NCBI GenBank assembly: GCA_017628755.1 | Contig: JAGBYM010000159.1 | Location: 1 to 60,408, forward strand | From: Clostridia bacterium | GTDB lineage: Bacteria > Bacillota > Clostridia > Oscillospirales > CAG-272 | DNA: 60,408 nucleotides | Direction: 5' to 3' | Shown: in pieces, positions 1-60,408 of the stretch | Layout of the letters: the number at the start of each line of letters is the position of its first letter | Position numbering within the stretch: position 1 is the stretch's first letter | Notes under the pieces: model-generated | Databases searched by the model: none | What the model was told of the DNA's origin: nothing | Seen by the model: only the letters and a program-made list of their open reading frames with translations | Translations under genes and position numbers: made by a program

Positions 1-31
1 AGGGGGACCGCGCTTGGCGCGGTGGATGAGG
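1..31. repeat. Edge-truncated copy of a GC-rich structured (REP/MITE-like) repeat
   Basis: AGGGGGACCGCGC-TTG-GCGCGGTGGA matches GGGGTACCGCGC-GAAG-GCGTGGTGGA at 10990-11015. The stem ACCGCGC/GCGYGGT is kept while the loop differs. It lies just 3' of the phosphatase gene. Confidence 0.45.
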
Positions 32-85
32 ATGTCAAAATATTATAATGATCAATGATGATTATCAGATAATTCCAATAAAAAA

Positions 86-856
86 CTATACAAGATACGC
101 CTCGCGGAGGCGGAATATTTCGTCGTCGGAAAGCTGAAGACCGTTGCGAAGGAAGCCTTCGGTGCCGCCCCAGACGCGGTCGATCTCGTCGAATGCGGCG
201 CGCATAAAGTCGCGGCGCGAGGAGAGAAGAAGGTTGAGGTTATGCGCCTTGCGGACACTGAATGTGACCAGTATGACGCCAAGGTAGATCCAGAAATTCT
301 TGAATCGGCAGGAGCGGTTGGTCTTCATATAATCGCGCATGATCGCGTCGCGGTCAACTCCGAGCGCAAGCAGAATAGCCGCCGCGACAACGCCTGTGCG
401 GTCCTTGCCCTGAGTACAATGCCAAAGCACCGCGCCGTCGTCCTCGAGAAGAACGTCAAAAAATTCGCGGAGAGCCTCAAGAGAGGGCTCGGATGATATC
501 ATAGTGCGGTAGGTGTCGGAGAGATAGGTGCGCGCGCCTCCCTCGACCTTCATGATCTTTTTGAGGATCGAAGGACCCGTTTCGCGTGTAACCGCGGGGT
601 TCTGTTCGTCGGTCAGCGGAGGGATGTGGAGATAATCAACGCCCTCGGGAACTATATCGCGCTTATGCGCAAGCTCTGCGGGTGCGCGGAGGTCGATGAC
701 GGTGCGCAGACTCTTGCGGTCGCGCAGTTTTTCTGCGGTCTCGGGTTTGATCTTGCCGAGATGTCCGCTTCTGTAAAGCTTGCCGTAACGTACTGTCTTG
801 CCGTCCGCCGCGGGAATACCGCCCAGATCGCGCAGATTTTTGACTCGTCTTGCCAT
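86..856 (-). CDS. Protein-tyrosine phosphatase (Y_phosphatase3-type, CX5R active site)
   Basis: 256-aa ORF with catalytic loop HCTQGKDRTG (Cys-X5-Arg). No signal peptide. RBS-like GGAGGA lies upstream of the ATG. Confidence 0.85.
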   Translation of the reverse strand: MARRVKNLRDLGGIPAADGKTVRYGKLYRSGHLGKIKPETAEKLRDRKSLRTVIDLRAPAELAHKRDIVPEGVDYLHIPPLTDEQNPAVTRETGPSILKKIMKVEGGARTYLSDTYRTMISSEPSLEALREFFDVLLEDDGAVLWHCTQGKDRTGVVAAAILLALGVDRDAIMRDYMKTNRSCRFKNFWIYLGVILVTFSVRKAHNLNLLLSSRRDFMRAAFDEIDRVWGGTEGFLRNGLQLSDDEIFRLREAYLV

Positions 857-955
857 ATCGTCCTCCTTTAGATTTTGTAAAATATATTATATCATAAAAA
901 TTCCCCGTTGTCTACCGATTTATGCACTTTTAAGTTAAAATATTATTGATGATCA

Positions 956-984
956 TTGACTTTTTTGAGTGATTGTGATAAAAT
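956..984 (+). promoter_or_regulatory. Sigma-A type promoter for the MATE gene
   Basis: TTGACT (956-961), 17-nt spacer, TGaTAAAAT extended -10 (976-984). The implied TSS lies downstream of the 969 ORF start, which supports the ATG at 1014. Confidence 0.5.
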
Positions 985-1013
985 ACTATTTACATCGCAA
1001 AAGAGGTGGAAAT

Positions 1014-2372
1014 ATGAACAACAAAGAGATCCTGGGCACTGCTCCCGTGGGCAGATTGCTTTTCAAATTAGCTGTTCCGACTGTGGCGGCACAGCTGATA
1101 AATATGCTTTACAATATCGTTGACCGAATTTTTATCGGCCATATTCCCGAGATCGGCGATCTCGCTCTGACGGGTGTTGGCATTTGCATGCCGATAATTA
1201 TGGTCGTTTCGGCGGTTGCCGCGCTTGTCGGCTCGGGCGGCGCGCCGCGCGCATCAATAGCAATGGGCGAGGGCAAGAATGACAATGCGGAGAAGATCCT
1301 CGGCAACTGTTTTGCGCTGCAGATCGGTATCTCTGTTATCCTGACCGCAATTCTGCTGATCTTCAACCGCCCGCTGCTTCTTGCTTTCGGCGCGAGCGAA
1401 AACACGATCGAATACGCCTGCGACTATATGAATATCTACGCGCTCGGCACGATCTTTGTTCAGCTGACGCTTGGAATGAACGCCTTTGTAACGGCGCAAG
1501 GATATTCAAAGATCGCTATGATCTCGGTCGTCCTCGGCGCGGTTGCGAATATCTCGCTTGATCCGCTCTTTATTAATGTTTTCGGTATGGGAGTCCGCGG
1601 TGCGGCACTTGCAACCGTTATCTCGCAATCGGTTTCTACTGCATGGGTCGTCTGCTTCCTTTTTTCAAAAAAAGCACGTCTGAAGCTGAAGGTGTCAAAT
1701 ATGAAGCTTTCGGCAAAGGTGATCCTTCCCTGTATCGGACTTGGACTTGCACCCTTTATGATGCAGGCAAGCGAGAGCGTGATCTCGGTCTGCTTTAATT
1801 CCTCGCTCCTCGAATACGGAGGGGATATTGCCGTCGGCGCAATGACGATACTGTCAAGCGTGATGCAGTTTGCGATGCTCCCTATGAACGGCATTGCGCA
1901 GGGTGCACAGCCGATACTCAGCTATAATTACGGCGCGCGCGATCCGGGAAGAGTTAAGAGAACCTTCCGTCTGCTTCTGATATCCTGCCTTACCTACTCC
2001 GTTCTTCTTTGGTGCGTGATAATGATCTTCCCGAAGTTCTTGCCATCTATATTCACGCCCGATGCGGCATTGGTCGAGTTCACCGCGGGTGTTATCCGCA
2101 TCTATTTCGGCGGACTCATCATCTTCGGCGCGCAGATCGCATGCCAGATGACTTTCGTTTCGCTCGGAAAGGCACTTTCGTCCGTGACCGTGGCGGTGGT
2201 GCGCAAGTTCGTGCTGCTATTGCCGCTGATCTATATCGTTCCCGCCTTTACTGAAAATAAGACGGTCGGCGTTTATACCGCCGAGCCGATAGCGGATATC
2301 ATAGCCGTTACCTTCACCGTGATCCTTTTCGCCTTCCAATTCAAAAAGGCAATGAAGAAGATTGAAGATTAA
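1014..2372 (+). CDS. MATE family efflux transporter
   Basis: 452 aa from the ATG at 1014, preceded by AGAGGTGGA. Polytopic (about 12 TM). N-terminus LLFKLAVPTVAAQLINMLYNIVDRIFIGH is typical of MatE-domain proteins. Confidence 0.9.
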   Translation: MNNKEILGTAPVGRLLFKLAVPTVAAQLINMLYNIVDRIFIGHIPEIGDLALTGVGICMPIIMVVSAVAALVGSGGAPRASIAMGEGKNDNAEKILGNCFALQIGISVILTAILLIFNRPLLLAFGASENTIEYACDYMNIYALGTIFVQLTLGMNAFVTAQGYSKIAMISVVLGAVANISLDPLFINVFGMGVRGAALATVISQSVSTAWVVCFLFSKKARLKLKVSNMKLSAKVILPCIGLGLAPFMMQASESVISVCFNSSLLEYGGDIAVGAMTILSSVMQFAMLPMNGIAQGAQPILSYNYGARDPGRVKRTFRLLLISCLTYSVLLWCVIMIFPKFLPSIFTPDAALVEFTAGVIRIYFGGLIIFGAQIACQMTFVSLGKALSSVTVAVVRKFVLLLPLIYIVPAFTENKTVGVYTAEPIADIIAVTFTVILFAFQFKKAMKKIED

Positions 2373-2375
2373 TAT

Positions 2376-2403
2376 AAAAGGAGCCCTTGCGGCTCCTTTT
2401 ATA
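2376..2403 (+). terminator. Rho-independent terminator
   Basis: GGAGCC-cttgc-GGCTCC hairpin followed by TTTTAT, directly after the MATE stop codon. Confidence 0.6.
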
Positions 2404-2451
2404 ATTATTAATAAATTTATGGTGAGGTCACTCTTTCGTCAAAGTTCGCGG

Positions 2452-2480
2452 TTGACATTCGCGCGTACAAATGATATAAT
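2452..2480 (+). promoter_or_regulatory. Sigma-A type promoter for the DUF1538/P-II operon
   Basis: TTGACA (2452-2457), 17-nt spacer, TGaTATAAT (2472-2480). Confidence 0.5.
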
Positions 2481-2549
2481 ATAATAGGAAGGAAACTTTC
2501 AATAACAGTGTAGGAGGACAGTAAAATCAAACCGCAAAACAGATTCGCC

Positions 2550-4043
2550 GTGTTTGGCGAAAAGATCAAAGAGTCGGCAATTTCCGTGTTGCCGATAGTA
2601 GTCATAGTCGCCCTTCTATGTCTTCTCATTACTCCGATACAGCCGAGCTTGCTCGTTGCTTTCCTGATCGGAACGCTCATGATCATCGTGGGCATGGGAC
2701 TTTTCACTCAGGGAGCGGAGACCTCGATGACGGTTATAGGAAACCGTATCGGTGCCTCGCTTACCAAATCAAAAAAGCTTTGGCTGATACTTCTTGTCAG
2801 CTTTCTTCTCGGACTTGCGGTCACGATCTCCGAGCCCGATCTTCAGGTGCTCGCCGAGACGGTGCCCCATATCGACAATATGGTGCTTATCGTTACCGTC
2901 GGTATCGGCGTCGGATTCTTTCTGACGATCTGTATGCTCCGAATCTTCCTTGGAATCAAGCTGCGTTGGCTGCTTTTGGGATTTTATATTCTTGTATTCG
3001 TTCTTGCCGCGCTTGCGGATAAGAATTATCTCTGCATCGCGTTTGATGCGGGCGGAGTTACCACGGGACCGATGACGGTTCCCTTCATCCTCGCGCTCGG
3101 CGTCGGTGTTGCAAATATGCGTTCCGACCGCGATGCTGGAAGCGACAGCTTCGGACTTGTCGCGCTCTGCTCGATTGGACCGATCCTCTTCGTCCTCATC
3201 CTCGGGTTCCTCTATCCGAATGCCGACGGCGTAACAAGTGTTACGACGGTTGACTGGTCTAGCACGACCGAGATCGGTATGGCTTATATCCATGCGATAC
3301 CGCATTATCTGCTCGAGACCGCGATGGCGCTTCTGCCCATCGTTGCGATCTTCCTCGTCTTTCAGTTCTTTGTGCTGAAGATGCAGGCTCGCCCCTTCTT
3401 CAAGATCTGTTGGGGTATTCTCTTTACATACGCAGGACTCGTCCTCTTCCTTACGGGCGTAAACGTCGGATTTTCCTCGCTCGGTGCGGTTCTCGGCGAA
3501 GCGCTTTATGACGGTTGGACGAAATACCTCTTGATCCCGCTTGCAATGTGCCTCGGATGGTTTATTATTTCCGCCGAGCCCGCGGTGTACGTCCTTGAAA
3601 AGCAGATTGAAAGTGTTTCCTCGGGCGCGATCCCGGGTAAAGCGATCAAGTACAGCCTTTCTATCGCGATAGCGATTGCAATGGGAATTGCTATGCTCCG
3701 CGTTATTACGGGAATTTCGATCATGTGGTTCGTCGTTCCCGGCTACGCCATCGCGCTGATTTTGACCTTCTTCGTTCCCGATATCTATACGGCGATAGCC
3801 TTCGACTCGGGCGGAGTTGCATCGGGACCTATGACGGCGACCTTTATGCTCCAGTTCCTTATCGGAGTCTGCACGGCGGCGGGCGGTAACGTACTGACCG
3901 ATGCCTTTGGTATTGTTGCGACGGTAGCAATGATGCCGCTGATTTCGATCCAGATTGTTGGCTTCATCTACGGACGTAAGCAGCATACCGAAACCGTCAC
4001 CGAAACGGTTGCGGACGACGAGATCATCGAGCTTTGGGGGTAA
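2550..4043 (+). CDS. DUF1538-family polytopic membrane protein (internally duplicated)
   Basis: 497 aa with a GTG start. Two homologous halves each carry FD(A/S)GGV(T/A)(T/S)GPMT, at nt 3039-3077 and 3798-3836. Family assignment is from memory of DUF1538 sequences and of their conserved pairing with P-II-like genes. Confidence 0.75.
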   Translation: MFGEKIKESAISVLPIVVIVALLCLLITPIQPSLLVAFLIGTLMIIVGMGLFTQGAETSMTVIGNRIGASLTKSKKLWLILLVSFLLGLAVTISEPDLQVLAETVPHIDNMVLIVTVGIGVGFFLTICMLRIFLGIKLRWLLLGFYILVFVLAALADKNYLCIAFDAGGVTTGPMTVPFILALGVGVANMRSDRDAGSDSFGLVALCSIGPILFVLILGFLYPNADGVTSVTTVDWSSTTEIGMAYIHAIPHYLLETAMALLPIVAIFLVFQFFVLKMQARPFFKICWGILFTYAGLVLFLTGVNVGFSSLGAVLGEALYDGWTKYLLIPLAMCLGWFIISAEPAVYVLEKQIESVSSGAIPGKAIKYSLSIAIAIAMGIAMLRVITGISIMWFVVPGYAIALILTFFVPDIYTAIAFDSGGVASGPMTATFMLQFLIGVCTAAGGNVLTDAFGIVATVAMMPLISIQIVGFIYGRKQHTETVTETVADDEIIELWG

Positions 4044-4048
4044 AAGAT

Positions 4049-4711
4049 ATGAATTTTGTAATTTCTATAGTTAATCCCGGCATGGCGCCGCGTATGAATG
4101 CGATCGCGGGGGCGCTTGAAATGCCCTTGTCGATAGAGCTTCTCGGCAGAGGCACGGCGACGAAAAGCATGCTCGATCTGCTCGGACTGAGCACTCATGA
4201 ATACCATATCATTATGACGATAGCTGACCGTGAGCGCACGGCGAAGCTGATCGACGAAGCAAGGCGCAATCTTTATATCGACGCGCCGGGTCAGGGTATC
4301 ATTGTTGCGACCCCGATCAAAAGTGTAGGAGGAGGTAAGACCTTGGCTAATCTTAACGGAGGCAGACCCACAGAGGGCGCGCCCGATATCAATTATAATT
4401 ACGAGATAGTTCTCGTTATCGCAAACGAGGGACATACCGACACCGTCATGGATGCCGCGCGCGAGGCGGGTGCCCGAGGCGGAACAGTCCTTCACGGTAA
4501 AGGAACGGGATCGAAGGATGCCGCAAAATTCTTCGGCGTTTCGATTGCAAGCGAGAAGGAAGTCATCATGATAGTTGCCAAAGCAAGCGAAGAGGCGGCT
4601 ATTATGAAATCCATCATCGACAAGGCAGGCACCCAGACCGATGCCGGCGCGGTGGTAATGTCGCTCCCCGTCAGCGCGATCGCGGGATTCGGGATGATTG
4701 ATAATAATTAA
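4049..4711 (+). CDS. Tandem P-II (GlnB-like) domain protein
   Basis: 220 aa from the ATG at 4049 (GGGGG RBS). Two roughly 100-aa halves with a P-II-like beta-alpha-beta pattern: IVNPG...LLGRGTA and IANEGHTDTVMDAAREAGARGGTVLHGKGTG. Nearly abuts the DUF1538 stop codon. Confidence 0.7.
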   Translation: MNFVISIVNPGMAPRMNAIAGALEMPLSIELLGRGTATKSMLDLLGLSTHEYHIIMTIADRERTAKLIDEARRNLYIDAPGQGIIVATPIKSVGGGKTLANLNGGRPTEGAPDINYNYEIVLVIANEGHTDTVMDAAREAGARGGTVLHGKGTGSKDAAKFFGVSIASEKEVIMIVAKASEEAAIMKSIIDKAGTQTDAGAVVMSLPVSAIAGFGMIDNN

Positions 4712-4754
4712 AAAACGACCGCTTCATCAATTTGATGAAGCGGTCTGTGTTTTA
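4710..4754. terminator. Bidirectional terminator between convergent genes
   Basis: GACCGCTTCATCAA/TTGATGAAGCGGTC hairpin flanked by an A-run (5') and TGTGTTTT (3'). Confidence 0.6.
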
Positions 4755-6188
4755 ACACTTCTTCATAAGTCTGATATAAAATTCATTCGATCTTGCGAGG
4801 GCGTCGAGGCGGATTTTTTCGTTATTGCCGTGGATGGTTGCGCGTTCTTCGCTTGAAAGGTCCATTGCCGAGAAGCGGTAAACGCGGTCGGAAATGCGTC
4901 CCCAATGGCGCGAGTCGGAGCACTGAACCATCAGATATGGTGCAACGATGCAACCCTTCCATGTCGATGCCACGGCTGAAGCCACTTTGTCCCATCCCTC
5001 GCAATCGGTGCGCGAGATGCGGGAGGGGTTCATGCCGTGCATACAAGTGACCTCAACGCGCTCGTCGTCAACGGTTTTCTTGATATACTCAAGTGCCGAT
5101 TCCATATCGTCGGCGGGGTTGAGACGGATATTCGAGACGAGGGAAGCCTCGGGCGGAATGACGTTGGTTGCGGACGAGCCCTGTGCCTGAGTGAAAGCAA
5201 CGGTTGTGCGCATCAGGGCGTTCATCTCGCCGCCGCCCGACTTGCAGATCATGTCGAGGACGGTGAGAAAAAGCTTGATATTCGAGAAGATGATCTTGTA
5301 AACAAAGGTCGAGTATCTGCCCAGAGTGTCGAACATCTCTGCGGCAGGCGCGGTCAGCTTCAGCTTGAAGGGATTTTCAATCATTCTGCGGCAAGCCGAA
5401 GCAAGTCTGTCGATCGGTGCGCCCGGCTTGGGTGCAGATGCGTGACCGCCCTGCGATTTTACGGTATATTTGACGTCCATCATACCTTTTTCTGCGATGC
5501 CTATCAAACCGCAAGGAGCTTTGACACCGGGGAATACGTTTTCAACGACCGCACCGCCCTCGTCGATGACGAATGCGGGCTCGATGCCTTTTTCTTCAAA
5601 GTAGTCAACGATTCGGGCCGCGCCCATGCCGTTGACCTCTTCACCGCCCGAAAATGCGAAATAAATATCGTTTTCGGGCACAAATCCTTCCGAAATGAGG
5701 TGGTCGGCGGCAAAAAGGATCGAGGAGAAGGTAACTTTTGTATCAAGAGTTCCGCGACCCCAGATGCAACCGTCCTTTACGATCGCGTCGAATGCGGGAA
5801 CGTCCCAGAGGTCCTCGTTGACGGGAACAACGTCGTAGTGCGCCATCATAACCGCGGGCGCGGAGTCGCTCTTGCCACGAAAACGGAAGAGAAGTCCGCG
5901 GTCGGGGAGGCGGGTGAACTCGCAAACTCGATTTACGTTCGGGTAGAGAGAGGGAAGAAGCGCGATCAGTTTTTCGAATTCCGCGTCGTCCTCAAGAGAG
6001 GGATCGCGGTAGGAGACCGTCTTGCATTTTACAAGCTCGCACAGTGCCTGTGCGGCTTTTTCTTTATCGAATTCGATCGTCTCGGTGTCGGTCTCGGGCT
6101 GTGCCTTCGGCTTGAAGGCGCATGCGCGGAGAATCAGCACGGCGAGAAAGATAACGATTGCCGCAGGAATCAGGAGAAGTGCCCACAT
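4752..6188 (-). CDS. Membrane-anchored M20/M25/M40 family metallopeptidase
   Basis: 478 aa. N-terminal TM helix MWALLLIPAAIVIFLAVLIL. Motifs MMAHYDVVP, WGRGTLDTK and GGEEVNG are typical of M20 zinc peptidases. Confidence 0.85.
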   Translation of the reverse strand: MWALLLIPAAIVIFLAVLILRACAFKPKAQPETDTETIEFDKEKAAQALCELVKCKTVSYRDPSLEDDAEFEKLIALLPSLYPNVNRVCEFTRLPDRGLLFRFRGKSDSAPAVMMAHYDVVPVNEDLWDVPAFDAIVKDGCIWGRGTLDTKVTFSSILFAADHLISEGFVPENDIYFAFSGGEEVNGMGAARIVDYFEEKGIEPAFVIDEGGAVVENVFPGVKAPCGLIGIAEKGMMDVKYTVKSQGGHASAPKPGAPIDRLASACRRMIENPFKLKLTAPAAEMFDTLGRYSTFVYKIIFSNIKLFLTVLDMICKSGGGEMNALMRTTVAFTQAQGSSATNVIPPEASLVSNIRLNPADDMESALEYIKKTVDDERVEVTCMHGMNPSRISRTDCEGWDKVASAVASTWKGCIVAPYLMVQCSDSRHWGRISDRVYRFSAMDLSSEERATIHGNNEKIRLDALARSNEFYIRLMKKC

Positions 6189-6189
6189 A

Positions 6190-6858
6190 TCAGAGTGCCC
6201 CCTTCTTGTAGAGGATGCGCGCGTAGATTACGGTGCAGAGAACGCCGACGGGGACCATGATTCCGACAGTCGAGGCATTGAGCGCGGGAACGAAGATGAA
6301 GAGGATGAGCATCAGGATGATGGGCGCGATCGAGAGCTTGAGGTTCTTCGAGATGAAAACTACCGCTAGACCGCCGAAGAGCGCGGGAAGGATCATATCG
6401 AATGCGGGAACGAGAACGGGGGATTCGAGCACGGGCGTCAGGGGCACGATGCAGATAACGCCGATGACGATGATGAGGGTGGTGACGATCGAGGAAACCG
6501 CGATCGCGATGGTGGAAATGACCTCGCCTTCCTCGTCGGAAGCCTTAACGCCGGCGCGTTCCATCGCGTCGATGGCGCAGGGGAGCTTGAGGTTCGAGAT
6601 ATTTCCCGTGACGAAGGAGAGGTACGTGCCTCCCGCGCCGAGCATGGGAACGTAGGTGAAGATCTCAACGATTCCGACCGCCCAGTACATGGGAGCCGTC
6701 GCGAAAATACCCTTGAGAAGCACGCCGAAATCGGGCATAGTTCCGAAGATCAGCGAGAGCGAAACGGGGAAGAGGAAGAGCACGCATGCAACCGCAATGC
6801 CCCAGATGCGTCCGTCCTTATGAACGCGATCCATATATGAAAGGTTGGTATTCTTCAT
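6190..6858 (-). CDS. Polytopic membrane protein, function unknown
   Basis: 222 aa, about 6 TM. There is a 1-nt gap to the M20 gene and a 4-nt gap to the upstream membrane gene, so it is part of an operon. Confidence 0.6.
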   Translation of the reverse strand: MKNTNLSYMDRVHKDGRIWGIAVACVLFLFPVSLSLIFGTMPDFGVLLKGIFATAPMYWAVGIVEIFTYVPMLGAGGTYLSFVTGNISNLKLPCAIDAMERAGVKASDEEGEVISTIAIAVSSIVTTLIIVIGVICIVPLTPVLESPVLVPAFDMILPALFGGLAVVFISKNLKLSIAPIILMLILFIFVPALNASTVGIMVPVGVLCTVIYARILYKKGAL

Positions 6859-6862
6859 AATT

Positions 6863-7597
6863 TTAACCTCCTAAAAGCATGGTGAAGGGGATCGCCGAAG
6901 CCATTCCCGCAATAAGGCTCATCGGCAGAGCATAGTCGGTCAGCCAACGGATTTTACATTTTGTTGCAATCGTACCGCAGATCGCCATAACGACAGCAGA
7001 CGTTGCCATAACGCAAACGGGGATGAGTCCCGAGGTGTCGCCCTTAAAGACGAGACCAACGTCGCAGAAAACGTAACCGAGGAAAGCCGAGATCATGCCG
7101 AGGAACATGGCGTTGTTGAAGATCTCGCCCCATTTTTTGTCCTTCATGCCGACCTTTGCAAGTCCGCTCTGGAGCTTCTTTGTGACGAAGGGAACGAGGA
7201 TGAGACCCGCCGCGATACCGACGGTCATAACCCACGCGATGGGTATGTAGATCGAGGGATCGGTAACGGTCGTGCCCGCGCTCATGTTTGCCGCTTCAAG
7301 CGCATTGCCCGCGGCGACGGTCTCGTAAGTGATCGAGCCGATTACCGAAAGGCGAAGCCAGGGGAGCGGAACTCCAAGGCTCTTTGAGAGGGCGACAACA
7401 CCGATCAGCACCGCAACTGCGGGCGCGATGGTGAAGATGGCGGCAGAGATCACGGTTTTCTTGATATGAGCACCGAGACCGAGCTCCTTCGCGCGCTTGA
7501 TCGCACGGGCGAGAAAGTACACCGACTGCGCGAGTACAACAGAGATTATCGCGCCGACGATGACGAAGAGAAGCGGATGATTTACGTTAAAGGTCAT
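6863..7597 (-). CDS. Polytopic membrane protein (resembles DUF5058-type, from memory)
   Basis: 244 aa, multi-TM. Its start overlaps the PAP2 stop by 4 nt. Confidence 0.6.
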   Translation of the reverse strand: MTFNVNHPLLFVIVGAIISVVLAQSVYFLARAIKRAKELGLGAHIKKTVISAAIFTIAPAVAVLIGVVALSKSLGVPLPWLRLSVIGSITYETVAAGNALEAANMSAGTTVTDPSIYIPIAWVMTVGIAAGLILVPFVTKKLQSGLAKVGMKDKKWGEIFNNAMFLGMISAFLGYVFCDVGLVFKGDTSGLIPVCVMATSAVVMAICGTIATKCKIRWLTDYALPMSLIAGMASAIPFTMLLGG

Positions 7598-8529
7598 TCC
7601 TTTTTACCTCCGATTTTTGCAAAATATTTAAATGTGATAGGCCAAATTGAGCCTGCCATAACGACCATTAAGAAGTAACGGAGCATTCTTGCCCATGTGT
7701 TTGCGGGCAGAAAAGACTCGAATGGTGCGCGCAGAAGCTCTTTTACGGCAAGAACGAGTGCGAGTCCGCCGACGATCTTGATCAGCTGAACCCACCAGAC
7801 CGCTTTCGTCTCAAACTTCAGCCAACGCAGATCGACGGTGTAAACAACGAGGAATCCGAGCATGCAGCCCGTCAGCGTGTAGGCATTTTTGATAGCAGAA
7901 GTGTAGTTATGCACGTTGTCAACGTGGAAAACTTCCTCGGGGAAATTATAGAAATGCATGAAGCAGAGGTATGCAAGCATGATCGCGGTCAGCGAGAAGA
8001 GAAGTATGTACATCACCTTCGGCGACTTTTCCGCCTTTTCGAATATCGGCGCGAGCGCGAAGACGAGAACGAGTGCGATCACTATTGAAACTCCGACGTC
8101 GGCGGGAGTGTGGACGCCGAGGTACATTCTCGAGAGAGGGACGAGGACGCAGAGCGTGATCGACGCGATCCGCAGAGCGCGGTTTTTGAATTTCAGCGCA
8201 AGACCGCCGAAGAGTCCGACGGAAGTCTGCGTGTGCCCGCTCGGGAAGGAGTAGCCGCTTGCCGCCTCGCGCGCCGATTCAACGATCGTGAAATTCGGAT
8301 CCTTGACCCAAGGGCGCGGTATGCGGAAAAGCATTTTGAGGAACTGATTGATAACGGTGCCGACAAATCCGACGCAGAGCAGGTAATAGCCTTTTTGCTT
8401 GCTGATGCACCAGAAAACGATCATTCCGATAGCCATAAATACCGTCTCCTCACCGCAAAGAGTTACGGCTGAGAAGATAAAGTCGAGGATGGGGTTTCTT
8501 ATATCCTCGAGAAAATAGAGAAAGGACAT
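7594..8529 (-). CDS. PAP2-superfamily lipid phosphatase
   Basis: 311 aa. All three PAP2 motifs are present: KMLFRIPRP, PSGH and SRMYLGVHTPADV. Confidence 0.85.
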   Translation of the reverse strand: MSFLYFLEDIRNPILDFIFSAVTLCGEETVFMAIGMIVFWCISKQKGYYLLCVGFVGTVINQFLKMLFRIPRPWVKDPNFTIVESAREAASGYSFPSGHTQTSVGLFGGLALKFKNRALRIASITLCVLVPLSRMYLGVHTPADVGVSIVIALVLVFALAPIFEKAEKSPKVMYILLFSLTAIMLAYLCFMHFYNFPEEVFHVDNVHNYTSAIKNAYTLTGCMLGFLVVYTVDLRWLKFETKAVWWVQLIKIVGGLALVLAVKELLRAPFESFLPANTWARMLRYFLMVVMAGSIWPITFKYFAKIGGKKE

Positions 8530-8741
8530 TATATCACCTCCGGTTTTAAACTTGCCTTAATTATATCACGAAGGGAGTGAATTTGCAATGATTTTCTGAT
8601 AATTCAATAAAATTTGAAAAGCGCAGTTTAGTCGCGGACGACCGTTGCCGATAAAAATCAACAATAATTGACTTTATTACGGTTGAAATCTGTTTTAATA
8701 TATGATATAATTGTATTCAATAAAAACAAGGCGGTGGCAAA

Positions 8742-9497
8742 ATGACAGACGCAAAAACTTTGGCATATATCAATCTTCACGCCGTTCTCGGAAGCATTCC
8801 ATATCTTTGCGAGCTCGACGAACGCGCGCGTGATCTCATTAAAAATGAAAAAATTTCGCTCGGATTCCGAGTCAAGGGCGGGCCCTCGGGTGCTCTCTGC
8901 TTCGCGGACGGCAAAGCGTGGTTCACAGATGAATGTGACAGCTGTAATATTATTCTTTCCTTCTCGTCGCCCGAAAAATTCAACGGCATGATCGACGGAA
9001 CCGTCACTCCGATTCCCTCGAAGGGTCTCCTTAAGGTCGGATTCCTGCTGAAAAAGTTCATGCCCCTGACCGATATTCTGTCTTCCTATCTCCGCGCGGA
9101 GAAGGAGGCACTTGCCGATCCCGTTTTCTTCGAAAAGAGCACGGTGCTGATGTTCCATCTCATCGCCTCGGCGATCGCGCAGATCGGTAACGTTGATCCC
9201 GTGGGATGCGCGAGTGCGTCCTATATCGTTGACGGCAATATCAAGCTCGCGATCGGTGACGATCTTGCGCTCACTCTTGCCGCAAAGGATCACGTGCTCA
9301 CCGCGATCCATTCCGCGCCCGAAAGCTTTATGTCCTTTATGAAATTTGAAGATATCAAGCTCGCCCGCGCGCTCTTTGACGGTGAGGTCAACGCCGTTGC
9401 CGCTGTCGGCGAGGGCAAGGTCCGCATCGGCGGTATGATCTCGCAGGTCGATAACGTCAACCGCATTCTCGACCGCGTTGCACTCTATTTAGCGTGA
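8742..9497 (+). CDS. Hypothetical cytoplasmic protein
   Basis: 251-aa ORF with an RBS (AAGGCGG), apparently co-transcribed with the aminotransferase 10 nt downstream. I recognise no motif. Confidence 0.5.
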   Translation: MTDAKTLAYINLHAVLGSIPYLCELDERARDLIKNEKISLGFRVKGGPSGALCFADGKAWFTDECDSCNIILSFSSPEKFNGMIDGTVTPIPSKGLLKVGFLLKKFMPLTDILSSYLRAEKEALADPVFFEKSTVLMFHLIASAIAQIGNVDPVGCASASYIVDGNIKLAIGDDLALTLAAKDHVLTAIHSAPESFMSFMKFEDIKLARALFDGEVNAVAAVGEGKVRIGGMISQVDNVNRILDRVALYLA

Positions 9498-9506
9498 GGT
9501 GAAATT

Positions 9507-10754
9507 ATGAGAGAAACTTATACTTATGATAAAAGCCGCGAGGCGTTTGCCCGCGCGATGAAGGTCATTCCCTCGGGTATCTACGGCCATCTCGGCCCCG
9601 CCGAGGGATGCTACACACCCGTTGAGGCGTTCCCCTTCTATTCCTCGAAAGCCGAGGGACCCTACGTCTGGGATCTCGACGGCAACAGATTCATTGACTA
9701 CATGTGCGCCTACGGCCCGAACGTTCTCGGTTACAACGACCCCGACGTTGACGCCGCGGCGGCAGAGCAGAGAGCTCTCGGTGACTGCACCACTCTGCCC
9801 TCGACCAAGATGGTGGACTTCGCCGAGCTTCTCGTTGACACGGTCGCGAGTGCGGATTGGGCATTTTTCGCCAAAAACGGCGGCGACGTGACCACCCTCG
9901 CGGTCATGACCGCCCGCGCTTACACGCACAGAAAGAAGATCGTTTTCTTCAAGGGATATTACCACGGCGTTGCGCCCTGGACGCAGAAGATCGACTACGC
10001 GGGTGTCATTCCCGAGGACGTCATGCACAATATCTACGTAAATTGGAACGACCTTGACGAACTCGAAGCGGTTTTCAAAAAATACAAGGGCGAGATCGCG
10101 GCTGTCATCTCCCAGCCTTATATGCACGGCAATTTCATGGATAACGTGCTTCCCGCGGACGGATTCTGGAAGGAAGTCCGCCGCCTCTGCACCGAAAACG
10201 GCACGGTCCTCGTTGTTGACGACGTCCGCGCGGGCTTCAGACTCGATATCGCGGGCTCGGACCACTATTTCGGATTCGAGGCTGACCTTATCTGCTTCTG
10301 TAAGGCACTTGCAAATGGATATAACGTCTCCGCGCTCTGCGGAAAGAATTTCCTCAAGAATACCGTTTCGGGTATGTCGTACACGGGAAGCTACTGGCTT
10401 TCCGCCGTCCCCTTTGCCGCGGGTATTGCCTGCATCAACAAGATGAAGCGAATCGGCGCGCCGCAGATCCTGATCGAGAAGGGAACAAAGCTGAAGGAAG
10501 GTCTTATCGCCACCGCTAATAAGCACGGATTCGACCTTCGCGTCACGGGCGTACCCTCCCTCTTCTATCTCCGTATAGCAGACGATCCCACGCTGATGCT
10601 CCATCAGGAGTGGATCGCGGAGTGCGTCAAGAGAGGCGTATTCTTCACCAACCATCATAACCACTTCATCAACGCCGCGCTGACCGATGCCGATATCGCC
10701 GAGACACTCGATATCGCCGACGAGGCTTTCGCGGTTGTTAAAAAGAGACATTGA
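9507..10754 (+). CDS. Class-III (GSA-aminomutase-like) PLP-dependent aminotransferase
   Basis: 415 aa. VVDDVRAGFR and the candidate PLP-lysine context FCKALANG are typical of the aminotransferase class-III fold. Confidence 0.85.
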   Translation: MRETYTYDKSREAFARAMKVIPSGIYGHLGPAEGCYTPVEAFPFYSSKAEGPYVWDLDGNRFIDYMCAYGPNVLGYNDPDVDAAAAEQRALGDCTTLPSTKMVDFAELLVDTVASADWAFFAKNGGDVTTLAVMTARAYTHRKKIVFFKGYYHGVAPWTQKIDYAGVIPEDVMHNIYVNWNDLDELEAVFKKYKGEIAAVISQPYMHGNFMDNVLPADGFWKEVRRLCTENGTVLVVDDVRAGFRLDIAGSDHYFGFEADLICFCKALANGYNVSALCGKNFLKNTVSGMSYTGSYWLSAVPFAAGIACINKMKRIGAPQILIEKGTKLKEGLIATANKHGFDLRVTGVPSLFYLRIADDPTLMLHQEWIAECVKRGVFFTNHHNHFINAALTDADIAETLDIADEAFAVVKKRH

Positions 10755-10838
10755 TCTGAAAACGGCAGGCTCATTAAGTCATATATTACCATATTGAAAC
10801 ATTCTTGATGATGTTTGCAAGGTAATTCAATCGCGCGA

Positions 10839-11023
10839 GCTCCTTCCACCGCGCCTTCGCGCGGTCCCCCTCCCTCCCGGAGGGAGGCAAGGAGCGTGTA
10901 CTAACATAGAATATAGAGGTATTATTGGGTCAATTTTATAAAGAAATCTATGTTCGCACTCATAAATCTCGCCTCCCTCTGAGGAGGGAGGGGTACCGCG
11001 CGAAGGCGTGGTGGAGGGAGAGG
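10839..11023. repeat. GC-rich inverted-repeat element (REP/MITE-like), two ~48-bp arms around a 75-bp AT-rich core
   Basis: The left arm (10845-10892) is the imperfect reverse complement of the right arm (10968-11016). Each arm holds two sub-hairpins: ACCGCGC-loop-GCGYGGT and CCTCCCTCC/GGAGGGAGG. A third, partial copy lies at 1-31. Confidence 0.6.
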
Positions 11024-11085
11024 CCTATAATCTTTTCTTAAGTTTCCACCTATATGGCGCCGCCCCTTCAAGAAATACATTGAGT

Positions 11086-11117
11086 AAAAACGCAGAGAAA
11101 ATTTTCTCTGCGTTTTT
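11086..11117. terminator. Bidirectional Rho-independent terminator
   Basis: AAAAA-CGCAGAGAA-aatt-TTCTCTGCG-TTTTT. Confidence 0.65.
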
Positions 11118-11128
11118 ATTTAAACGTA

Positions 11129-11156
11129 TGGACTTTTTAAAAAAATGTGATATAAT
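11129..11156 (+). promoter_or_regulatory. Candidate promoter for yitT-like gene
   Basis: TGGACT, 16-nt spacer, TGaTATAAT (11148-11156). Confidence 0.4.
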
Positions 11157-11204
11157 ATATGTGCCATATATAATATATATAATTAAGGAATAAAAGGTGC
11201 AAAA

Positions 11205-12059
11205 ATGCGCGGAAAAGTAGGAAGATTTATCAAGGAATATATTTTTATCACGTTCGGAGCGGTGCTTGCCGCCGCGGCGATCTATTTCTTTATGCTCCCC
11301 AGCCACGTTGCAGTCGGAAGCGGATCGGCACTTGCAATGGTGCTTTCGAATTTCATCCCCCTGCCGGTTTCGGTGATCTCGCTTTCGCTTAATATTATTT
11401 TTCTGATCATGGGATTTATCCTGGTCGGACCCGAGTTCGGCGTCAAAACAGTTTATACAACGATCCTCGTGCCCGCCTCGCTTGGCGTATTCGAGATCTT
11501 TTTTCCGAATTTTCAGTCGCTGACAGAAGATCCCCTGCTCGATATGATCTGCTATCTTCTCGTCGTCGGCATAGCGATGGCGATCCTTTTCTCGTATAAC
11601 GCATCGTCGGGCGGACTTGATATCGTGGCAAAGATCATGAACAAGCATCTGAAGATGGAGCTCGGCACCGCGATCTCGGTTTCGGGACTTGCGGTTGCGC
11701 TGACGACTATTTTTGCATACGATACCAAGATCGTGGTGCTCAGCCTTCTCGGTACATATATGAGCGGTATTGTTGTCGATAGGTTTATTTTCGGACTCAA
11801 TATAAAGCGCCGCGTCTGTATCCTCTCGCAGGATCATATCGAAACGATCACAAATTATCTGCTTCACGAGCTGCACAGCGGCGCGACTCTCTACGACAGT
11901 ATTGGCGCATACGACGGCACCGTCCGTCGCGAGATCGTGACGATCGTTGATAAAAACGAGTACCGTAAGCTTATGGAGTTTGTCAAAAAGACCGATCCGA
12001 AGGCATTTGTGACGGTTTATTCGGTAAACGAGCTCCGTTACCAGCCCAAAGTCAAATAA
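11205..12059 (+). CDS. YitT family membrane protein (YitT_membrane + DUF2179)
   Basis: 284 aa. N-terminus IKEYIFITFGAVLAAAAIYFFMLP with 5-6 TM, plus a soluble C-terminal domain, as in the YitT family. Confidence 0.85.
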   Translation: MRGKVGRFIKEYIFITFGAVLAAAAIYFFMLPSHVAVGSGSALAMVLSNFIPLPVSVISLSLNIIFLIMGFILVGPEFGVKTVYTTILVPASLGVFEIFFPNFQSLTEDPLLDMICYLLVVGIAMAILFSYNASSGGLDIVAKIMNKHLKMELGTAISVSGLAVALTTIFAYDTKIVVLSLLGTYMSGIVVDRFIFGLNIKRRVCILSQDHIETITNYLLHELHSGATLYDSIGAYDGTVRREIVTIVDKNEYRKLMEFVKKTDPKAFVTVYSVNELRYQPKVK

Positions 12060-12063
12060 AATC

Positions 12064-12096
12064 AAGAGTCCCGACCGTGTCGGGGCTCTTATTATT
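12064..12096 (+). terminator. Rho-independent terminator
   Basis: AAGAGTCCCGAC-cgt-GTCGGGGCTCTT followed by a T-rich tail. Confidence 0.55.
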
Positions 12097-12115
12097 ATAT
12101 TATATGAAAAAAAGG

Positions 12116-12144
12116 TTGCAATTTGATTTGATTTGTGATATAAT
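12116..12144 (+). promoter_or_regulatory. Sigma-A type promoter for the glycan locus
   Basis: TTGCAA (12116-12121), 17-nt spacer, TGaTATAAT (12136-12144). Confidence 0.5.
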
Positions 12145-12189
12145 AATTAAAATAGGCTAATTATGCAATAAATCGGTTAACGGTGTAAA

Positions 12190-12879
12190 ATGGAAAATAT
12201 TAAAGTAATTGAAAAAGAGCGCAACGAAGAAGTTATAATGCCTTTTGAGAAAAAGGAAGAATTTTTTGTTGAAGATCTAGGAATAATTGAAAAAAAGCCG
12301 TTTTTTTCGTTCGTTAAGCGAATGACGGATATCCTCGTTTCGTTTTTCGGTCTGCTTATCCTCGGAGTGCCCATGTTGATAATCGCCGCGGCGGTGTGGT
12401 GCACATCAAAAGGCCCTGCGTTTTTTGTACAGGACCGTCTCGGTCTTAACGGCAAAAGGATAAAAATAATCAAATTCAGAACTATGTGTGTGGACGCAGA
12501 GAAGAACGGTGCGCAGTGGTCGCGCGGAGACAAAGACGTGCGTATTACACCTTTGGGCAGATTCCTCAGAAAGAGCCGAATTGACGAGCTTCCTCAGCTT
12601 TGGTGTATCTTAAAGGGCGATATGAGCCTTGTTGGTCCCCGTCCCGAAAGAGAAGTTTTCTATAATGAATTTGAGAAGTATATTCACGGCTTCAGCGAGA
12701 GACTTAAGGTCAAGCCCGGACTTACCGGCTGGGCGCAGATCAACGGCGGCTATAACCTCAGACCCGAGGAAAAGGTCGTTTATGACGTTGAATACATAAA
12801 AAAACGTTCTCTGATATTCGATCTGAAGATCATTTTTCTGACCTTCGGAGTAGTATTTACCCATCATGGGGCTAAATAA
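12190..12879 (+). CDS. Initiating polyprenyl-phosphate sugar phosphotransferase (Bac_transf family)
   Basis: 229 aa. KRMTDILVSFFGLLILGVPMLIIAAAV..KGPAFF, RIDELPQLWCILKGDMSLVGPRP and the C-terminal part are typical of WbaP/EpsL-type small PGTs. Confidence 0.9.
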   Translation: MENIKVIEKERNEEVIMPFEKKEEFFVEDLGIIEKKPFFSFVKRMTDILVSFFGLLILGVPMLIIAAAVWCTSKGPAFFVQDRLGLNGKRIKIIKFRTMCVDAEKNGAQWSRGDKDVRITPLGRFLRKSRIDELPQLWCILKGDMSLVGPRPEREVFYNEFEKYIHGFSERLKVKPGLTGWAQINGGYNLRPEEKVVYDVEYIKKRSLIFDLKIIFLTFGVVFTHHGAK

Positions 12880-12894
12880 GGAAGTATAAGATTT

Positions 12895-14247
12895 ATGATT
12901 AAGTTTCACGATAAATATAATTTTCTGTGGCTCAGTATTCTGATAGCCGCGGGCGTGGCTTTTATGCAGATCTGGGGTAATACCGTCGGCTTGACGCTGA
13001 TCTTCATATTGTTTGGAGTGCTGATCGTGCTTGCCACCGCAAAGGATATGGCGATCCCGCTGTTGATATTCTTTTTACCCTGGTCTCCGCTGATCAAGTT
13101 TGCTCCCGGATCGACTTCAATGTACACGATATCTCTTGTTGCCGTGCTGATGATCTTTTTGCTTCGCAGCAGCAAGAAGTTTGCGGTTATGCATATTTTC
13201 CCCGCCGCGTTGCTTTTCGTACTGACGATAATCGTAAAGACGGTAACCGATTCTCCTATTGATGGCAGTTATATACTGTTCTTAATGTGTATGATTCTTT
13301 TCCCTCTTGCAACAAACGAAAAAGGAAGAAGATACGATTTCTATATGCTTGTGGTCTTCTTCTCCCTCGGAATTATAACCGCGGCGCTTTCCGCAAGATG
13401 GTTGGTTATCTTCCCCAATATAGCCAGATATATCGACGTTATCGAGTATAGCTCGCTGACCAGACTTTCGGGATATTACGGAGATCCGAACTTCTATTCG
13501 GCTCATATAACCGCCGCAATCGGAGGAGCGATCCTGCTTCTTCTGAATGAGACGAAAATTATCAGAAAGATTGTAGTATATCTGATGATCGCGGTTCTTC
13601 TGTACTGCGGATTTTTGTCGGTTTCAAAATCCTTTGCGCTTATATTGGTATGTATGCTGTTGCTTTGGGTTATCGAGGTGCTTTTCAAAAGAGGACGTCT
13701 GTCAAGTAAGGTTACAATGCTTCTGGCGCTTCTTATAGGCGGCGTGTATATCCTGACTTCGATTCTTTTCACCGACCTTCTCGATATGATGATGGAGAGA
13801 TTTGTCGGTGCGGGAAGCAGCTTGTCCGAGCTTACCACAAGACGAAGCGACCTCTGGATTAATTACCTGCGAATGTTTGAAGAGAATCCGTTGGTTTTGC
13901 TGTTCGGAAAAGGCTATACCGAAGACCTCGTCAACGGTCGCGGCTCGCACAACATAGTTATACAAATGGTTTATCAGTTCGGTTTGGTTGGAACTCTTCT
14001 GACTCTTGTATGGTTTTATGAATACTGCAAGATCGTTCTTAGAACCGTAAGACTGAAAATGGAGCATATCGTTCAGCTGCTCCTTATGATTGGAGGAACG
14101 TTCGGCCCCTGGCTCGGACTCGACCTTCTTATGTTTGACGAATTCTTCATATTGCCCTTCTTCGTTTTCCTCGGAATACTGTATCTTAACAAAGAAGACG
14201 GTGAAGAATCCGCAGAGTCGGTAATACCCGATGAGGTGGCGGAATGA
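12895..14247 (+). CDS. O-antigen ligase/polymerase family membrane protein (Wzy-like)
   Basis: 450 aa, at least 10 TM, with a large loop containing SRLSGYYGDPNFYS and a later HN motif. Sits in a Wzx/Wzy locus context. Confidence 0.75.
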   Translation: MIKFHDKYNFLWLSILIAAGVAFMQIWGNTVGLTLIFILFGVLIVLATAKDMAIPLLIFFLPWSPLIKFAPGSTSMYTISLVAVLMIFLLRSSKKFAVMHIFPAALLFVLTIIVKTVTDSPIDGSYILFLMCMILFPLATNEKGRRYDFYMLVVFFSLGIITAALSARWLVIFPNIARYIDVIEYSSLTRLSGYYGDPNFYSAHITAAIGGAILLLLNETKIIRKIVVYLMIAVLLYCGFLSVSKSFALILVCMLLLWVIEVLFKRGRLSSKVTMLLALLIGGVYILTSILFTDLLDMMMERFVGAGSSLSELTTRRSDLWINYLRMFEENPLVLLFGKGYTEDLVNGRGSHNIVIQMVYQFGLVGTLLTLVWFYEYCKIVLRTVRLKMEHIVQLLLMIGGTFGPWLGLDLLMFDEFFILPFFVFLGILYLNKEDGEESAESVIPDEVAE

Positions 14248-15020
14248 TGCCGCGCTCCGGTGAGTTTTCACCTGCGGTTTCGGTCATTATGCCGGCTTAT
14301 AACTGCGAAAAATATATAGAAGAAGCCATACGCTCCGTGATGGCTCAGACCTTTACAGATTGGGAGCTTATAGTTCTTGACGACGGTTCTTCCGATTCCA
14401 CACGTGAAATAATCGAACGTTTGGCGGCGGAGGATGCCCGGATCATTTCCATGCCCAATGAGAAGAATATGGGTGTGGCAAAAACGCGCAACAGAGGATT
14501 TGACGTCAGCCGGGGCAGATATATCGCGTTGCTTGACAGTGACGATATATGGAAAAGCAATAAGCTTGAATTGCAAATGGCTCTGGCGGAATCCTCGGGT
14601 GCGGATATCATTTACTGTTCTTACGGAATTGTTGATGAAAACGGCAATAATCTGTGCTCTGATTTTATCGTAGGCGAAAAGGCGGATTATTGCAGCACAA
14701 TGGTAAGAACCGAGATCAGCTGCTCCACGGCGCTGCTCTCAAGAACGATCGTTGATAAATACAGATTTTCCACCGATTATTATCACGAAGATCTCGTTTT
14801 GTGGCTGACGTTACTCAAGGACGGTTACGAAGCCCGCGGAGTTTGCGATATTCTGGCAGAGTATCGCGTATCGCGAGGCAGCCGCGCGTCAAATAAACTC
14901 AAAAGCGCTGTCGAGCGTTGGAAAATATTCAGAAATCAGATGAAGGAACCATTCTTCAAAAGTCTGTTTTACATTTCCCAATATGCCCTGTGCGCACTAA
15001 AGAAGTATAAACGGATATAA
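14244..15020 (+). CDS. Glycosyltransferase family 2
   Basis: 258 aa. VSVIMPAYNCEKYIEEAIRSVMAQT, LDDGSSD and LDSDD (DXD) motifs. Its start overlaps the upstream stop (ATGA). Confidence 0.9.
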   Translation: MMPRSGEFSPAVSVIMPAYNCEKYIEEAIRSVMAQTFTDWELIVLDDGSSDSTREIIERLAAEDARIISMPNEKNMGVAKTRNRGFDVSRGRYIALLDSDDIWKSNKLELQMALAESSGADIIYCSYGIVDENGNNLCSDFIVGEKADYCSTMVRTEISCSTALLSRTIVDKYRFSTDYYHEDLVLWLTLLKDGYEARGVCDILAEYRVSRGSRASNKLKSAVERWKIFRNQMKEPFFKSLFYISQYALCALKKYKRI

Positions 15021-15034
15021 GGTGTTTATTTAAA

Positions 15035-15838
15035 ATGAAGAAAATGCAAGTTCTTGTAGCAACCATGCACCAAAACGACGTATCCCTCGCCGAAAAAATG
15101 AATATCCGTTGTTCTGCCGTAATTGCGAATCAGGCGGACCGCGATGAAATTATCAATTGCGAGACGGAATTCGGAAATATAAAAATGGTCACCACCGCAA
15201 CGAGAGGAGTCGGTCTCAACCGCAATATCGCTCTTATGGCGGCGGATGCGGAGGTTCTTCTGTTTTCGGATGACGACGTAGTGTATAACGATGCTATGCC
15301 CGAGAACGTGACGGCGGCGTTTGAATCGCTCCCTCAAGCCGACGTGATCATCTTTGGAATGGATATTGTCAAAAATGGCAAAATTACCGAAAGACGACAT
15401 CTTAAAAGAGGCCGCCTGAGAGTTTGGAACGCGATGCGATTCGGCACTTATACCGTTGCGGTACGCAGGAGCGCGATAGTCAAAGGGAACATCACCTTTA
15501 ATCAGTGCTTTGGCGGAGGATGCCCGTTCAGTGCAGGTGAGGACAGCCTTTTCCTCAAAGCTTGCTTTGACGCCGGTTTGAGGGTGTATTCCTATGATTA
15601 CGTTCTGGGAACCTGCTGTAAGGATGAGTCATCCTGGTTCGTCGGATATAATGAAAAATACTTTTACGACAAGGGCGTTCTCGTTCGCAATCTGTTTCCG
15701 AGATCCGCGTACCTTTTTGCCATGTATTTCGGCGTGCGCTTCAAGCGCAAAACCGATCTCGGAGTAATCAAGAGATTGAAATATATTTATTCCGGCGTTC
15801 GAAAGGGTAAGAAAATGATCCCTTACAGTGAACTGTGA
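15035..15838 (+). CDS. GT-A fold glycosyltransferase
   Basis: 267 aa. GVGLNRNIAL and FSDDDVVY (DXD-like) motifs, in a glycan-locus context. Confidence 0.65.
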   Translation: MKKMQVLVATMHQNDVSLAEKMNIRCSAVIANQADRDEIINCETEFGNIKMVTTATRGVGLNRNIALMAADAEVLLFSDDDVVYNDAMPENVTAAFESLPQADVIIFGMDIVKNGKITERRHLKRGRLRVWNAMRFGTYTVAVRRSAIVKGNITFNQCFGGGCPFSAGEDSLFLKACFDAGLRVYSYDYVLGTCCKDESSWFVGYNEKYFYDKGVLVRNLFPRSAYLFAMYFGVRFKRKTDLGVIKRLKYIYSGVRKGKKMIPYSEL

Positions 15839-17001
15839 TGAAAAAAATACTTATTGTCAATAATAATATGAAGGTTGGCGGCGTTCAGAAGGCGCTTTAC
15901 AATCTGCTTTGGGAGATTGAGGGTAAATACGATATAACGCTCTGCCTTTTTTCAAAAAACGGAAAATATGCAGATAAGCTTCCCCCGTCGGTCAGAGTTA
16001 CCGAGGTAAGCGGATTCTACCGATATCTCGGAGTAAGCCAGGGCGAATGCGGCGGCTTGAACGCTTTGACCAGAGGTGCTTGCGTACTGGCATGCCGTTT
16101 TCTCGGCAGAAGGAAAACGCTGAAGCTCCTGAGAAAAAAACAGCCTTCGCTTGAAGAAAAATACGACTGCGCCATCTCGTATCTGCACAACGGAAGAGCA
16201 AAATCGTTTTACGGCGGAGTGCAGGATTTTGTTTTGGACTGCGTAAAAGCCGACAAAAAAGTTGCGTTTCTGCATTGTGATTACCGGAACTGCGGCGCAA
16301 ACAATAGTGAAAACAATTCGGATATGGAGAAGTTCGACAGGATTGCCGCTTGCTCCGACGGATGCCGCGAAGCCTTTCTTTCGGTTCTGCCCGAGCTTTC
16401 GGATAAGTGCGTTACCGTAAGGAACTGTCATCGCTTCCAGGAGATACGTGCAATGTCGGAGGAAGATCCGATCGCATATGACGAAAGTTATACGAACGTA
16501 CTTGCCGTCGCCAGACTGTCCCACGAAAAGGCGGTTGACCGCGCAATAGTTGCGGTGTCTGAGGCGGTGAAGAAGGGTATTCCGGCAAAGCTTCATATCG
16601 TCGGTGGCGGCGGAATGGCTCGTCAGCTTGCCGATCTTGCGGCAGAGCTTGGTGTATCCGATAGCGTGATCTTTTACGGTGAGCAGGAAAATCCGTACCG
16701 ATATATGAAAAACGCCGACGTTTTGTTCATTTCGTCGTACCACGAAGCAGCTCCCATGGTGATCGATGAAGCGCGTTCGCTCGGATTGCCGGTGCTGACA
16801 GTAAAGACCACGTCGTCCTTCGATATGGTTGAGGCAACGTGCTGCGGATGGGTGTGCGAGAATTCGCAAGAAGCAATGAACGGTGCACTTGCGCGCATTG
16901 CGACCGATAAAGACTCGATTGCCGAAGTTAAAGCAAGATTGAAAAACTCTTATGCCGACAACGCACAGGCTTTACGGCAATTTGACGAACTTATAAATTG
17001 A
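15838..17001 (+). CDS. Glycosyltransferase family 4 (GT-B)
   Basis: 387 aa from the ATG at 15838, which overlaps the upstream TGA. The C-terminal SSYHEAAPMVIDEARSLGLPVL matches the EX7E region of GT4 enzymes. Confidence 0.85.
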   Translation: MKKILIVNNNMKVGGVQKALYNLLWEIEGKYDITLCLFSKNGKYADKLPPSVRVTEVSGFYRYLGVSQGECGGLNALTRGACVLACRFLGRRKTLKLLRKKQPSLEEKYDCAISYLHNGRAKSFYGGVQDFVLDCVKADKKVAFLHCDYRNCGANNSENNSDMEKFDRIAACSDGCREAFLSVLPELSDKCVTVRNCHRFQEIRAMSEEDPIAYDESYTNVLAVARLSHEKAVDRAIVAVSEAVKKGIPAKLHIVGGGGMARQLADLAAELGVSDSVIFYGEQENPYRYMKNADVLFISSYHEAAPMVIDEARSLGLPVLTVKTTSSFDMVEATCCGWVCENSQEAMNGALARIATDKDSIAEVKARLKNSYADNAQALRQFDELIN

Positions 17002-17010
17002 ATATCAGAA

Positions 17011-17048
17011 AGCCGATTTTCGGGACCCGAAGATCGGCTTGTGTTTTT
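17011..17048 (+). terminator. Rho-independent terminator
   Basis: AGCCGATTTTCGG-gac-CCGAAGATCGGCT followed by TGTGTTTTT. Confidence 0.65.
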
Positions 17049-17084
17049 AAAAATATCTAAAAAAAGGAAATTAAATTATAGCTG

Positions 17085-17113
17085 TTGACTTTTGGGAAGA
17101 ATTGTGATATAAT
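17085..17113 (+). promoter_or_regulatory. Sigma-A type promoter for the dockerin-protein block
   Basis: TTGACT (17085-17090), 17-nt spacer, TGaTATAAT (17105-17113). It leaves a ~145-nt leader before the ATG at 17265. Confidence 0.5.
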
Positions 17114-17264
17114 GCTAATTGGAGTGTTCTCTTTTTTCGAAATCATGGAAAAATTTTTCCTATAAGAACCAAATTATACATTTTTAGACAAAAGACGAAT
17201 ATCAAATACTGCAGAAGAGTATTTGTTTTAAATAGATAGTAAACATTTCAGAAATGAGGATTAA

Positions 17265-20200
17265 ATGATGAAAAAAACATCAACAAGATTCGTTGCGTTT
17301 ATCCTGATGGTAGTGATGCTTGTCGGAATGATACCGATGAACACATTTGCCGAAAATGGAAGCGTATCGACTTATGAAGAATTTATGGCAGATTTCAAGA
17401 TTCTTGAAACCTATGCAGAAGAATATGCGTCCAAACTTTTCAAGGACGCTGGTGAACTGGTAATGAACTTTATCCGTACCGGTGTTGAGCGTTATCAGGA
17501 TGATAACTGGAACACTCTTGCAGGTCCGGAAAATACCGGATTTGCCAATTTTGTTGCGCAGATGGATGCAGAAAACGGTACAACCGTTATGGATCTGCGT
17601 GATATTAAAATTGATAACTTCATTCTTCCCAACGGAAATCAGACCGACTTCGGTCATATGTTCGGATGTATGAATATTTCTTATGTTGCTCCCGGTTCTG
17701 CCGATCTTTCGGGTTGGGCGGGCGATATTTGCGACCTGTTGATGTACAGCGCGTTTTCCGTTACAGTTCCCGAGGGAACCGTTGACGAAATGGCTGAGTA
17801 TATTGGCAAAAACTGCTTCGGTGTAAACGCTCCCAACGCATACGGCTGGGACGACTTCTACGGAGACCTGGATGCTTATTATCTCATTACCGAGTATAAG
17901 AAGGGTTCCGCGAAGCTCTCGGAGATCATGGAAGCGTACTTTGACGCAGAGCTCGACGACGTTGAGCGTTCTGTATACTTCATGAACAATCGTTTCGGCG
18001 TTGAAGACAGCCGCGAGGCTGTTCGCAAGGCGATTTACGAAGCGTATTCCTCTGATGTCGGACTCAAGGTTCTCGAATCGAAGCGAGAGCTCACCAGCTA
18101 CAATACTCTCCGTCAGGCTTGTTGCTATGCATTTGCTGACTACGTTTATGAAAAGGCTCAGGGTAAGCTTATTGCAGGCGAGAACGGCGGAGAAGAGATG
18201 GATAACGAGTATTATACCGTTTTCTCTACCGATTCTTCGGTACTTGCTCCCGGTATTTCCCAGGAGATTAATTACGCTAAGACTGCTGACGGAAAGCAGA
18301 TCGTTTATTACGTTGCAACAGTTGACGTTACCCGCGACGACGTAACCATTATGGCTAACTACAAGGATAACGATCCTTCGAAGGGATGGGGTTATCAGCG
18401 AGTAGAGGACCAGGTTAAAGCGATGGTTAACAACTATGAGGATAAGTATGAGTACTTCACTCCTGTAGTTGCAACCAATGCGGACGGTTACAATATGTCC
18501 ACGGGTGAGCCCAGCGGACTTCTTGTAATGGACGGCGTTGAATGGCATTCGATCAACAATAACGGTTTCTTTGCTATTCTTAAGGACGGTTCTGCAATGA
18601 TCGGAAGCCGTGAAGATTATGAAGAATACAAAGATCAGCTTCAGGAAGCGATAGGAGGATTCGGAACGTTTCTTGTCGTGGACGGCAAGATCAACGTTAC
18701 CAAGAGCCCGAACTACGCATCGACCCGTGCGAGCCGTACCGCTATCGGTATCAAGCCGGACGGATCTGTTGTAATGATGGTTCTTGACGGCCGTCAGCTG
18801 CCCTTCTCGGCAGGCGGAGCAATGGAAGAGATCGCGCAGATCATGTACGATGCAGGCTGTGAGATTGCTATCAACCTTGACGGCGGCGGATCGACCACTT
18901 ATCTTTCCAAGCCCGCGGGAAGCGATAACATCAAACTTGTAAACCGTCCTTCCGACGGTTACGCAAGAAGTGTATCCACCTCTCTCGTAGCTATTTCGTT
19001 TGCTAAATCCTCCAACGAATTTGACCACGCTGTCATTTCTTCGGATTATGATTACATTACTGCAGGAACCTCTATGCAGTTTAACGTAACCGGTGTAAGT
19101 AACACGGGTAACACCGCGGTTATTCCCGAGGGCGCGTACTGGAAGGTTTCTGACGAGACTATTGCGACCATCGATAAGGATACCGGTCTCTTCACAGCTC
19201 TTGCGAACGGCGCGGTAACGGTTGACTATATCGTAAACGGCGAATCTGCGGGAAGCAAGGTTATTAACGTTGTAATTCCCGATGCGCTGGCAATGGAAAG
19301 TATTGCTATGAACGCGATTTACGGAGAGCCTGCAACGCTTCCTCTTGTTGCTACTTATAAGGGAAGCCCGGTTTGTGTAAAGCCTGAGGATTTCTACGTT
19401 GCGCTTCAGTACAGTAATGCCGGATATGTTGATGGCCTTACTTTTACTCCTTATGAAGAAGCAGGCTACAGAACCTTTGTAGCGGGTGCTCAGTTCTTGG
19501 CGGATGAAACCCTGTATGCAATGATTCAGGTTAATCTCTTCCGCGCTGATGAGTCGATGTTTGACTTCGACAATGCAACTTACGGTAACCGTACTCTTGC
19601 ATGGAACCGTGAAGTTATTAATGCGCATACCGCGGATAATATGCTTTACAGAATAAGTGATCCGAAGCTCCCCATTGATATTGAATATACCTTTGCTCTT
19701 GATATGACATCTATCGATATCCCTGTTCAGCTTGAGCCTCTCAAGGGTATGCTTCCCGGCGCGGATACAGGCGCTACCGCTTGGCAGTTCCTTCTCCAGC
19801 TTGCAGAGCGTGTATGTGAGCAGACAGGCGTAGTTATTTCGATAGGATTCAGTGAGAATCTGGAAGTTAATATCGATGAACTCAAGGTAATCAACGAATA
19901 TTTTGAACTCTCGAGCGCTGTTGTTGACCAGGAGACCAACGTTCTTACTCTCAAGTGCAACTGGGTAGACCAGACCGCAGCTATCGATGCGGCAACCGCA
20001 AATCCCATTTGTATCCTTGACGGTATCAAAGCAACCGTAAAGAAAGATGCCAGCTACGTTAACAACGAGATCCTCATCAGTAACAACGGACACGTTTCCT
20101 ATGACGTATATCTTGCATCGAGCACACTCAAAGGCTTTGCGGATAAGCCTGAAAATCAGGCTCTGTATGGCCTCATTCCCTACGTTCACGATCCCGCATG

Positions 20201-21545
20201 CAGAACAGACGGAAACGATGCCGGCGCTCATTTCGCAAGCCAGTATGCGGAATTTGCTGATATTTACGTAATCAACAGCGAAAGCCGCCAGGGTTGGAGC
20301 GACAATTCCTACTACGTTGATAACGTAGCGGTAACCGGAATGCAATATATCCCTTCGAAGGGTGATCCCAACACCTACCTCTTCTATGAATTTGACGAGG
20401 AAGGAATCTGCCTCGGCGAAGCTAACAACCTTATCGAATATCAGGGAGATAAGTATTACGTAAGCTTTGGTGAAAAGCAGACCGGCTGGCAGTCCTGGAC
20501 GGATGACGAAGCCAACGAGCTCTTCTACTATTGCGATCCCGCAACCGGAAAGGCTGTTGACGGCGTTCAGACTATAGGCGTCTTTACCTTCACTTTTGAG
20601 AATTGCGTTCTCGTAAGAGGTGATCTTGTAAAGAGCGGATGTGCCTGCGTCGGCAGCAAGAACCAGGATGACGCTCACGTGGGATACACCGGTGTATCTT
20701 ACAGATGGGCTGAAAGCTGGGTTTCCGGTAAATGGGTTGAGGTTGACGGAAATTATTATTATTTCCGCAAGTACCACAACGTTGCAACAACCGGTCTGTA
20801 TCCTATTTGGGACAGCGCCGGAGCTCCCACAGACAAGGTCGGATACTATCTCTTTGATGAAAACGGCGTTTTCATGAAGGACTTTACCGGTATTTATGAA
20901 GATTACTATATCGAAAACGGCGTAGCATGGGAATACAGAAACCATATAGTAAAGGTTGACGGTTACTATTATTGTGTTGACGCCTCATCCCTGAAGATCA
21001 TAAAGAACACCTCCCGCGCTATCAGCGCCGCTATCGCCGGTGTTTATAAGGACGCTATCCCCGAGGATATTTATGAGTTTGACGAGCAGGGAAGAATGGT
21101 TACTCCGCTTGTTGAAACCGACGGCGCAGATAAGATCGAAGGCTGTGAGGTAGAGGTTCTCGGTAAGGTCGTTAATATTACGACAACCGAAGCAACTCCC
21201 GTATTCAAGGTCGGTTACGTTGACGATGGCGACCTCTACGTTGAGGTTGAAGGAAAGGATAACGGAGACGGAACCTACAAGTATGAGGTTGCTGCTGAAG
21301 CAACCAGCGTATTTGTGGTTGTAGTCGGAGACGCAAACGGCGACGGCGTATTTGATGCCGCTGACGTAACGAAGCTTGCGGAATCGCTCATGCCTCTCGG
21401 ACAGGATCTTGAGGAAGGCGCGGCATTTGCGGCAGACCTCAACGGCAATAACCGCCTCAACAGCGCGGACAGAATTATGCTTGCCCGCACACTCCTCCCC
21501 GAGGATCATCCTCTTCATATCGACATTGCGGATCTGTTCAATTAA
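17265..21545 (+). CDS. Secreted 1426-aa protein: unknown N-domain, phosphodiester glycosidase (NAGPA), Ig-like Big_2, cell-wall-binding repeats, dockerin
   Basis: Signal peptide MMKKTSTRFVAFILMVVMLVGMIPMNTFA. NAGPA hallmarks are RTAIGIKPDGSVVMMVLDGRQ and AINLDGGGSTT. GW/YYF-type repeats include GKWVEVDGNYYYF and VGYYLFDENGVFM. A C-terminal dockerin is present. Confidence 0.85.
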   Translation: MMKKTSTRFVAFILMVVMLVGMIPMNTFAENGSVSTYEEFMADFKILETYAEEYASKLFKDAGELVMNFIRTGVERYQDDNWNTLAGPENTGFANFVAQMDAENGTTVMDLRDIKIDNFILPNGNQTDFGHMFGCMNISYVAPGSADLSGWAGDICDLLMYSAFSVTVPEGTVDEMAEYIGKNCFGVNAPNAYGWDDFYGDLDAYYLITEYKKGSAKLSEIMEAYFDAELDDVERSVYFMNNRFGVEDSREAVRKAIYEAYSSDVGLKVLESKRELTSYNTLRQACCYAFADYVYEKAQGKLIAGENGGEEMDNEYYTVFSTDSSVLAPGISQEINYAKTADGKQIVYYVATVDVTRDDVTIMANYKDNDPSKGWGYQRVEDQVKAMVNNYEDKYEYFTPVVATNADGYNMSTGEPSGLLVMDGVEWHSINNNGFFAILKDGSAMIGSREDYEEYKDQLQEAIGGFGTFLVVDGKINVTKSPNYASTRASRTAIGIKPDGSVVMMVLDGRQLPFSAGGAMEEIAQIMYDAGCEIAINLDGGGSTTYLSKPAGSDNIKLVNRPSDGYARSVSTSLVAISFAKSSNEFDHAVISSDYDYITAGTSMQFNVTGVSNTGNTAVIPEGAYWKVSDETIATIDKDTGLFTALANGAVTVDYIVNGESAGSKVINVVIPDALAMESIAMNAIYGEPATLPLVATYKGSPVCVKPEDFYVALQYSNAGYVDGLTFTPYEEAGYRTFVAGAQFLADETLYAMIQVNLFRADESMFDFDNATYGNRTLAWNREVINAHTADNMLYRISDPKLPIDIEYTFALDMTSIDIPVQLEPLKGMLPGADTGATAWQFLLQLAERVCEQTGVVISIGFSENLEVNIDELKVINEYFELSSAVVDQETNVLTLKCNWVDQTAAIDAATANPICILDGIKATVKKDASYVNNEILISNNGHVSYDVYLASSTLKGFADKPENQALYGLIPYVHDPACRTDGNDAGAHFASQYAEFADIYVINSESRQGWSDNSYYVDNVAVTGMQYIPSKGDPNTYLFYEFDEEGICLGEANNLIEYQGDKYYVSFGEKQTGWQSWTDDEANELFYYCDPATGKAVDGVQTIGVFTFTFENCVLVRGDLVKSGCACVGSKNQDDAHVGYTGVSYRWAESWVSGKWVEVDGNYYYFRKYHNVATTGLYPIWDSAGAPTDKVGYYLFDENGVFMKDFTGIYEDYYIENGVAWEYRNHIVKVDGYYYCVDASSLKIIKNTSRAISAAIAGVYKDAIPEDIYEFDEQGRMVTPLVETDGADKIEGCEVEVLGKVVNITTTEATPVFKVGYVDDGDLYVEVEGKDNGDGTYKYEVAAEATSVFVVVVGDANGDGVFDAADVTKLAESLMPLGQDLEEGAAFAADLNGNNRLNSADRIMLARTLLPEDHPLHIDIADLFN
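18471..19000 (+). other. Phosphodiester glycosidase (NAGPA/DUF2233) domain core
   Basis: ATNADGYN..GLLVMDG..RTAIGIKPDG..VLDGRQ..NLDGGGSTT. Confidence 0.75.
21327..21497 (+). other. Dockerin module (two Ca-binding repeats)
   Basis: GDANGDGVFDAADVTKLAESL ... ADLNGNNRLNSADRIMLARTLL. Confidence 0.8.
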
Positions 21546-21561
21546 TAATTAATAAAAAATC

Positions 21562-21596
21562 GCATCTTACCGTCCCTTTTCGGGATGGTAAGATGC
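21562..21596 (+). terminator. Strong hairpin after the 1426-aa gene (possible terminator or attenuator; no U-tract)
   Basis: GCATCTTACCGTCCC-ttttc-GGGATGGTAAGATGC. It is preceded by an A-run and followed by AAAAGT rather than Ts. Confidence 0.4.
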
Positions 21597-21667
21597 AAAA
21601 GTCGGATATTGGTATCTTCAATTTTGATGTTACACAATAATTCGATTGGATCGGAAGTGTTGACTGA

Positions 21668-22249
21668 TTGTTTGATGTTATAACAGGAATTGTATGGTCA
21701 ATTGTTTATTTGCTTATTGTAATATACGGTATAAGATATAAAAAAGAAAAGAAAATCATGATGCCATTAATCCCCGGAAGCATATGTATTGCATGGGAGT
21801 TAAATGCGCTTATCATTTCTCGTGGATTGTGGGTGCATGTTTTATGGCTGGGATTGGATGTATTTATCTTTATCTTGAATATTTACAACATTGCAAAATT
21901 ACGAAACCGGATATTGTATATAACAATGACCGTATTTTGGGCAGTATTTTTTGCATTTTTGTTTAGAATTACTGCTTTTGACCTAATGTTTATTTCGAGC
22001 TTTTTGCTTGATCTCGGTATAGCCGTTGGTTATGTTATAAAAGCCAAAGATATTTCTAGACATGGACAGATACCAATAGCGATTACAAAATTATTAGGAG
22101 ATATGTGTGCTTGTATCTTTTACTCACAGTTTTCAAATTTGATTGTTGTAATAGGTATAATAGTATTTCTTCTTAATCTTTATTATTTAGCAAAATGTTT
22201 GGATTTAGCGGCGCGAGTGTTTGAAAATAAATGCAAAAAGAGAGGATAA
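21668..22249 (+). CDS. Hypothetical 6-TM membrane protein (AT-rich gene)
   Basis: 193 aa with a TTG start and a weak RBS. Strongly hydrophobic segments. Followed 3 nt later by the Lgt-like gene. Confidence 0.5.
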   Translation: MFDVITGIVWSIVYLLIVIYGIRYKKEKKIMMPLIPGSICIAWELNALIISRGLWVHVLWLGLDVFIFILNIYNIAKLRNRILYITMTVFWAVFFAFLFRITAFDLMFISSFLLDLGIAVGYVIKAKDISRHGQIPIAITKLLGDMCACIFYSQFSNLIVVIGIIVFLLNLYYLAKCLDLAARVFENKCKKRG

Positions 22250-22252
22250 GTT

Positions 22253-22957
22253 GTGATAGATTTTTTAATCCAATACTGTTTATATCTTATCCTTGCGGTG
22301 GCAACCGCTTTTGGATATTTCTGGATAAGCCAATTCAAAGAAAAACTCGGTATTAAAGAATGGATGGCGTTAGTAATATCTATTATTCATACACTTTGTG
22401 GAGTAGTTTGTGTAAAGCTGTTTGCTTTTCTTGAATCGGGACGGGGCGGTATGAGTTTGTATGGCGCGATATTTTTCTTGCCTATTATGTATTACATATG
22501 CGCTAAGTTAACAAAACGTAGAGTGGCAGATGTTTTTGACATCTTTACTGTGTGTACAGCGATGACTCTTATGTTCTCACGTTTTAATTGTCTGATTGAG
22601 GGATGTTGCACTGGTCTTGTTATTCCGGGAACAGAATCGATGCAATTTCCGACTCGCGAAGCTGAAATACTGTTTTACATAATACTATATATTGTTTTGC
22701 GAAAAAAAGTTTGCAATCACAAATATAGCGGAAAAATTTATCCTTATTATATGATATCTTATGGTGCTTTCAGGTTTGTGGTAGAATTTTTCCGTGAATC
22801 GAATATGAAATTTGGATGGTTTCATATTTCGCACATTTGGTCGCTGCTTTCTGCTATCATAGGTCTGGCGGCGATATATTTAATAAATACAAATAATAAA
22901 AAAGGAAATCAACCACGTTCTAAACATAAAAAAATATCTAAGGAGGCGGTTAAATAA
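22253..22957 (+). CDS. Prolipoprotein diacylglyceryl transferase (Lgt) family paralogue
   Basis: 234 aa. SRFNCLIEGCCTG matches GRxGCxxxGCCYG of Firmicute Lgt. FPTREAEILF matches P..Q.YE. YGAFRFVVEFFRE matches Y..RF..EF.R. Its stop TAA directly abuts the ATG of the 4013-aa gene. Confidence 0.7.
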   Translation: MIDFLIQYCLYLILAVATAFGYFWISQFKEKLGIKEWMALVISIIHTLCGVVCVKLFAFLESGRGGMSLYGAIFFLPIMYYICAKLTKRRVADVFDIFTVCTAMTLMFSRFNCLIEGCCTGLVIPGTESMQFPTREAEILFYIILYIVLRKKVCNHKYSGKIYPYYMISYGAFRFVVEFFRESNMKFGWFHISHIWSLLSAIIGLAAIYLINTNNKKGNQPRSKHKKISKEAVK

Positions 22958-25900
22958 ATGAATATAAGTGTTGAAAAACGATTTTTGTCTCTGCTTTTGG
23001 CGTTTATTATGGTATTTTCTCTGTTCCCGTGGTGGACGCTGGATGTCGGTGCGGCTTCGTATAAAACCGAGACAGGTTCCATAGGAAATATCGGATATAG
23101 TGTTAAAGTACCAATAACATCCGACAAAAAGGAAGACCTGGGTAGTTTTAATGTAAATGGTAATACGATAAATGCATCAGCTAAAAGTGAGTATAAATAT
23201 GATAATGGTGGATGCTTTTCGGATCCAAGCGTTACATTCACGGCTACAACAATTACTATTACATTAACAAATAATTCTGGTTCGGATGCTGTAATTGGAT
23301 TTTTGTTTGATGGCGGCAGTACAGTTACTGTTTCCGGAGTGAGCATTGGTACTGGAGGTAATTACGTATCTCCGAAGTTGGAACATGGAGCAAGTATTGA
23401 GATTGCTATGAAAAGCCCTGCTACCGGTACACCGTATGTGGAACAAAAGTACGGTGTTGGTGACACTTTTAACTTGAATCTCAATGATATATATTTGCAG
23501 ATTAAAGAAACAGTAACTATTGAGTACGATGCGGTTGCAAATGGTACTTATACTGTTGACGGAGTAAGTGTTCAGGAAAAATCCAGCAAACAAATTGATA
23601 CTACGCAAGATATAGTTTTGGTTGCAACTCCTGCGGATGGTTATGTGTTTGCGGGATGGAAAAATTTAACCACAGGAAAATATTTCTCTTTCGAGTCAAG
23701 CGTTACTACAAAGTTTTCGAGTAATGCATCGTTTGAACCTTCGTTTGTATGGGGCGGAGATGTAGCATGGGCAATTTCCGGATCACAATACGCTACTTTG
23801 GATGATGCTCTGGCTGCGGTAACTCCAGGTTATACTATCACACAAATTAAAGAAACTGTTACCCTAACAAAGAATTATACCATTCCCGCAGCTGTTACCC
23901 TTTTCATTCCTTGTGATACTGAATACACTGTATGCACAGACCAACCTAACGTTATGGATAGCTATATAGCTACTCCCACTCCGTTCCGCACGCTTGTTTT
24001 GGCAAATAACGTCAAGCTTACGGTACAGGGTAATATATGTGTTGAGGGTTCGCAAGCACCCGATCAGGGGTATAATGGCGCTCCTACCGGACCTGTCGGC
24101 TTTATCAGAATGGCTTCAGGCAGTGAGATCATCCTGGAATCGGGTGCTAATTTATACGCTTGGGGCTATATAACAACTGACGGAATAAATGGCGAAGGTA
24201 CTGTAACTGCAAAGAACGGAGCTTCCGTATACGAGTGCTTCCAGATGATGGACTTCCGAGGCGGTAGCTGTTTGGCTTTGGGAACTTCGATAAGCGATGG
24301 AGGCTTGGGCGGAATTATAGGCGGCATTTTTGGTGATAACGGTATGATCAATAATACCAAAGAAGTTTTCCCAATGTCGCAGTATTACATACAGAATATT
24401 GAAGTCCCATTGACTCTCAATGCAGGCGCTGTAGAGAGGGCATATATGTCTACTAATGCCGGAGGATTGAGCGGTAGTGAAATAGCAGGTGCAATTATTC
24501 CGATCATTTCCGGTTCTTCGGAATCAATGTTCCAGTTAACCTCGGGTACTATTTCCAAGGATTTCAACGAATCTACCGGAAGAATTGAGTTTGAGATCCA
24601 TAACGGTGCGCTTACAGTCAATTCCATCAATATGAGTATGAAATTGATGGGTGTGCAGCAGACTCTCAATTCTGCGAATTTCATACTTCCTATTCCCGGA
24701 CATATGTCGGTTACCGCATCAGGCAACAGTACGGTAATTATAAACCAGGATATTGCGCTATTCCCCGGATCTGAGTTCGTTATAGAAGAAGGTGTTCACT
24801 GTACACTTCCTTCCGGGTATAAGATCATCGTATACGATGCAGACGATTGGGGAGGGTACTGTTCTTCGGTAAACGTGCCGTTCTGTCCCCTTGTTTATGC
24901 ACCCGGAAGGGCTTCCGTCTCTATGGGCAATTACGATGATGATCCTAACAAAAGACCTGTAAGTCTTAGCGGTGTGCCGGTTGACGGCCTTGCTTTGACA
25001 CCGGATGTAGAAAAGGATTATGGTGAGCTTGGCATACATCTCATCAGTAAGGCCGTCATGAATGACGCAACGGTTCGTATCAACGGAACAATTGATGCTT
25101 CGGGCGGTGCGGTTTATACAACCTCCGGCGGAGCAAATATCTATACCACAGGCTCCGGTGTGGTAATTACAAAACCCGGAACCGAAACAACAACCTATCA
25201 GGCAACTCAGGCTGCGTCAACACCTTCGTATCTTCCCATTACAATTACTCCCGCTGTGATGAGAGACGGAAACGGTGATGCTTTTGAAACCGCGGGTGTT
25301 GAAGGAACTTCCACTTATAATTATTGTACCGAGTCAGGTCATAATAAGTGGTATAACATCAACAGCACTGATAGCACCACAGTTACGCCTCCGACGTGCG
25401 TGGACGTCGGTTATACGACGGTTGCATGTAAGTGCGGATCTTCCTATAAAACCGCTGAAGTTCCCGCAACCGGAATTCATACTCCCGGAGATGCTGTAGT
25501 TGAGAATACGGTTGCCGAAACCTGCGGAAAAGACGGTTCTTATGACTCTGTAGTATACTGTACCGTATGTTCCCAGGAGCTCAGCCGCAATAAGATTACA
25601 GTTCCGGCAACGGGTAAACATACCGAAGTGATCGACGCGGTGGTTCCCGCAACCTGTACCGCAACCGGTCTTACCGAGGGTAAGCACTGTTCGGTATGTA
25701 ATGCAGTACTTGTAGCGCAGAATGTTACCGCTGCCCTTGGCCATACCTTTGAAACGGTTGGCGCCAAGGCTCCGACTTGTAGCGCTACGGGTAACATAGA
25801 GCACAAGAAGTGTACTGCTTGCTCGAAATTCTTTGCCGCTGACGCCGCTAATGATTCCACGGCAGGCAACGATACCGCAGAAGCGTTTAATCTTCCTATC

Positions 25901-28900
25901 GTTCCCACCGCTCACAAGTGGGAAAGCGAGTTCACGGTAGATAAGAAGGCTACCTGCACTGAAGTAGGTCAGAAGAGCTATCATTGCGAATACTGCGATA
26001 CCCAAAACACCGAATCGGTCACTGAAATTGCAAAGAGAGCGCATAATTACGTTGACACTACCGTAAATACTGCGCCTACCTGCCAGTTGCCCGGTACTAT
26101 GAATCAGAAGTGCGCGCACGAGGCTTCGGATGAATACGAGGCTTGTACTTCGACAACCACAAGAGTAATTGACAAAGACCCCAACGCTCACGGTTGGGAA
26201 ACCGAATATACGGTAGACCAAAAGGCTTCCTGCTTCCAAACGGGTAAGATGAGCTATCACTGTGCATACTGTGATGTGATCAACCCCGAATCGGTAGTCA
26301 CAATTGAAGTCAGAGAGCATAATTTTGTTGATACTACTGTCGAAGAGCCTTCTACTTGTACAGTAGACGGTATCATGAATCAGAAGTGCGATCACGCGGC
26401 TTCCGATGAATATTTGGCGTGTAATGCAACCACTACCAGACCGTACAAAGACCCCAACGCACATAAGTGGGCAACCACTTATACCGTAGACTGGAAGGCA
26501 ACGTGTGATGCTGACGGTCAGATGAGCTATCATTGCGTATACTGCGGCGTAGTCAATACCGAATCCGCAGTTGCGATCGAAAAGAGAGCTCACGTATACA
26601 AGGATAACGGAGTACATACCGCGGCTACGTGTAGTGCAGAGGGTGTGATGTATACGATCTGTACCAACATCGAAACCGATACACATAAAGCTTGTACTCA
26701 TGAATCCACCAGAGAGATTCCGATTGATCCCAATGCTCACAAGTGGGAAACTACTTACACAGTAGACAAAAAGGCTTCCTGCTCTGAAGCAGGTCAGAAG
26801 AGCTATCACTGTGAATACTGTAACACGATCAATGAGGCTTCCAAGGTCGTTATCGAGCAGAGAGCACATGATCTCAAGGATACTACAGTTCAGCTCGCTG
26901 CTACCTGCTCGGCAGCCGGTATTATGAATCAGGAATGTGTTCATGAAGCTATCGATGAATACGAGGCTTGCGATTACACTACTACAAGAGAAATCGCGAT
27001 CAATCCCTCCGCTCATGAGTGGGACAATCCTTCTTACACATGGTTAGGCAAAGAATGCCAGGCTGAACGTGTTTGTAAACACAACAATGCACACAAAGAG
27101 TCCGCTTACGCTGATGGCGAGTCTGTTACCTCCTCTGTCAAGATTCCCGCTACCTGTGAGGTAGCAGGAACTACTACCTATACGGCAGTATTCGATGGCG
27201 TAGAATGGACGGTTCCCCAGAAAATGGATCTCCAGGATATTTCCGCGCTTGGTCACAAATGGAGCGTAAGCTACGCTTGGACTCAGGAGGCGGACAAGTG
27301 GATTTGTACCGCAACACATACCTGCGCAAACAGCGATAGCTGTACCGAAACCAAAAAGGTTGAGGCAAGCAGCGGAGTCAAGACTCCCGCAACCTGTACC
27401 GTAGACGGATGGACTACCTACACTGCAACTTTTGAGGCAACGTGGGCAAAAACCCAGACTCGGGAAGAGCAGGATATCCCCGCGATCGCACACAAGAACA
27501 AGGTTCATCATGCTAAAGTTGACGCAACCTGTGTGGCAACCGGTGTAATCGAATACTGGTCCTGCCCCGACTGCGGAAAGAACTTCTCTGATGAAGCTTG
27601 CACTACCGAGGTAACGAAGCTTACTATAGAGATCGATTCCAATAACCACGATCTTAAGACAACCGATGCCAAGGCACCGACCTGTGAAGATATCGGTTGG
27701 GATGAGTACGTAACCTGTCAGAGAGAGGGTTGCGGACATACGACTTATGTCGAAATCACTGCGCTCGGTCATGATTACGACGAAACCAAGAACGAATCAA
27801 ACCTTACAAGACCCGTAAAGAACGGTGACACTTGGTCTGACGGTTATTATACCTTCACTTGTAAGAATGATCCGTCTCATACGAAGACCGAATCTGTCAA
27901 GAGAGCGGATTATACCGCTTATGAGGCTGCAAAGAGCGAACTCGAGAGTCTTCTTGCGCTTGACCTGACTGCTGAGGCAAAGGCGGAAATCAATAACGTG
28001 CTTGCTGCCAACGAGTTGGATGACAACCTCATCGAAGCAGAGAAGATAAGCGTTGATACCGCAACCGCGAATCTGACTGCGGCGTATAATGCATATAAGA
28101 ATGCATTCAATTCCTATACCGTAAACTTCGTTGTAAACGGCGAAACGGTCAAGACCGAAACCGTTGTCAGCGGCGGTAAGGCAACCGCTCCCGAAAATCC
28201 CGCTAAATCTTATGATGGTACCTATCATTATAGCTTCTCGGGTTGGGATAATGCGTTCGATAATGTTACCGCAGATGTGACTGTAACTGCACAGTTCACT
28301 TCGATCGCGCACACTTTCACGTCTCATACCGACAAGGACGACACCGTTCATACCGACAAGTGCGCTTGCGGCTATGAAACCGATGTTGCTCACAGCTATA
28401 ACAGCGGAGTTGTTACAACACCTTCCACTTGTATCGAAAAGGGCGTAAAGACGTTTACCTGTTCGCTCTGCTCTGGTACGAGAACCGAAGAAGTTGATTT
28501 CGATGCCGCAAACCATGCAAGCAAAGATTATGAATACGTTGATAATGACAACGGAACTCATATCAAGAAGTACGCTTGCTGTGAGGTTGTGATCGAATCT
28601 TCCGAGAATCATATTTATAACGCAGTTGGCGAATGTGCTTGTACAAACAAGGCTGAAGCAAAGCTCGGCGGAACCTACTATTACAAGTTCGTTGATGCCG
28701 TTGCCGCTGCTGCGAACGGTCAGACAGTTACTCTCTGCCGCGATGCGGTTGGAGCGGGTGTTGTGATCGACAAGTCAATCACCATCGATTTCGGCGGTTA
28801 TACCTACACCTTCAATTGCCCCGTAGGCTCTTCGGGTACCGAAACTCTCGGTTTCCAGATCTTTGAGGGTAACAGCGTAACCCTTAAGAACGGTACTCTT

Positions 28901-31900
28901 ACCGCAAATGACGGAACAAATGCTAACGGCAAGGTGACCAAGGTTCTTGTTCAGAACTACGCGAACCTGACCGTAGATAATATGAATCTTATCGGAAACG
29001 ATAATATCCAGTATTGCCTCTCCAACAACAGTGGTGAGATCAATATCACCGGTAACACTACAATTACCGCAACAGGCGATAACGTAGCGTTCGACGTATA
29101 TTATTACGAAGGCTACGAAGCTCCCGTTGTAAACGTAAATACCACAGGTAAGATCACGGGTAAGATCGAGGTTTCCGAATCGATCAATGACAATTTGAAT
29201 ATTTCAAACGGTACTTATACCTTTGAGATCAAGCCGGAATGGTGCGCAGATACTTATGAGGTTACTTATAACTCTGCTGACGGTACCTACGGTGTTAAGA
29301 AGCACTATGTTGCCGCTATCGGCGATATTCAGTACACTTCTTTGAAGGATGCTGTTGATGCTGCTAAGCCCGGCGAAACTATCACTCTGCTCGGTAACGA
29401 TACCGGTTCGGGTGTCGTGATCGACAAGGCGATAACCGTTGATTTTAAGGGTTATACTTACACCGTAAACTCTCCCGTAGGTTCTGCGGGAACCGAAACT
29501 CTCGGATTCCAGATCCTTGCGGACGGCGTAACGCTTAAGAACGGTGCTCTTGCCGCAAATGACGGAACAAACGAGCACGGCAAGGTCACCAAGGTTCTCA
29601 TTATGACCTACGCTGATCTGAATGTTGACGGACTTACTCTTAGAGGCAACAGCAATATTCTTTACTGTCTCTCCGTCAATAGCGGAACAGTTACCGTAAA
29701 TAATTCCACTATTATTGCAACTGCGGGTAACGTGGCGTTTGATGCTTGTAAGTATTCAAGCTACGAAATACCCAATGTTATCCTTACCAATACAAACGTA
29801 ACCGGTAAGGTTGAGCTCACCGGCGGTAACGTAACGCTTGAAAGCGGCACGTATAATGCTGATTTCGATGTTCAGTTGGGTGAGCTTACCGTAAAGGGCG
29901 GTTCTTACTCTACGAACGTTACCGAGTACTGTGTTCCCGGCGACCATACCGCTCCCGATGGTAATCTTTACACCTACGGTGCTCATGATTACAGTTCTGT
30001 TTACACCGCACCTACCTTCGATGCGGACGGCTTCACCACCTATACCTGTATCTGCGGCGATGTATATGTGACTACCGAAGAGGGATCACAGAAGATCGCA
30101 GTTGCAAAGATCGGTGACGTGAGATACGAATCTCTCGCAGAAGCTGTTGCGGCAGCACAGGAAAACGATACTATCCTTCTTGTTAAGGATACTGTTGGTT
30201 CGGGTGTTGTAATCGACAAGTCGATCACCATCGACTTCGGCGGTTATACCTACACCTTCAATTGTCCCGTAGGTTCTTCCGGTACCGAAACTCTCGGTTT
30301 CCAGATCCTTGCAGGCAACATCGTAACGCTTAAGAACGGTACTCTTACCGCAAATGGCGGAACAAATGCTAACGGCAAGGTGACCAAGGTTCTTGTTCAG
30401 AACTATGCTGACTTGACCGTTGAGAACATGAGCCTCGAAGGTAACGAAAACATTCTCTATTGTCTTTCTATCAACAGCGGTAGCGTGGAGATCAAGAATT
30501 CCACTATCACCGCAACAGACGGAAACGCAGCATTTGATGCTTGTAAGTACAGCACATACGCAATGCCTGACGTTAAGGTCGAAAACTCCACCATCGTTGG
30601 TAAGGTTGAGATCACAGGCGGTGACGTAGATCTTATGAGCGGAGATTATACCGAGGCAACCTTCGACGTTCAGTTGGGCGAGTTCACCGTCAACGGTGGC
30701 AGCTTCGCTCAGAATGTTACCGAGTACTGTGCTACCGGTTATCATACCGTCCTTAAGAACGGCATTTACGAATACGGTGCGCATACCTACTCCGAACCTC
30801 AGATCTTCAGATTCTGTGAAGAGGAAGGCTACATCCAGATCACTTGTCCCGATTGCGGAAACACTTACGATTCCCGCTCGGATAAGGAAGCAGAGATCTA
30901 TCTCAATGAGAATACTGTAGATCTGACTCCTCTTCGCCACGATTGGACAGTAACCTATAGCTTTGCGGTAGACGGATCGGCTTGCACCGCAACCCGCGTA
31001 TGCGGACACGATAACAGCCACAAGGAAACTGCGACAGCAACTATCACTTCCGATGTAACCACTCCCGCTACTTGCGAGGTAAAGGGTAAGACCACCTATA
31101 CTGCAACATTTGCCGAAGATTGGGCAGAGGGGCAGACATTGGAGGTAGAAGACGTAGATGCTCTTGACCATGATTGGACAGTAACCTACAGTTTTGCGGC
31201 AGACGGATCTGCTTGCACTGCTACTCACGTATGCGGACGCAACGCAGAACACAACGTAACAGTTGATGCTACCGCTATCACTTCCGAAAGAACTCCTCCC
31301 ACTACTTGCGAGGCAAAGGGTAAGACCACTTATACCGCAACATTTGCCGAAGATTGGGCAGAGGCACAGACATTGGAGGTAGAAGACGTAGATGCTCTTG
31401 GCCATGATTGGACAGTAACCTACGATTTTGCAGATGACGGATCTGCTTGCACCGCAACCCGCGTATGCGGCCGCAATGCAGAACACAACGTAACAGTTAA
31501 TGCTACCGCTATCACTTCCAATGTAACCACTCCCGCTACTTGCGAGGCAAAGGGTAAGACCACCTATACCGCAACATTTGCCGAGGATTGGGCAGAGGGA
31601 CAGACATTGGAGGTAGAAGACGTAGATGCTCTTGACCATGATTGGACAGTAACCTACGATTTTGCAGCTGACGGATCTGCTTGCACCGCAACCCGCGTAT
31701 GCGGACACGATGCAAATCATACTGATACTGCCACTGCAATTATAAGCAGTGTGGTGGAGACTCCCGCAACCTGTACCGAGGACGGTACAACTCTCTACAC
31801 CGCAACCTTTGAGGAAGCGTGGGCAGAAACCCAAACAAAGTTGGTAACAGATATACTTAAGCTTAATCACGATTACGTCATAAGCTATGTTTGGAGTGAA

Positions 31901-34900
31901 AACGGTAAATCCTGTGAGGCGGTAAGAGAGTGTAAAAACGATGCCCGCCACAGAGCAAACGAAAAGGTATCTGCAAGCGGCTCCATTGAAACTCCTGCAA
32001 CCTGTACCGAGAAGGGTTGGACCACCTACACTGCAAACTTTACCGCAGTTTGGGCAACATCTCAGACCCTTGATATGCAGGATATCCCCGCAATTGCTCA
32101 CAAGAACAAGGTACATCACGCAAAGGTCGATGCAACCTGTATCTCGGAAGGAACCATCGAATACTGGTCCTGCCCTGACTGTAACATGAACTACAGCGAT
32201 GTTGATTGTACAGCAAAGGTAACGGATCTTGTAATTCCGATCAATTCCGATAACCACGCAACCACCACCAATCACGTACAGACCGATGAAACCTGCGTAA
32301 GCGTGGGTTACACAGCCGGTACCTTCTGTGAAGATTGTGATAAGTGGATTTCGGGACACGAAGAGATACCCGCAATCGGTCATAAGAACAAGGTACATCA
32401 CGCAAAGGTCGATGCAACTTGTATTGCTTCGGGAACCATCGAATACTGGTTCTGCCCCAACTGTAACAAGAACTACAGCGATGAGGCTTGTACCGAAGTT
32501 GCAACCGATCTTGTGATTTCGCTCGATTCCCAAAACCACGTAAATACCATAGATCACGAAAAGACAGATGAAACCTGCGTAAGTATTGGTTACACAGCCG
32601 GCACCTTCTGTGAAGACTGTGAAAAGTGGATTGAGGGACACGAAAGAATCCCCGCAATTGCTCATAAGAACAAGGTACATCACGCAAAGATCGATGCAAA
32701 TTGCTCCGAAGCAGGAGCGATCGAGTACTGGTTCTGCCCCGACTGTAACAAGAATTACAGCGATGAGGCATGTACTGACGAAGTAACCGAAGTTGTAATA
32801 CCGATCAAGCCTGATAACCATGTAAATACCATCAATCACGGACAGACCGATGAAACCTGCGTAAGTGTTGGTTACACCGCCGGTACCTTCTGTGAAGACT
32901 GTGAAAAGTGGATCGCGGGACACAACGAGATCCCCGCAATCGCTCATAAGAACAAGGTACATCACGCAAAGATTGATGCAACCTGTATCTCGGAAGGAAT
33001 CATTGAATACTGGTCTTGCCCCGACTGTAGCAAGAACTACAGCGATGAGGCTTGTACTGTTGTGGCAACCGATCTTAGAGCTTTCGCACCCGATAACCAT
33101 GTAAACACTACCGATCATGTACAGACCGATGCAACCTGCCTTACCGTAGGTTACACCGCAGGCGTGTTCTGTGAGGATTGTGATAAGTGGATCTCGGGAC
33201 ACGAGGAGATTCCCGCAATCGCTCATAAGAACAAGGTACATCACGCCAAGGTTGATGCAACCTGTATCTCGGAAGGAACTATCGAATACTGGTTCTGCCC
33301 CGACTGTAACAAGAACTACAGCGATGAGGCTTGCACTGTTGAGGCAACAGAGATCAAGACTTCCGCACCCGATAACCACGTAAACACTACCGCTCACGTA
33401 CAGACCGATGCAACCTGCCTTACCGTAGGTTACACCGCAGGCGTGTTCTGTGAGGATTGTGATAAGTGGATCTCGGGACACGAGGAGATCCCCGCAATTG
33501 CCCATAAGAACAAGGTACATCACGCAAAGGTCGATGCAACCTGTATCTCGGAAGGAACTATTGAATACTGGTCCTGCCCCGACTGTAACAAGAACTACAG
33601 CGATGTTGATTGTACAGTAGAGGTAACAGAGTTTGCGATTCCGATCAATTCCGATAACCACGTAAATACCACAGCTCACGTAGACATCCCCGCGACCTGC
33701 TTAACCGTAGGTTACACATCCGGTACCTACTGTGAAGATTGTGACAAGTGGATTGCAGGATATGAAGAGATTCCCGCAATTGCCCACAAGAACAAGGTTT
33801 ATAACGCAAAGGTCGATGCAACCTGTGTTGCGAAAGGTACTATTGAACATTGGTTCTGCCCCGACTGTAACAAGAACTACATTGATGAAGCTTGCACAGA
33901 AGTAGCAGCAAATATCAATATTGATATCGAGCCCGGAAATCATAAGCCCGAAACTGTTGAAGCTGTGGCTCCCACATGTACCGAATCCGGACTTACGGAA
34001 GGAAGCCGTTGCGGATTGTGCGGCAAGATCTTTGTAGCTCAGGAAATCGTTGATGCTCTCGGACACACCGATGGTGAGGCGGTTTACGAAAACGTTATCG
34101 AAGCTACCTGTATCGGTTACGGATCTTATGATACGGTTGTTTACTGTACTGTATGTAACACCGAACGGAGCCGTAAATACATCGAAGTTGAGCCCACTGA
34201 GATTCATGATTACATAGTCGAATACCGCTGGAGCGGTACCAGATACTGCGCTGCTATCATCACTTGTGAAACCTGTGATCTTGACAAAACAGTTCAGGGT
34301 ACGATCACTCCTCCCGTGTACTACGAAGGCGATTGCCAGAATTACGGTAAGACAGTCTATACCGTAACCTTCAGCGCCGCTCAGATGGAAATGTATGACT
34401 GCCTTGAAACTCAGGAAAAGGAAATTACCGGAGCAAAGGGCGATCACATCTATTCATACATCGCAGATGCTGACGTGCATTGGAGTAAATGTACCGTATG
34501 CGGTGAAGAGTCCTCCAAGACTGCTCACGATTTCAGCGCGGGCGATTGTATATGCGGTGAAGGCAAGCCGATTACCGAGATCCCCCTTGGTATCAAGGAA
34601 TATGATGCCGAAACCGACAGCGGATATACCGTAAGAGAAAACGTTGTTACCGTTAAGTACAGCGAAGCTTGCGCGGTAGGTTATCTTGTTGACGGAGAGT
34701 ACGTTGCCATCGAGGCTGTAAAGAACGATGACGGAAGCTATAGCTTCACAGCTCCCGAGGGAGTGAATGAGGTTCTGGTCGTTGTTATCGGTGATATTGA
34801 CGGCGACGGCGACGTTGACGAAGCTGACATAGATCTTATGGCAGGTTCTCAGATGCCCGAAGGCGAATCGCTTACGGCAAAACAGCATTTTGCGGCAGAC

Positions 34901-34999
34901 ATCAACCGCAACGGAGTGGTCAACTCCGCTGACAGAGTATGGATCGCTCGCAGCTTGCTTGATAAAACAAATGATTTTTACAAAGCTCTGAGTTGGTAA
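22958..34999 (+). CDS. Giant (4013 aa) secreted modular protein: N-terminal beta-rich region, His/Cys-rich module arrays, three beta-helix-like modules, C-terminal dockerin
   Basis: Single uninterrupted ORF with an AAGGAGG RBS. Signal peptide MNISVEKRFLSLLLAFIMVFSLFPWWTLDVGAAS, with no lipobox Cys. Repeat families are listed as separate features. Ends in a dockerin. Confidence 0.85.
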   Translation: MNISVEKRFLSLLLAFIMVFSLFPWWTLDVGAASYKTETGSIGNIGYSVKVPITSDKKEDLGSFNVNGNTINASAKSEYKYDNGGCFSDPSVTFTATTITITLTNNSGSDAVIGFLFDGGSTVTVSGVSIGTGGNYVSPKLEHGASIEIAMKSPATGTPYVEQKYGVGDTFNLNLNDIYLQIKETVTIEYDAVANGTYTVDGVSVQEKSSKQIDTTQDIVLVATPADGYVFAGWKNLTTGKYFSFESSVTTKFSSNASFEPSFVWGGDVAWAISGSQYATLDDALAAVTPGYTITQIKETVTLTKNYTIPAAVTLFIPCDTEYTVCTDQPNVMDSYIATPTPFRTLVLANNVKLTVQGNICVEGSQAPDQGYNGAPTGPVGFIRMASGSEIILESGANLYAWGYITTDGINGEGTVTAKNGASVYECFQMMDFRGGSCLALGTSISDGGLGGIIGGIFGDNGMINNTKEVFPMSQYYIQNIEVPLTLNAGAVERAYMSTNAGGLSGSEIAGAIIPIISGSSESMFQLTSGTISKDFNESTGRIEFEIHNGALTVNSINMSMKLMGVQQTLNSANFILPIPGHMSVTASGNSTVIINQDIALFPGSEFVIEEGVHCTLPSGYKIIVYDADDWGGYCSSVNVPFCPLVYAPGRASVSMGNYDDDPNKRPVSLSGVPVDGLALTPDVEKDYGELGIHLISKAVMNDATVRINGTIDASGGAVYTTSGGANIYTTGSGVVITKPGTETTTYQATQAASTPSYLPITITPAVMRDGNGDAFETAGVEGTSTYNYCTESGHNKWYNINSTDSTTVTPPTCVDVGYTTVACKCGSSYKTAEVPATGIHTPGDAVVENTVAETCGKDGSYDSVVYCTVCSQELSRNKITVPATGKHTEVIDAVVPATCTATGLTEGKHCSVCNAVLVAQNVTAALGHTFETVGAKAPTCSATGNIEHKKCTACSKFFAADAANDSTAGNDTAEAFNLPIVPTAHKWESEFTVDKKATCTEVGQKSYHCEYCDTQNTESVTEIAKRAHNYVDTTVNTAPTCQLPGTMNQKCAHEASDEYEACTSTTTRVIDKDPNAHGWETEYTVDQKASCFQTGKMSYHCAYCDVINPESVVTIEVREHNFVDTTVEEPSTCTVDGIMNQKCDHAASDEYLACNATTTRPYKDPNAHKWATTYTVDWKATCDADGQMSYHCVYCGVVNTESAVAIEKRAHVYKDNGVHTAATCSAEGVMYTICTNIETDTHKACTHESTREIPIDPNAHKWETTYTVDKKASCSEAGQKSYHCEYCNTINEASKVVIEQRAHDLKDTTVQLAATCSAAGIMNQECVHEAIDEYEACDYTTTREIAINPSAHEWDNPSYTWLGKECQAERVCKHNNAHKESAYADGESVTSSVKIPATCEVAGTTTYTAVFDGVEWTVPQKMDLQDISALGHKWSVSYAWTQEADKWICTATHTCANSDSCTETKKVEASSGVKTPATCTVDGWTTYTATFEATWAKTQTREEQDIPAIAHKNKVHHAKVDATCVATGVIEYWSCPDCGKNFSDEACTTEVTKLTIEIDSNNHDLKTTDAKAPTCEDIGWDEYVTCQREGCGHTTYVEITALGHDYDETKNESNLTRPVKNGDTWSDGYYTFTCKNDPSHTKTESVKRADYTAYEAAKSELESLLALDLTAEAKAEINNVLAANELDDNLIEAEKISVDTATANLTAAYNAYKNAFNSYTVNFVVNGETVKTETVVSGGKATAPENPAKSYDGTYHYSFSGWDNAFDNVTADVTVTAQFTSIAHTFTSHTDKDDTVHTDKCACGYETDVAHSYNSGVVTTPSTCIEKGVKTFTCSLCSGTRTEEVDFDAANHASKDYEYVDNDNGTHIKKYACCEVVIESSENHIYNAVGECACTNKAEAKLGGTYYYKFVDAVAAAANGQTVTLCRDAVGAGVVIDKSITIDFGGYTYTFNCPVGSSGTETLGFQIFEGNSVTLKNGTLTANDGTNANGKVTKVLVQNYANLTVDNMNLIGNDNIQYCLSNNSGEINITGNTTITATGDNVAFDVYYYEGYEAPVVNVNTTGKITGKIEVSESINDNLNISNGTYTFEIKPEWCADTYEVTYNSADGTYGVKKHYVAAIGDIQYTSLKDAVDAAKPGETITLLGNDTGSGVVIDKAITVDFKGYTYTVNSPVGSAGTETLGFQILADGVTLKNGALAANDGTNEHGKVTKVLIMTYADLNVDGLTLRGNSNILYCLSVNSGTVTVNNSTIIATAGNVAFDACKYSSYEIPNVILTNTNVTGKVELTGGNVTLESGTYNADFDVQLGELTVKGGSYSTNVTEYCVPGDHTAPDGNLYTYGAHDYSSVYTAPTFDADGFTTYTCICGDVYVTTEEGSQKIAVAKIGDVRYESLAEAVAAAQENDTILLVKDTVGSGVVIDKSITIDFGGYTYTFNCPVGSSGTETLGFQILAGNIVTLKNGTLTANGGTNANGKVTKVLVQNYADLTVENMSLEGNENILYCLSINSGSVEIKNSTITATDGNAAFDACKYSTYAMPDVKVENSTIVGKVEITGGDVDLMSGDYTEATFDVQLGEFTVNGGSFAQNVTEYCATGYHTVLKNGIYEYGAHTYSEPQIFRFCEEEGYIQITCPDCGNTYDSRSDKEAEIYLNENTVDLTPLRHDWTVTYSFAVDGSACTATRVCGHDNSHKETATATITSDVTTPATCEVKGKTTYTATFAEDWAEGQTLEVEDVDALDHDWTVTYSFAADGSACTATHVCGRNAEHNVTVDATAITSERTPPTTCEAKGKTTYTATFAEDWAEAQTLEVEDVDALGHDWTVTYDFADDGSACTATRVCGRNAEHNVTVNATAITSNVTTPATCEAKGKTTYTATFAEDWAEGQTLEVEDVDALDHDWTVTYDFAADGSACTATRVCGHDANHTDTATAIISSVVETPATCTEDGTTLYTATFEEAWAETQTKLVTDILKLNHDYVISYVWSENGKSCEAVRECKNDARHRANEKVSASGSIETPATCTEKGWTTYTANFTAVWATSQTLDMQDIPAIAHKNKVHHAKVDATCISEGTIEYWSCPDCNMNYSDVDCTAKVTDLVIPINSDNHATTTNHVQTDETCVSVGYTAGTFCEDCDKWISGHEEIPAIGHKNKVHHAKVDATCIASGTIEYWFCPNCNKNYSDEACTEVATDLVISLDSQNHVNTIDHEKTDETCVSIGYTAGTFCEDCEKWIEGHERIPAIAHKNKVHHAKIDANCSEAGAIEYWFCPDCNKNYSDEACTDEVTEVVIPIKPDNHVNTINHGQTDETCVSVGYTAGTFCEDCEKWIAGHNEIPAIAHKNKVHHAKIDATCISEGIIEYWSCPDCSKNYSDEACTVVATDLRAFAPDNHVNTTDHVQTDATCLTVGYTAGVFCEDCDKWISGHEEIPAIAHKNKVHHAKVDATCISEGTIEYWFCPDCNKNYSDEACTVEATEIKTSAPDNHVNTTAHVQTDATCLTVGYTAGVFCEDCDKWISGHEEIPAIAHKNKVHHAKVDATCISEGTIEYWSCPDCNKNYSDVDCTVEVTEFAIPINSDNHVNTTAHVDIPATCLTVGYTSGTYCEDCDKWIAGYEEIPAIAHKNKVYNAKVDATCVAKGTIEHWFCPDCNKNYIDEACTEVAANINIDIEPGNHKPETVEAVAPTCTESGLTEGSRCGLCGKIFVAQEIVDALGHTDGEAVYENVIEATCIGYGSYDTVVYCTVCNTERSRKYIEVEPTEIHDYIVEYRWSGTRYCAAIITCETCDLDKTVQGTITPPVYYEGDCQNYGKTVYTVTFSAAQMEMYDCLETQEKEITGAKGDHIYSYIADADVHWSKCTVCGEESSKTAHDFSAGDCICGEGKPITEIPLGIKEYDAETDSGYTVRENVVTVKYSEACAVGYLVDGEYVAIEAVKNDDGSYSFTAPEGVNEVLVVVIGDIDGDGDVDEADIDLMAGSQMPEGESLTAKQHFAADINRNGVVNSADRVWIARSLLDKTNDFYKALSW
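25910..27010 (+). repeat. Four tandem ~92-aa Cys-rich modules (273-276 nt period)
   Basis: Units start with AH(K/G)W at 25910, 26186, 26459 and 26735. Consensus: AHKWET.YTVDKKA(T/S)C...G..SYHC.YC....ES...I..R.H...D......TC...G.M...C.......AC. Confidence 0.85.
27011..27477 (+). repeat. Two diverged ~78-aa modules of the HxW...TPATC..G.TTYTA.F type
   Basis: HEWDNPSYTW..CQAERVCKHN..IPATCEVAGTTTYTAVF and HKWSVSYAW..CTATHTCANS..TPATCTVDGWTTYTATF. These are the same family as the 30938-32083 array. Confidence 0.7.
28661..30783 (+). repeat. Three ~217-264-aa beta-helix-like modules
   Basis: Modules start near 28661, 29312 and 30104 with (K/A)(L/I)G...Y..L..AV.AA..G.TI.L, then GSGVVIDK.IT.DF.GYTYT...PVGS.GTETLGFQI....VTLKNG.L.ANDGTN..GKVTKVL. 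Modules 1 and 3 share a ~77-nt stretch with one mismatch (about 28884-28960 vs 30329-30405). Confidence 0.8.
30938..32083 (+). repeat. Five tandem 77-78-aa modules (231-234 nt period)
   Basis: HD(W/Y) unit starts at 30938, 31169, 31403, 31637 and 31868. Consensus: HDWTVTY.FA.DGSACTATRVCG.....H..T..A.ITS..T.PATCEAKGKTTYTATFAEDWAE.QTLEVEDVDAL. Confidence 0.9.
32084..34066 (+). repeat. Seven tandem 93-94-aa His/Cys-rich modules (279-282 nt period)
   Basis: IPAI(A/G)HKNKV unit starts at 32084, 32366, 32648, 32930, 33209, 33488 and 33770. An isolated eighth copy lies at ~27478. An 89-nt stretch is perfectly identical between 33122-33210 and 33401-33489. Confidence 0.9.
34790..34960 (+). other. 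Dockerin module
   Basis: GDIDGDGDVDEADIDLMAGSQ ... ADINRNGVVNSADRVWIARSLL. Confidence 0.8.
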
Positions 35000-35042
35000 A
35001 AATTCATTATAACACACATATAAATTGAGGAGGAATCCTGAA

Positions 35043-36740
35043 ATGAAAAATGGATTACTTAAATCGTTTTCGTTGATATTGGCTTTGTGCATGATGCTTA
35101 CAAGCATGAGCATCGTTGTCATTGCGTCCGATGTCAGCAAACTTGACATTAGCGGCGGAAGCGTTGAATTGGATGTTACCAATGCAGGCACTGTAACTAT
35201 CAGTGTTGTTGCTAAAGAAGAACTTACCTTCTACGGTATTGAAGGAAGTTTTGATATCAATGAGGGTGAAAATAAATATTTCACCCTGAAGGATATCACT
35301 TCCGACTGTATTGTGTTCGAAAATACCGAGAACAATTTTGCAGACGTCGAGACCGGTGAAGTTGTTTGGGTCGATGAGTCCTTCACAGCGTCCGCAACCG
35401 CTGCGGGAACCAATATCCTTACCGCTACTTATGAGGTGGCTGCAAACACCCCTGACGGTAAGTACACCTTAAGCTTTACTTCTTCGGTTTTCACCGGTGC
35501 AACCGGTGATCCCGATGAGACTGATACCGTATTCGAGGCAACGATCACTGTTACTCACAAGTGTAAGGCAGAGGAACAGGCTGCTAAGAAGGCAGAGTGC
35601 GAAATTGACGGTTGGAAGGCTTATTATCAGTGTCCTCATTGCGGCAAGTGCTATATCGATGCAGCCGCTACCGATCTGATTGCAGATATCGACGCTTGGA
35701 AGCTTGCTGACGGTAAGATTCCCGCAATCTCTCACAAGGATGAGAACAAGGACCATGTTTGTGAAAACGAATGCGGCAAGCCTGTAGGTGAGTGTGTTGA
35801 CACAGATAAGGATCACAAGTGTGACTACGGCTGCGGCAAGGACTACGGAACCCACGAGGATACCGATAAGAACCATGTTTGTGATCACGGTTGTTCCGTA
35901 GCGATCGGTGAATGCGCAGACACAAACAATGACCATGCTTGTGACTACGGATGTGACAAGGTGCACGGAGTTCATGAGGACATCGGCAAGGATCACCTTT
36001 GCGATTACGGTTGCGCCAAGCTTATCGGAAAATGCGAAGATACCGACTTTGACCATAAGTGTGACTACGGATGCACCCAGCTTTACGGCTTGCATAAAGA
36101 CGGCAACAATGACCACGTCTGTGATTACGGATGTAAGGAAGCAATCGGCGCATGTGAGGACAAGGATCCCCTTGACCACAAGTGCGACTACGGCTGCGGC
36201 AAGGCTATAACCGCTTGCAAGGATTGCCTTAAGAAGACCGAGGCTGTTCCCGCATACTGCGAGACTCCCGGTAACACCGAGTACTATACTTGTACCGTTT
36301 GCGGAAAGTTCTATTCCGATGCTCTGGCTGCAACCGAGATCGAGAAGGACTCCTGGATCATCAAGGCTACCGATCATAAGTGGTCAACAACTGCTTCGTA
36401 TACCAATAACGGTAACGGAACTCATACAGCTACTTATACCTGTGACAACAATGCAGAGCACACCTACTCGGATGCTCCCGCAGCTCACGTATACGTTGAA
36501 GGCTTCTGCGTATGCGGTGCGGATGAGTCGCTTGCGGGCTATATGAAGGGTGACGTTAACCTCGACGGTGAAATAGATTCAGAGGACCTTACTATTCTTG
36601 CGCGTCATATTGCAAAGATTGAGCATATTACCGATCTCGTTGCACTTGACAATGCAGATATTACCTCTGATGGAGATATTTCTTCTGATGACCTTACCAA
36701 GCTTGCACGTCACGTTGCAAAGATCGAATCCATTTCTTAA
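35043..36740 (+). CDS. Secreted 565-aa protein: cohesin-like N-domain, 8 x DHxCDYGC repeats, Cys-rich modules, dockerin
   Basis: ATG at 35043 preceded by GGAGG. Signal peptide MKNGLLKSFSLILALCMMLTSMSIVVIAS. No terminator separates it from the 4013-aa gene, so it is probably co-transcribed. Confidence 0.8.
   Translation: MKNGLLKSFSLILALCMMLTSMSIVVIASDVSKLDISGGSVELDVTNAGTVTISVVAKEELTFYGIEGSFDINEGENKYFTLKDITSDCIVFENTENNFADVETGEVVWVDESFTASATAAGTNILTATYEVAANTPDGKYTLSFTSSVFTGATGDPDETDTVFEATITVTHKCKAEEQAAKKAECEIDGWKAYYQCPHCGKCYIDAAATDLIADIDAWKLADGKIPAISHKDENKDHVCENECGKPVGECVDTDKDHKCDYGCGKDYGTHEDTDKNHVCDHGCSVAIGECADTNNDHACDYGCDKVHGVHEDIGKDHLCDYGCAKLIGKCEDTDFDHKCDYGCTQLYGLHKDGNNDHVCDYGCKEAIGACEDKDPLDHKCDYGCGKAITACKDCLKKTEAVPAYCETPGNTEYYTCTVCGKFYSDALAATEIEKDSWIIKATDHKWSTTASYTNNGNGTHTATYTCDNNAEHTYSDAPAAHVYVEGFCVCGADESLAGYMKGDVNLDGEIDSEDLTILARHIAKIEHITDLVALDNADITSDGDISSDDLTKLARHVAKIESIS
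35130..35557 (+). other. Cohesin-like beta-sandwich domain (tentative)
   Basis: About 142 aa: LDISGGSVELDVTNAGTVTISVVAKEELTFYGIEGSFDINEG..FTLKDI...TNILTATYEVAANTPDGKYTLSFT. This is pattern resemblance to cohesins only. No HMM was run. Confidence 0.35.
35751..36227 (+). repeat. Eight tandem 20-aa acidic His/Cys repeats (60-nt period), alternating G.C.D and G.H.D endings
   Basis: DHVCENECGKPVGECVDT / DKDHKCDYGCGKDYGTHEDT / DKNHVCDHGCSVAIGECADT / NNDHACDYGCDKVHGVHEDI / GKDHLCDYGCAKLIGKCEDT / DFDHKCDYGCTQLYGLHKDG / NNDHVCDYGCKEAIGACEDK / DHKCDYGCGKAITACKDC. Confidence 0.9.
36549..36728 (+). other. Dockerin module (sequence type distinct from the other two)
   Basis: GDVNLDGEIDSEDLTILARHIAKIE ... 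ADITSDGDISSDDLTKLARHVAKIE. Confidence 0.8.
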
Positions 36741-36777
36741 CTGACAGCGTTCGATCAAAAATAATCTTTTTGTGAAG

Positions 36778-36813
36778 AAGCGCTCCATACCCGGAGGGTA
36801 TGGAGCGCTTTTC
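36778..36813 (+). terminator. Rho-independent terminator ending the dockerin-protein block
   Basis: GCGCTCCATACCC-gga-GGGTATGGAGCGC followed by TTTT. Confidence 0.75.
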
Positions 36814-36885
36814 TGACCGCATTTGAAACATGATAAGGATTTTGTCGTATTTCAAATACGGTTAGAAAATATTAAGGGGTATATA

Positions 36886-37473
36886 ATGAAAAAGCTGCTT
36901 CGAGCCATATATAATTTTCCTCGTAAAATAAAAAAATATTTAAACTATAAGGCGTTTAAAAAATATGCCCGCTTCGGTGAAGGTCTTGAAGTGGATTCAA
37001 ATTCCGATTGCGTTGCCGACGTTCCGGGTTCTGTAAGAATCGGAGAAAAATGCAGGGTGTTTGCTCATTTGTATACTCAGAATGAAGGCAAGATCACGAT
37101 CGGGGACCACACCTGCATCTACGGTCATACCGTTATCGGAAGCGTTTCCGAGATCAGCATCGGAAGCTGTGTTATTATCTCAAATCACGTTCATATTTAT
37201 GATAATAACAACCACCCAACTTCGCCCGAGGTTCGCAAGCAAATGTGTCTTGAGGGCTTTGAGGGTGCTGCCTGGCGTTGGGATAAATCTGCCAGTGCGC
37301 CGATCACGATTTGCGATAACGTATGGATCGGTGAGTATTCCGCAATTATGAAGGGCGTTACCGTCGGAGAGGGTTCGATAGTCGCCGCGCATTCCGTGGT
37401 AACAAAGGACGTTCCTCCTTATTCGATAGTTGCCGGAAATCCTGCAAGGGTGGTGAAGAGTCTTGAGTCATAA
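36886..37473 (+). CDS. Hexapeptide-repeat (LbH) O-acetyltransferase
   Basis: 195 aa from the ATG at 36886 (AAGGGG RBS). Left-handed beta-helix repeats IGEKCRVFA..IGDHTCIY..IGSCVIIS..NVWIGEYSAIMKGVTVGEGSIVAAHSVV, with a PPYSIVAGNPARV tail. Confidence 0.85.
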   Translation: MKKLLRAIYNFPRKIKKYLNYKAFKKYARFGEGLEVDSNSDCVADVPGSVRIGEKCRVFAHLYTQNEGKITIGDHTCIYGHTVIGSVSEISIGSCVIISNHVHIYDNNNHPTSPEVRKQMCLEGFEGAAWRWDKSASAPITICDNVWIGEYSAIMKGVTVGEGSIVAAHSVVTKDVPPYSIVAGNPARVVKSLES

Positions 37474-38941
37474 TAAGCTTGGTGGGGTGTCGCTTGACGC
37501 CATCTTTCTGACCTTCATAAAGCTTGTCACCACGGGACTCAGCCTGATAATCACGCGTCTTTTGTCCGAATATCTTTCGGTCTACGATTACGGAGTATAT
37601 TCGCAGGCATTATTGATTGTTTCAACCGTCTCGTCCTTTACTATTTTCGGTATGATGGACGGTATAAACTATTTTTATTGCAGTGAGAGCGATATTGCAA
37701 AGAGAGAGTCGTATACCGCTACGATATTCACGATGCAATGTGCCGTCAGCGCGGCGGCGGGCGCGGGACTTTTGATCTTAAGCGTTCCGCTATGCGAATA
37801 TCTCGGCAACCCTGGAATTCAGCGTCTGCTCGTATTCGTTGCGATGCTTCCGCTGTTGCAAAACGTTCTGGGCATTATTCAGGTGCTGATGATCTCCGTC
37901 GGTAAGGCGAGAATGCTTGCCCTGCGAAATTTTGTGATTTCGGCTATCCGTCTGGCGGTCGTGTTTGTTGTTGTTACCTTTGTGCGCAACGTTGCGATCA
38001 TTCTGGCGACCACCGTTATCCTTGACATCATACAGATCGCGGTATTTCTGATCATACTGAAGAAGAACGGCTGCAACGTAAAGATGCTCAAGACTGATTT
38101 CCGCTTGGTGCCCGCAATACTGAAGTACTGTGCGCCCATGGCGGTATTTACAATAGTCAGCTCGTTAAACCGAGATATGGACAAGTATCTCGTGTCGATC
38201 ATGACGGATACAAAGACGCTCGCACTTTATGCGAACGCATCAAAACAGCTGCCGTTTGATATACTGATGACTTCTTTCTGCACCGTTTTGATCCCGTATA
38301 TAACAAAATATATTTCGGAGCAGAAAAAGAAGCAGGCTGCCGGTATCTACAAGCTGTTTTTGGAGATAACTTATATTTCCACGGCGGTGCTTTGCTGTGC
38401 GGCACTTGCGGCATCACCTCAGCTGATGAAGCTGCTCTACTCGAATAAGTATACCGAAGGAATTGAGATTTTTGTAATATACATACTTGTGGATCTCTTC
38501 CGCTTTACCAATATTACTCTTGTGCTCAGCGCCGCCGGAAAGACCAGAACGCTGATGATGATCGGTCTCGGGGCGGTGTGCTGTAATCTGGTGTTGAATC
38601 CTTTGATGTACGGTTGGTTCGGGCTCATCGGACCTGCGGTTGCAACGCTCATCGTAACCGTAATGTCGGGAATTTTGATGCTTTATTTCAATTCGAGAGC
38701 TCTTGAGTGTAAGATCACGGAATTCTTTGATATGAAATATCTGGCGTTGTTCGCCGCCGAAAGCGTTGCTTTAACAGTTGCGCTGAGCTTTCTCAGTAAG
38801 TGGCTCGACAAAATGGACGTGCATTATTTTATAATTCTGGTTTCGGTTGCGGGACTTTACGGTATAATTATGCTCGTGCTGAACGGCAAACGCCTCTTGA
38901 AGGTACTTAAAAAGGTAAACCGCAAGTCGCTTGACGGATGA
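37463..38941 (+). CDS. wzx: Oligosaccharide flippase (Wzx, MOP superfamily)
   Basis: 492 aa, about 12-14 TM, in a glycan-locus context. The start is uncertain: TTG at 37463 overlaps the upstream stop, and an in-frame GTG at 37487 is the alternative. Confidence 0.8.
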   Translation: MSHNKLGGVSLDAIFLTFIKLVTTGLSLIITRLLSEYLSVYDYGVYSQALLIVSTVSSFTIFGMMDGINYFYCSESDIAKRESYTATIFTMQCAVSAAAGAGLLILSVPLCEYLGNPGIQRLLVFVAMLPLLQNVLGIIQVLMISVGKARMLALRNFVISAIRLAVVFVVVTFVRNVAIILATTVILDIIQIAVFLIILKKNGCNVKMLKTDFRLVPAILKYCAPMAVFTIVSSLNRDMDKYLVSIMTDTKTLALYANASKQLPFDILMTSFCTVLIPYITKYISEQKKKQAAGIYKLFLEITYISTAVLCCAALAASPQLMKLLYSNKYTEGIEIFVIYILVDLFRFTNITLVLSAAGKTRTLMMIGLGAVCCNLVLNPLMYGWFGLIGPAVATLIVTVMSGILMLYFNSRALECKITEFFDMKYLALFAAESVALTVALSFLSKWLDKMDVHYFIILVSVAGLYGIIMLVLNGKRLLKVLKKVNRKSLDG

Positions 38942-38962
38942 AATCGGCATAGGAGAAAAACA

Positions 38963-39898
38963 ATGAAGGTTGCAATCCTTTTATTAGCACATAAAAATAA
39001 AGCGCAACTTGAACGGTTGCTGTCCTTGCTTGATCATGAGGACGTCGATGTTTACGTTCATCTGGATAAAAAATGCAATTTTGAACCGCAGGACATTGAT
39101 TCTCCAACAAAAGTGACTTTTACCGATAAACGTTATGACGTCGGTTTGTTTGAGTTTTCGATGGTCGATGCCGAATTTGAATTGATCAATACCGCAAAGC
39201 GCAACGGCGATTATAAATATTTCATTCTTATGAGCGGACAGTGCTATCCTCTCGACCGTATCGACAGGATCGTTTCTTATCTTGATGCGCATTATCCCGA
39301 GCCCTTTATCGAAATAATTGCGCCGACCGAGCATAATTACGTGAAAAAGAATTTCAAGCACGTATATATTTTAAAGAGATTCAAATTGAAGACCTACGAC
39401 TTTTTGAAGAAACATTTTTCTTTCAAGGGTTACAGAGTTCTCAGGTATATCCCCGGCGGATTCGTTTTTGCTGTATCCACTCTTAAAGAGCTTTTTGTGA
39501 AATCGCCAAAGAGAAGGCTTGAAAAGATGGGGTATTCCGTGTACTGCGGTTCTCAATGGTGGATTCTGCCCGATCACATTATAGAAAAAGCCGAGTCGGC
39601 TTATAATGACAAAGCGTTTTGCAAAGCGGTAAGCGATACTTTCAGCTGTGACGAGACCTTCTTCCAGACGGTTATTATGAATCATCAGAAGGAGTGCGGC
39701 GTAGAGTTGGATTCGGATAACAATTTTGTGAACAGAAAATGGTTTTATATTTTTGACGGCGGCCATCCGATCACGCTGACGAAGTCTCAAGCAGATCAGA
39801 TCAAGGAATCGGGAATGCTGTTTGCCAGAAAATTTGATATCGACGTTGACAGCAAGGTTCTCGACGAGATAGACTGTAATATAAAAACCTTGGAGTGA
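38963..39898 (+). CDS. Glycosyltransferase family 14 (Core-2/I-branching, Branch domain)
   Basis: 311 aa. N-terminus MKVAILLLAHKNKAQLERLLSLL, plus FILMSGQCYPL and GSQWWIL motifs characteristic of Branch-family enzymes. Confidence 0.8.
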   Translation: MKVAILLLAHKNKAQLERLLSLLDHEDVDVYVHLDKKCNFEPQDIDSPTKVTFTDKRYDVGLFEFSMVDAEFELINTAKRNGDYKYFILMSGQCYPLDRIDRIVSYLDAHYPEPFIEIIAPTEHNYVKKNFKHVYILKRFKLKTYDFLKKHFSFKGYRVLRYIPGGFVFAVSTLKELFVKSPKRRLEKMGYSVYCGSQWWILPDHIIEKAESAYNDKAFCKAVSDTFSCDETFFQTVIMNHQKECGVELDSDNNFVNRKWFYIFDGGHPITLTKSQADQIKESGMLFARKFDIDVDSKVLDEIDCNIKTLE

Positions 39899-39900
39899 CA

Positions 39901-40698
39901 ATGAATAAAATAGAAAATCTTTTACTCCCCCTGATCCGTGAGGCGGGAAAGATTATGACAGGTGCGCGAGAGATCGAGGACACCGTCAGCGAAAAGGGCG
40001 GAGACAGCGCGAATATGGTAACGGTCTATGACGTTGCCGTTCAGAATTTTTTGATGCAGGAGATATCGAAGATCATTCCCGATGCCTTTTTCTTCGCGGA
40101 AGAAAAGGAAAACAACGCAGAGGATCTCATGCGCGATCACTGCTTTGTCATCGACCCAATCGACGGAACGACCAATTTCGTTCATGATTACCGTTATTCC
40201 TGCATTTCTGTTGCGATGTTCTCGAAGGGGGACGTCAAGTTCGCCGCAGTTTACGATCCTTATGCCGACGAAATGTTCTCGGCTGTGAAGGGCGGCGGAG
40301 CCTTCCTCAACGGCGAGCCGATGAAGGTATCCGACCGCGATATGGCGCATTCGATCGTGGCATTCGGAACCTGCCCGCATATGAAAAAGAAGATGGGTGA
40401 GCAGAGCTTCCGTCTGGCGTACGCGCTTTACAGCGAGTGCAGCGATGTTCGTCGCCCCGGCGCGGCGGCTCTTGACATTGCGCACCTTGCCGCAGGCAGA
40501 AACGATATCTTTTTTGAGCTTCTGCTTTCTCCCTGGGACTTTGCCGCGGGCTCGCTTCTCGTTAAGGAAGCGGGCGGAATTATCACAAATTCCGGCGGCG
40601 AGAAGATAGATTTCTCCGCACCCTCGCCCGTTTTTGCCGCTAATCCCAAAGTATGGAGCAGATTTTTTGAGATCGTAAAAAATACAATTGATATATAA
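39901..40698 (+). CDS. Inositol monophosphatase family protein (SuhB-like)
   Basis: 265 aa. FVIDPIDGTTNF and the WDFAAG motif. Confidence 0.9.
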   Translation: MNKIENLLLPLIREAGKIMTGAREIEDTVSEKGGDSANMVTVYDVAVQNFLMQEISKIIPDAFFFAEEKENNAEDLMRDHCFVIDPIDGTTNFVHDYRYSCISVAMFSKGDVKFAAVYDPYADEMFSAVKGGGAFLNGEPMKVSDRDMAHSIVAFGTCPHMKKKMGEQSFRLAYALYSECSDVRRPGAAALDIAHLAAGRNDIFFELLLSPWDFAAGSLLVKEAGGIITNSGGEKIDFSAPSPVFAANPKVWSRFFEIVKNTIDI

Positions 40699-40733
40699 AA
40701 AATTACTCACCCGAATTCGGGTGAGTAAAAATA
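40697..40733. terminator. Bidirectional terminator between convergent genes
   Basis: AAAAA-TTACTCACCCG-aatt-CGGGTGAGTAA-AAATAT. Confidence 0.6.
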
Positions 40734-40735
40734 TA

Positions 40736-41170
40736 TTATTTTGATTCGTATTCGTAAATTCTCGCGAGCTTGGGTGCGGAACGGCTGTTTTCGTCGTAGG
40801 TGACCGAAAGGTACTCTTTTACGATGCACTTGGCAAGCTCATTGCCGACGACCTGTGAGCCGAGGGTGATGATGTTTGCGTGGTTGGAAAGCTCTGCGCG
40901 CTGTGCTTGATAAACGTCATGGACGCATGCGGCGTAAGCGCCCTTTACCTTGTTTGCGGCGATCGAAACACCGATGCCTGTGCCGCAGATAAGTATTCCG
41001 CGGTCGTGCTTTTTAGCAGCTACAGCCTCGGCAACCTCAAAGGCAACGTTGGCGTAGATTGTGTCGTCGCTTCCAAAGTCACAAACCTCGTGACCGAGAG
41101 AGCGTACGAACTCGATAAGTTCCAGTTTAAGTGCCGCGGCATTAGGGTCGCAGCCAAAAGCGATCTTCAT
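40736..41170 (-). CDS. rpiB: Ribose-5-phosphate isomerase B
   Basis: 144 aa from MKIAFGCDPNAAALK. ILICGTGIGVSIAANK and GARVIG-like LGSQVVG motifs. The 32-codon upstream extension in the ORF track looks non-coding. Confidence 0.9.
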   Translation of the reverse strand: MKIAFGCDPNAAALKLELIEFVRSLGHEVCDFGSDDTIYANVAFEVAEAVAAKKHDRGILICGTGIGVSIAANKVKGAYAACVHDVYQAQRAELSNHANIITLGSQVVGNELAKCIVKEYLSVTYDENSRSAPKLARIYEYESK

Positions 41171-41404
41171 GTTCTTTCTCCAGATAGATGATTTACGCAG
41201 TCGGAGATGACAAAATACAGGGCTTCTGCGCACATATATTATAGCATAATCGGAAGGGAAATTCAATAGGAAACAATTATTTTTGCTTTGAAAATATTGA
41301 AGAACAAACTAAACCGCTGTGTCGATGATGCGGCGGTTTTTGCAGAGCGGAATCCAATGTAAAAGTCTTTGTTGAGATAATATTATTTATCCATCGTCAA
41401 TCTC

Positions 41405-41433
41405 TTGACAATTCAAGAAAAAGAGGTTATAAT
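41405..41433 (+). promoter_or_regulatory. Sigma-A type promoter
   Basis: TTGACA (41405-41410), 17-nt spacer, TATAAT (41428-41433). Confidence 0.5.
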
Positions 41434-41471
41434 TAGTGTGACAAGAATACAATTTTCGGGAGGCCAGTTTT

Positions 41472-42854
41472 ATGTTTGGAAAATGGATATGGGGAGGCAC
41501 CGTAGCCGACCTCGGGACCGACGGTGCTGAAATCATCGCATCAAGATGTGCCGACGAGGGTATAACCGATCTTTACCTGCTTGTCAAAGGTACGGGCGGA
41601 AAGCTCAGTTACCTTAAAACTCAATATACAGATATTCTGAGCCGTAAGGACCGCGATGTCCTGCAGGAAACCATAGATGCCGCACACAAAAGAGGCATCC
41701 GCGTTCACGCGTGGATCTGCGTTATGCGCGATGAGACCTACAAAGCCAACCACAACGACGCGGGAGTGTGGCAGTACGTTCGCGGGCGCGACAACAAGTT
41801 CATCACTCCCTACAACGAGGGCTACCGCGAATATATCGGAAACGTAGCAAAAGAGCTTGCCGCATACGGTATTGACGGACTTCACCTCGACTACTTCCGC
41901 TACAACCACAACGCTAACGGATGGAGCTCGGAGGATTTTGAAAGGCTCGCCGCAATGGGTGCTGACCTCGAGCGCGTAAAAGAGCTTATTGAAACAACCA
42001 ATGGCTATAACGGTCGCGTCGAGGATCAGAATTACGTTTTAAACGCATACAGAAACAATGATCCCGATGCCATTATCATCTCAAAATACCGCACGAAGAA
42101 TATAAGAGAGCTTGCAGAGCACATAATCAAAGAAGCGAAAACGGTAAATCCAAATCTCATATTCAGCGGTGCGACAATGCCCGAGGGCGCATATGATAGC
42201 GGCTACGCGGGGCTGAATTACGGTCAAAGCTATGATGATGCCGCAAAGCTTTACGATTACATCTGCCCCATGGCTTATTCCGGAACCTACGGTAAGCCTG
42301 AAACTTGGGTGGTCGACGTTGCCGAGAAAGCCATCGCCAAGGGAAATCGTGTCGTTATGGGTATTCAGGCGTTCGATGAAGCGACGTCCGATCGCATTAT
42401 GGCTGAGACGGAAAACCTCCGCGAGCTTATGAGGAATCCGACTTACGCAAAAGATATGCTTGGTGTGGCGTTCTTCCGCTCAGGAACCTTCGATTACGCC
42501 AAGGCGACCTACGATAACGCAAACAAGAGAATCACCGTAAAGATCGGAAACACCGGTTCTTCCGCTTACACCAAAATTTGCGTTGAAGGCAAGAACGGAA
42601 TCAAATTTACGAATGCCGCTATCGGTGAAGGATTTGACCGTAATGCGACCGCATCGGTAGCGTCGAACGGATCAAGCGTTGTCTTTGAGGGTGACGAGCT
42701 TCTTCCGGTAGATAAGATCGGTTATCTCTGTCTGGAATACGAGGGCGATATCGATCCGGCAAGGCTGCCCCTACTTGTCCACATTTACCGCTCAAGCGAC
42801 GAGATGCGCATATATACCGCAGTCTGGGATGCGAACGCAGACAACTATAATTAA
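41472..42854 (+). CDS. Cytoplasmic TIM-barrel glycoside-hydrolase-like protein (GHL10/DUF4015-type, tentative)
   Basis: 460 aa with no signal peptide. GIRVHAWI and GIDGLHLDYFRY resemble GHL-family barrels. The C-terminal ~120 aa look like a beta-sandwich. Confidence 0.5.
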   Translation: MFGKWIWGGTVADLGTDGAEIIASRCADEGITDLYLLVKGTGGKLSYLKTQYTDILSRKDRDVLQETIDAAHKRGIRVHAWICVMRDETYKANHNDAGVWQYVRGRDNKFITPYNEGYREYIGNVAKELAAYGIDGLHLDYFRYNHNANGWSSEDFERLAAMGADLERVKELIETTNGYNGRVEDQNYVLNAYRNNDPDAIIISKYRTKNIRELAEHIIKEAKTVNPNLIFSGATMPEGAYDSGYAGLNYGQSYDDAAKLYDYICPMAYSGTYGKPETWVVDVAEKAIAKGNRVVMGIQAFDEATSDRIMAETENLRELMRNPTYAKDMLGVAFFRSGTFDYAKATYDNANKRITVKIGNTGSSAYTKICVEGKNGIKFTNAAIGEGFDRNATASVASNGSSVVFEGDELLPVDKIGYLCLEYEGDIDPARLPLLVHIYRSSDEMRIYTAVWDANADNYN

Positions 42855-42880
42855 TCTACATTATTTCAAGAGGTCACTGC

Positions 42881-43624
42881 ATGAATCTCTACGATATATT
42901 AAAAGGTAAAAAACTCTCCGTCTTTGGCGCAAGCATGTGTACCTACGACGGCTACTCGAACAACATCTCGCACAATTCCACCATCGGGCATAACAAGCAG
43001 TATTACGGCACACCCTCGTCCGAGAACGTAAAATGCCGCGATCTGACCGTCTCCGAAACGTTTTGGGGTATCCTTCTCGAAAAATACGGCATGGAGCTCT
43101 GCGTAAACAACTCCTGGAGCGGGTCGAAAATACTTGACGACAATCCCGCCGCCGCGGGCTGGAACACACGCCCGACCGAGCTTCACAGAAATGATGGAAC
43201 CGAACCCGATCTAATCGTCTCCTTCATGGGCAACAACGATTTTACCAAGGAACGTCCCGCGGGCGAGGTCACGGATGACCTTTTCGACCGCGTGAGTGCT
43301 CCCGATTTCGTTCCCTCGACCTTTGCCGAGGGCTACGCCACGATGCTCTCGAAGATCTGCGGACGCTATAGAGACGCCAAGGTTTTCCTCTTCAATATGG
43401 CGTGGAGAACCGAAGAGAAGAGCGAATTGCTTCTCAAGTATAACGAGATCATCGAAAAATGCGCCGCGCATTACGGTGCATATATCGTCCGTCTCACCGA
43501 AAGCCGCATGAGCTCTCTCGATTACGCGAAATACACCTGCGACGGAAAACTCCACCCGAACGCCGAGGGCATGGCGATCTGGGCGGAGCTTATCGAGGAT
43601 GCAATGAAAACTGCATATAACTAA
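42881..43624 (+). CDS. SGNH/GDSL-type hydrolase
   Basis: 247 aa. Block I-like FGASM, block III MGNNDF and block V DGKLHPN. Confidence 0.7.
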   Translation: MNLYDILKGKKLSVFGASMCTYDGYSNNISHNSTIGHNKQYYGTPSSENVKCRDLTVSETFWGILLEKYGMELCVNNSWSGSKILDDNPAAAGWNTRPTELHRNDGTEPDLIVSFMGNNDFTKERPAGEVTDDLFDRVSAPDFVPSTFAEGYATMLSKICGRYRDAKVFLFNMAWRTEEKSELLLKYNEIIEKCAAHYGAYIVRLTESRMSSLDYAKYTCDGKLHPNAEGMAIWAELIEDAMKTAYN

Positions 43625-43651
43625 AAAAGATGGCGAAAGCCATCTTTTTTA
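43623..43651. terminator. Bidirectional terminator between convergent genes
   Basis: AAAAAGATGGC-gaaa-GCCATCTTTTT. Confidence 0.65.
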
Positions 43652-43852
43652 TTCCTTCCTATATTCAATAAAATCCTCAACCTGGCAGTCGAGGGCGGAG
43701 CAGATCTTATCGAGAATATAGCTGTCGTAACGGACCACGCGGTTTTTATAATAATTATCTATGATCTGGAATTTGATGCCCGTGCGCTTTGCCAGCTCAT
43801 AGCGGGTAATATTCTTTTCGTCAAGCAATTTATCAAGGGTTAAAATTATCAT
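43649..43852 (-). CDS. Small XRE-family helix-turn-helix regulator
   Basis: 67 aa. LDKLLDEKNITRYELAKRTGIKFQIIDNYYKN forms an HTH. Divergent from the sipW operon across 332 bp of AT-rich DNA. Confidence 0.85.
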   Translation of the reverse strand: MIILTLDKLLDEKNITRYELAKRTGIKFQIIDNYYKNRVVRYDSYILDKICSALDCQVEDFIEYRKE

Positions 43853-43863
43853 GCAATCACCTC

Positions 43864-43935
43864 GGTATATATTTTAATGGATATATACTCAATTGACAAT
43901 CTCCTTGATAAGGTATACACCTGAATAGGTATATA
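43864..43935. promoter_or_regulatory. Four GG(T/A)TATAYA boxes in two pairs (candidate operator sites)
   Basis: GGTATATA 43864-43871, GGATATATA 43879-43887, GGTATACA 43912-43919, GGTATATA 43928-43935. Spacing within each pair is 15-16 bp. Confidence 0.3.
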
Positions 43936-44051
43936 TTCCTTACATTAAATGTAAAATAGGCTTGCATGCACTACATATTGTGTTTGTGGCGAATATTTGG
44001 CACAAGTGTACAAAATAATTATGAAATATTAATTATTTTTTACTTTTTCTA

Positions 44052-44080
44052 TTGCAATTGTGAAAATATTATGATATAAT
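44052..44080 (+). promoter_or_regulatory. Sigma-A type promoter for the sipW operon
   Basis: TTGCAA (44052-44057), 17-nt spacer, TGaTATAAT (44072-44080). Leaves a ~100-nt leader. Confidence 0.5.
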
Positions 44081-44184
44081 AGTATTTATCAAAATTGTAT
44101 CCAATGGAAATATGGAAAGATTTGGAAAAATTCGCCTGACTTTCAAATAAATGTAACTGATGGCAGTAAAAGGGAGGAGAAGAA

Positions 44185-44775
44185 TTGAAGCAAACTTTAA
44201 AGAAAATTTGGAATATCGTTTCAACGGTACTTGTTGTCGTTGTAGTGGTATTTGCGATCCTTTTGGTAGGTCTGCGATTTGTCGGAGTGCAGGTATACTC
44301 GGTCATATCGGGATCGATGGAGCCGGAATATCCGGTCGGCGCGCTGATCTACGTTAAGGAAGTGGACGCATATGAGGTTGAGGTCGGCGACGTAATCACC
44401 TTTGTGCTCTCAAACGATATGCCTGCAACGCACCGCGTAATAGATATTGATTACGAAACTCAGCATTTCTATACGCGCGGAGACGCGAACTACAGCATAG
44501 ACGAAGCGACAGGCGAAAAGGTCTATACAGAGGACCCGGCCGTACACTTCAAGAACCTTATCGGAAAGCCGGTATTCACAATACCGCTTCTCGGATACGT
44601 CGCGTATTATATCCAGCACCCGCCGGGAATGTATATCGCACTCGCGGTCGGAGCAATAATCCTCGCGCTTGCCTTCCTGCCCGATATCTTTGCAAAATCG
44701 GATAAGAAGAAAACTCCCGCGGAGGACAACCCCGCACCCACCCCCGCCGAAGACGGCGACAAAAACGATGGCTAA
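44185..44775 (+). CDS. sipW: SipW-type (archaeal/ER-type, S26B) signal peptidase I
   Basis: 196 aa with a TTG start after AGGGAGGAG. N-terminal TM, catalytic SGSMEP, THRV His box and GDAN. A second TM and a charged Pro/Ala/Asp tail follow. Confidence 0.85.
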   Translation: MKQTLKKIWNIVSTVLVVVVVVFAILLVGLRFVGVQVYSVISGSMEPEYPVGALIYVKEVDAYEVEVGDVITFVLSNDMPATHRVIDIDYETQHFYTRGDANYSIDEATGEKVYTEDPAVHFKNLIGKPVFTIPLLGYVAYYIQHPPGMYIALAVGAIILALAFLPDIFAKSDKKKTPAEDNPAPTPAEDGDKNDG

Positions 44776-44838
44776 GCCGCAAGGCTCCATAATAAAACAG
44801 AAAAAATTTAAATTTTCATTTTAAAGGAGGTTTTCAAA

Positions 44839-45453
44839 ATGAAAACAAGAACCAAAGCATTACTTCTCGTAATGTCCGCACTGCTGCTCGTAGTCAGCAC
44901 AGTATTCGCAACCATGGCGTATCTTACATCATCTGTTAAGATCACCAACACTTTTACCGTTGGTAATGTAACTATTACTATGGATGAAACCGATGTTAAC
45001 GCTTATGGCGACTCCAACGGAACTCGTTCTGCAAATGGCAACCAATACAAACTCATTCCCGGTCATCGATATATCAAGGATCCTATTATTCACGTTGTAG
45101 CCGGAAGTGAAGAGTGCTATCTTTTTGTAAAGCTTGAAGACGGACTTGCTGATATTCAGGATGCTGATACTATTGCTACACAGATGGTAGCGGCGGGTTG
45201 GGAGAAGGTTTCTAGTGCTACTAATGTTTGGGTTTATACAAAGACCGCAACTCATACTGTCGATGCTAGAAACGAAGCGAAGGATGTACCGCTTTTCACT
45301 TATTTTAAACTTTTAGGAACTGCAGACGTTGCAAGTTATGGTTCAGCAAATATTACTGTTCAGGCTTGCGCAATCCAGGCGGATGGCTTCCCCACTTGGA
45401 ACGATGCATGGACAACCGGACTTTCTTCTACTTTCCCCACTGTTAGCCCGTAA
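44839..45453 (+). CDS. TasA/camelysin/BsaA-like SipW-substrate protein, paralogue 1
   Basis: 204 aa. Signal peptide then ATMAYLTSSVKITNTFTVGNVTITMDE. Also KLIPGHRYIKDPIIHV and C-terminal ACAIQ. Confidence 0.75.
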   Translation: MKTRTKALLLVMSALLLVVSTVFATMAYLTSSVKITNTFTVGNVTITMDETDVNAYGDSNGTRSANGNQYKLIPGHRYIKDPIIHVVAGSEECYLFVKLEDGLADIQDADTIATQMVAAGWEKVSSATNVWVYTKTATHTVDARNEAKDVPLFTYFKLLGTADVASYGSANITVQACAIQADGFPTWNDAWTTGLSSTFPTVSP

Positions 45454-45488
45454 TTTTGATTGTTAAGTAAAGAGAGGAATATTTAATA

Positions 45489-46058
45489 ATGAAAAAGAAA
45501 CTTATGGCTGTAGCGCTTGCTACAATTATTGCCGTTATGGCAGTTGCCGGCGCTTCTCTGGCGTGGTTGACAGATTCTTCTGAAAAAGTAGAAAACACCT
45601 TTACTGTTGGTAATATCACAATCGAACTTAAAGAAACCACTTCTAATTATAAGGTTGTTCCCGGTGGAACAGATAATAAGAACCCGAGCGTTACTGTAAA
45701 GGAAAAAAGCGAAAAATGCTATGTTTACGTACTGATTGATAACCAGCTTGCAATTGGTGGTGTTACTGTAGCTACTCTCGATATAAATAGTACTAATTGG
45801 ATAGCAGTATCAACAACTGGCACACAGACCCTTTACCGTTACAAAGAGGTTGTCGATGCATCTTCTGCAGATGTAACACATCCGGTGTTTACTACTGTTG
45901 AGTATAATGGAACACTTATTACTTCTGATAATATCAATGATTTGGCAGCCAAGAAAATTGTATTGAAAGCGTTTGCTCACCAGTCCGATAACACAACACA
46001 GGATGTAGCTGATACTGCCGCCAAGACATGGGCCCAAACTGCTTTTACGACTCCGTAA
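45489..46058 (+). CDS. TasA/camelysin/BsaA-like SipW-substrate protein, paralogue 2
   Basis: 189 aa. ASLAWLTDSSEKVENTFTVGNITIELKE, KVVPGGTDNKNPSVTV and C-terminal AFAHQ. Confidence 0.75.
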   Translation: MKKKLMAVALATIIAVMAVAGASLAWLTDSSEKVENTFTVGNITIELKETTSNYKVVPGGTDNKNPSVTVKEKSEKCYVYVLIDNQLAIGGVTVATLDINSTNWIAVSTTGTQTLYRYKEVVDASSADVTHPVFTTVEYNGTLITSDNINDLAAKKIVLKAFAHQSDNTTQDVADTAAKTWAQTAFTTP

Positions 46059-46077
46059 TATTTTTTGAATCAATATT

Positions 46078-46695
46078 ATGAAAAAGAAAATAGTTTTAAT
46101 CGCCATATACGTACTTACCCTCGCGCTTCTTGTTGCGTCGGGTAGTACGATAGCTTGGTTGATTGCAGAGTCCGGTACGGTTACAAATACATTTACTCCG
46201 AGTAATATTAATATTACTTTGAGCGAAACAACCCCGGATACGCTCAAAATGATTCCCGGAACTACTATAGAAAAAAATCCCCAGGTTACTGTTGCGGCGA
46301 ATAGCGAAGCTTGTTGGCTTTTTGTGAAGATTGAAGAAACAGATAATTTTGATACTTATATGCAATACCTCATTGACACCGGTTGGAAGTTTTATAGTTC
46401 CGGAGTTGATGGTGTAAATATTGATACTGTTGCTAATGACAAGTATATAATTTATCGTGAAGTGCCCTCGTCTTCTTCTATTCAAGAATTTTATATTCTT
46501 AAAGATAATGATGTATTAGTTCCCGGTACTGTTACAAAAGAAGATATGAATCTTTTGTACAATTCGGATGGAACATTCAAAACCGAGGTTCTGCCTAAGT
46601 TGAAGTTTACAGCGGCTGCTATTCAGAAGGAAAACATTGCTGATGTTACAACTGCTTTTGGTAGCTTACCGTCAGTATTTACCACGATTTCGTAA
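46078..46695 (+). CDS. TasA/camelysin/BsaA-like SipW-substrate protein, paralogue 3
   Basis: 205 aa. STIAWLIAESGTVTNTFTPSNINITLSE, KMIPGTTIEKNPQVTV and C-terminal AAAIQ. No obvious SD upstream. Confidence 0.65.
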   Translation: MKKKIVLIAIYVLTLALLVASGSTIAWLIAESGTVTNTFTPSNINITLSETTPDTLKMIPGTTIEKNPQVTVAANSEACWLFVKIEETDNFDTYMQYLIDTGWKFYSSGVDGVNIDTVANDKYIIYREVPSSSSIQEFYILKDNDVLVPGTVTKEDMNLLYNSDGTFKTEVLPKLKFTAAAIQKENIADVTTAFGSLPSVFTTIS

Positions 46696-46732
46696 CTAAT
46701 CTACCACATAATTTCAGAAAGGAATTTTTAAA

Positions 46733-47506
46733 ATGAAAAAGAAAATTCTCGCAGTTGCACTTGCTACGATTATGATCGTTATTGCTGTTACCGGTGCAAC
46801 CCTCGCTTACATGAAGGACTCCCACAAGGCTACCAACACCTTTACCGTTGGTAACGTAAAGATCGAGCTTAGCGAAGCTCAGGTAAAGAAGGATGCCTCT
46901 ACAGGCAATATCGTTGAGGACAACACTCTTCCTCGCCTGATTAATGCAGGTATCGCATACGGCGACCCCATCACTGGAGTTGGCAACCTCTACCCCGCAC
47001 AGACTGCACATAAGGATCCCACCATCAAGAATATCGGTTCTGAGGATGCTTACATCGCGGCTAAGATCACTATTTCTTCTACTCCTGATGCAGGCGAAAA
47101 GAAACTTTATGACGTTATGGGTCTTGCAGGTACTGATCTCCTTGATATCGGTGGTTTCGTTACCGGCGGTCTTATTTCCGTACCCACCGATCCCGCTAAT
47201 AACAAGATTGTTGATGGCGGCCTTGTTTGCAGCAATGCAAGCTACCTCATCTATCAGCGCGTTGAAGGCGGCAAGTACGTATTCTACATCTTCCTCGAGG
47301 GCGCTAAGGCTAAAGACTTTGAGCAGGTACTTTTCACTACCCTCAATATTCCCAAAACTTGGGATAACGCAGAGATCGCGGCTCTTAAGGGTCTCACTAT
47401 CGATATTGAAGCATACGCAGTTCAGACTAACAGCTTTGCAACCTGCTATGCCGCTATGACTACTGCATTCCCCACTCAGTTCAGCTTTTCCACTTCTCTC
47501 TATTAA
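46733..47506 (+). CDS. TasA/camelysin/BsaA-like SipW-substrate protein, paralogue 4
   Basis: 257 aa. ATLAYMKDSHKATNTFTVGNVKIELSE and C-terminal AYAVQTNSFATCYAAMTTAF. Confidence 0.75.
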   Translation: MKKKILAVALATIMIVIAVTGATLAYMKDSHKATNTFTVGNVKIELSEAQVKKDASTGNIVEDNTLPRLINAGIAYGDPITGVGNLYPAQTAHKDPTIKNIGSEDAYIAAKITISSTPDAGEKKLYDVMGLAGTDLLDIGGFVTGGLISVPTDPANNKIVDGGLVCSNASYLIYQRVEGGKYVFYIFLEGAKAKDFEQVLFTTLNIPKTWDNAEIAALKGLTIDIEAYAVQTNSFATCYAAMTTAFPTQFSFSTSLY

Positions 47507-47539
47507 TTAATGTAATAGTATTGAAAGGACTATAAAATT

Positions 47540-48262
47540 ATGAAAAAGAAAATACTTGCAGTTGCGCTTGCTGCTATTATGCTTCTTATAGCAATCACCG
47601 GCGCATCTCTTGCATACCTCACCGATAAGGATGATCAGGTCAACACCTTCACCTCCGGTAAGGTTGATATCACTCTTGACGAAGCAAAAGTTACTCTCGA
47701 TGCTGACAAGTACATTTCCGGCTACACCGGACGTACCTCCGAAGACCAGAACTACGGTAAGATGTTCCCCGGTCAGGTTATCACCAAGGACCCCACCATC
47801 ACCGTTGCAGCTGACTCCGAAAAGGCATACGTTGCAGCTAAGGTCACCGTTACCGCTACAGATCTTCAGACCCTTATCGGTATTCCCGGAACTGATCTGA
47901 TCGATATCAATAAGCTCGCAAGCGGCGGACTTATGGCAGATACTTTTGCTGAAAAGCCTACACATCCCCTTGCCGGCGGTACTCTTCCTGTTTTCGGCAA
48001 TGATAAGTATTCCATCTACCAGGAGAAGGATGGAAATGCGTATGTATTCTACATCTTCATCGAGACCATCAAGGCTCCCGGCGAGTCTGTAACTCTCTTT
48101 GATACCATCACAATTCCCACCGCTTGGACCAACGCAGATATGGCTAAGATCGTTGATCTCAAGGTTACCGTTGACGCTTACGCAGTTCAGGTTCAGACCT
48201 TTGCTGATTGCTTCGATGCTATGACCACCGCGTTTGCAACCGACTTCTCCTTTGCTCCGTAA
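47540..48262 (+). CDS. TasA/camelysin/BsaA-like SipW-substrate protein, paralogue 5
   Basis: 240 aa. ASLAYLTDKDDQVNTFTSGKVDITLDE, MFPGQVITKDPTITV and C-terminal AYAVQVQTFADCFDAMTTAF. Confidence 0.75.
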   Translation: MKKKILAVALAAIMLLIAITGASLAYLTDKDDQVNTFTSGKVDITLDEAKVTLDADKYISGYTGRTSEDQNYGKMFPGQVITKDPTITVAADSEKAYVAAKVTVTATDLQTLIGIPGTDLIDINKLASGGLMADTFAEKPTHPLAGGTLPVFGNDKYSIYQEKDGNAYVFYIFIETIKAPGESVTLFDTITIPTAWTNADMAKIVDLKVTVDAYAVQVQTFADCFDAMTTAFATDFSFAP

Positions 48263-48283
48263 CCCATATAGAGGACATAAAAG

Positions 48284-48994
48284 ATGAAAAGAAAAATTCT
48301 TGCAATCGCTCTTGTGGTTTGCATGCTTATCGTAGCTATCGCGGGCGCATCTCTCGCGTACTTCACCGATAAGGACGAAAAGGTGAACGTTTTCACCTCG
48401 GGCAAGGTTGACATCACCCTCAATGAGGTCTTTGATGCTACCGAAGCACAGCTCATCCCCGGCGTTGATATTCAGAAGGACGTTACCGTTTCGCTCTCTT
48501 CTGATAGTATTGCTACCTACGTTTGGTACACCTACGCTATCCCCACAGCTCTCGATGACGCGGGTGTTATCCACGTTAACCACGCCGGCAGAAACCTCGT
48601 TGACTACCGCGAGGATTCCGCATACTGGGCAGCAGGTCAGACCTCCGCGACTCCCATTGAGGATTGCTGGAAGATCAGCTCCACTGTAGAGAAGGGCGTA
48701 GTTATCGACGGCGAGTCCTACAACGTTTACACCGTTCTTTACAACGGTACTCTTACCGCAGGCGAGACCACCACAGTCGGTATGACTAAGGTTTACTGCG
48801 ATACCAAGGTCGATTTCGATAATGCGACCGGAAAGTACGTTATGAACGGTACTGCCATCGGCGGCGATCTTAACAACGTCAAGATCATTGTTACCGCATA
48901 CGGCATTCAGGCTGCAACCTTCGCAAACGTCGAAGCGGCATACGCAGCATATTCCGCGCAGAATATTGCAGGCGCGGCGATAGATATCGATTAA
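48284..48994 (+). CDS. TasA/camelysin/BsaA-like SipW-substrate protein, paralogue 6
   Basis: 236 aa. ASLAYFTDKDEKVNVFTSGKVDITLNE (the classic AYFTD), QLIPGVDIQKDVTV and C-terminal AYGIQAATFANV. Confidence 0.75.
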   Translation: MKRKILAIALVVCMLIVAIAGASLAYFTDKDEKVNVFTSGKVDITLNEVFDATEAQLIPGVDIQKDVTVSLSSDSIATYVWYTYAIPTALDDAGVIHVNHAGRNLVDYREDSAYWAAGQTSATPIEDCWKISSTVEKGVVIDGESYNVYTVLYNGTLTAGETTTVGMTKVYCDTKVDFDNATGKYVMNGTAIGGDLNNVKIIVTAYGIQAATFANVEAAYAAYSAQNIAGAAIDID

Positions 48995-49013
48995 TTGAAG
49001 ATATCTTGACACT

Positions 49014-49072
49014 CTGCTCCCTAAAAAGGGAGCAGGGTGTATATGACGTTCTTGGGTTTAAACCGAAGAACG
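49014..49072 (+). terminator. Two adjacent hairpins after paralogue 6 (possible terminator and/or palindromic operator; no U-tract)
   Basis: CTGCTCCC-taaaaa-GGGAGCAG (49014-49035), then the 26-bp near-perfect palindrome CGTTCTTGGGTTT/AAACCGAAGAACG (49047-49072). Confidence 0.35.
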
Positions 49073-49120
49073 CGATATATGCCCTGAATTTGAGTGAATT
49101 TTACATATAGGAGACCTTAC

Positions 49121-49687
49121 ATGAAAAAGAAAATATTGGCGCTTGCGCTGATCGTCATCTGTCTTTCGATAGTGGCGTACGGCACGACCGCGTATTTTAC
49201 ATATGATATAATCGCAACTCACGTTATAACCGCGGGTAACGTGCGCATCGAGCTCGAGCAGCTTGCAATACTGACTCCGGGCGGCGCACCGATCGAGTTT
49301 GATCGCCCGAACGACATCGTACCCGGCACGAGCGTATCGAAGATCGTTCAGGTGAAGAACACGGGTTACGCGGCGGCGTGGGTGAGACTCGCGCTGACGA
49401 AGGAGATCATACTCGCGTCCGGCGTTACGGGCGAGGTCGATCTTTCGCTCGTGAGCTACGAGATCAATGAAGAATACTGGGCGGAGCAGGATGGCTGGTT
49501 TTATTACCTGAAGCCCCTCGAAGCCGGCGCGACCACAGAGCCGATCTTTACCGAGATCAGCTTTGCGGCGAGCATGAGCAATATGTATCAGAAGAGCCAA
49601 TCGAAGATCAACGTCCTCGCGCACGCGGTGCAGACCGTATATAACGGCGAGAGCGTCTTCGAGGCGGCAGGATGGCCCGAAGCATAA
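49121..49687 (+). CDS. TasA/camelysin/BsaA-like SipW-substrate protein, paralogue 7 (divergent, GC-rich)
   Basis: 188 aa from the ATG at 49121 (TAGGAG RBS). GTTAYFTYDIIATHVITAGNVRIELEQ, DIVPGTSVSKIVQVKNTG and C-terminal AHAVQ. Confidence 0.7.
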   Translation: MKKKILALALIVICLSIVAYGTTAYFTYDIIATHVITAGNVRIELEQLAILTPGGAPIEFDRPNDIVPGTSVSKIVQVKNTGYAAAWVRLALTKEIILASGVTGEVDLSLVSYEINEEYWAEQDGWFYYLKPLEAGATTEPIFTEISFAASMSNMYQKSQSKINVLAHAVQTVYNGESVFEAAGWPEA

Positions 49688-49704
49688 TGAAAGGAGGCAA
49701 TCGC

Positions 49705-52700
49705 ATGAAAAATATCAAAATAACTAAAATAATTGCCTTCTTTATGGCAGTCCTCATGATCCTTCCCATGGTCCCCACAATGGACCTCACCGTATTTGCG
49801 GAGGGGGAGAGCGGGCTTGATTTGAAGGATAAATATGTAAAAATGGTTTCTTCTTTCCCGGAATTCAGATTGGATCCTACTGTGACAGGTAGTATGTGCG
49901 GATCATCTGCATTTCCTGAAGTTATGTACGTTGAAGATGTGCGTCAAGTAAACAGTGTCGTATATTGTCAGGTGAAGGCTGCCGAGGATTACACTTGGAA
50001 TGAAGATAATTTGTGGGATGTTCCCGAACATTGTTGGGTTATTAGTACTGCTCTTAAAGTAGTTGAATATACACCCTCCACTCCCACAACTCCCGAAATT
50101 TCCGCGACTGTTAAGGACGCAAATGGCAACGACTTGACCGTCAAGGTCGAAGGCGAACTCCCCGAGGGGGCAGAACTTTCCGTATCTATTCCCGAAATCG
50201 GCGGCGAAAAGCTCCCCAACGTCTTCGATATCAAAGTTCTCAAATCCGATGGCACCGAATGGCAGCCTATCGATGAGGGGAAGACGGTGACGGTTTCGAT
50301 ATCAGCTGACTCGTCTTATGATTATTATGATATATACCATTGTATAGATTACGCTCCTGCTATACATTCTAATATAGAATATGTTCCGGTTGATATTAAC
50401 GATCAGGAGGTTATGACAGTTCTTGATGAGGCTCTTGAAGTAAGTGATGTAGAAGGTTGTGTTATAGTTGAAAAACATTTAAATATATCTGTTGTCGATG
50501 ATATCATTTCGTTTGCAACTAATAGTTTTTCTATCTATGAATTATCTGGTAGCCAATTCGTTCCAGGCAATGATATTGATAAGGTTGAATTTGATAATAA
50601 CAGCCTAGGTTCTTCAACTGATGAGGATACAATTGTAGGAGATATATTTTATGCAACAGCAGATACAGAGTTCGTTTTTGAGACAACTCAAAGTGCAGTT
50701 AACCATAAACATTACGATACGTATTTTACTGTTAAAAAGGGTAGAGAATATGTTACGCTAACCAACGAAACGGGAGGCCGAACTGGATTTTTGAGTGGTA
50801 GCAAAGTTAGTGTAAAAGTTACTATTGACCCAAATACGCCCGCGGGTACAGAATTAGTTATTTTGTTTAGAACTGATGGAACTCTAGGTATTGGAGCAAA
50901 ATCTATTCCAAGACAGATAACAATAGTTCGCTCTATTGATATTAAATTTGATTCAAATCTAGATGTTGCCGGTGTAACTGTTACTGGGATGCCCAACAAT
51001 GAGCTTGGCTTTGTTACGGATGCTGCTCAATCAATATTCCCGCTTCCATCAAATGTTCCTACCGCTGTTAATAATAGTGATCCAAATGATAAATATGAAT
51101 TTTTAGGTTGGAATACCAGTAAAGCAGGTGACGGAACTGCATATATATGGAACGGCACAGCGTTTAGTCCTAAAGAATTTATTCCTTCACAAAATATTAC
51201 GTTATATGCGATGTGGAAACGTAGTGAATGTACTGTTACGTTTGACCATAACAATGGTACGGGAACCAAGGAAAAAGTGACGAAAGAATATGGTTCGTCT
51301 GTGACAGTTCCCGAAGATCCGCAACGTCCGGGTTATATTTTCTTGGGTTGGTCTGCTTCTCTTGACGGAACCGGACGAAGGTATAAATTGAGTGATGCAG
51401 AGTATAATTCGGTTGAACTGAAATCAGACGTTACGCTCTATGCTATTTGGGGAGTAAAGATTAATATAACTGCAATCGGCGGTACAATTTCCGTACAAAA
51501 GGACGGGGAGACAAAATTTACTGCCCTGACCGATACTAATACGTACGGATTCTTGGTGGAACATCCGAAAGCCGATGTAACTACTTACTACGCAGTAGTT
51601 GCTGAAAACTCTTATGCTAACGCATATTTCCGTTTTACTCCAGCGACATCAGGTAGTACTATCAGAGGTGCTTCGACAGGTTCAAGTATGAGCTTTTTGA
51701 ATGCTATTGGAAGTACCAAGCTTAGCGGAGATGTATTGTTAACCTCAGCCGGTTTGACTACGGATACAACCATTACATTTACCGCATTGAATAAGTTTAT
51801 TGTTTCTTTTGAAACAAACGGAGGTTCTCCGGTTACTTCTGTACTTATGGACGATGGAGATACTATCAATCTTTCCGGATATACTCCGGAAGCTCGCGAG
51901 GGATATGACTTTGTTGGATGGTATTTGACATCGGATTTCTCCGGCAGTTCGATTTCTTCTCATAAAGTAAAATCCGACACTATTTTCTATGCTAAATGGA
52001 TTCCTCACAGGTATAGTGTAACTTTAAATAAGGGCTACGGTATTGACAGCGTCAGCGGTGGCGGTGAATACGATTATTCAGCTCTTGTTAATGTTTCCGC
52101 TCAGTTGAAACCGGGTTATAGTTTCTTGCAGTGGACTGCATCAGGAGTTCCTAATTCTAATTCTGCGAATTATTCATTCCTTCTTCCGGATGGCCCTGTA
52201 GAACTTACTGCCGTAGGAAAGTTGAACACCTATAACATCACATATAATCTTGCAGGTGGCACGGTAAGTGGAATAAACATTACGCAGTACACAGTTGAAG
52301 ACGGTGCGATAACACTTGTTAATCCTACAAGGATTGGTTATGTATTTCTTGGTTGGACAGGAACCGGCTTGAGTGAACCGACTGTTAACGTTACTATTCC
52401 CACCGGAAGTTACGGTGATCGAGAATATACTGCAAATTGGAAAGCAGGTAAGTATTCTGTTACATGGGTGGACGCTTTTGGTAATACTATTCTTTCTGAA
52501 GAACTTGATTACGGCACGACTATTACAAATATACCTGCGAATCCTTCCAAGTCCGGATATACTTTCTGTGGTTGGAAAGGATATACTGCGGGTATGAAGA
52601 TGCCTGCATATGATGTGGTGGTTACAGCGCGTTGGGAAGTTTCCGTTCGTGCTACCATAGATAACAATGGTACTATTGTATGTGTTTTCGATGGACATGT

Positions 52701-55700
52701 GTACAATGGCTCGTCCGGTGAAGTTGCTATTCTCCATATTCCTCTGGAAATTGGTACAATCGGTGCAGGCTCTACAATAGCCTTTACTCCGGCAATAGGT
52801 TATAAGATTTCTAAGGTAACCTTTACTATTGGCGAGGAAACCAGCGTCAATACCAATCCGACGGTGCTTTCAGACGGCTCATATGTCTATGTGATTCCTG
52901 CTGAAGGTATAACTGCAGAGATGGAAATCACAGTTGAGACTACGCTGAAGCAGTGTACTATCTCGTTTGAGTCCAATGGCGGTTCCGTAGTTTCTCCGAT
53001 CTCGGAACTTTACGGTACAGCAATCTCCAAGCCTACCGATCCAACTAAGGAAGGTTACTCATTTGCTGGTTGGTATACAGAGCCGACTTTGGAAAATGAA
53101 TATGTGTTCACTACTATGCCTGCAGATGATATTACTCTGTATGCAAAGTGGTCTATCAATCAGTATACTATTACCTTCAATACCGATGGCGGTACACCTG
53201 TTGCGGCGATTACGCAAGATTTTGGAACTGATATAACTAAACCTGCCGATCCTACAAAAGTAGGTCATACTTTCGCAGGTTGGGATATCGAAATTCCCGA
53301 CAAGATGCCCGGAGAGGATATAACTATTACTGCACAGTGGACACCTTATACCTACACTGTTTCTTATCAGCTCGGACTTATTCCTGAGCGTTTAACAAAC
53401 GCCGGTGTGTTTGTTCAGCAGACTAAGAAGTACGGAATCAATTTGCAGTTGAATGCCGTTGAGCCCACTGCACTTGGCGCAAATTTTGCAGGTTGGGATA
53501 CTGACGGTAACGGTACAGCTGATTATCAGGCAGGAGATACATACACGGGTAATGAGGCTCTTACGCTTGTTGCGGTGTGGACTCCCAAACCTATGAAGGT
53601 CGTTTACAGCACTTCCGGACTTCCTGCCGGTGTTACTGCAACGTTTGAAAGTCAGCAGGGTTATTACAATGATTCGGTGACCGTTCAATCTCCTGCTGTT
53701 GTGGGATATCAGATTGTAAAGATCGAGGTAGACGGAATAGAGGTTTCTTTCGATTATGATATTAAGTTTATTGACAGCGATGTAAACGTAGTTGTTACTT
53801 ACGCGCCCATCGGTTATAAAATTACCTTTGATACCGATGGTACACAGAATGTTGTAGACTATAATATCGAAGGAACTGTTTCTCTTTCTACTCCTACTAA
53901 AACCGGCTATACTTTCGCCGGTTGGAAGGTAACAGTTGCTGACGGTAACTGGACAGAAAACGCCATCCACACGGGAACTGTTGAGAAAATGTACGGTAAC
54001 GTTACTCTTACCGCACAGTGGACGATCAATCAGTACACCATTATCTTTCAAAACGAAGACGGAACTGTTCTCCAGTCGAGCTTGTGGTCTTACGGTGATT
54101 CTCCCGAGTACAGTGGCACTACCCCCACAAAGGCAGCTGACGCGCAGTATACCTATACTTTCGCGCAGTGGTCTCCCGAAATCGTTTCCGTAACCGGTGA
54201 CGTAATTTATACCGCAACTTATACCGCAACGGTTAATAAGTATACCATTACCTTTGAAAATGAGGATGGAACTGTTCTTCAGACCGTTGAAGTAGAGTAC
54301 GGTAAAACCCCCGAATATGGCGGCGCAACTCCCACCAAGGCACCCGATGCGCAGTATACTTATACTTTTGAAAAGTGGACACCTTCGATCGAATCTGTAA
54401 CGGGTAATAAAACTTATACTGCGGTTTATTCTACTTTAACCAATAAGTATACAGTCATTTGGAAAAACTGGGACGGTACCGTTCTTGAAACCGATGAAGA
54501 CGTGCCTTACGGTTCAACTCCCGAATATAACGGTGCGGAACCCACAAAACCTGCAACTGCACAGTATACTTATACTTTCACAGTTTGGACACCGGAAGTT
54601 GATTCCGTAACCGGTGATGTTACCTATACCGCAACCTTTAGTTCGACGGTTAATACCTATACTGTAACTTGGGAAAACTGGGACGAAACCGTACTTGAAA
54701 CCGATGAAAATGTTCCTTACGGTACAAAGCCTGAATATAATGGCTCTCAGCCTACAAAGGTTGTTCCGGGTTATACTTATGTATTCAATGGCTGGTACCC
54801 TGAGGTCAATAACGTAACCGGCGACGTAACTTATAAGGCACAATTTACTGAAAATGTAGTTCAGTTCACTATTACTTATAACGCCAACGGCGGTGATGCG
54901 GTGGCTTCTCAAGTGTACGATATTGAGCATGCTATTACTTTGAGCACTCCTACCAGAAAGGGATATACTTTTGTTGGTTGGAAGGTTACAACATCCGGCG
55001 GTAACTGGTTCATCGATACGGAATATGCTCCCGCTAACCTCGCTATTGCCAAAGGTAAATACGGAAACGTTACTTTGACTGCTCAGTGGACTGAGAACCT
55101 TGTCGAGATCAATTACAAGATCGTCATCCCGAGCGGTGCTGAGGATTACGGAACTCTTTCTAAGACTTCTGAATCCGTCGGTGCGGCAACAGGTGCACCT
55201 TCTTGTATCGCTCTGCCCGAGCCTACATTCAAGTTTGCGGGTTGGTATGATAATGCGGAGTGCAACGGCGAACCGATTTCGATGAATGAGGAATACACGT
55301 TTACAAAGCCTGACGGAACTTTATGGGCAGACGGTACTACCTACTACGCCAAGTTTGAGTATAATCTTACACAGCTTATGCTGAATGTTAGTACTAACTC
55401 GGATTGCTCACTTCTGATCAATATTAAGGGTAAGAATGACAGCGTAGATCTTGATATTATTGTGCCCTCACGCAGCAACGGCGTTATTGTCGACGGTCTT
55501 ATCATCGGTAATACCTATACAATAACCATTGATACTGATTGGACAAAGGGATACAATTGGGATAAGTGGAGTTATGATAATACTTCCGGCGCCGGTTCCA
55601 AAGCTGAAATTACGTTGGTGGCTGAGCCTTATTCCCAAATCATCTTCCACGTATCTGAAATTGGCGGTGCTTGGCTCAGCGGCGGTACAGAAAGTCCTAC

Positions 55701-55731
55701 AACAAGTACTTTCTCATCCGTAGCAGGCTAA
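49705..55731 (+). CDS. Secreted 2008-aa protein made largely of Listeria-Bacteroides (Flg_new / InlB-B-like) repeats; no recognisable anchor
   Basis: ATG at 49705 after AAGGAGG. Sec-type signal MKNIKITKIIAFFMAVLMILPMVPTMDLTVFA. 16 occurrences of the Y.F.(G/Q/K/V)W signature, each ending in ..TLYA.W or ..YTA.F. The C-terminus lacks a dockerin, LPXTG, SLH or TM. Confidence 0.85.
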   Translation: MKNIKITKIIAFFMAVLMILPMVPTMDLTVFAEGESGLDLKDKYVKMVSSFPEFRLDPTVTGSMCGSSAFPEVMYVEDVRQVNSVVYCQVKAAEDYTWNEDNLWDVPEHCWVISTALKVVEYTPSTPTTPEISATVKDANGNDLTVKVEGELPEGAELSVSIPEIGGEKLPNVFDIKVLKSDGTEWQPIDEGKTVTVSISADSSYDYYDIYHCIDYAPAIHSNIEYVPVDINDQEVMTVLDEALEVSDVEGCVIVEKHLNISVVDDIISFATNSFSIYELSGSQFVPGNDIDKVEFDNNSLGSSTDEDTIVGDIFYATADTEFVFETTQSAVNHKHYDTYFTVKKGREYVTLTNETGGRTGFLSGSKVSVKVTIDPNTPAGTELVILFRTDGTLGIGAKSIPRQITIVRSIDIKFDSNLDVAGVTVTGMPNNELGFVTDAAQSIFPLPSNVPTAVNNSDPNDKYEFLGWNTSKAGDGTAYIWNGTAFSPKEFIPSQNITLYAMWKRSECTVTFDHNNGTGTKEKVTKEYGSSVTVPEDPQRPGYIFLGWSASLDGTGRRYKLSDAEYNSVELKSDVTLYAIWGVKINITAIGGTISVQKDGETKFTALTDTNTYGFLVEHPKADVTTYYAVVAENSYANAYFRFTPATSGSTIRGASTGSSMSFLNAIGSTKLSGDVLLTSAGLTTDTTITFTALNKFIVSFETNGGSPVTSVLMDDGDTINLSGYTPEAREGYDFVGWYLTSDFSGSSISSHKVKSDTIFYAKWIPHRYSVTLNKGYGIDSVSGGGEYDYSALVNVSAQLKPGYSFLQWTASGVPNSNSANYSFLLPDGPVELTAVGKLNTYNITYNLAGGTVSGINITQYTVEDGAITLVNPTRIGYVFLGWTGTGLSEPTVNVTIPTGSYGDREYTANWKAGKYSVTWVDAFGNTILSEELDYGTTITNIPANPSKSGYTFCGWKGYTAGMKMPAYDVVVTARWEVSVRATIDNNGTIVCVFDGHVYNGSSGEVAILHIPLEIGTIGAGSTIAFTPAIGYKISKVTFTIGEETSVNTNPTVLSDGSYVYVIPAEGITAEMEITVETTLKQCTISFESNGGSVVSPISELYGTAISKPTDPTKEGYSFAGWYTEPTLENEYVFTTMPADDITLYAKWSINQYTITFNTDGGTPVAAITQDFGTDITKPADPTKVGHTFAGWDIEIPDKMPGEDITITAQWTPYTYTVSYQLGLIPERLTNAGVFVQQTKKYGINLQLNAVEPTALGANFAGWDTDGNGTADYQAGDTYTGNEALTLVAVWTPKPMKVVYSTSGLPAGVTATFESQQGYYNDSVTVQSPAVVGYQIVKIEVDGIEVSFDYDIKFIDSDVNVVVTYAPIGYKITFDTDGTQNVVDYNIEGTVSLSTPTKTGYTFAGWKVTVADGNWTENAIHTGTVEKMYGNVTLTAQWTINQYTIIFQNEDGTVLQSSLWSYGDSPEYSGTTPTKAADAQYTYTFAQWSPEIVSVTGDVIYTATYTATVNKYTITFENEDGTVLQTVEVEYGKTPEYGGATPTKAPDAQYTYTFEKWTPSIESVTGNKTYTAVYSTLTNKYTVIWKNWDGTVLETDEDVPYGSTPEYNGAEPTKPATAQYTYTFTVWTPEVDSVTGDVTYTATFSSTVNTYTVTWENWDETVLETDENVPYGTKPEYNGSQPTKVVPGYTYVFNGWYPEVNNVTGDVTYKAQFTENVVQFTITYNANGGDAVASQVYDIEHAITLSTPTRKGYTFVGWKVTTSGGNWFIDTEYAPANLAIAKGKYGNVTLTAQWTENLVEINYKIVIPSGAEDYGTLSKTSESVGAATGAPSCIALPEPTFKFAGWYDNAECNGEPISMNEEYTFTKPDGTLWADGTTYYAKFEYNLTQLMLNVSTNSDCSLLINIKGKNDSVDLDIIVPSRSNGVIVDGLIIGNTYTITIDTDWTKGYNWDKWSYDNTSGAGSKAEITLVAEPYSQIIFHVSEIGGAWLSGGTESPTTSTFSSVAG
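54034..54864 (+). repeat. Four tandem 69-70-aa repeats (207-210 nt period) inside the 2008-aa gene
   Basis: Unit starts at 54034, 54241, 54448 and 54658. Consensus: YT(I/V).(F/W).N.DGTVL......YG..PEY.G..PTK....QYTYTF..W.P....VTGD.TYTA.(Y/F). Confidence 0.85.
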
Positions 55732-55747
55732 GAGAGGAGGCAAGTAA

Positions 55748-56287
55748 ATGCTCAAAAAATTGAATAAAAAGAGATTAATAGTTTTACTTGTCTCGCTTTC
55801 CCTCGCGCTTGTCGCCGGTGTGGGAGTGACAGTGGCGTTGATCATGACTAAGACTGAGCCGATCGAAAACACCTTCGAGCCCTCTTATGTTGACTGCGCT
55901 GTGCTTTCCGATACGTCGGTAGATAATACCGGCGATACAACGGCTTACATCCGTGCGGCGGTTATCGCCACTTGGAAGAAGGATGGCGTTGTCTGGGCAC
56001 AGAAGCCGCTCGAGGGCGCAGGCAAAGATTATCAGATAACCTTGGGCGCAGGCTGGGTAAAGCTCGGTGACTACTATTACTATACCTTGCCGGTTGACGC
56101 TGAGGCGGCAACTACAAAGCTGATCGAGACCTTGATCCAAACCGGAACAGCTCCTACGCTCGAGCATTCGCTTTCGATCGAGATCGTAGCGGCTGCAGTT
56201 CAGTCACAGCCTACGACAGCGGCTGAATCTATGTGGGGCGTAACTATTACCGATAATAAAATTACCGGATTGGCGGGAGGATCGTAA
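55748..56287 (+). CDS. TasA-like paralogue 8 (divergent signal region)
   Basis: 179 aa with a GAGGAGG RBS. Signal/TM then ALIMTKTEPIENTFEPSYV, which keeps the NTF motif. C-terminal AAAVQ as in paralogues 1-7. Confidence 0.6.
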   Translation: MLKKLNKKRLIVLLVSLSLALVAGVGVTVALIMTKTEPIENTFEPSYVDCAVLSDTSVDNTGDTTAYIRAAVIATWKKDGVVWAQKPLEGAGKDYQITLGAGWVKLGDYYYYTLPVDAEAATTKLIETLIQTGTAPTLEHSLSIEIVAAAVQSQPTTAAESMWGVTITDNKITGLAGGS

Positions 56288-56952
56288 TGAAACGAAATTT
56301 TCGAAGAATTATCGCTCTCCTTCTGGCAGTTATATTCTGCATGAGTGCTGTGATCTCGGTCTCGGCTGACGATTCGATCATCTACGATGGTGAGTCGCAT
56401 GAGTTTATCTTCGTTCATGATGAAGTAAACGAATCGGGCGAGGAGATCAGGGTTATGCCCGGTGACACGATCAAAAGAAAGCTGACTGTCAAAAACGACG
56501 CCGAACGTGATGTTAAGGTCAATATTTTCGTTCGCCCCCTCGTAAAAGCCATCGATTCCGAATCCGGATCGGCAGATTATCTCTCCGATGTCACCGTTAC
56601 GGTTGCCAAGGCGAAGGAAAACAGAATGGCTTATATGTTCGAGGCGTCCGCGGATCAACTTGATGAATCGGGCGAGTGGCTCATGCTCGGAACCCTCTAT
56701 TCGGGCGGTATGGTCGATCTTGAGGTAACACTCGATTTCCCGATCACGCTCGACAATGAATTTCAGGGCGCAGAGTTTTATCTCGAGTTCAGAGTTCAGG
56801 AGTTCCCGAAGGAACCCGACGATCCCGAGCCTCCCCAGACGGGTGACGTTAACAACGTCGTACTCTTTTCCTGCGTTTCGGCGGTTGCTCTTGTGCTGAT
56901 ACTGATCCCGATCGTATCGCGCAGACGCAGACGAGACGAGGAAGAAGAATAA
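56287..56952 (+). CDS. Cell-wall-sorted protein with camelysin-like core and PPQTG sorting signal
   Basis: 221 aa, with the ATG overlapping the upstream TAA. Sec signal ..CMSAVISVSA. RVMPGDTIKRKLTVKNDAERD and NEFQGAEFYLEFRVQ resemble family motifs. C-terminus is PPQTGD, then a 22-residue hydrophobic stretch, then RRRRRDEEEE. Confidence 0.75.
   Translation: MKRNFRRIIALLLAVIFCMSAVISVSADDSIIYDGESHEFIFVHDEVNESGEEIRVMPGDTIKRKLTVKNDAERDVKVNIFVRPLVKAIDSESGSADYLSDVTVTVAKAKENRMAYMFEASADQLDESGEWLMLGTLYSGGMVDLEVTLDFPITLDNEFQGAEFYLEFRVQEFPKEPDDPEPPQTGDVNNVVLFSCVSAVALVLILIPIVSRRRRRDEEEE
56830..56949 (+). other. Sortase sorting signal ((S/P)PXTG type)
   Basis: PPQTG is encoded at 56830-56844, followed by VNNVVLFSCVSAVALVLILIPIV and an Arg-rich tail. 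Confidence 0.75.
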
Positions 56953-56963
56953 TTTTTAAATGC

Positions 56964-56994
56964 AAAACCGCAGATTGACAATCTGCGGTTTTTG
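56964..56994 (+). terminator. Rho-independent terminator ending the sipW locus
   Basis: ACCGCAGATT-gaca-AATCTGCGGT followed by TTTTGTG. Confidence 0.8.
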
Positions 56995-57026
56995 TGTTAT
57001 AATTAGAAAAAATGCGAGGTGGCATT

Positions 57027-58178
57027 ATGAATTGCGATAAACTTTTTGAGATAATAGATTTCTTGAATTCCGATTACGTGAATGTTTGGGTGGATGTTTG
57101 CAATATTGAGAGCCCTACAAAGTACAAGGCGGGCGTTGACGCTTGCGGTGAGTATTTTGCCGCAATGGCGAATGAAAGAGGTTGGAAAGTCGAGTATTTC
57201 CGTCAGCCTGTCGCGGGCGACATTGTTGATATCACGCTTAATCCCGATGCCGATGCCAAACCCATCATCTTCTCGGCGCACCTTGATACGGTGCATCCCG
57301 TCGGCTCGTTCGGCACTCCCGCGGTCAAGATCGAGGGCGATAAGATGTACGGCCCGGGTGTCGCCGACTGCAAGGGCGGCGCGGTCGCGGCGTTTCTTGC
57401 TATGGATGCACTCGATAAGTGCGGTTTCCGTTCGAGACCCGTCAAGCTGATCCTTCAGACAGACGAGGAAGTCAGCAGTATGATCAGCAATAAAGCCACG
57501 ATCGGTTATATGTGCGAGCGCGCGCTTGAGTCGGTCGCATTTCTCAATCTTGAAGGATATGCCACGGGCCAGGCTTGCCTTCAGCGCAAGGGAACGATCA
57601 CGTTCACATTCACCGTCGAGGGCATTGAGGCGCACGGTTCGCTCTGCGCAACTCAAGGTGCAAGTGCCATTCTCGATGCGGCGCATAAGATCATCGAGCT
57701 TGAGAAGCTGAAGGATGCGGAAGGTCTTACCTGCAACTGCGGCGTTATCAGCGGCGGAAGCGTGCCGAATACCGTTCCCGGTCATTGCGAATTCAAGGCG
57801 AACGTTCGCTTTGCGAACTCGGAACAGCTCGCTTGGGTGCGCAATCATGTTAAGGAAGTGGCTGCTACGGTCCACGTTCCCGGATGTAAATGCACGGTAA
57901 ATAACCCCAAGGGCAGGGTTGCTATGGAGCTTTCGGAGAAAAACGTCACGCTTCTCGCGAGAATGAATGAGATCTTTGCAGAAAACGGTCTCCCCGAGCT
58001 GAAAGCCGTGAAGCATACCGGTGCATCGGATGCCGCCGACGTCACACATGCGGGCGCGGCTTGTATCGATTCAATCGGTGTTCGCGGAGGAAAGATACAT
58101 TCCCCCGCCGAGTTCGCTTATATCGAATCTCTTGCCGAAAGCGCAAAGAGACTTGCGGCTGTGGCGGCAAATATTTAA
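57027..58178 (+). CDS. M20 family metallopeptidase (carboxypeptidase G2-like)
   Basis: 383 aa from the ATG at 57027 (GAGGTGG RBS). FSAHLDTVHP, GPGVADCKGG and LQTDEEVSS motifs. Confidence 0.85.
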   Translation: MNCDKLFEIIDFLNSDYVNVWVDVCNIESPTKYKAGVDACGEYFAAMANERGWKVEYFRQPVAGDIVDITLNPDADAKPIIFSAHLDTVHPVGSFGTPAVKIEGDKMYGPGVADCKGGAVAAFLAMDALDKCGFRSRPVKLILQTDEEVSSMISNKATIGYMCERALESVAFLNLEGYATGQACLQRKGTITFTFTVEGIEAHGSLCATQGASAILDAAHKIIELEKLKDAEGLTCNCGVISGGSVPNTVPGHCEFKANVRFANSEQLAWVRNHVKEVAATVHVPGCKCTVNNPKGRVAMELSEKNVTLLARMNEIFAENGLPELKAVKHTGASDAADVTHAGAACIDSIGVRGGKIHSPAEFAYIESLAESAKRLAAVAANI

Positions 58179-58184
58179 AAAATG

Positions 58185-58219
58185 AGGTTGACTGCCGAAA
58201 TTCGGCAGTCAACCTTTTC
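58185..58219 (+). terminator. Rho-independent terminator
   Basis: AGGTTGACTGCCG-aaatt-CGGCAGTCAACCT followed by TTTTCTG. Confidence 0.8.
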
Positions 58220-58266
58220 TGCTTTTATTCATACAATATTATCATTGATGACAGAACGGAGATAAT

Positions 58267-59250
58267 ATGAATATGAATTTGTACGACGAGGGCAAGAATT
58301 GGTGCGCGCTTATGAAGTGCGAGACGGTTGCCGACCTCAACGAGCTTACCGATTCGGGCAGACTGCGCGAGCTTATCCGCGTGAATGAAGCTTTGCACGA
58401 GAAGAATTTCTCGCGGATTGCCGATATGATCTGCGAGCGCGGGGCACACGCCGTGATGCTTGCGGGGCCTTCTTCGTCGGGCAAAACGACCTCAGCACAC
58501 CGTCTTGCAACTCAGCTTCGCGGACACGGCAAGAACGTTATACTTATGAGCCTTGACGATTATTATTTTGACCGAGACAAAATCCAGCCGAGCGAGGACG
58601 GCAAGGTCGATTTTGAACATATCAATACGATAGACTCCGAGCTTTTCGGAGAACAGCTTTCCGCGCTTTTACGGGGAGGTGAGGTCGAGCTTCCGAGCTT
58701 CAATTTCAAGACCGGCAAGCGCGAGTGGCGGGGAAGAAAGCTGCGGCTTGACGAAAATTCGGTAATAATCGTCGAGGGTATACATGCGCTCAATCCCGTG
58801 CTTCTGCCCACCGAGCTTGACAGAGGCGCGGTTTTCAAGATATTCATCAGCCCGCTTCTGCCTCTGAGCCTTGACGATCACAACAGGATACCGACAAGCT
58901 ATCTGCGCCTTCTCCGCAGAACCGTGCGCGATTACGATACGCGCGGCTCGTCGGTGCAGAATACGCTTTCGATGTGGGATTCCGTGCGCCGAGGGGAGGG
59001 AAGATGGATTCTGCCTTTCCGGGAGGAAGCCGACGTCATATTTAACAGCTCGACGCTCTATGAGCTTGCGGTGCTGAAAAAGTATGTCTACCCGCTCCTC
59101 TGCGCCGTCGCACCCGAGGAGGAGTGCTATGAGCAGGTCCGCGTGATGGTAAAGATACTCAACTACATCCACGAAGCCGACGTCGACGACGAGATCCCGC
59201 CCACCAGCATAGTCCGCGAGTTCATCGGCGGTAATGCGTTTTACAGATAA
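58267..59250 (+). CDS. Uridine kinase/phosphoribulokinase-family nucleoside kinase
   Basis: 327 aa. P-loop GPSSSGKTT, and IIVEGIHALNP typical of the Udk/PRK family. Confidence 0.75.
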   Translation: MNMNLYDEGKNWCALMKCETVADLNELTDSGRLRELIRVNEALHEKNFSRIADMICERGAHAVMLAGPSSSGKTTSAHRLATQLRGHGKNVILMSLDDYYFDRDKIQPSEDGKVDFEHINTIDSELFGEQLSALLRGGEVELPSFNFKTGKREWRGRKLRLDENSVIIVEGIHALNPVLLPTELDRGAVFKIFISPLLPLSLDDHNRIPTSYLRLLRRTVRDYDTRGSSVQNTLSMWDSVRRGEGRWILPFREEADVIFNSSTLYELAVLKKYVYPLLCAVAPEEECYEQVRVMVKILNYIHEADVDDEIPPTSIVREFIGGNAFYR

Positions 59251-59254
59251 GACG

Positions 59255-59291
59255 AAGCATCCTCATCCGATATCGGATGAGGATGCTTTTG
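59255..59291. terminator. Terminator between convergent genes
   Basis: GCATCCTCATCCGA-ta-TCGGATGAGGATGC followed by TTTT. Confidence 0.75.
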
Positions 59292-59299
59292 CTTAAGTC

Positions 59300-59665
59300 T
59301 TATTTATCTTTAATATAATTTTTTATCGCCTCAAATGACTCACGGCTGATGACGTGCTCGATCTTGCAGGCGTCCTCTGCCGCGGTTTCTTTTTCGACTC
59401 CGAGAGAGACGAGGAGGCTTGTCAGTATCGTGTGGCGTTCGTAAAGGTTTTCTGCGGCTTGAATACCTTTTTCGGTCAGAGTGATAAATCCCGAGCGGTC
59501 GACGTTGATGTATTCGCCCGCTTTGAGAATGCCGATTGCGCGGCTGACGCTCGGCTTGGAATATCCCATGCTCTCGGCAACGTCGACTGAGCGCACGGAG
59601 GTCGATCTTCTTGTCAGTACGTATATAGTTTCAAGATACATTTCACCCGATTCGGCAAGTCCCAT
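59300..59665 (-). CDS. DtxR/MntR-family metal-dependent transcriptional regulator
   Basis: 121 aa. EMYLETIYVL, the winged helix VDVAESMGYSKPSVSRAIGILK, and ERHTILTSLLVSLGV..A..DACKIEHVIS as in the DtxR dimerisation region. Confidence 0.85.
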   Translation of the reverse strand: MGLAESGEMYLETIYVLTRRSTSVRSVDVAESMGYSKPSVSRAIGILKAGEYINVDRSGFITLTEKGIQAAENLYERHTILTSLLVSLGVEKETAAEDACKIEHVISRESFEAIKNYIKDK

Positions 59666-59846
59666 TTTGGAGTCCTCCTTCTGATCTATAGTATAATGAT
59701 ATCACATTTACGCCAAAAATGCAAGGTCTTTTGAAAAAATTCTCAAGTCCCGAGCCGTATTTTAAATAACTCTTGACTTTTGGCGAAATTTGTGCTATTA
59801 TTATAATGTATGTAAAAATCCAACCAAATCTCGAAAGGGTTAAGAA

Positions 59847-60408
59847 ATGAAAAGAACATTTATTGCCGACGTTAAGCCGGGCGAGAACGTAAAGATCGCC
59901 GGTTTCGTTGAAAATTGCCGCAACAAGAAAGCGCGCGCATTCCTCGTTATCCGTGATATCACCGGTAAGGTTCAGGTTTACGTTGAGAAGGAAGGCAACG
60001 ACGAGCTTGCAGCTGTTGTTGACCAGCTCACCATCGACTCTGTTGTTACCATCGAGGGCGAATGCATCGCAAACGAATACGTTAAAATGGGCGGAATGGA
60101 GATCATTCCTACCTCTATCCGCATCGAATCCATCGCAGACGCGCTCCCCATCAAGGAAGATTCTGCGATCGACTCGCGTCTTGACTACCGTTGGGTAGAC
60201 CTCCGCACCGAGCGCAACACCCTTATCTTCCACGTTCAGAGCGAGATCACCGCGGCTCTCCGTGACTACCTCCTCCAGAACAAGTTCACCGAGCTCCATT
60301 TCCCCAAGATCATCGGCGCGGCTTCCGAGTCGGGCTCCGAGGTCTTCAAGCTCAACTACTTTGACCGCGACGCATACCTCGCGCAGTCTCCCCAGTTCTA
60401 TAAGCAGA
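59847..60408 (+). CDS. aspS: Aspartate--tRNA ligase, archaeal/type-2 (5' part; runs off the window)
   Basis: I translated an open frame from the ATG at 59847: MKRTFIADVKPGENVKIAGFVENCRNKK.. (OB fold), LDYRWVDLR, then the class-IIb motif LAQSPQFYKQ. It is absent from the ORF track because it has no stop within the window. Asn-tRNA ligase is not fully excluded. Confidence 0.75.
   Translation, partial: MKRTFIADVKPGENVKIAGFVENCRNKKARAFLVIRDITGKVQVYVEKEGNDELAAVVDQLTIDSVVTIEGECIANEYVKMGGMEIIPTSIRIESIADALPIKEDSAIDSRLDYRWVDLRTERNTLIFHVQSEITAALRDYLLQNKFTELHFPKIIGAASESGSEVFKLNYFDRDAYLAQSPQFYKQ

Follow-up and report, generated by a model that had tools for sequence, protein, structure and literature searches.

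The window, i.e., the whole 60,408-nucleotide stretch of DNA analyzed here, carries on its forward strand a complete open reading frame (ORF) for a protein of 4,013 aa, whose ATG abuts the TAA stop codon (ending at position 22957) of an upstream LGT-like gene recognized by its match to the LGT Pfam model. This ORF, claimed in a preliminary description of the same DNA, was recovered as such along with an AAGGAGG sequence upstream of it, and the features that it encodes are collected in Table 1.

Layout of the giant protein and integrity of its reading frame

The protein starts with a Sec-type signal peptide comprising a K/R n-region, the hydrophobic core LSLLLAFIMVFSLFPWW, and a terminal VGA (next residues AS), and it carries near its C terminus a type I dockerin (E = 4.6e-7, 30.4 bits versus a cut-off of 22.9). 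The extracellular location proposed on the basis of these two elements is also borne out by homologues, which carry surface-anchoring modules. The region next to the signal peptide includes a divergent InlB B-repeat (Flg_new_2, PF18998; E = 2.5e-5, 24.6 bits versus a cut-off of 23.6) and is followed by a conserved, unannotated "head" domain that recurs N-terminal to arrays of the units described below in at least 35 giant homologues. The head had no Pfam match, and sequence and profile searches of the PDB returned nothing for it. Its AF2 model is all-beta with short strands, and a Foldseek search with this model gave no significant match, the weak ones being uniformly beta-helix or beta-solenoid adhesins, lyases, and tailspikes.

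Two long stretches of predicted metal-binding units, rods 1 and 2, flank a central region that contains a Cys-free linker, probably helical judging from its composition, a Listeria-Bacteroides repeat (Flg_new, PF09479; E = 1.6e-5, 25.4 bits, just under the cut-off of 27), irregular short His/Cys units, and three ~210-aa modules. The last three had been noted earlier as repeated modules lying between the arrays, and they are real, being mutually 51 to 58% identical; a single predicted metal unit (aa 2343-2387), in which Phe2354 replaces the "top" Cys defined below, separates the second from the third. As for the pectate-lyase-like beta-helix fold proposed for these modules, no Pfam match was obtained, a PDB profile search gave nothing below E = 0.2, and the NCBIfam NosD model matched weakly (E = 0.063).

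Table 1. Features of the giant ORF and its ribosome-binding site (positions are those of the window)
Feature	Residues (aa)	Position	Strand	Basis
Ribosome-binding site AAGGAGG, 11 nt before ATG		22940..22946	+	Sequence
Complete ORF, 4013 aa	1-4013	22958..34999	+	ORF reading of window
Sec-type signal peptide	1-33	22958..23056	+	Inspection of sequence
N-terminal region, including Flg_new_2 (aa 187-249)	34-265	23057..23752	+	Pfam
Conserved unannotated head domain	266-785	23753..25312	+	Homologues, AF2
Metal-unit rod 1, ~17 predicted tetrahedral sites	786-1641	25313..27880	+	Unit HMM, sequence
Three simple ~42-aa units	838-966	25469..25855	+	Unit HMM
Array of 4 x ~92 aa	984-1350	25907..27007	+	Motif, unit HMM
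Two 78-aa-type modules	1351-1508	27008..27481	+	Sequence comparison
One 94-aa-type A unit and two variant units (C-x4-C; C-x5-H), array end	1509-1641	27482..27880	+	Unit HMM
Cys-free Ala/Glu/Leu-rich linker	1642-1716	27881..28105	+	Sequence
Flg_new (Listeria-Bacteroides repeat)	1720-1781	28115..28300	+	Pfam, below cut-off
Irregular short His/Cys units, ~4 predicted sites	1783-1898	28304..28651	+	Unit HMM
Three ~210-aa repeat modules	~1906-2135, 2136-2342, 2388-2608	28673..30781	+	Sequence comparison
Metal-unit rod 2, ~24 predicted sites	2609-3870	30782..34567	+	Unit HMM, sequence
Array of 5 x ~78 aa	2658-3044	30929..32089	+	TRF, sequence, AF2
Array of ~6.5 x 94 aa, alternating A/B units	3045-3660	32090..33937	+	TRF, HMM, AF2
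Two simple units, one 78-like module with CxxC, two terminal mini-knuckles without top Cys	3661-3870	33938..34567	+	Unit HMM
Small Cys-poor segment ahead of dockerin	3871-3944	34568..34789	+	Sequence
Type I dockerin (Dockerin_1, PF00404)	3945-4001	34790..34960	+	Pfam

Tandem repeats are also visible in the DNA of the ORF, where TRF reports 3.3 copies of a 234-bp period at 88% and 6.5 copies of a 282-bp period at 83%. Such repeats, together with the match of the window to a short-read metagenome assembly in ENA (k141 contig), are what would be seen if the ORF or its copy numbers resulted from repeats collapsed or expanded during contig assembly, which the preliminary description had named as grounds for abandoning its reading. 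However, pairwise identity between the DNA copies is 70 to 90%, exact internal repeats reach at most 92 bp, the frame stays open without a break over 12 kb, and many independent assemblies hold proteins of 2,000 to 7,000 aa that share the same head-plus-array architecture. An assembly artifact is therefore unlikely, and collapse or expansion as the source of the giant ORF strikes us as scarcely credible.

A recurring His/Cys unit and its modules

The rods are built on a basic unit of ~42 aa, H-x11-15-C-x3-G-x6-8-C-x2-C, found alone or fused into modules of 92, 78, and 94 aa. The motif C.{2,5}G.{3,9}C..C occurs 25 times in the protein, compared to a mean of 0.46 and a maximum of 5 in 500 residue shuffles, and an HMM built from the units located ~45 full or partial ones between aa 802 and 3852. 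The H, C, G, C, and C positions are invariant in 18 aligned units, in agreement with the initial view that one recurring unit with a His and three Cys builds several module types. Regions bearing units (aa 786-1641, 1783-1898, 2325-2367, and 2591-3870) amount to 2,295 aa, i.e., 57% of the protein where more than half had been estimated, and contain 144 of its 163 Cys and 103 of its 112 His residues; ~46 His/Cys tetrads, each a predicted site, are present in the whole protein. Among 4,841 units from 386 proteins, the His is conserved in 100%, the three Cys in 98.9, 99.9, and 99.9%, and the Gly in 99.8%, with fixed spacings, although these figures are inflated by the use of HMM-selected units. 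The residue following the second Cys of CxxC is Gly, Asn, or Asp in 82% of the same units.

The simple ~42-aa unit is the most widespread type. In each 92-aa copy, a canonical unit precedes a variant one that has C-x10-C instead of CxxC, and the 94-aa array comprises six full copies and one hybrid, a further copy being located at aa 1509-1613. The first site of rod 1 has a Cys in cis (C790-x4-H795...C824-x-C826), and the last unit of the same rod is devoid of a top Cys. Motif and HMM analyses reproduced the array counts originally described (4 of ~92 aa, 5(+2) of ~78 aa, and 7(+1) of ~94 aa), with TRF detecting the last two.

The AF2 model of aa 2891-3149 (pLDDT of 93.9) is all-beta and has no helix, with three strands per ~42-aa unit according to DSSP. 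The His precedes beta1 by two residues, the top Cys falls within the beta1-beta2 loop, and the CxxC crosses the beta2-beta3 turn. Read from the DSSP string with assumed up-and-down hairpins, this placement would put the His and CxxC at one pole of the unit and the top Cys at the other. The 78-aa module seems to contain six strands in two sheets, with one predicted His2Cys2 site per junction (previous top Cys, H4, C25, and H31), and each unit of the 94-aa array would have a predicted Cys3His site in common with its neighbor.

Neither Pfam nor NCBIfam holds a model for the unit, and searches with the whole protein and with 10 segments gave only weak and inconsistent zinc-finger, rubredoxin, EGF, and cytochrome noise over the Cys regions. 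PDB searches with single sequences also returned noise only, and Foldseek with the AF2 module model found 0 matches in the PDB at E<=1e-3. However, a profile of alignment A2 matched residues 851-927 of PDB chain 9qa6_A, i.e., subdomain I of ZBD1 of the Thomasclavelia ramosa IgA protease (E = 4.8e-10), and a profile of the unit alignment A1 alone reached E = 1.1e-3 against the IgA protease chain. At the sequence level, the units are homologues of ZBD1 and ZBD2 (corresponding to CTD2 and CTD4) of this enzyme. The earlier remark that the modules were not recognized as a named family holds for Pfam and NCBIfam but not for the literature, in which their counterparts were noted in 2025. There, ZBD/CTD2 is described as an uncharacterized, predicted zinc-binding rod or "periscope" fold in which zinc sites formed by Cys and His are predicted where three-stranded sheets meet, the sites being qualified as "putative" and "pending experimental validation" (PMC12237041, PMC12415215). 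The region appears as an extended rod in SAXS and needs a reducing agent for monodispersity, and catalysis proceeds without it (PMC12237041, PMC12415215).

Ligand dependence across unit boundaries

In the 386 homologues, the top Cys is kept in 3,245 of the 3,254 units that have a following unit versus 4 of the 37 array-terminal units (Fisher p = 2.5e-66), and the array ends of the giant protein itself fit this rule (F2354, the last unit before aa 1641, and the terminal mini-knuckles). Where an internal unit lacks the top Cys, an additional Cys or His sits beside the ligands of the following unit in 8 of 9 cases, all from 5 proteins and thus representing few independent events, compared to 107 of 3,423 units otherwise (3%; p = 1e-11). 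Within the 78-aa modules, loss of the top Cys in module n-1 goes together with loss of His4/Cys25 in module n (375/1/3/7, p = 4e-12), C-x5-H and CxxC swap at the same position, and the non-ligand Cys19 is conserved in 54%. Because the ligands statistically depend on each other across unit boundaries, we read the site as common to consecutive units. The sequences indicate that the fourth ligand of each predicted site would be supplied by the preceding unit; the first units of many arrays have no obvious fourth ligand. The spacing likened at first to a zinc knuckle or zinc ribbon stands as that of a metal site, but not as that of a self-contained knuckle or ribbon, since the dependence crosses unit boundaries.

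The same statistics bear on the choice between metal and disulfides that had been put forward for these sites. Disulfide-knotted extracellular repeats resembling EGF or TSR modules, with no metal and a structural or incidental His, would suit the extracellular location, the high Cys density, and the weak Pfam noise on the EGF_LMN_ATRN and cystine-knot families. However, each unit has three conserved Cys, an odd number, plus an invariant His, and Cys and His interchange at ligand positions (CxxC versus C-x5-H, a missing top Cys versus HxH or CxCH), a swap that disulfides could not tolerate and that therefore argues against them. In addition, the hosts are gut or rumen Clostridia MAGs, presumably strict anaerobes, and the structures and models of the homologous IgA protease are free of disulfides, the protein aggregating when no reductant is present (PMC12237041). 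Ligand statistics and Cys/His swaps thus favor metal, and we regard disulfide knots as very unlikely.

Metal sites could also bind iron, Fe-S clusters (through Cys3His, as found in mitoNEET, or Cys2His2, as found in Rieske proteins), or heme, the array then forming an extracellular redox conduit. Cys3His and Cys2His2 are compatible with [2Fe-2S] clusters, and weak profile matches to rubredoxins and a cytochrome c model were obtained, but these matches are non-significant and confined to the CxxC knuckle. The CxxCH motif is absent from the whole protein (0 among 27 CxxC), and a c-type (multi)heme cytochrome was rejected on this count. Moreover, there is one site per ~42 to 78 aa of extended sheet and, at the 129 aa per ~110 Å of the IgA protease model (PMC12237041), sites would lie ~35 Å or more apart, which is presumably too far for electron tunneling. 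A redox conduit appears extremely improbable.

Proposed surface rod and comparison with known systems

Searches for relatives brought out a large extracellular family, with 13,165 cluster representatives passing E<=1e-10, 3,134 of them or more stringent matches passing E<=1e-30, and at least 565 places in the species-representative genomes of the searched collection. Counted with their weak tail, the matches number 27,608. The relatives are nearly all from uncultured gut or rumen Clostridia. Homologues carry dockerin, cohesin, SLH, CWB2, choline-binding, and LRR modules, and in Ser/Thr kinases the modules lie after a single transmembrane helix.

We propose, with a probability of roughly 0.7, that the giant protein is a secreted surface fibril in which a dockerin-anchored rod of small beta-sheet units, each junction clamped by a predicted metal, acts as a spacer. 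Once the protein is secreted, its C-terminal dockerin would bind a cohesin on a scaffold that is either cellulosomal or part of the cell surface, and a rod of three-stranded beta-sheet units lined up one after another would account for ~57% of the chain. Every unit junction would be clamped by a single tetrahedral metal ion (most probably Zn2+) held by the top Cys that unit n-1 carries in its beta1-beta2 loop (ligand 1), the lead-in His of unit n (ligand 2), and the beta2-beta3 knuckle of unit n (ligands 3 and 4, provided by CxxC or its variants C-x5-H, C-x4-C, and C-x10-C). These ~46 staples would stand in for the hydrophobic cores and disulfides absent from such thin modules and would be suited to a reducing, anoxic gut habitat. 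The rod may then serve as a stiff spacer, or "periscope," keeping the three ~210-aa modules and the beta-solenoid-like head well away from the anchor, over a length that can be roughly extrapolated, from the ZBD1 model of the IgA protease, to up to ~0.1 to 0.2 µm; we infer the zinc identity, the stiffness and length of the rod, its spacer function, and the role of the head.

A spacer-only role leaves the coexistence of several diverged module types in one protein unexplained. This diversity would fit with units that form a binding surface, making the protein a multivalent adhesin or lectin that recognizes plant, mucin, or microbial ligands, or else a sensor, and such a role is compatible with metal staples. 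The same modules constitute the extracellular part of Ser/Thr kinases, where ligand sensing would be expected, and in the IgA protease the C-terminal domains impede IgA cleavage in vitro (PMC12237041). However, the units have no known binding partner, conservation falls on the metal ligands and Gly and not on a surface patch, and both SAXS and the authors' reading of the IgA protease favor a passive rod (PMC12415215). We consider a binding role unlikely, if still worth bearing in mind.

The units of the dockerin-anchored rod that we favor belong to a very large family whose sole mention so far is as the predicted zinc-binding "periscope" domains in a single gut IgA protease. Structural zinc sites built from Cys and His are commonly seen as an intracellular device and disulfides as an extracellular one, and a single secreted protein with ~46 predicted Cys/His sites contrasts with this view. 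More tentatively, and at somewhat less than even odds, strictly anaerobic gut Firmicutes may possess a very large superfamily of coreless beta-sheet rods in which inter-module Cys/His-zinc staples substitute for disulfide-stabilized extracellular repeats. If so, stalk stiffness, and with it how far adhesins, enzymes, and kinase sensors extend, would depend on zinc supply and gut-lumen oxidants, host nutritional immunity or inflammation being examples of such an influence. Family members are annotated as "hypothetical" because Pfam and NCBIfam models are absent; with a family model built and metal binding proven, a sizable fraction of the giant surface proteins made by the gut microbiota could be annotated, surface architecture would be tied in a testable way to zinc or redox status, and the C-terminal domains of an IgA protease under exploration as a therapeutic would be accounted for. 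The ligand-sharing rule, with a fourth ligand from the preceding unit that is lost at array ends and compensated in cis, amounts to a checkable structural prediction.

The authors of the IgA protease study noted that subdomain I distantly resembles the TFIIS zinc ribbon (PMC12237041). Like C2H2 fingers and zinc ribbons, the unit has a CxxC knuckle on a beta-hairpin, and the local "TG....C..CGK.F" resembles a C2H2 linker plus knuckle (PDB profile matches to Aart and CTCF). Unlike them, it has one knuckle per unit, no helix, no HX3-5H, and a fourth ligand predicted to come from the neighbor, and it is extracellular. Both assignments were tried and rejected: the C2H2 finger (PF00096) on the lack of a helix in AF2, an E value of 4.7 for zf-C2H2, and a His lying 11 to 15 residues before the Cys with no second His 3 to 5 residues away; the zinc ribbon on a single CxxC per unit, the other ligands being the His and the preceding unit's Cys, and no significant zinc-ribbon Pfam model. 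The variant-specific surface proteins of Giardia, an oxygen-poor gut dweller, are CXXC-rich and have been reported to bind zinc. They are likewise extracellular, CXXC-rich coat proteins with reported metal binding, but they are eukaryotic membrane proteins with another motif spacing, and homology is not expected.

The G5-E repeats of SasG/Aap, Rib, and SHIRT are rod-like stalk repeats, or periscope proteins, of Gram-positive surface proteins. As in these stalks, also discussed in PMC12415215, a projecting head would be carried on long tandem arrays whose thin, single-sheet modules lack a classical hydrophobic core. Their mechanics are those of beta-sheets, whereas intramolecular Cys/His metal staples are predicted between the modules here, and the zinc-mediated dimerization of Aap is intermolecular and Cys-free; no sequence or fold match to SasG, Aap, Rib, or SHIRT stalks was found (Foldseek versus PDB, 0 at E<=1e-3). 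Canonical periscope proteins, with their variable-length stalks, typically have near-identical tandem DNA repeats that permit changes in copy number. Those of the giant ORF are more diverged (70 to 90% pairwise, 83 to 88% TRF match), a point that counts against the proposal.

Literature on extracellular zinc ribbons or dockerin-linked zinc repeats yielded only the IgA protease papers. Like the IgA protease (UniProt Q9AES2, PDB chain 9qa6_A), the giant protein seems to consist of ~35- to 55-aa three-stranded sheets placed end to end, with predicted His2Cys2 and Cys3His tetrads between them, and both are extracellular proteins of a gut Firmicute. The rod of the protease has been proposed as a "metal-associated periscope domain" (PMC12237041, PMC12415215). 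Of the traits of the ZBD fold, sequence similarity and, in the AF2 model, subdomains of three strands each are found in the giant protein, and the interface tetrads are supported indirectly by the cross-unit ligand statistics. The two proteins differ in scale and context: the IgA protease combines a sortase anchor with two short domains that follow the protease and contain 5 predicted sites, whereas the giant protein has ~46 predicted sites in long arrays of at least four module types, a dockerin, and no protease.

Composition of the giant dockerin protein

The giant dockerin protein is built largely from a unit of about 42 residues, a beta-sheet repeat of the pattern H-x11-15-C-x3-G-x6-8-C-x2-C that occurs singly and also fused into modules of 78, 92, and 94 aa. 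The motif C.{2,5}G.{3,9}C..C occurs 25 times in it against 0.46 expected from shuffles, and an HMM built from the motif units detected about 45 full or partial units. The H, C, G, C, and C positions are invariant among the aligned units of the protein. Unit regions account for 57% of its length and contain 144 of 163 cysteines and 103 of 112 histidines. The three tandem arrays claimed in the preliminary description, i.e., 4 x 92 aa, 5(+2) x 78 aa, and about 7(+1) x 94 aa, were all recovered. Collapse or expansion of the repeats by the assembler is unlikely, since the DNA copies inside the ORF share 70 to 90% identity and no exact repeat is longer than 92 bp. Giant homologues of like architecture are also present in many assemblies.

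Features of the giant ORF and of its surroundings
Feature	Position	Strand	Remarks
Giant ORF	22958-34999	+	4013 aa encoded
Ribosome-binding site	11 nt upstream of giant-ORF ATG	+	AAGGAGG
Head domain	aa 266-785; 23753-25312	+	conserved, ~520 aa, unannotated
Type I dockerin	aa 3945-4001, C-terminus	+	E=4.6e-7
LGT-like gene	22253-22957		prolipoprotein diacylglyceryl transferase family; TAA abuts giant-ORF ATG
Giant secreted protein	17265-21545	+	1426 aa; NAGPA (phosphodiester glycosidase), Big_2, dockerin
Giant secreted protein	49672-55731	+	2019 aa; nine Flg_new repeats
Polysaccharide-synthesis genes	between 15.8 and 40 kb		GT1, flippase, acetyltransferase, Branch

The N-terminus of the protein reads as a Sec signal peptide. 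Because the stop codon of the LGT-like gene immediately precedes the ATG of the giant ORF, the sequence suggests that the two genes are co-transcribed. The G+C content falls to 0.368 at positions 22001 to 24000 (compared to about 0.47 in the flanks), a stretch that takes in the genes before the giant ORF together with its 5′ end. Minus-strand ORFs of up to 1197 aa also lie within the repeat regions between 25.3 and 35.2 kb, for instance, 30086-33679 (-), and were interpreted as reflecting the repeats of the coding strand rather than as genes.

The segment at aa 266 to 785 may be a new head domain; it recurs in 35 or more giant homologues, on the N-terminal side of their unit arrays. It had no match in Pfam, NCBIfam, or PDB, and its AF2 model (pLDDT 77.5, pTM 0.81), composed entirely of short strands, gave no significant fold match in Foldseek; the weak matches listed were uniformly beta-helix adhesins, autotransporters, tailspikes, and polysaccharide lyases. 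Three repeats of ~210 aa are real as well, and no fold was assigned to them by Pfam or PDB profile searches. One Flg_new repeat fell slightly under its cut-off, and one Flg_new_2 repeat scored over the separate cut-off of that model.

Predicted fold and ligand set of the units

To model the modules, AlphaFold2 was run with a 51-sequence alignment on aa 2891 to 3149, a stretch that holds two modules of 78 aa and one of 94 aa and runs into the next. The model is all-beta, with a mean pLDDT of 93.9. The basic unit has its His 2 residues ahead of beta1, its top Cys (C17) within the beta1-beta2 loop, and its CxxC across the beta2-beta3 turn. Given up-and-down hairpins, this arrangement would put the His and CxxC together at one pole, with the top Cys at the opposite one, beside the following unit. 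Foldseek returned no PDB match to this model at E<=1e-3. The only significant match in the viral library was BFVD entry A0A8S5QLF9 (E=1.1e-9), a homologous module array from a gut virome contig labeled "S-layer homology domain (Fragment) [Podoviridae sp. ctdRZ1]" and possibly derived from bacterial DNA or prophage cargo.

The site geometry was probed through residue statistics across homologues, using 5852 units collected from 386 proteins with the HMM, whose columns H4, C17, G21, C28, and C31 correspond to H4, C19, G23, C31, and C34 in the unit alignment (A1). Conservation reached 100% for H4, 98.9% for C17, 99.8% for G21, and 99.9% for both C28 and C31, with spacings of H-x11-15-C, C-x10-12-C, and CxxC and the next His 13 to 16 residues on. 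C17 is a cysteine in 3245 of the 3254 non-redundant units with a following unit, compared to 4 of 37 array-ending units (p=2.5e-66). When C17 is lost internally, the next unit carries an extra adjacent ligand (GHxH, CxCC) in 8/9 cases against a 3% background (p=1e-11, from few independent events). In the 78-aa modules, the inferred site comprises His4, Cys25, and His31 together with the preceding module's "PATC" Cys; these residues are lost together (375/1/3/7, p=4e-12), and CxxC and C-x5-H interchange at one position. Cys19 of these modules is conserved in only 54%, so it is not a ligand.

These patterns point to a ligand set that spans unit boundaries, with the fourth ligand of each site supplied by the preceding unit. 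The rule holds at every array end of the giant protein and at its first unit past the head domain (C790-x4-H795...C824-x-C826), and about 46 complete tetrads were counted by hand. The odd number of cysteines, the invariant His, and the Cys/His interchange argue for a tetrahedral metal site rather than disulfides. Heme binding is excluded by the absence of any CxxCH motif in the giant protein, and the estimated site spacing counts against electron transfer along the rod. A units, one of the two unit types that alternate in the 94-aa array (aa 3045-3660; 32090-33937), have an extra Cys 9 residues past the CxxC, and their beta1 holds two His; these features co-occur among homologues (51/86 versus 299/4585, odds ratio of 21) and could form an accessory metal site or be a mere subfamily trait.

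Distribution and genomic setting

Word-seeded searches, each scoring just the 8000 candidates with the most shared words, matched 4738 and 1176 proteins. An HMM scan of 1.84 billion cluster representatives gave 27,608 matches at E<=1e-3, 13,165 at E<=1e-10, and 3,134 at E<=1e-30, with up to 65 units in some of the proteins matched and lengths of up to 7169 aa; eukaryotic C2H2 arrays, in which the knuckle motif also occurs, may be present in its weak tail. In species-representative genomes (one per species), at least 565 places matched, the best 80 of which are almost all in Clostridia metagenome-assembled genomes from gut or rumen (Oscillospiraceae, Acutalibacteraceae, Christensenellales, Faecousia, a few Lachnospiraceae, and one Erysipelotrichaceae). 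Partners of the units are extracellular anchors and modules, i.e., dockerin, cohesin, SLH, CWB2, choline-binding, LRR_5, and Big_2. In three homologous Ser/Thr kinases from outside the window (P0171, P0213, and P0229), modules of the 78-aa type follow a single transmembrane helix at about aa 400 to 427, or 372 to 397, and would serve as a sensor or stalk outside the cell.

The window has a match in an ENA metagenome contig. Around the giant ORF lie further dockerin proteins and polysaccharide-synthesis genes. The product of the downstream gene (35025-36740, +) is a dockerin protein of 571 aa that contains 35 Cys and 23 His. It carries about nine mini-repeats of ~19 to 20 aa, "D.(D/N)DH.CD.GC....G.(C/H).D," along with canonical units at nt 35556-35675 and at nt 36240-36320. 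Arrays of the giant protein and of several homologues end in similar mini-knuckles.

Proposed role and relation to the IgA protease

We infer the metal identity, stiffness, and function of the rods as follows. The giant protein would most likely be a fibril tethered by its dockerin, in which two long rods, stiffened through inter-unit zinc staples, would display the beta-solenoid-like head and internal modules far from the cell or scaffoldin. At the ~110 Å for every 129 aa of the ZBD1 model (see below), the 2295 aa of the rods could measure up to about 0.2 µm if fully extended.

The suggestion that the modules belong to no named family stands for Pfam-A and NCBIfam, where the Cys regions had no significant match with the giant protein searched whole and in ten pieces. 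It falls short for one described relative, as the profile of the 78- and 94-aa regions (A2) found a sole PDB sequence, 9qa6_A, whose residues 851 to 927 (E=4.8e-10) correspond to ZBD1 of the Thomasclavelia ramosa IgA protease. We found no description of a family-wide picture of the units, of several fused module types, of a ligand-sharing rule with array-end loss and cis compensation, or of cellulosomal and kinase contexts. The units are of interest as a very large, unannotated family.

ZBD1 and ZBD2 have been described, solely from AlphaFold3 models, as three-stranded sheets arranged in rods, with putative zinc sites of the His2Cys2 or Cys3His type where subdomains meet; catalysis is independent of both, and monodispersity requires reductant (PMC12237041). 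By SAXS, CTD2 (ZBD1) is a fully extended rod, proposed to project the protease away from the cell surface (PMC12415215). This kind of fold was noticed in one protein in 2025, via predictions and SAXS. The units of the giant ORF are not categorically new, and the giant ORF is a new, extreme member.

What the first reader, a model, noticed from the sequence alone, without database searches (positions are those of the whole stretch)
35043..36740. Cohesin-like plus dockerin adaptor carrying a novel-looking DHxCDYGC 20-aa repeat stalk
Seen: after the signal peptide there is a ~142-aa beta-rich domain. Its strand pattern and motifs (FYGIEGSFDINEG..FTLKDI, TATYEVAANTPDGKYTLSFT) resemble cohesins. Eight exact-period 20-aa repeats follow, with invariant DH.C(D/E)(Y/H/N)(G/E)C....G and an alternating final (C/H).(D). 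This gives a 40-aa super-repeat that is rich in Asp, His and Cys. Next come Cys modules like those of the 4013-aa neighbour, then a dockerin of a different sequence type (LARHIAKIE) from the two upstream proteins (ADRIMLARTLL / ADRVWIARSLL). Inference: if the N-domain is a cohesin, this protein could bind the dockerins of the two co-transcribed giants and plug into another scaffold through its own dockerin. That would make a self-contained three-protein cohesin-dockerin assembly with no evident glycoside hydrolase. The acidic Cys-bracketed repeats are reminiscent of calcium-binding, disulfide-stapled repeats such as thrombospondin type 3, and could form a rigid metal-dependent stalk.
Basis: partly seen in the sequence, partly recalled or inferred. 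Interest (0 to 1): 0.65.

Follow-up and report, generated by a model that had tools for sequence, protein, structure and literature searches.

The report
Cohesin-dockerin adaptor with Cys/His repeat stalk
This gene encodes a secreted connector protein of a gut Clostridia-type bacterium: a divergent cohesin at one end, probably to hold the giant neighbouring surface protein, a dockerin at the other end to plug into a wall anchor, and between them a widespread but undescribed 20-residue Asp/His/Cys repeat that looks metal-binding.

Summary
Window 35043-36740 (+) encodes a 565-aa secreted protein. In order it has a signal peptide, a 144-aa beta domain, one Cys module, eight tandem 20-aa repeats, two Cys modules and a bona fide dockerin.

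The N-domain has a cohesin fold. Its AF2 model has pLDDT 91.5, the top Foldseek PDB hits are all cohesins, and a family profile hits solved cohesins at E 2e-5. It stays below Pfam's Cohesin threshold.

In 8 of 9 loci that encode this N-domain family, the gene immediately upstream ends in the same dockerin class as the 4013-aa neighbour. The N-domain proteins themselves carry five different anchors: dockerin, choline-binding-like repeats, SLH, a sortase-type signal and a TM helix. In two loci, a wall-anchored protein with a second, weakly cohesin-like N-domain follows directly. This supports an adaptor role in a cargo-adaptor-anchor hierarchy. The assembly is not self-contained, because no anchor cohesin lies in this window.

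The repeat consensus is xDx[DN]x[DN]HxCDYGCxxx[IFY]Gx[C/H]. It has no Pfam, NCBIfam or PDB relative, but it occurs in about 650 protein clusters, with up to 35 units per protein. Free Cys/His exchange at position 20 argues for a zinc-type ligand set and against disulfide staples. Cohesin-dockerin binding and metal binding remain untested.

The parts
35027..35033 (+). Ribosome-binding site GAGGAGG, 9 nt before the ATG
   Evidence: Read directly from the sequence.
35043..36740 (+). Gene for the 565-aa secreted cohesin-like/dockerin adaptor protein
   Evidence: ORF list and translation. An identical protein, P0001, is in the public collection.
35043..35126 (+). Signal peptide, aa 1-28, MKNGLLKSFSLILALCMMLTSMSIVVIA|SD
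   Evidence: Read from the sequence. The N-terminus is conserved in orthologues. Cys16 is not conserved (Ser in P0005, P0121 and L001), so this is not a lipobox.
35127..35558 (+). Divergent cohesin-fold domain, aa 29-172
   Evidence: - Pfam Cohesin: 14.8 bits for the whole protein and 18.4 bits for the domain alone, both below the 24.1-bit cut-off.
- Family profile against PDB: the top 5 hits are all cohesins, best E 2.2e-5.
- AF2 model: pLDDT 91.5.
- Foldseek against PDB: the top 15 hits are all cohesins, E about 1e-6, TM 0.46-0.65.
35559..35735 (+). Cys module 1, aa 173-231 (C..C-x10-C-x2-C...H type)
   Evidence: Matches repeated modules of the 4013-aa neighbour and of many homologues.
35736..36218 (+). 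Eight tandem 20-aa Asp/His/Cys repeats, aa 232-392, consensus xDx[DN]x[DN]HxCDYGCxxx[IFY]Gx[C/H]
   Evidence: - Layout in the target.
- Consensus from 379 unique units.
- Family size of 646 representative clusters.
- No Pfam, NCBIfam or PDB relative.
- AF2 model is low confidence, pLDDT 45.7.
36219..36527 (+). Cys modules 2-3, aa 393-495
   Evidence: Protein aa ~404-445 (residues 173-214 of the 219-aa query) matches chain 9qa6_A (IgA protease) residues 861-903, E 0.0038. The modules also match those of the 4013-aa neighbour.
36528..36737 (+). Class-B dockerin with two near-identical segments (DLTILARHIAKIE and DLTKLARHVAKIE)
   Evidence: Pfam Dockerin_1 E 6.7e-9, above the cut-off. Matches solved dockerins, best E 1.3e-9. 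Class comparison is in alignment A4.
36776..36812 (+). 17-bp GC-rich hairpin followed by TTTTCT: probable intrinsic terminator ending the operon
   Evidence: RNAfold of 36741-36822 gives -34.8 kcal/mol. The simple consensus scan did not list it.
22958..34999 (+). Upstream 4013-aa surface protein, the probable cargo. Its class-A dockerin is at 34790-34960. The stop codon lies 43 nt before the target's ATG.
   Evidence: Pfam Dockerin_1 E 4.6e-7. Matches solved dockerins at E 7.5e-13. The same gene pair is present in L001 and L008.
17265..21545 (+). 1426-aa protein with NAGPA, Big_2 and a class-A-like dockerin (21327-21497): a possible second cargo
   Evidence: Pfam NAGPA E 3.7e-35 and Dockerin_1 E 2.1e-6. 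Its dockerin lacks the FYKALSW tail. A hairpin at 21562-21596 follows the gene.

Best explanation
The protein is a secreted adaptor scaffoldin of a non-cellulolytic cohesin-dockerin display system.

- **N-terminal domain.** The divergent cohesin-fold domain binds class-A dockerins, which end in ...NSADRVxxARSLL...FYKALSW. The 4013-aa protein encoded immediately upstream carries one, and the 1426-aa NAGPA protein may carry a usable one.
- **C-terminal domain.** The internally symmetrical class-B dockerin plugs the complex into a second cohesin on a cell-wall-anchored protein. That protein is encoded elsewhere in this genome. In relatives it is the next gene downstream.
- **Middle region.** Three Cys/His modules and eight 20-aa repeats form an extended spacer held together by metal. 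Each 20-aa unit offers one His, two Cys and one Cys-or-His as a tetrahedral zinc-type ligand set. It also offers a D-x-[DN]-x-[DN] acidic loop plus Asp10 that could take calcium. The spacer sets how far the cargo is held from the wall. The locus sits inside a capsule/EPS gene cluster, so the cargo may need to reach through that layer.

**Status of each step.** Shown: domain identities, cohesin fold, dockerin classes, conserved gene pairing, repeat conservation pattern. Inferred: which dockerin binds which cohesin, metal binding, rod-like shape, and the link to the capsule.
For: **Cohesin fold**
- AF2 model pLDDT 91.5, pTM 0.86.
- The top 15 Foldseek PDB hits are all cohesins, probability 1.00.
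- A profile of 9 family members hits only cohesins in the PDB (5n5p E 2.2e-5, 5m2o, 5aoz, 5m2s, 4ums).
- Pfam Cohesin is the only recurrent weak hit: 5 of 9 members, best E 7.9e-4.

**Gene pairing**
- A gene ending in a class-A dockerin lies immediately upstream of the N-domain gene in the window and in L001, L002, L003, L005, L006, L008 and L010. That is 8 of 9 loci. The dockerins are aligned.

**Anchor swapping**
- The same N-domain is fused to five anchor types: class-B dockerin, choline-binding-like repeats (L002, P0074), SLH (L003/P0067), NPQTG plus TM (L010) and TM (L004).
- This fits a wall-distal receptor module that must be tethered somehow.

**Third layer**
- In L005 and L006 the next gene encodes a signal peptide, a different cohesin-like domain, Cys modules and choline-binding-like repeats.
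- For that domain, the top six PDB profile hits are type II cohesins, E 0.004-0.04.

**Variable spacer**
- Family members range from N-domain plus dockerin only (P0121, 242 aa), through Cys modules only (P0005, P0012, P0016), to 8-9 repeats (target, P0002, P0003). The longest has about 17 repeats plus a GDSL domain (L001, 2081 aa).
- P0025 has a Pfam-valid cohesin, then the same repeats, then CW_binding_2, with a dockerin protein encoded upstream.

**Metal-ligand pattern**
- H7, C9 and C13 are 100% conserved.
- G12 is 98% and G18 is 97% conserved.
- D2 is 99% and D10 is 96% conserved.
- Position 20 is C in 52% and H in 46% of units, and all-C and all-H arrays both exist.

**Related modules**
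- The flanking Cys modules resemble a Cys-containing segment in the C-terminal part of the T. ramosa IgA protease chain 9qa6_A. That this segment lies in the protease's CTD2/CTD4 domains is my inference; the residue numbers were not checked.
- CTD2/CTD4 were predicted to bind zinc, and SAXS showed CTD2 to be an extended rod (PMC12415215).

**Context**
- The surrounding genes are a capsule/EPS cluster.
Against: - No member of the N-domain family reaches Pfam's Cohesin cut-off: best 18.4 bits against 24.1.
- TM-scores to cohesins are moderate, 0.46-0.65.
- No binding test or complex prediction could be run.
- No partner cohesin for the class-B dockerin is in the 60-kb window.
- The anchor proteins' N-domains are only weakly cohesin-like: Pfam gives no hit and PDB profile E-values are 0.004-0.04.
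- AF2 gives no confident structure for the repeat array: pLDDT 45.7 and no secondary structure. Rod shape and metal sites are therefore inferred from conservation alone.
- Gene adjacency could reflect co-regulation of surface proteins rather than physical pairing.
Confidence: 0.6

Rival explanations
1. The protein is itself a displayed cargo, not an adaptor. Its N-domain is a cohesin-shaped beta-sandwich used as an adhesin or glycan-binding tip, and only the C-terminal dockerin takes part in cohesin-dockerin assembly. Adjacency to class-A dockerin genes reflects a shared surface-protein operon.
For: - Pfam Cohesin is below threshold.
- Foldseek also lists GH123 N-terminal domains and fimbrial subunits at lower TM.
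- The L001 orthologue carries a GDSL esterase domain, as a cargo enzyme would.
- The N-domain family is rare: about 15 proteins in 5.8 billion.
Against: - Sequence profiles hit only cohesins.
- A class-A dockerin gene lies immediately upstream in 8 of 9 loci across 29-81% N-domain identity.
- The N-domain always sits at the end far from five interchangeable anchors, like the cohesin of an anchoring scaffoldin.
Confidence: 0.2
2. One reading: the 20-aa units are calcium-binding, disulfide-stapled repeats of the thrombospondin type 3 kind.
For: - The D-x-[DN]-x-[DN] loop plus D10 is conserved at 96-99% and resembles EF-hand/TSP3 calcium loops.
- The protein is extracellular.
Against: - Pfam TSP_3 gives no hit at E <= 0.1.
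- Units have 2 or 3 Cys, an odd count in half of them.
- Position 20 swaps freely between Cys and His, and all-His arrays exist. A disulfide partner would not tolerate that.
- An invariant His sits next to the Cys pair.
- Variant units in relatives carry CxxC (DHxCDVCG), the spacing of a zinc knuckle.
Confidence: 0.1
3. The repeat array is mainly a metal-handling element, and spacing is secondary. It could be a surface zinc/nickel/copper sponge or reservoir, metallothionein-like, or a redox or metal sensor that changes stalk stiffness.
For: - The array is 18% Asp, 13% Cys and 8% His.
- Other proteins carry up to 34-35 units, which means large metal capacity.
- AF2 sees no fold without metal.
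Against: - The exact 20-residue period and the invariant Gly12, Gly18, Tyr11 and hydrophobic position 17 point to a defined fold.
- Arrays always lie between functional domains and anchors in multidomain surface proteins.
Confidence: 0.1

Closest known systems
Adaptor scaffoldins of multi-layer cellulosomes, such as Ruminococcus flavefaciens ScaA/ScaB and Acetivibrio cellulolyticus ScaB
   Same: - One polypeptide carries a cohesin of one specificity and a dockerin of another, linking cargo to an anchoring scaffoldin.
- The best sequence and structure matches of the N-domain are R. flavefaciens ScaB cohesins (5n5p, 5m2o, 5aoz).
- The genes are clustered.
   Different: - There is a single, highly divergent cohesin below the Pfam threshold.
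- No plant-cell-wall enzymes or CBMs are present. The cargo is a 4013-aa Cys-module/beta-helix-like surface protein, and perhaps an NAGPA protein.
- The linker is a Cys/His metal-type stalk rather than Pro/Thr linkers or X modules.
- The locus lies in a capsule/EPS cluster.
Non-cellulosomal cohesin-dockerin systems, such as the Ruminococcus bromii amylosome (named from my own knowledge). Solved R. bromii Amy dockerins appear among the target dockerin's PDB hits.
   Same: Cohesin-dockerin pairs are used by gut Clostridia to assemble and tether non-cellulolytic surface proteins.
   Different: The cohesin subfamily is different, there are no amylases, and the repeat stalk is present.
CTD2/CTD4 (beta3, beta4 and beta6) domains of the Thomasclavelia ramosa IgA protease (PMC12415215, PMC12402451)
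   Same: - Both have extracellular Cys/His modules with no curated family. The protease's modules were predicted to bind zinc, and SAXS showed CTD2 to be an extended rod; CTD2 and CTD4 were proposed as spacer ('periscope') domains.
- The target's flanking Cys modules match a segment in the C-terminal part of the IgA protease chain, E 0.0038. Assigning that segment to CTD2/CTD4 is my inference.
- An H-x-C-x4-C...H element there resembles the core of the 20-aa unit.
   Different: - The 20-aa unit itself has no significant match to that chain.
- It lacks the beta-sheet segments and is tandemly iterated at an exact period.
- Zinc binding has not been shown experimentally in either protein.
Thrombospondin type 3 repeats
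   Same: Both are acidic DxDxD loops interleaved with Cys in an extracellular tandem array.
   Different: - Pfam TSP_3 gives no hit.
- The unit has an invariant His.
- Cys and His interchange at position 20, so it cannot be a fixed disulfide framework.
Periscope proteins (SasG, Aap, Rib-domain proteins)
   Same: A repeat region acts as a variable-length stalk. Orthologues carry 0, 8-9 or about 17 units.
   Different: - The repeats here are diverged at DNA level: 59% identity and no TRF array. This is not recent recombinational length switching.
- The unit is 20 aa, not a folded 70-130-aa domain.

Membership tests
Cohesin (Pfam PF00963) | Match to the Pfam Cohesin HMM at or above the gathering score of 24.1 bits | tested here: not met
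   The whole protein scores 14.8 bits (E 0.033) and the domain alone 18.4 bits (E 0.0025). Five of 9 family members hit, best E 7.9e-4.
Cohesin (Pfam PF00963) | Beta-sandwich fold that superimposes on solved cohesins | tested here: met
   AF2 pLDDT 91.5. The top 15 Foldseek PDB hits are all cohesins, probability 1.00, E 1e-6 to 5e-5, TM 0.46-0.65.
Cohesin (Pfam PF00963) | Profile-level sequence homology to experimentally defined cohesins | tested here: met
   The A1 profile against the PDB returns five hits, all cohesins, best 5n5p at E 2.2e-5.
Cohesin (Pfam PF00963) | Calcium-dependent binding of a dockerin on the 8-3-6-5 face | not testable with these tools
   No complex prediction or experiment was available. 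The only support is indirect: a class-A dockerin gene lies immediately upstream in 8 of 9 loci.
Dockerin type I (Pfam PF00404) | HMM match above the gathering score | tested here: met
   36.3 bits against 22.9, aa 502-558. Solved dockerins match down to E 1.3e-9.
Dockerin type I (Pfam PF00404) | Two duplicated calcium-loop-plus-helix segments | tested here: met
   Read from the sequence: DVNLDGEIDSEDLTILARHIAKIE and DITSDGDISSDDLTKLARHVAKIE.
Adaptor scaffoldin (cellulosome sense) | A cohesin and a dockerin of different specificity on one polypeptide | tested here: met
   The protein has the domain order described above. Its own dockerin (class B) differs from the neighbours' (class A).
Adaptor scaffoldin (cellulosome sense) | Its dockerin is received by an anchoring scaffoldin | tested here: inconclusive
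   No second cohesin is in the window. In L005 and L006 a protein with a cohesin-like domain and choline-binding-like repeats is encoded directly downstream of the orthologue.
Adaptor scaffoldin (cellulosome sense) | The cargo consists of plant-cell-wall-degrading enzymes | tested here: not met
   The dockerin-bearing proteins have no GH or CBM. Pfam finds only a dockerin in the 4013-aa protein and NAGPA plus Big_2 in the 1426-aa protein.
Thrombospondin type 3 repeat (Pfam PF02412) | HMM match | tested here: not met
   Not among the Pfam hits at E <= 0.1.
Thrombospondin type 3 repeat (Pfam PF02412) | Fixed Cys framework forming disulfides | tested here: not met
   Units have 2 or 3 Cys. Position 20 is C in 52% and H in 46% of units, and all-H arrays exist.
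IgA-protease CTD2/CTD4-type Cys/His modules | Sequence similarity to the modules of the T. ramosa protease | tested here: met
   This holds for the flanking Cys modules only: protein aa ~404-445 (residues 173-214 of the 219-aa query) against 9qa6_A 861-903, E 0.0038. It is not met for the 20-aa repeat array.
Structural zinc-binding mini-domain | Four conserved Cys/His ligands per unit | tested here: met
   H7, C9 and C13 are 100% conserved and position 20 is C or H in 98% of 379 unique units.
Structural zinc-binding mini-domain | Actual zinc binding and tetrahedral geometry | not testable with these tools
   The AF2 model of the array is low confidence, pLDDT 45.7, and the tool returns no coordinates.
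Periscope proteins | Near-identical DNA repeats that give strain-level length variation | tested here: inconclusive
   DNA identity between units averages 59% and TRF finds no array. Orthologues nonetheless differ in unit number: 0, 8-9 or about 17.

The most novel reading that the evidence does not exclude
The 20-aa unit xDx[DN]x[DN]HxCDYGCxxx[IFY]Gx[C/H] is a new class of extracellular tandem mini-domain that binds one zinc per unit through His-Cys-Cys-(Cys/His), and perhaps one calcium through the DxDxD..D loop. Arrays of 8-35 units would then form a metal-dependent rigid rod. Anaerobic gut Clostridia would use it as a length-setting stalk in cohesin-dockerin and other surface-display systems. 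Its stiffness or integrity could respond to metal availability or oxidation.
Probability: 0.4. Interest if true: 0.7.

Novelty: new variant of a known kind. Interest (0 to 1): 0.55.

Why it matters
**A cohesin-dockerin system outside cellulose degradation.** Cohesin-dockerin assembly is mostly studied in cellulosomes. This locus and eight related loci point to a cargo-adaptor-anchor hierarchy that displays giant non-cellulolytic surface proteins in uncultured gut Clostridia. The system uses a cohesin subfamily that standard Pfam annotation misses. It pairs with a recognisable dockerin class ending in FYKALSW, which gives a concrete, testable specificity pair.

**An undescribed repeat.** The stalk repeat is found in hundreds of protein clusters, including proteins of 2000-6000 aa. 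It has no family model, no solved structure and no confident AlphaFold model. A conservation pattern typical of metal ligands makes it a good target for structure determination. It could also be a source of compact, modular, metal-stabilised spacers.

Tried and rejected
**Searches that gave nothing useful**
- AF2 on the eight-repeat array with a 24-row alignment gave pLDDT 45.7 and no secondary structure. It was useless for fold search, so no Foldseek run was made on it.
- Profile and single-sequence searches of the repeat against the PDB gave only chance hits, to maltose O-acetyltransferase and GANP at E around 1.
- Pfam and NCBIfam on the whole protein have nothing for aa 173-495.
- Two literature searches found no description of the repeat. 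The only relevant work was on the T. ramosa IgA protease.
- A profile search of the 5.8-billion-protein set with the N-domain added only 4 short relatives. The metagenome contig scan added one locus.

**Tests that did not discriminate**
- I tried to decide whether the fourth ligand comes from the same unit or the preceding one by looking at array ends. Both flanks carry C or H (77 of 86 and 84 of 86), so the test does not discriminate.
- An HMM search of all six frames of the window found no second cohesin of either the adaptor or the anchor type.
- hhalign of adaptor-type against anchor-type N-domains found no detectable similarity, probability 0.2. I treat them as distinct classes.

**Ideas rejected**
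- Lipoprotein: Cys16 of the signal peptide is not conserved and the lipobox is poor.
- TTG 35025 as the start codon: it lies inside the ribosome-binding site.
- The long antisense ORFs over the gene (for example 35469-36377, minus strand): I judged these to be by-products of the repeat composition; this was not tested.

The consensus terminator scan did not list the hairpin at 36776-36812. RNAfold does support it.
Full report
**1. What is there**

Window 35043-36740 (+) encodes a 565-aa protein. The ATG at 35043 is the real start. A GAGGAGG ribosome-binding site lies 9 nt upstream, and all orthologues begin MKNGLLK. The TTG at 35025 listed by the ORF finder sits inside that site.

The gene starts 43 nt after the stop of the 4013-aa gene. 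It is followed by a 17-bp GC-rich hairpin plus TTTTCT at 36776-36812. It is therefore probably the last gene of a transcription unit that also holds a 193-aa ORF, an Lgt-like gene and the 4013-aa gene.

The 1426-aa gene is separated from this unit by a 15-bp hairpin that lacks a clear U-tract. Its co-transcription is open.

The surrounding genes form a capsule/EPS cluster: sugar transferase, Wzy-like protein, GT2 and GT4 glycosyltransferases, hexapeptide acyltransferase and flippase.

**2. Domain anatomy**

| Region (aa) | Content |
|---|---|
| 1-28 | Signal peptide; Cys16 is not conserved in orthologues, so not a lipoprotein |
| 29-172 | Beta-rich N-domain |
| 173-231 | Cys module |
| 232-392 | Eight 20-aa repeats |
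| 393-495 | Two further Cys modules |
| 496-565 | Dockerin (Pfam Dockerin_1, 36.3 bits against a 22.9 cut-off) |

The two dockerin segments are nearly identical (DLTILARHIAKIE and DLTKLARHVAKIE). The Cys modules match many copies in the 4013-aa neighbour at 26-41% identity.

**3. The N-domain is a divergent cohesin**

- Pfam Cohesin is the only recurrent hit but stays below threshold: 14.8 bits for the whole protein and 18.4 bits for the domain, against 24.1. Five of nine family members hit, best E 7.9e-4.
- A profile of nine family members (A1) searched against PDB sequences returns five hits, and all are cohesins: 5n5p at E 2.2e-5, then 5m2o, 5aoz, 5m2s and 4ums.
- AF2 with that alignment gives a confident model: pLDDT 91.5, pTM 0.86, ten strands.
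- Foldseek against the PDB puts cohesins in the top 15 places with probability 1.00, E 1e-6 to 5e-5 and TM 0.46-0.65. Other beta-sandwiches, such as GH123 N-domains, come only at much lower TM.

I conclude that the fold and the remote homology are cohesin. The domain belongs to a rare, divergent subfamily of about 15 proteins in 5.8 billion.

**4. Comparative evidence for what the cohesin binds**

The three dockerins in the window fall into two sequence classes. Class A comprises the dockerins of the 4013-aa and 1426-aa proteins. Its second segment reads ADxNxNGxxNSADRxxxARxLL, and in the 4013-aa protein it ends ...FYKALSW. Class B is the target's own dockerin.

I collected every locus I could find that encodes an A1-type N-domain. 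The table shows the gene immediately upstream and what follows the N-domain gene.

| Locus | Upstream gene | N-domain protein and downstream gene |
|---|---|---|
| Window | 4013-aa protein, class A | Target, class-B dockerin |
| L001 | Giant protein, identical class-A dockerin type | 2081-aa orthologue |
| L008 | Class A, ...FYRALSW | P0003 |
| L005 | LRR-containing giant, ...IYKPFAW | P0029, then an anchor protein |
| L006 | Class A | P0016, then an anchor protein |
| L002 | 358-aa protein that looks cohesin-like by eye (no Pfam Cohesin hit) with a dockerin ending ...NYDPFVW | 757-aa protein |
| L003 | 315-aa protein that looks cohesin-like by eye (not tested) with a dockerin containing ...MYKALD | 787-aa protein |
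| L010 | Class A, ...AYQALTW | 985-aa protein |
| L004 | No dockerin gene | 290-aa TM-anchored protein, on a contig labelled Saccharibacteria |

The pairing therefore holds in 8 of 9 loci.

The N-domain proteins end in five different anchors:
- class-B dockerin;
- choline-binding-like repeats (L002, P0074);
- SLH (L003/P0067);
- NPQTG plus a TM helix (L010);
- a TM helix alone (L004).

A receptor module that always sits at the wall-distal end, always follows a gene with one dockerin class, and tolerates any anchor is what a cohesin of an anchoring or adaptor scaffoldin looks like.

In L005 and L006 the gene directly downstream of the adaptor encodes a signal peptide, a different cohesin-like domain, Cys modules and choline-binding-like repeats. 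For that domain the top six PDB profile hits are type II cohesins, at weak E-values of 0.004-0.04. It shows no detectable similarity to the adaptor's N-domain. That protein is the expected receptor for the class-B dockerin.

No such gene, and no second cohesin of either kind, exists in the 60-kb window. The system here is therefore not self-contained.

**5. The spacer is variable**

Between the constant N-domain and the anchor, family members carry different amounts of spacer:
- nothing (P0121, 242 aa);
- Cys modules only (P0005, P0012, P0016, about 350 aa);
- Cys modules plus 8-9 repeats (target, P0002, P0003);
- about 17 repeats, many Cys modules and a GDSL esterase domain (L001, 2081 aa, N-domain 81% identical).

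P0025 has a Pfam-valid cohesin (42.8 bits), one Cys module, the same 20-aa repeats and CW_binding_2 repeats. A dockerin-bearing 1666-aa protein is encoded just upstream of it. The repeat array thus recurs as the piece between a cohesin and its anchor.

**6. The 20-aa repeat**

In the target there are eight units. Seven spacings are 20 aa and one is 21 aa. Position 20 alternates C/H. The motif occurs nowhere else in any frame of the window.

From 379 unique units in 120 homologues, the consensus is x-D(99%)-x-[DN](97%)-x-[DN](99%)-H(100%)-x-C(100%)-D(96%)-Y(88%)-G(98%)-C(100%)-x-x-x-[IFY](83%)-G(97%)-x-[C 52% / H 46%].

The C/H alternation is frequent in the family but not required. All-C arrays (P0015, P0019) and all-H arrays (P0025, P0037) both exist.

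A profile of the array found 646 representative clusters at E <= 1e-3, 400 at E <= 1e-10 and 172 at E <= 1e-30, among 1.84 billion representatives. Many of these proteins are 2000-6000 aa long, with up to 34-35 units and perfect 20-aa spacing over 680 aa in P0126. Partner domains include LRR_5, Flg_new, beta-helix, SLH, CW_binding_2 and dockerin.

No Pfam or NCBIfam model covers the repeat, no PDB sequence is related, and the literature searches found no description. AF2 gives pLDDT 45.7.

**7. How the repeat probably works (inference)**

Each unit offers exactly four classical zinc ligands: His7, Cys9, Cys13 and Cys/His20. Free Cys/His exchange at one position is typical of a metal ligand. 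So are an odd Cys count in half the units and the CxxC variants in relatives (DHxCDVCG). None of this fits a fixed disulfide framework.

The acidic D2/[DN]4/[DN]6/D10 set has EF-hand-like 1-3-5-9 spacing and may bind calcium in addition.

The flanking Cys modules are related to a Cys-containing segment in the C-terminal part of the T. ramosa IgA protease. I take this segment to lie in that enzyme's CTD2/CTD4 domains, but the residue numbers were not checked. The authors predicted Cys/His zinc pockets in CTD2 and CTD4. SAXS showed isolated CTD2 to be an extended rod, and they proposed that these domains act as spacers (PMC12415215).

I therefore read aa 173-495 as a metal-stabilised extended stalk. 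I could not decide whether the fourth ligand comes from the same unit or the previous one.

**8.

- **Correct:** all sequence features, the cohesin-like nature of the N-domain, the different dockerin types and the adaptor idea.
- **Needs correction:**
  - The system is not self-contained.
  - The repeat is widespread rather than unique.
  - The thrombospondin/disulfide analogy fails on Pfam and on the C/H exchange.
  - An enzyme domain is present in the 1426-aa protein (NAGPA, E 3.7e-35).
  - Co-transcription of the 1426-aa gene is uncertain.

**9. Verdict**

This is a new variant of a known kind. It is a non-cellulosomal cohesin-dockerin adaptor built on a divergent cohesin subfamily. It carries an undescribed, widespread Asp/His/Cys repeat that is probably a metal-dependent stalk.

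| Claim | Confidence |
|---|---|
| Cohesin fold | about 0.9 |
| Adaptor role with class-A dockerin specificity | about 0.6 |
| Zinc-type metal binding by the repeat | about 0.55-0.6 |

None of the binding claims has been tested.

Noticed in passing
window 44185-49687 and 56287-56952: An S26 signal-peptidase gene (44185-44775, SipW-like) is followed by six or seven paralogous 190-260-aa proteins with N-terminal matches to Peptidase_M73 (camelysin/TasA family). These flank a 2019-aa Flg_new-repeat protein (49672-55731). The layout resembles a SipW/TasA-type fibre or biofilm-matrix operon expanded into a paralogue array.
   Followed up: partly
window 21668-22957: A 193-aa ORF with no family hit and a short Lgt-like gene sit directly upstream of, and abut, the 4013-aa dockerin protein gene. 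The Lgt-like product is 234 aa (Pfam LGT E 2e-20, far below the NCBIfam equivalog cut-offs). Why a prolipoprotein diacylglyceryl-transferase paralogue is in this operon is unexplained.
   Followed up: no
window 17265-21545: The 1426-aa protein combines an NAGPA phosphodiester glycosidase domain (E 3.7e-35), Big_2 and a class-A-like dockerin. It lies inside a capsule/EPS gene cluster, which suggests a dockerin-tethered enzyme acting on phosphodiester-linked surface glycans.
   Followed up: partly
window 22958-34999: In the 4013-aa protein Pfam recognises only the dockerin. By eye it contains three roughly 250-aa repeats (…VVIDKSITIDFGGYTYTF…GTETLGFQI…) that look beta-helix-like, and dozens of Cys modules of at least two types. 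The N-terminal ~750 aa have no annotation.
   Followed up: no
L001 7642-13887: The closest genomic orthologue is in a Eubacteriales MAG. It has an 81% identical N-domain, the same signal peptide and the same dockerin, but is 2081 aa long. It has about 17 of the 20-aa repeats, many more Cys modules and an internal GDSL/SGNH hydrolase domain. In that species the adaptor is also an enzyme carrier.
   Followed up: partly
L004 9980-10852: An A1-type N-domain (37% identity) occurs in a 290-aa protein with a low-complexity linker and a C-terminal TM helix. The contig is labelled Candidatus Saccharibacteria (roe deer jejunum) and has no dockerin gene upstream. Either the contig is mis-binned or the domain was transferred.
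   Followed up: no
L002 815-1891 and L003 3011-3958: Small 315-358-aa proteins appear, by eye only, to combine a cohesin-like domain with a class-A-type dockerin. Pfam gave no Cohesin hit for the L002 protein, and the L003 protein was not scanned. Each lies just upstream of the A1-type anchor protein. If the reading holds, these loci have yet another adaptor layer, giving chains of cohesin-dockerin adaptors.
   Followed up: partly
window 35469-36377 (minus strand) and other long antisense ORFs: Long stop-free antisense ORFs, up to 1221 aa, overlap the repeat-rich genes. They are probably a by-product of biased codon composition rather than genes.
   Followed up: no

Follow-up and report, generated by a model that had tools for sequence, protein, structure and literature searches.

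A SipW-headed operon of TasA/BsaA-type subunits that may build a sortase-anchored surface fibre in a Clostridia genome

What is built by an operon that sets a SipW-type signal peptidase beside a row of small secreted proteins, a giant repeat protein and a protein with a sorting signal? The question is raised by an 11-gene locus in a 60,408-nucleotide stretch of DNA from a gut Clostridia bacterium (the window), which an initial annotation had read as a candidate surface-fibre system. On balance, we favour the view that the operon builds a TasA/BsaA-like surface fibre, with P7, the giant protein and P8 at the tip, P1-P6 in the shaft, and P9 as a sortase-anchored base. The features under discussion are:

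43649..43852, minus strand: HTH_26 (Cro/C1-type) regulator, 67 aa, divergently transcribed (Pfam HTH_26, 9e-18)
44008..44043, no strand assigned: 14-nt inverted repeat with 8-nt spacer, 93% complementary, immediately 5' of the -35 element
44052..44080, plus strand: sigma-70-like promoter, TTGCAA-17-TATAAT with extended TG (10/12 match)
44185..44775, plus strand: SipW-type (archaeal/ER-type) signal peptidase I, 196 aa, TTG start, RBS GGGAGGAG
44839..45453, plus strand: P1, predicted TasA/BsaA-type subunit; TIGR04088 19.6 bits; N37, E50, K80; L005 orthologue 54%
45489..46058, plus strand: P2, predicted subunit; TIGR04088 24.6 bits; N36, E49, K64; L005 orthologue 61%
46078..46695, plus strand: P3, predicted subunit; BLASTP to P2 1e-18; N37, E50, K66
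46733..47506, plus strand: P4, predicted subunit; TIGR04088 31.1 bits; N35, E48, K94
47540..48262, plus strand: P5, predicted subunit; TIGR04088 33.2 bits; N35, F37, E48, K83
48284..48994, plus strand: P6, predicted subunit; TIGR04088 31.8 bits; N35, E48, K65
49121..49687, plus strand: P7, conserved predicted subunit; H34 and Q47 where the P7 family has N and E
49705..55731, plus strand: giant protein, 2008 aa; ordinary signal peptide, 16 Listeria-Bacteroides/InlB-B repeats, no anchor
55345..55728, plus strand: C-terminal module and tail of the giant protein, conserved elsewhere, degenerate here
55748..56287, plus strand: P8, predicted subunit; N41-x-F43 kept, the family's E54 absent
56287..56952, plus strand: P9, 221 aa, beta-sandwich; ordinary AxA signal peptide, PPQTG (56830-56844), TM segment, RRRRR
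56964..56992, plus strand: intrinsic terminator hairpin, 13-bp stem with 5 GC pairs, T run

The 11 genes, promoter and terminator described in the initial annotation were all located, as one promoter-to-terminator block (44052-56992). Intergenic spacing runs from -1 to 63 nt, with the exception of 126 nt preceding P7, and an RBS lies 5' of most of the genes. The inverted repeat beside the -35 element might, speculatively, be an operator, but it could be due to chance because the region is AT-rich. A parallel with control of tasA by SinR proved weak: the small HTH_26 gene occupies an equivalent position in the related locus L005, and is detected in close relatives only. Beyond the operon, an EPS gene cluster lies 5' of it within the window, and Wzz/CpsB/LytR genes are found 3' of the locus in L007.

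The peptidase matches the archaeal-type model TIGR02228 (87.1 bits, cut-off 51.85), and scores 80 bits, under the cut-off of 190, with the Bacillus SipW equivalog NF046067. Its SGSMEP (44308-44325) and THRV (44428-44439) motifs are present, as are the others that had been quoted: NTFT.GNV.I.L, PG....K and A.A(V/I)Q in the paralogues, and MPGD, NEFQG and PPQTG in P9. The SipW-cognate signal model TIGR04088 (cut-off 19 bits) is passed by five proteins only, P1, P2, P4, P5 and P6, with no match at threshold found for P3. By this model at least five of P1-P8 carry a SipW-cognate signal.

Judged by sequence comparison, paralogy of the small proteins is far beyond chance. BLASTP connects P4 with P5 (6e-61) and P5 with P6 (2e-23), in addition to P2 with P3 as listed, and with signal peptides removed, hhalign connects P7 with P8 (99%, 6e-18), P7 with P5 (97.8%, 1e-12) and P8 with P5 (89%). 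Peptidase_M73 is matched at threshold by P4-P6, in P4 at 22.6 bits (cut-off 22.5) over the N-terminal 50 residues only, and most P5 and P6 homologues carry a precomputed PF12389 assignment. No subunit reaches the cut-off of the BsaA-family model TIGR04090; P6 scores 36.2 bits where 60 are required. The identification of P1-P8 as TasA/BsaA-superfamily subunits, and of the locus as SipW-dependent, is supported; the ninth member of the proposed family, P9, is marginal, as described below.

P5 offers the closest view of a subunit. Its AF2 model (pLDDT 89.4) leaves residues 27-43 unstructured, and N35, F37, E48 and K83 are invariant across 32 homologues (alignment A3). Foldseek retrieves the TasA fibre 8aur_A (probability 0.90), the archaeal bundling pilus 7ueg_A (0.84) and cohesins (0.96), all of them weak matches (TM ~0.3, E 3e-3 to 1e-2) in which cohesins score as well as TasA. 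An Asn-Glu-Lys pattern comparable to the donor-strand lock of BsaA is retained throughout P1-P6, and may form an intermolecular isopeptide at the strand junction as in BsaA; this mapping is by position and conservation. TasA presumably has an equivalent Glu and Lys, yet is not known to form an isopeptide. In BsaA, the donor strand comprises residues 28-38, including N35 and F37, and the isopeptide bond is reported for C. perfringens (PMC11580942).

The lock residues have been lost from P7, P8 and the giant protein of the window. The P7 family (73 sequences) has N34 in 68, E47 in 71 and K74 in all 73. The P8 family has N41 and F43 in 21/21 and E54 in 19/21, the two exceptions being the window and L009. 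The K, E, N and tail-N residues of the giant's C-terminal module are all absent from the window and L009, and independently from L017. This module is the sole part common to the middle proteins across loci, whose bodies are otherwise unrelated in alignments; the L033 copy has weak DUF5979 (1.2e-3) and SpaA (0.016) matches. In the window, the body is made up of Flg_new (ten copies, 6.6e-98) and Flg_new_2 (six copies) repeats.

Every type A locus has a protein of 330-2400 aa in the slot between P7 and P8, and there P8 always lies between the giant protein and P9. A role for the giant protein as tip adhesin or cargo, suggested at the outset, fits this conserved slot. The order SipW, pilins, P7, giant, P8, P9 recurs in L005, L007 and 17 type A loci, and a shorter type B arrangement, P7-like then P9, is found in 49 loci. 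A P7-like gene lies upstream of P9 in 61/69 loci, and in 66/69 the gene directly upstream is P7-like or P8. Distant genomes keep this gene order, so the objections foreseen in the initial annotation, such as an order peculiar to this assembly, fall away.

P9 carries the only sorting signal within 60 kb. PxTG, a TM segment and a basic tail are found in 32/32 family members (alignment A2), the sorting motif being PPxTG in 53 cases and APxTG in 12, and the family extends to 214 species-level genomes and 2396 50%-identity clusters. Together with the synteny, this bears out the proposal that the PPQTG protein is a dedicated sortase-type member. Its TasA-likeness is only marginal, and by sequence P9 appears to be an unnamed family of its own: it scores 17.3 bits with Peptidase_M73 (cut-off 22.5), matched by 1/32 family members, and aligned to the P7 family by hhalign it reaches 84% over 45 columns, with Gln or Arg in the acceptor-Lys column of P7. 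PapD-like Cep192_D4 is matched by 10/32 members, and PapD-like 6fvi is the best fold match of its AF2 model, a beta-sandwich (pLDDT 72). The mature N-terminal segment, DGxVTYDGxAxxFIF, is strongly conserved (Y33, G35 and F40 in A2) and modelled as a low-confidence strand, but the N-x-F donor motif was not found in P9. The search for a sortase gave none in the 60-kb window, and a class B sortase at most 6 kb downstream in 6/55 related loci (11%; TIGR03064 165-199 bits, cut-off 154).

These observations suggest an order of assembly. By analogy with TasA and BsaA, SipW cleavage would expose a new N-terminus (Y/W-L/F-T-D ... N-T-F-T-x-G) as donor strand, which would enter the beta-sandwich of the following subunit; the junction may then be locked, in P1-P6, by the invariant strand Asn and the invariant Glu and Lys of the body. 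Synteny points to a tip or adhesin module of P7, the giant protein and P8, in which the giant protein would be held via its C-terminal module and tail, and P1-P6 would be the shaft or further minor subunits. The tip junctions would be non-covalent in this lineage, where the isopeptide residues are lost. With its ordinary signal peptide, its strictly conserved sorting signal and no N-x-F, P9 is most likely the base: judging from the signal types, it would accept the donor strand of the last subunit and be joined to peptidoglycan via a class B sortase whose gene would lie elsewhere in the genome, and thus probably ties the fibre to the cell wall. In function it would come closest to the basal pilin of sortase pili or to PapH, the terminator in chaperone-usher pili.

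P9 might instead be a wall-anchored nucleator or chaperone (TapA- or CapP-like) rather than an acceptor-only base: the first subunit would receive the conserved N-terminal segment of P9, or a PapD-like strand from it, and the fibre would extend outward from P9. The conservation and modelling of that segment favour such a role, as do the PapD-like/ASH domains that are the closest fold and Pfam similarities, and a precedent exists in TapA, which is reported to nucleate TasA through strand complementation (PMC10151520). However, the AxA signal peptide of P9 is unlike that of strand donors, and it lacks N-x-F. The strand-donating members known from TasA-type systems, TapA included, are SipW substrates. 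Moreover, outward growth needs a strand-accepting tip, whereas the conserved feature of the giant protein is its C-terminal tail rather than a TasA-like acceptor domain. We consider a nucleating P9 unlikely.

Still less probable is that the operon produces a loose TasA-like biofilm matrix, with no discrete anchored pilus, and that P9 and the giant protein are merely co-expressed surface proteins. TasA and BsaA are mainly matrix components, BsaA polymers being mostly extracellular (PMC7395162), and the EPS cluster upstream and the Wzz/CpsB/LytR genes in L007 would suit a matrix. Yet the fixed positions of P9, behind P7-like or P8, and of the giant protein, between P7 and P8, are hard to explain in this way and therefore favour physical partnership, and the middle proteins differ in body while sharing the C-terminal module.

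A heteropolymeric fibre is also to be preferred to alternative, antigenically variable or switchable shafts. Divergence of the surface proteins does outpace that of SipW by far (comparing the window with L005, P1-P3, P8 and P9 are 42-61% identical, SipW 90%), and the copy number of P4/P5-like middle paralogues differs between loci. P3, for instance, is 50% identical to its orthologue in L005 and 40% in L007, while P6, the most conserved among P1-P6, has orthologues of 65-87% in many clusters (74% in L005). However, orthologues between genomes resemble each other more than paralogues do, and P1, P2, P3, P6 and P7 have one-to-one orthologues in kept order, framed here by a single promoter and terminator; no recombinase, promoter-flanking invertible repeat or tandem repeats were seen in the window. 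The paralogues are old, and the switchable fibre entertained initially is very improbable. A role of the small proteins as secreted metalloproteases of the camelysin type (M73), which the Pfam name Peptidase_M73 would suggest, is scarcely credible, since the matches span the signal and donor-strand region only and the peptidase label of CalY is held to be a likely misidentification (PMC11580942).

Among known systems, chaperone-usher pili share donor-strand exchange, ordered minor subunits, a tip adhesin and a terminator (the PapH-like role proposed for P9), as well as the weak PapD-like similarity of P9; with no usher, chaperone, outer membrane or homology here, this is analogy only. SpaA-type sortase-assembled pili likewise have a tip adhesin, shaft, wall-linked basal subunit and isopeptide chemistry, and the giant's C-terminal module is similar to a CnaB/SpaA prealbumin domain, K/E/N pattern included, but here polymerisation would proceed by strand exchange instead of through a class C sortase, and one protein only has a sorting signal. 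B. subtilis tapA-sipW-tasA (PMC9674648, PMC10151520) has a dedicated SipW, a jelly-roll subunit with an N-terminal donor strand, fibres formed by donor-strand exchange (PMC9674648), and a cell-wall-associated accessory protein; xTFxSGxxDxxxxE and PGxxxxKD can be aligned with TasA by eye. It differs in having one major subunit and no giant adhesin; the donor Asn is missing from TasA, and TapA, itself a SipW substrate, is not sortase-linked. For the B. cereus system, independence of sortase is stated explicitly (PMC13082335).

C. perfringens sipW-bsaA-bsaB-bsaC with srtB (Obana 2020, PMC7395162; PMC11580942) is similarly headed by a SipW-type peptidase, followed by TasA-like subunits with N35 and F37 in the BsaA donor strand and Glu and Lys in the body, and includes BsaC, a large secreted protein that is not TasA-like. 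Most strains have one BsaB paralogue that bears LPXTG and adjoins the class B sortase gene srtB (PMC11580942), although BsaB anchoring by SrtB is itself only proposed. Here, there are eight subunit paralogues against two or three, all under the TIGR04090 cut-off, a PPxTG anchor of its own family, and a giant Listeria-Bacteroides-repeat protein in place of a vWA protein.

The layout is widespread yet uncharacterised, and its general kind has been noted in preprints of 2024-2026, contrary to the initial suggestion that the combination is undescribed. Operons of BsaA/TasA type in which several paralogues accompany LPXTG proteins, sortases and signal peptidases have been reported (PMC11580942), as have TasA-superfamily loci of bacteria that include minor subunits, tip proteins and LPXTG anchors (bioRxiv 10.64898/2026.01.04.697558). 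AbpX-like and archaeal TasA-superfamily loci (AbpX, Tafi, threads, bundling pili) share major and minor subunits, a predicted tip, a dedicated SPase I and a regulator. They differ in subfamily and anchor family, and have a 10-TM SPase I, a DUF5305 accessory protein and calcium-mediated complementation, as opposed to the 196-aa SipW-type enzyme here; no DUF5305 match was found among the proteins scanned. The bacterial AbpX-type loci have LPXTG or SLH anchors and sortases, and AF3 predicts that an LPXTG anchor joins the AbpX fibril subunit by donor-strand complementation (bioRxiv 10.64898/2026.01.04.697558).

Eleven genes are encoded on the same strand of the window between a promoter-like site and a strong hairpin terminator, with intergenic gaps of -1 to 63 nt (the one exception being 126 nt before P7) and a ribosome binding site upstream of most of them. 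The locus tags in the metagenome-assembled genome (MAG) of the window are J6S71_10130 to J6S71_10155. All the motifs quoted in the initial annotation are found in the sequences of the window, and the locus itself is as observed there:

44052-44080 (+), promoter-like site
44185-44775 (+), SipW-type signal peptidase
44839-49687 (+), small secreted subunits P1-P7
49705-55731 (+), giant repeat protein (2008 aa)
55748-56287 (+), small secreted subunit P8
56287-56952 (+), P9, the 221-aa PPQTG protein
56964-56992 (+), strong hairpin terminator

Gene content, family assignments, the sorting signal of P9 and conserved synteny are matters of direct observation. The initial interpretation is partly supported: its claims of an undescribed system and of a switchable fibre are not borne out, and its ninth paralogue is marginal.

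The peptidase carries both a Ser motif (SGSMEP) and a His motif (THRV), and passes the archaeal/ER-type signal peptidase I model TIGR02228, as had been proposed for it, with 87.1 bits against a cut-off of 51.85. With the Bacillus SipW equivalog model NF046067 it scores 80.3 bits, below the cut-off of 190; by these scores it is SipW-like, not an orthologue of Bacillus SipW. In 25 of 34 loci with P9 a close homologue is encoded upstream, at most 10 kb away.

Judged by their sequence profiles, P1-P8 are one family, with comparisons made without the signal peptides giving 99% for P7-P8, 97.8% for P7-P5 and 89% for P8-P5. The SipW-cognate signal model TIGR04088 (cut-off 19 bits) is passed by P1 (19.6), P2 (24.6), P4 (31.1), P5 (33.2) and P6 (31.8), and is not reached by P3, P7, P8, P9 or the giant protein. 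PF12389 (Peptidase_M73, threshold 22.5 bits) recognises P4 (22.6), P5 (23.8) and P6 (24.7), the match being limited to the first 50-70 residues; P2 (18.9), P7 (16.5) and P9 (17.3) are below the threshold, and P1, P3 and P8 have no match in this search. Among the homologues of P5 and of P6 in the databases, most have a precomputed PF12389 match, and some are named "SipW-dependent-type signal peptide-containing protein" by NCBI. All eight subunits score below the 60-bit cut-off of the BsaA family model TIGR04090 (the best being P6 with 36.2 and P7 with 33.3), and a search for P6 homologues returned only close Oscillospiraceae relatives, BsaA not among them. The AlphaFold2 model of P5 is a beta-sandwich (pLDDT 89) with residues 27-43 unstructured. 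It matches the TasA fibre subunit 8aur_A weakly (E 5.5e-3, probability 0.90, TM 0.30); cohesin jelly-rolls match it as well as TasA does, the archaeal bundling pilus 7ueg is among its best PDB matches (TM ~0.3), and a PDB profile search with the alignment of 32 P5 homologues gave no match.

P9 has an ordinary AxA signal peptide and a beta-sandwich domain (AF2 pLDDT 72), after which come EPDDPEPPQTGD, a stretch of hydrophobic residues and RRRRR. Its C-terminus is thus that of a predicted sortase substrate, a tripartite sorting signal with PPQTG as the motif, a hydrophobic segment of 23 residues, and RRRRR as the basic tail. In the alignment of 32 diverse P9 homologues PxTG is invariant (32/32), and little or no variation is seen in MPGD, NEFQ and the PxTG(D/E)-TM-basic-tail signal. 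Of the loci that were fetched, 53 have PPxTG as the sorting motif and 12 have APxTG. The initial annotation had counted P9 as a ninth TasA/camelysin paralogue, which is a marginal assignment. Its Peptidase_M73 score of 17.3 bits is accompanied by a match in only one of the 32 family members, hhalign relates it to P7 (84%, E 7.6e-6) but over only 45 aligned columns, hhalign to P5 or P8 gives no match, and a profile search reaches TasA in the PDB at E ~0.5, at the PGD...N motif. Because the link to TasA is marginal, we count eight paralogues and one distinct anchor family.

The main rival to the proposed mechanism casts P9 as a nucleator or chaperone of the TapA or PapD kind. The PapD-like family Cep192_D4 matches weakly in 10 of the 32 family members, and Foldseek and profile searches of the PDB with P9 return weak, mixed matches (PapD-like, TasA, nanobody). 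We favour P9 as an acceptor-only base that would be fixed to the wall by a class B sortase, since it lacks a donor motif as well as a SipW-type signal. A TLxTC scan of the 60-kb window found no sortase; in 6 of 55 related loci, P9 is followed within 6 kb by a class B sortase gene that scores above the TIGR03064 cut-off.

Homologues of P9 fall into more than 1,000 90%-clusters and 2,396 50%-clusters (E <= 1e-3), and no Pfam or NCBIfam name is attached to any of them. A genome scan placed relatives in 214 species-level genomes, mostly animal-gut MAGs; carriers include Oscillospiraceae, Acutalibacteraceae, Faecousia, Ruminococcus, Lachnospiraceae and the isolate Hespellia stercorisuis DSM 15480. 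No P9-like sequence was found in PLSDB plasmids. The order of the module recurs in related loci, as the initial annotation had suggested should be checked, in two layouts:

Type A (the layout of the window), 17 loci: SipW, pilins, P7, middle or giant protein (330-2400 aa), P8, P9
Type B, 49 loci: SipW (often two copies), large TasA-fusion proteins, P7-like, P9

The gene directly upstream of P9 is P7-like or P8 in 66 of the 69 loci with upstream sequence. In type B loci (L006, 1261-8140, for instance), the separate giant adhesin gives way to proteins of 460-690 aa in which a SipW-type signal and a TasA-like N-domain are joined to other domains (e.g. LRR_5), and which look like adhesin-pilin fusions. 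In many type B loci there are two peptidases of the SipW type that each pass TIGR02228 (e.g. L031 4030-4794 and L047 6003-6728), the second being 230-260 aa long with only 24-31% identity to the SipW of the window. In L006 and in the Hespellia stercorisuis DSM 15480 locus (NZ_FQZY01000013.1), the module is flanked by an IS21-type transposase, IstB, tyrosine integrases, a serine recombinase and a thioester-domain/SpaA adhesin, which suggests that the locus is sometimes carried on mobile islands.

Paralogues within the window share 25-44% identity, lower than that of orthologues between the window and the related locus L005 (P1 54%, P2 61%, P3 50%, P6 74%, P7 77%), and the order of the orthologues is conserved. 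The paralogues are therefore old, each of them being maintained individually. We reject phase variation, and with it the switchable fibre proposed initially: no recombinase and no tandem repeats were found, the inverted repeats are only short and AT-rich, and the paralogues have orthologues across genomes.

The donor strand of C. perfringens BsaA (CPE0515) comprises residues 28-38, with V33 and F37 buried, and its N35 is bonded to K74 of the next subunit with E56 as the catalyst (PMC11580942). Among the 32 P5 homologues N35, F37, E48 and K83 are invariant, and P1-P6 all carry N-x-F, a Glu at +13 and the PGxxxxK pattern. The mapping of this Asn-Glu-Lys triad to BsaA is positional only, and TasA presumably has the equivalent Glu and Lys and lacks the Asn, so that a BsaA-type isopeptide lock in P1-P6 is plausible at most. 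In the P7 family, N34 is found in 68, E47 in 71 and K74 in all of 73 members, the window copy having H34 and Q47; in the P8 family, N41 and F43 are found in 21/21 and E54 in 19/21, the window and the sister locus L009 having Ser there, plus a deletion. It looks as if the window lineage had abandoned the presumed isopeptide locks of its tip module and retained those of P1-P6. At the position of the acceptor Lys of P7, P9 carries Gln or Arg, a point against a fully covalent chain.

The signal peptide of the giant protein is of the ordinary type; the protein carries 16 Listeria-Bacteroides/InlB-B repeats (10 PF09479, Flg_new, and 6 PF18998; 6.6e-98) and no anchor. Across loci, the bodies of the middle proteins are wholly different and a C-terminal module is common to them, approximately YAKFEYNLTSLTIxK...YTITEKTDWSWRY...ITFTNxR, followed by the tail WLDGDSWxxNxF; L007 and L033 are canonical versions in which the N-x-F of the tail is retained. 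The module of one middle protein (L033) has weak DUF5979 and SpaA similarity. We reject a TasA-like acceptor domain for the module of the giant protein, hhalign against the P5, P7, P8 and P9 profiles being negative. The module Lys, Glu and strand Asn and the tail Asn are all gone from the window and L009, and Hespellia has lost the same four on its own; this joint loss suggests that the four residues act together. Co-variation of the tail Asn with Glu54 of P8 is a hint only, as it holds for the window and L009 but in Hespellia the Asn is gone and the Glu still present.

By analogy, the subunits would be chained through N-terminal donor strands freed by SipW. The tip module may consist of P7, the giant protein and P8, the giant protein being held via its C-terminal module or tail, and P1-P6 would be shaft or minor subunits. 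On a wider reading, the locus would be the full Gram-positive equivalent of a chaperone-usher pilus, with a sortase completing it. The tail of the giant protein, mimicking the N-x-F donor strand of the pilins, would plug into the first subunit; strands released by SipW would chain P7, P8 and P1-P6, with Asn-Lys isopeptide locks in most lineages; and the P9 family (~2,400 clusters) would be the acceptor-only terminator, which the class B sortase links to peptidoglycan. Plugged giant, chained subunits and P9 terminator taken jointly make a rather unlikely proposal. If true, a strand-exchange polymer would be combined with covalent attachment to the wall, and adhesins would be swappable just by bearing the tail.

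Assembly of Bacillus TasA/CalY has been described as sortase-independent (PMC13082335), and the TasA-type fibres of Bacillus are regarded as matrix scaffolds that need no sortase. In most C. perfringens strains the LPXTG-bearing BsaB adjoins srtB (PMC11580942), and bacterial loci of the TasA superfamily have been reported that encode minor subunits and tip proteins as well as LPXTG anchors and sortases, along with an AF3 prediction in which the LPXTG anchor joins the fibril via strand complementation (bioRxiv 10.64898/2026.01.04.697558). In view of these two reports the claim of an undescribed system is not supported; the locus belongs to a kind that was recognised recently and is no new category of system. 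In full-text literature searches, neither the P9 family nor the P7-giant-P8-P9 module was found described. The module would show gut and rumen Clostridia making the TasA-type polymer into a wall-anchored, adhesin-bearing pilus. The unnamed P9 family spans hundreds of species (Oscillospiraceae, Acutalibacteraceae, Ruminococcus, Lachnospiraceae), and its definition would better annotate thousands of "hypothetical" surface proteins and point to the adhesins used by these commensals. As one carrier, Hespellia stercorisuis DSM 15480, is in culture, the model is open to direct tests, and a self-assembling display scaffold bearing cargo could be one use.

A 67-aa HTH_26 regulator is divergently transcribed from the operon. 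This gene is missing from distant loci, and we reject SinR-like control as a conserved feature; the analogy with SinR is weak. Just 5' of the -35 of the operon lies a 14-nt inverted repeat (44008-44043, 93% complementary, 8-nt spacer), which could be an operator for the HTH_26 gene; it is AT-rich and may have arisen by chance. A search of Rfam for RNA elements gave no match. A perfect sigma-70-like promoter (TTGACA-17-TATAAT with TG, 56975-57003) lies inside the terminator of the fibre operon (56964-57030 region), its -35 sitting in the hairpin loop. The M20 peptidase gene downstream of the operon probably starts at ATG 57027 (RBS GAGGTGG), not at 57012.

Elsewhere, the window encodes:

12190-17001 and 36823-39898, EPS/glycosyltransferase genes around the dockerin proteins
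17265-21545, 22958-34999 and 35025-36740, three type I dockerin proteins
22253-22957, Lgt-like gene

One dockerin protein has 4013 aa and no other recognised domain, and another combines a NAGPA phosphodiester glycosidase, Big_2 and the dockerin. Given these dockerin proteins and the EPS genes, the host of the MAG, annotated as "Clostridia bacterium", resembles Ruminococcus or Oscillospiraceae. Two very long antisense ORFs on the (-) strand, 47507-49012 (501 aa, opposite subunit genes) and 17280-20945 (1221 aa, opposite a dockerin protein), are probably artefacts.
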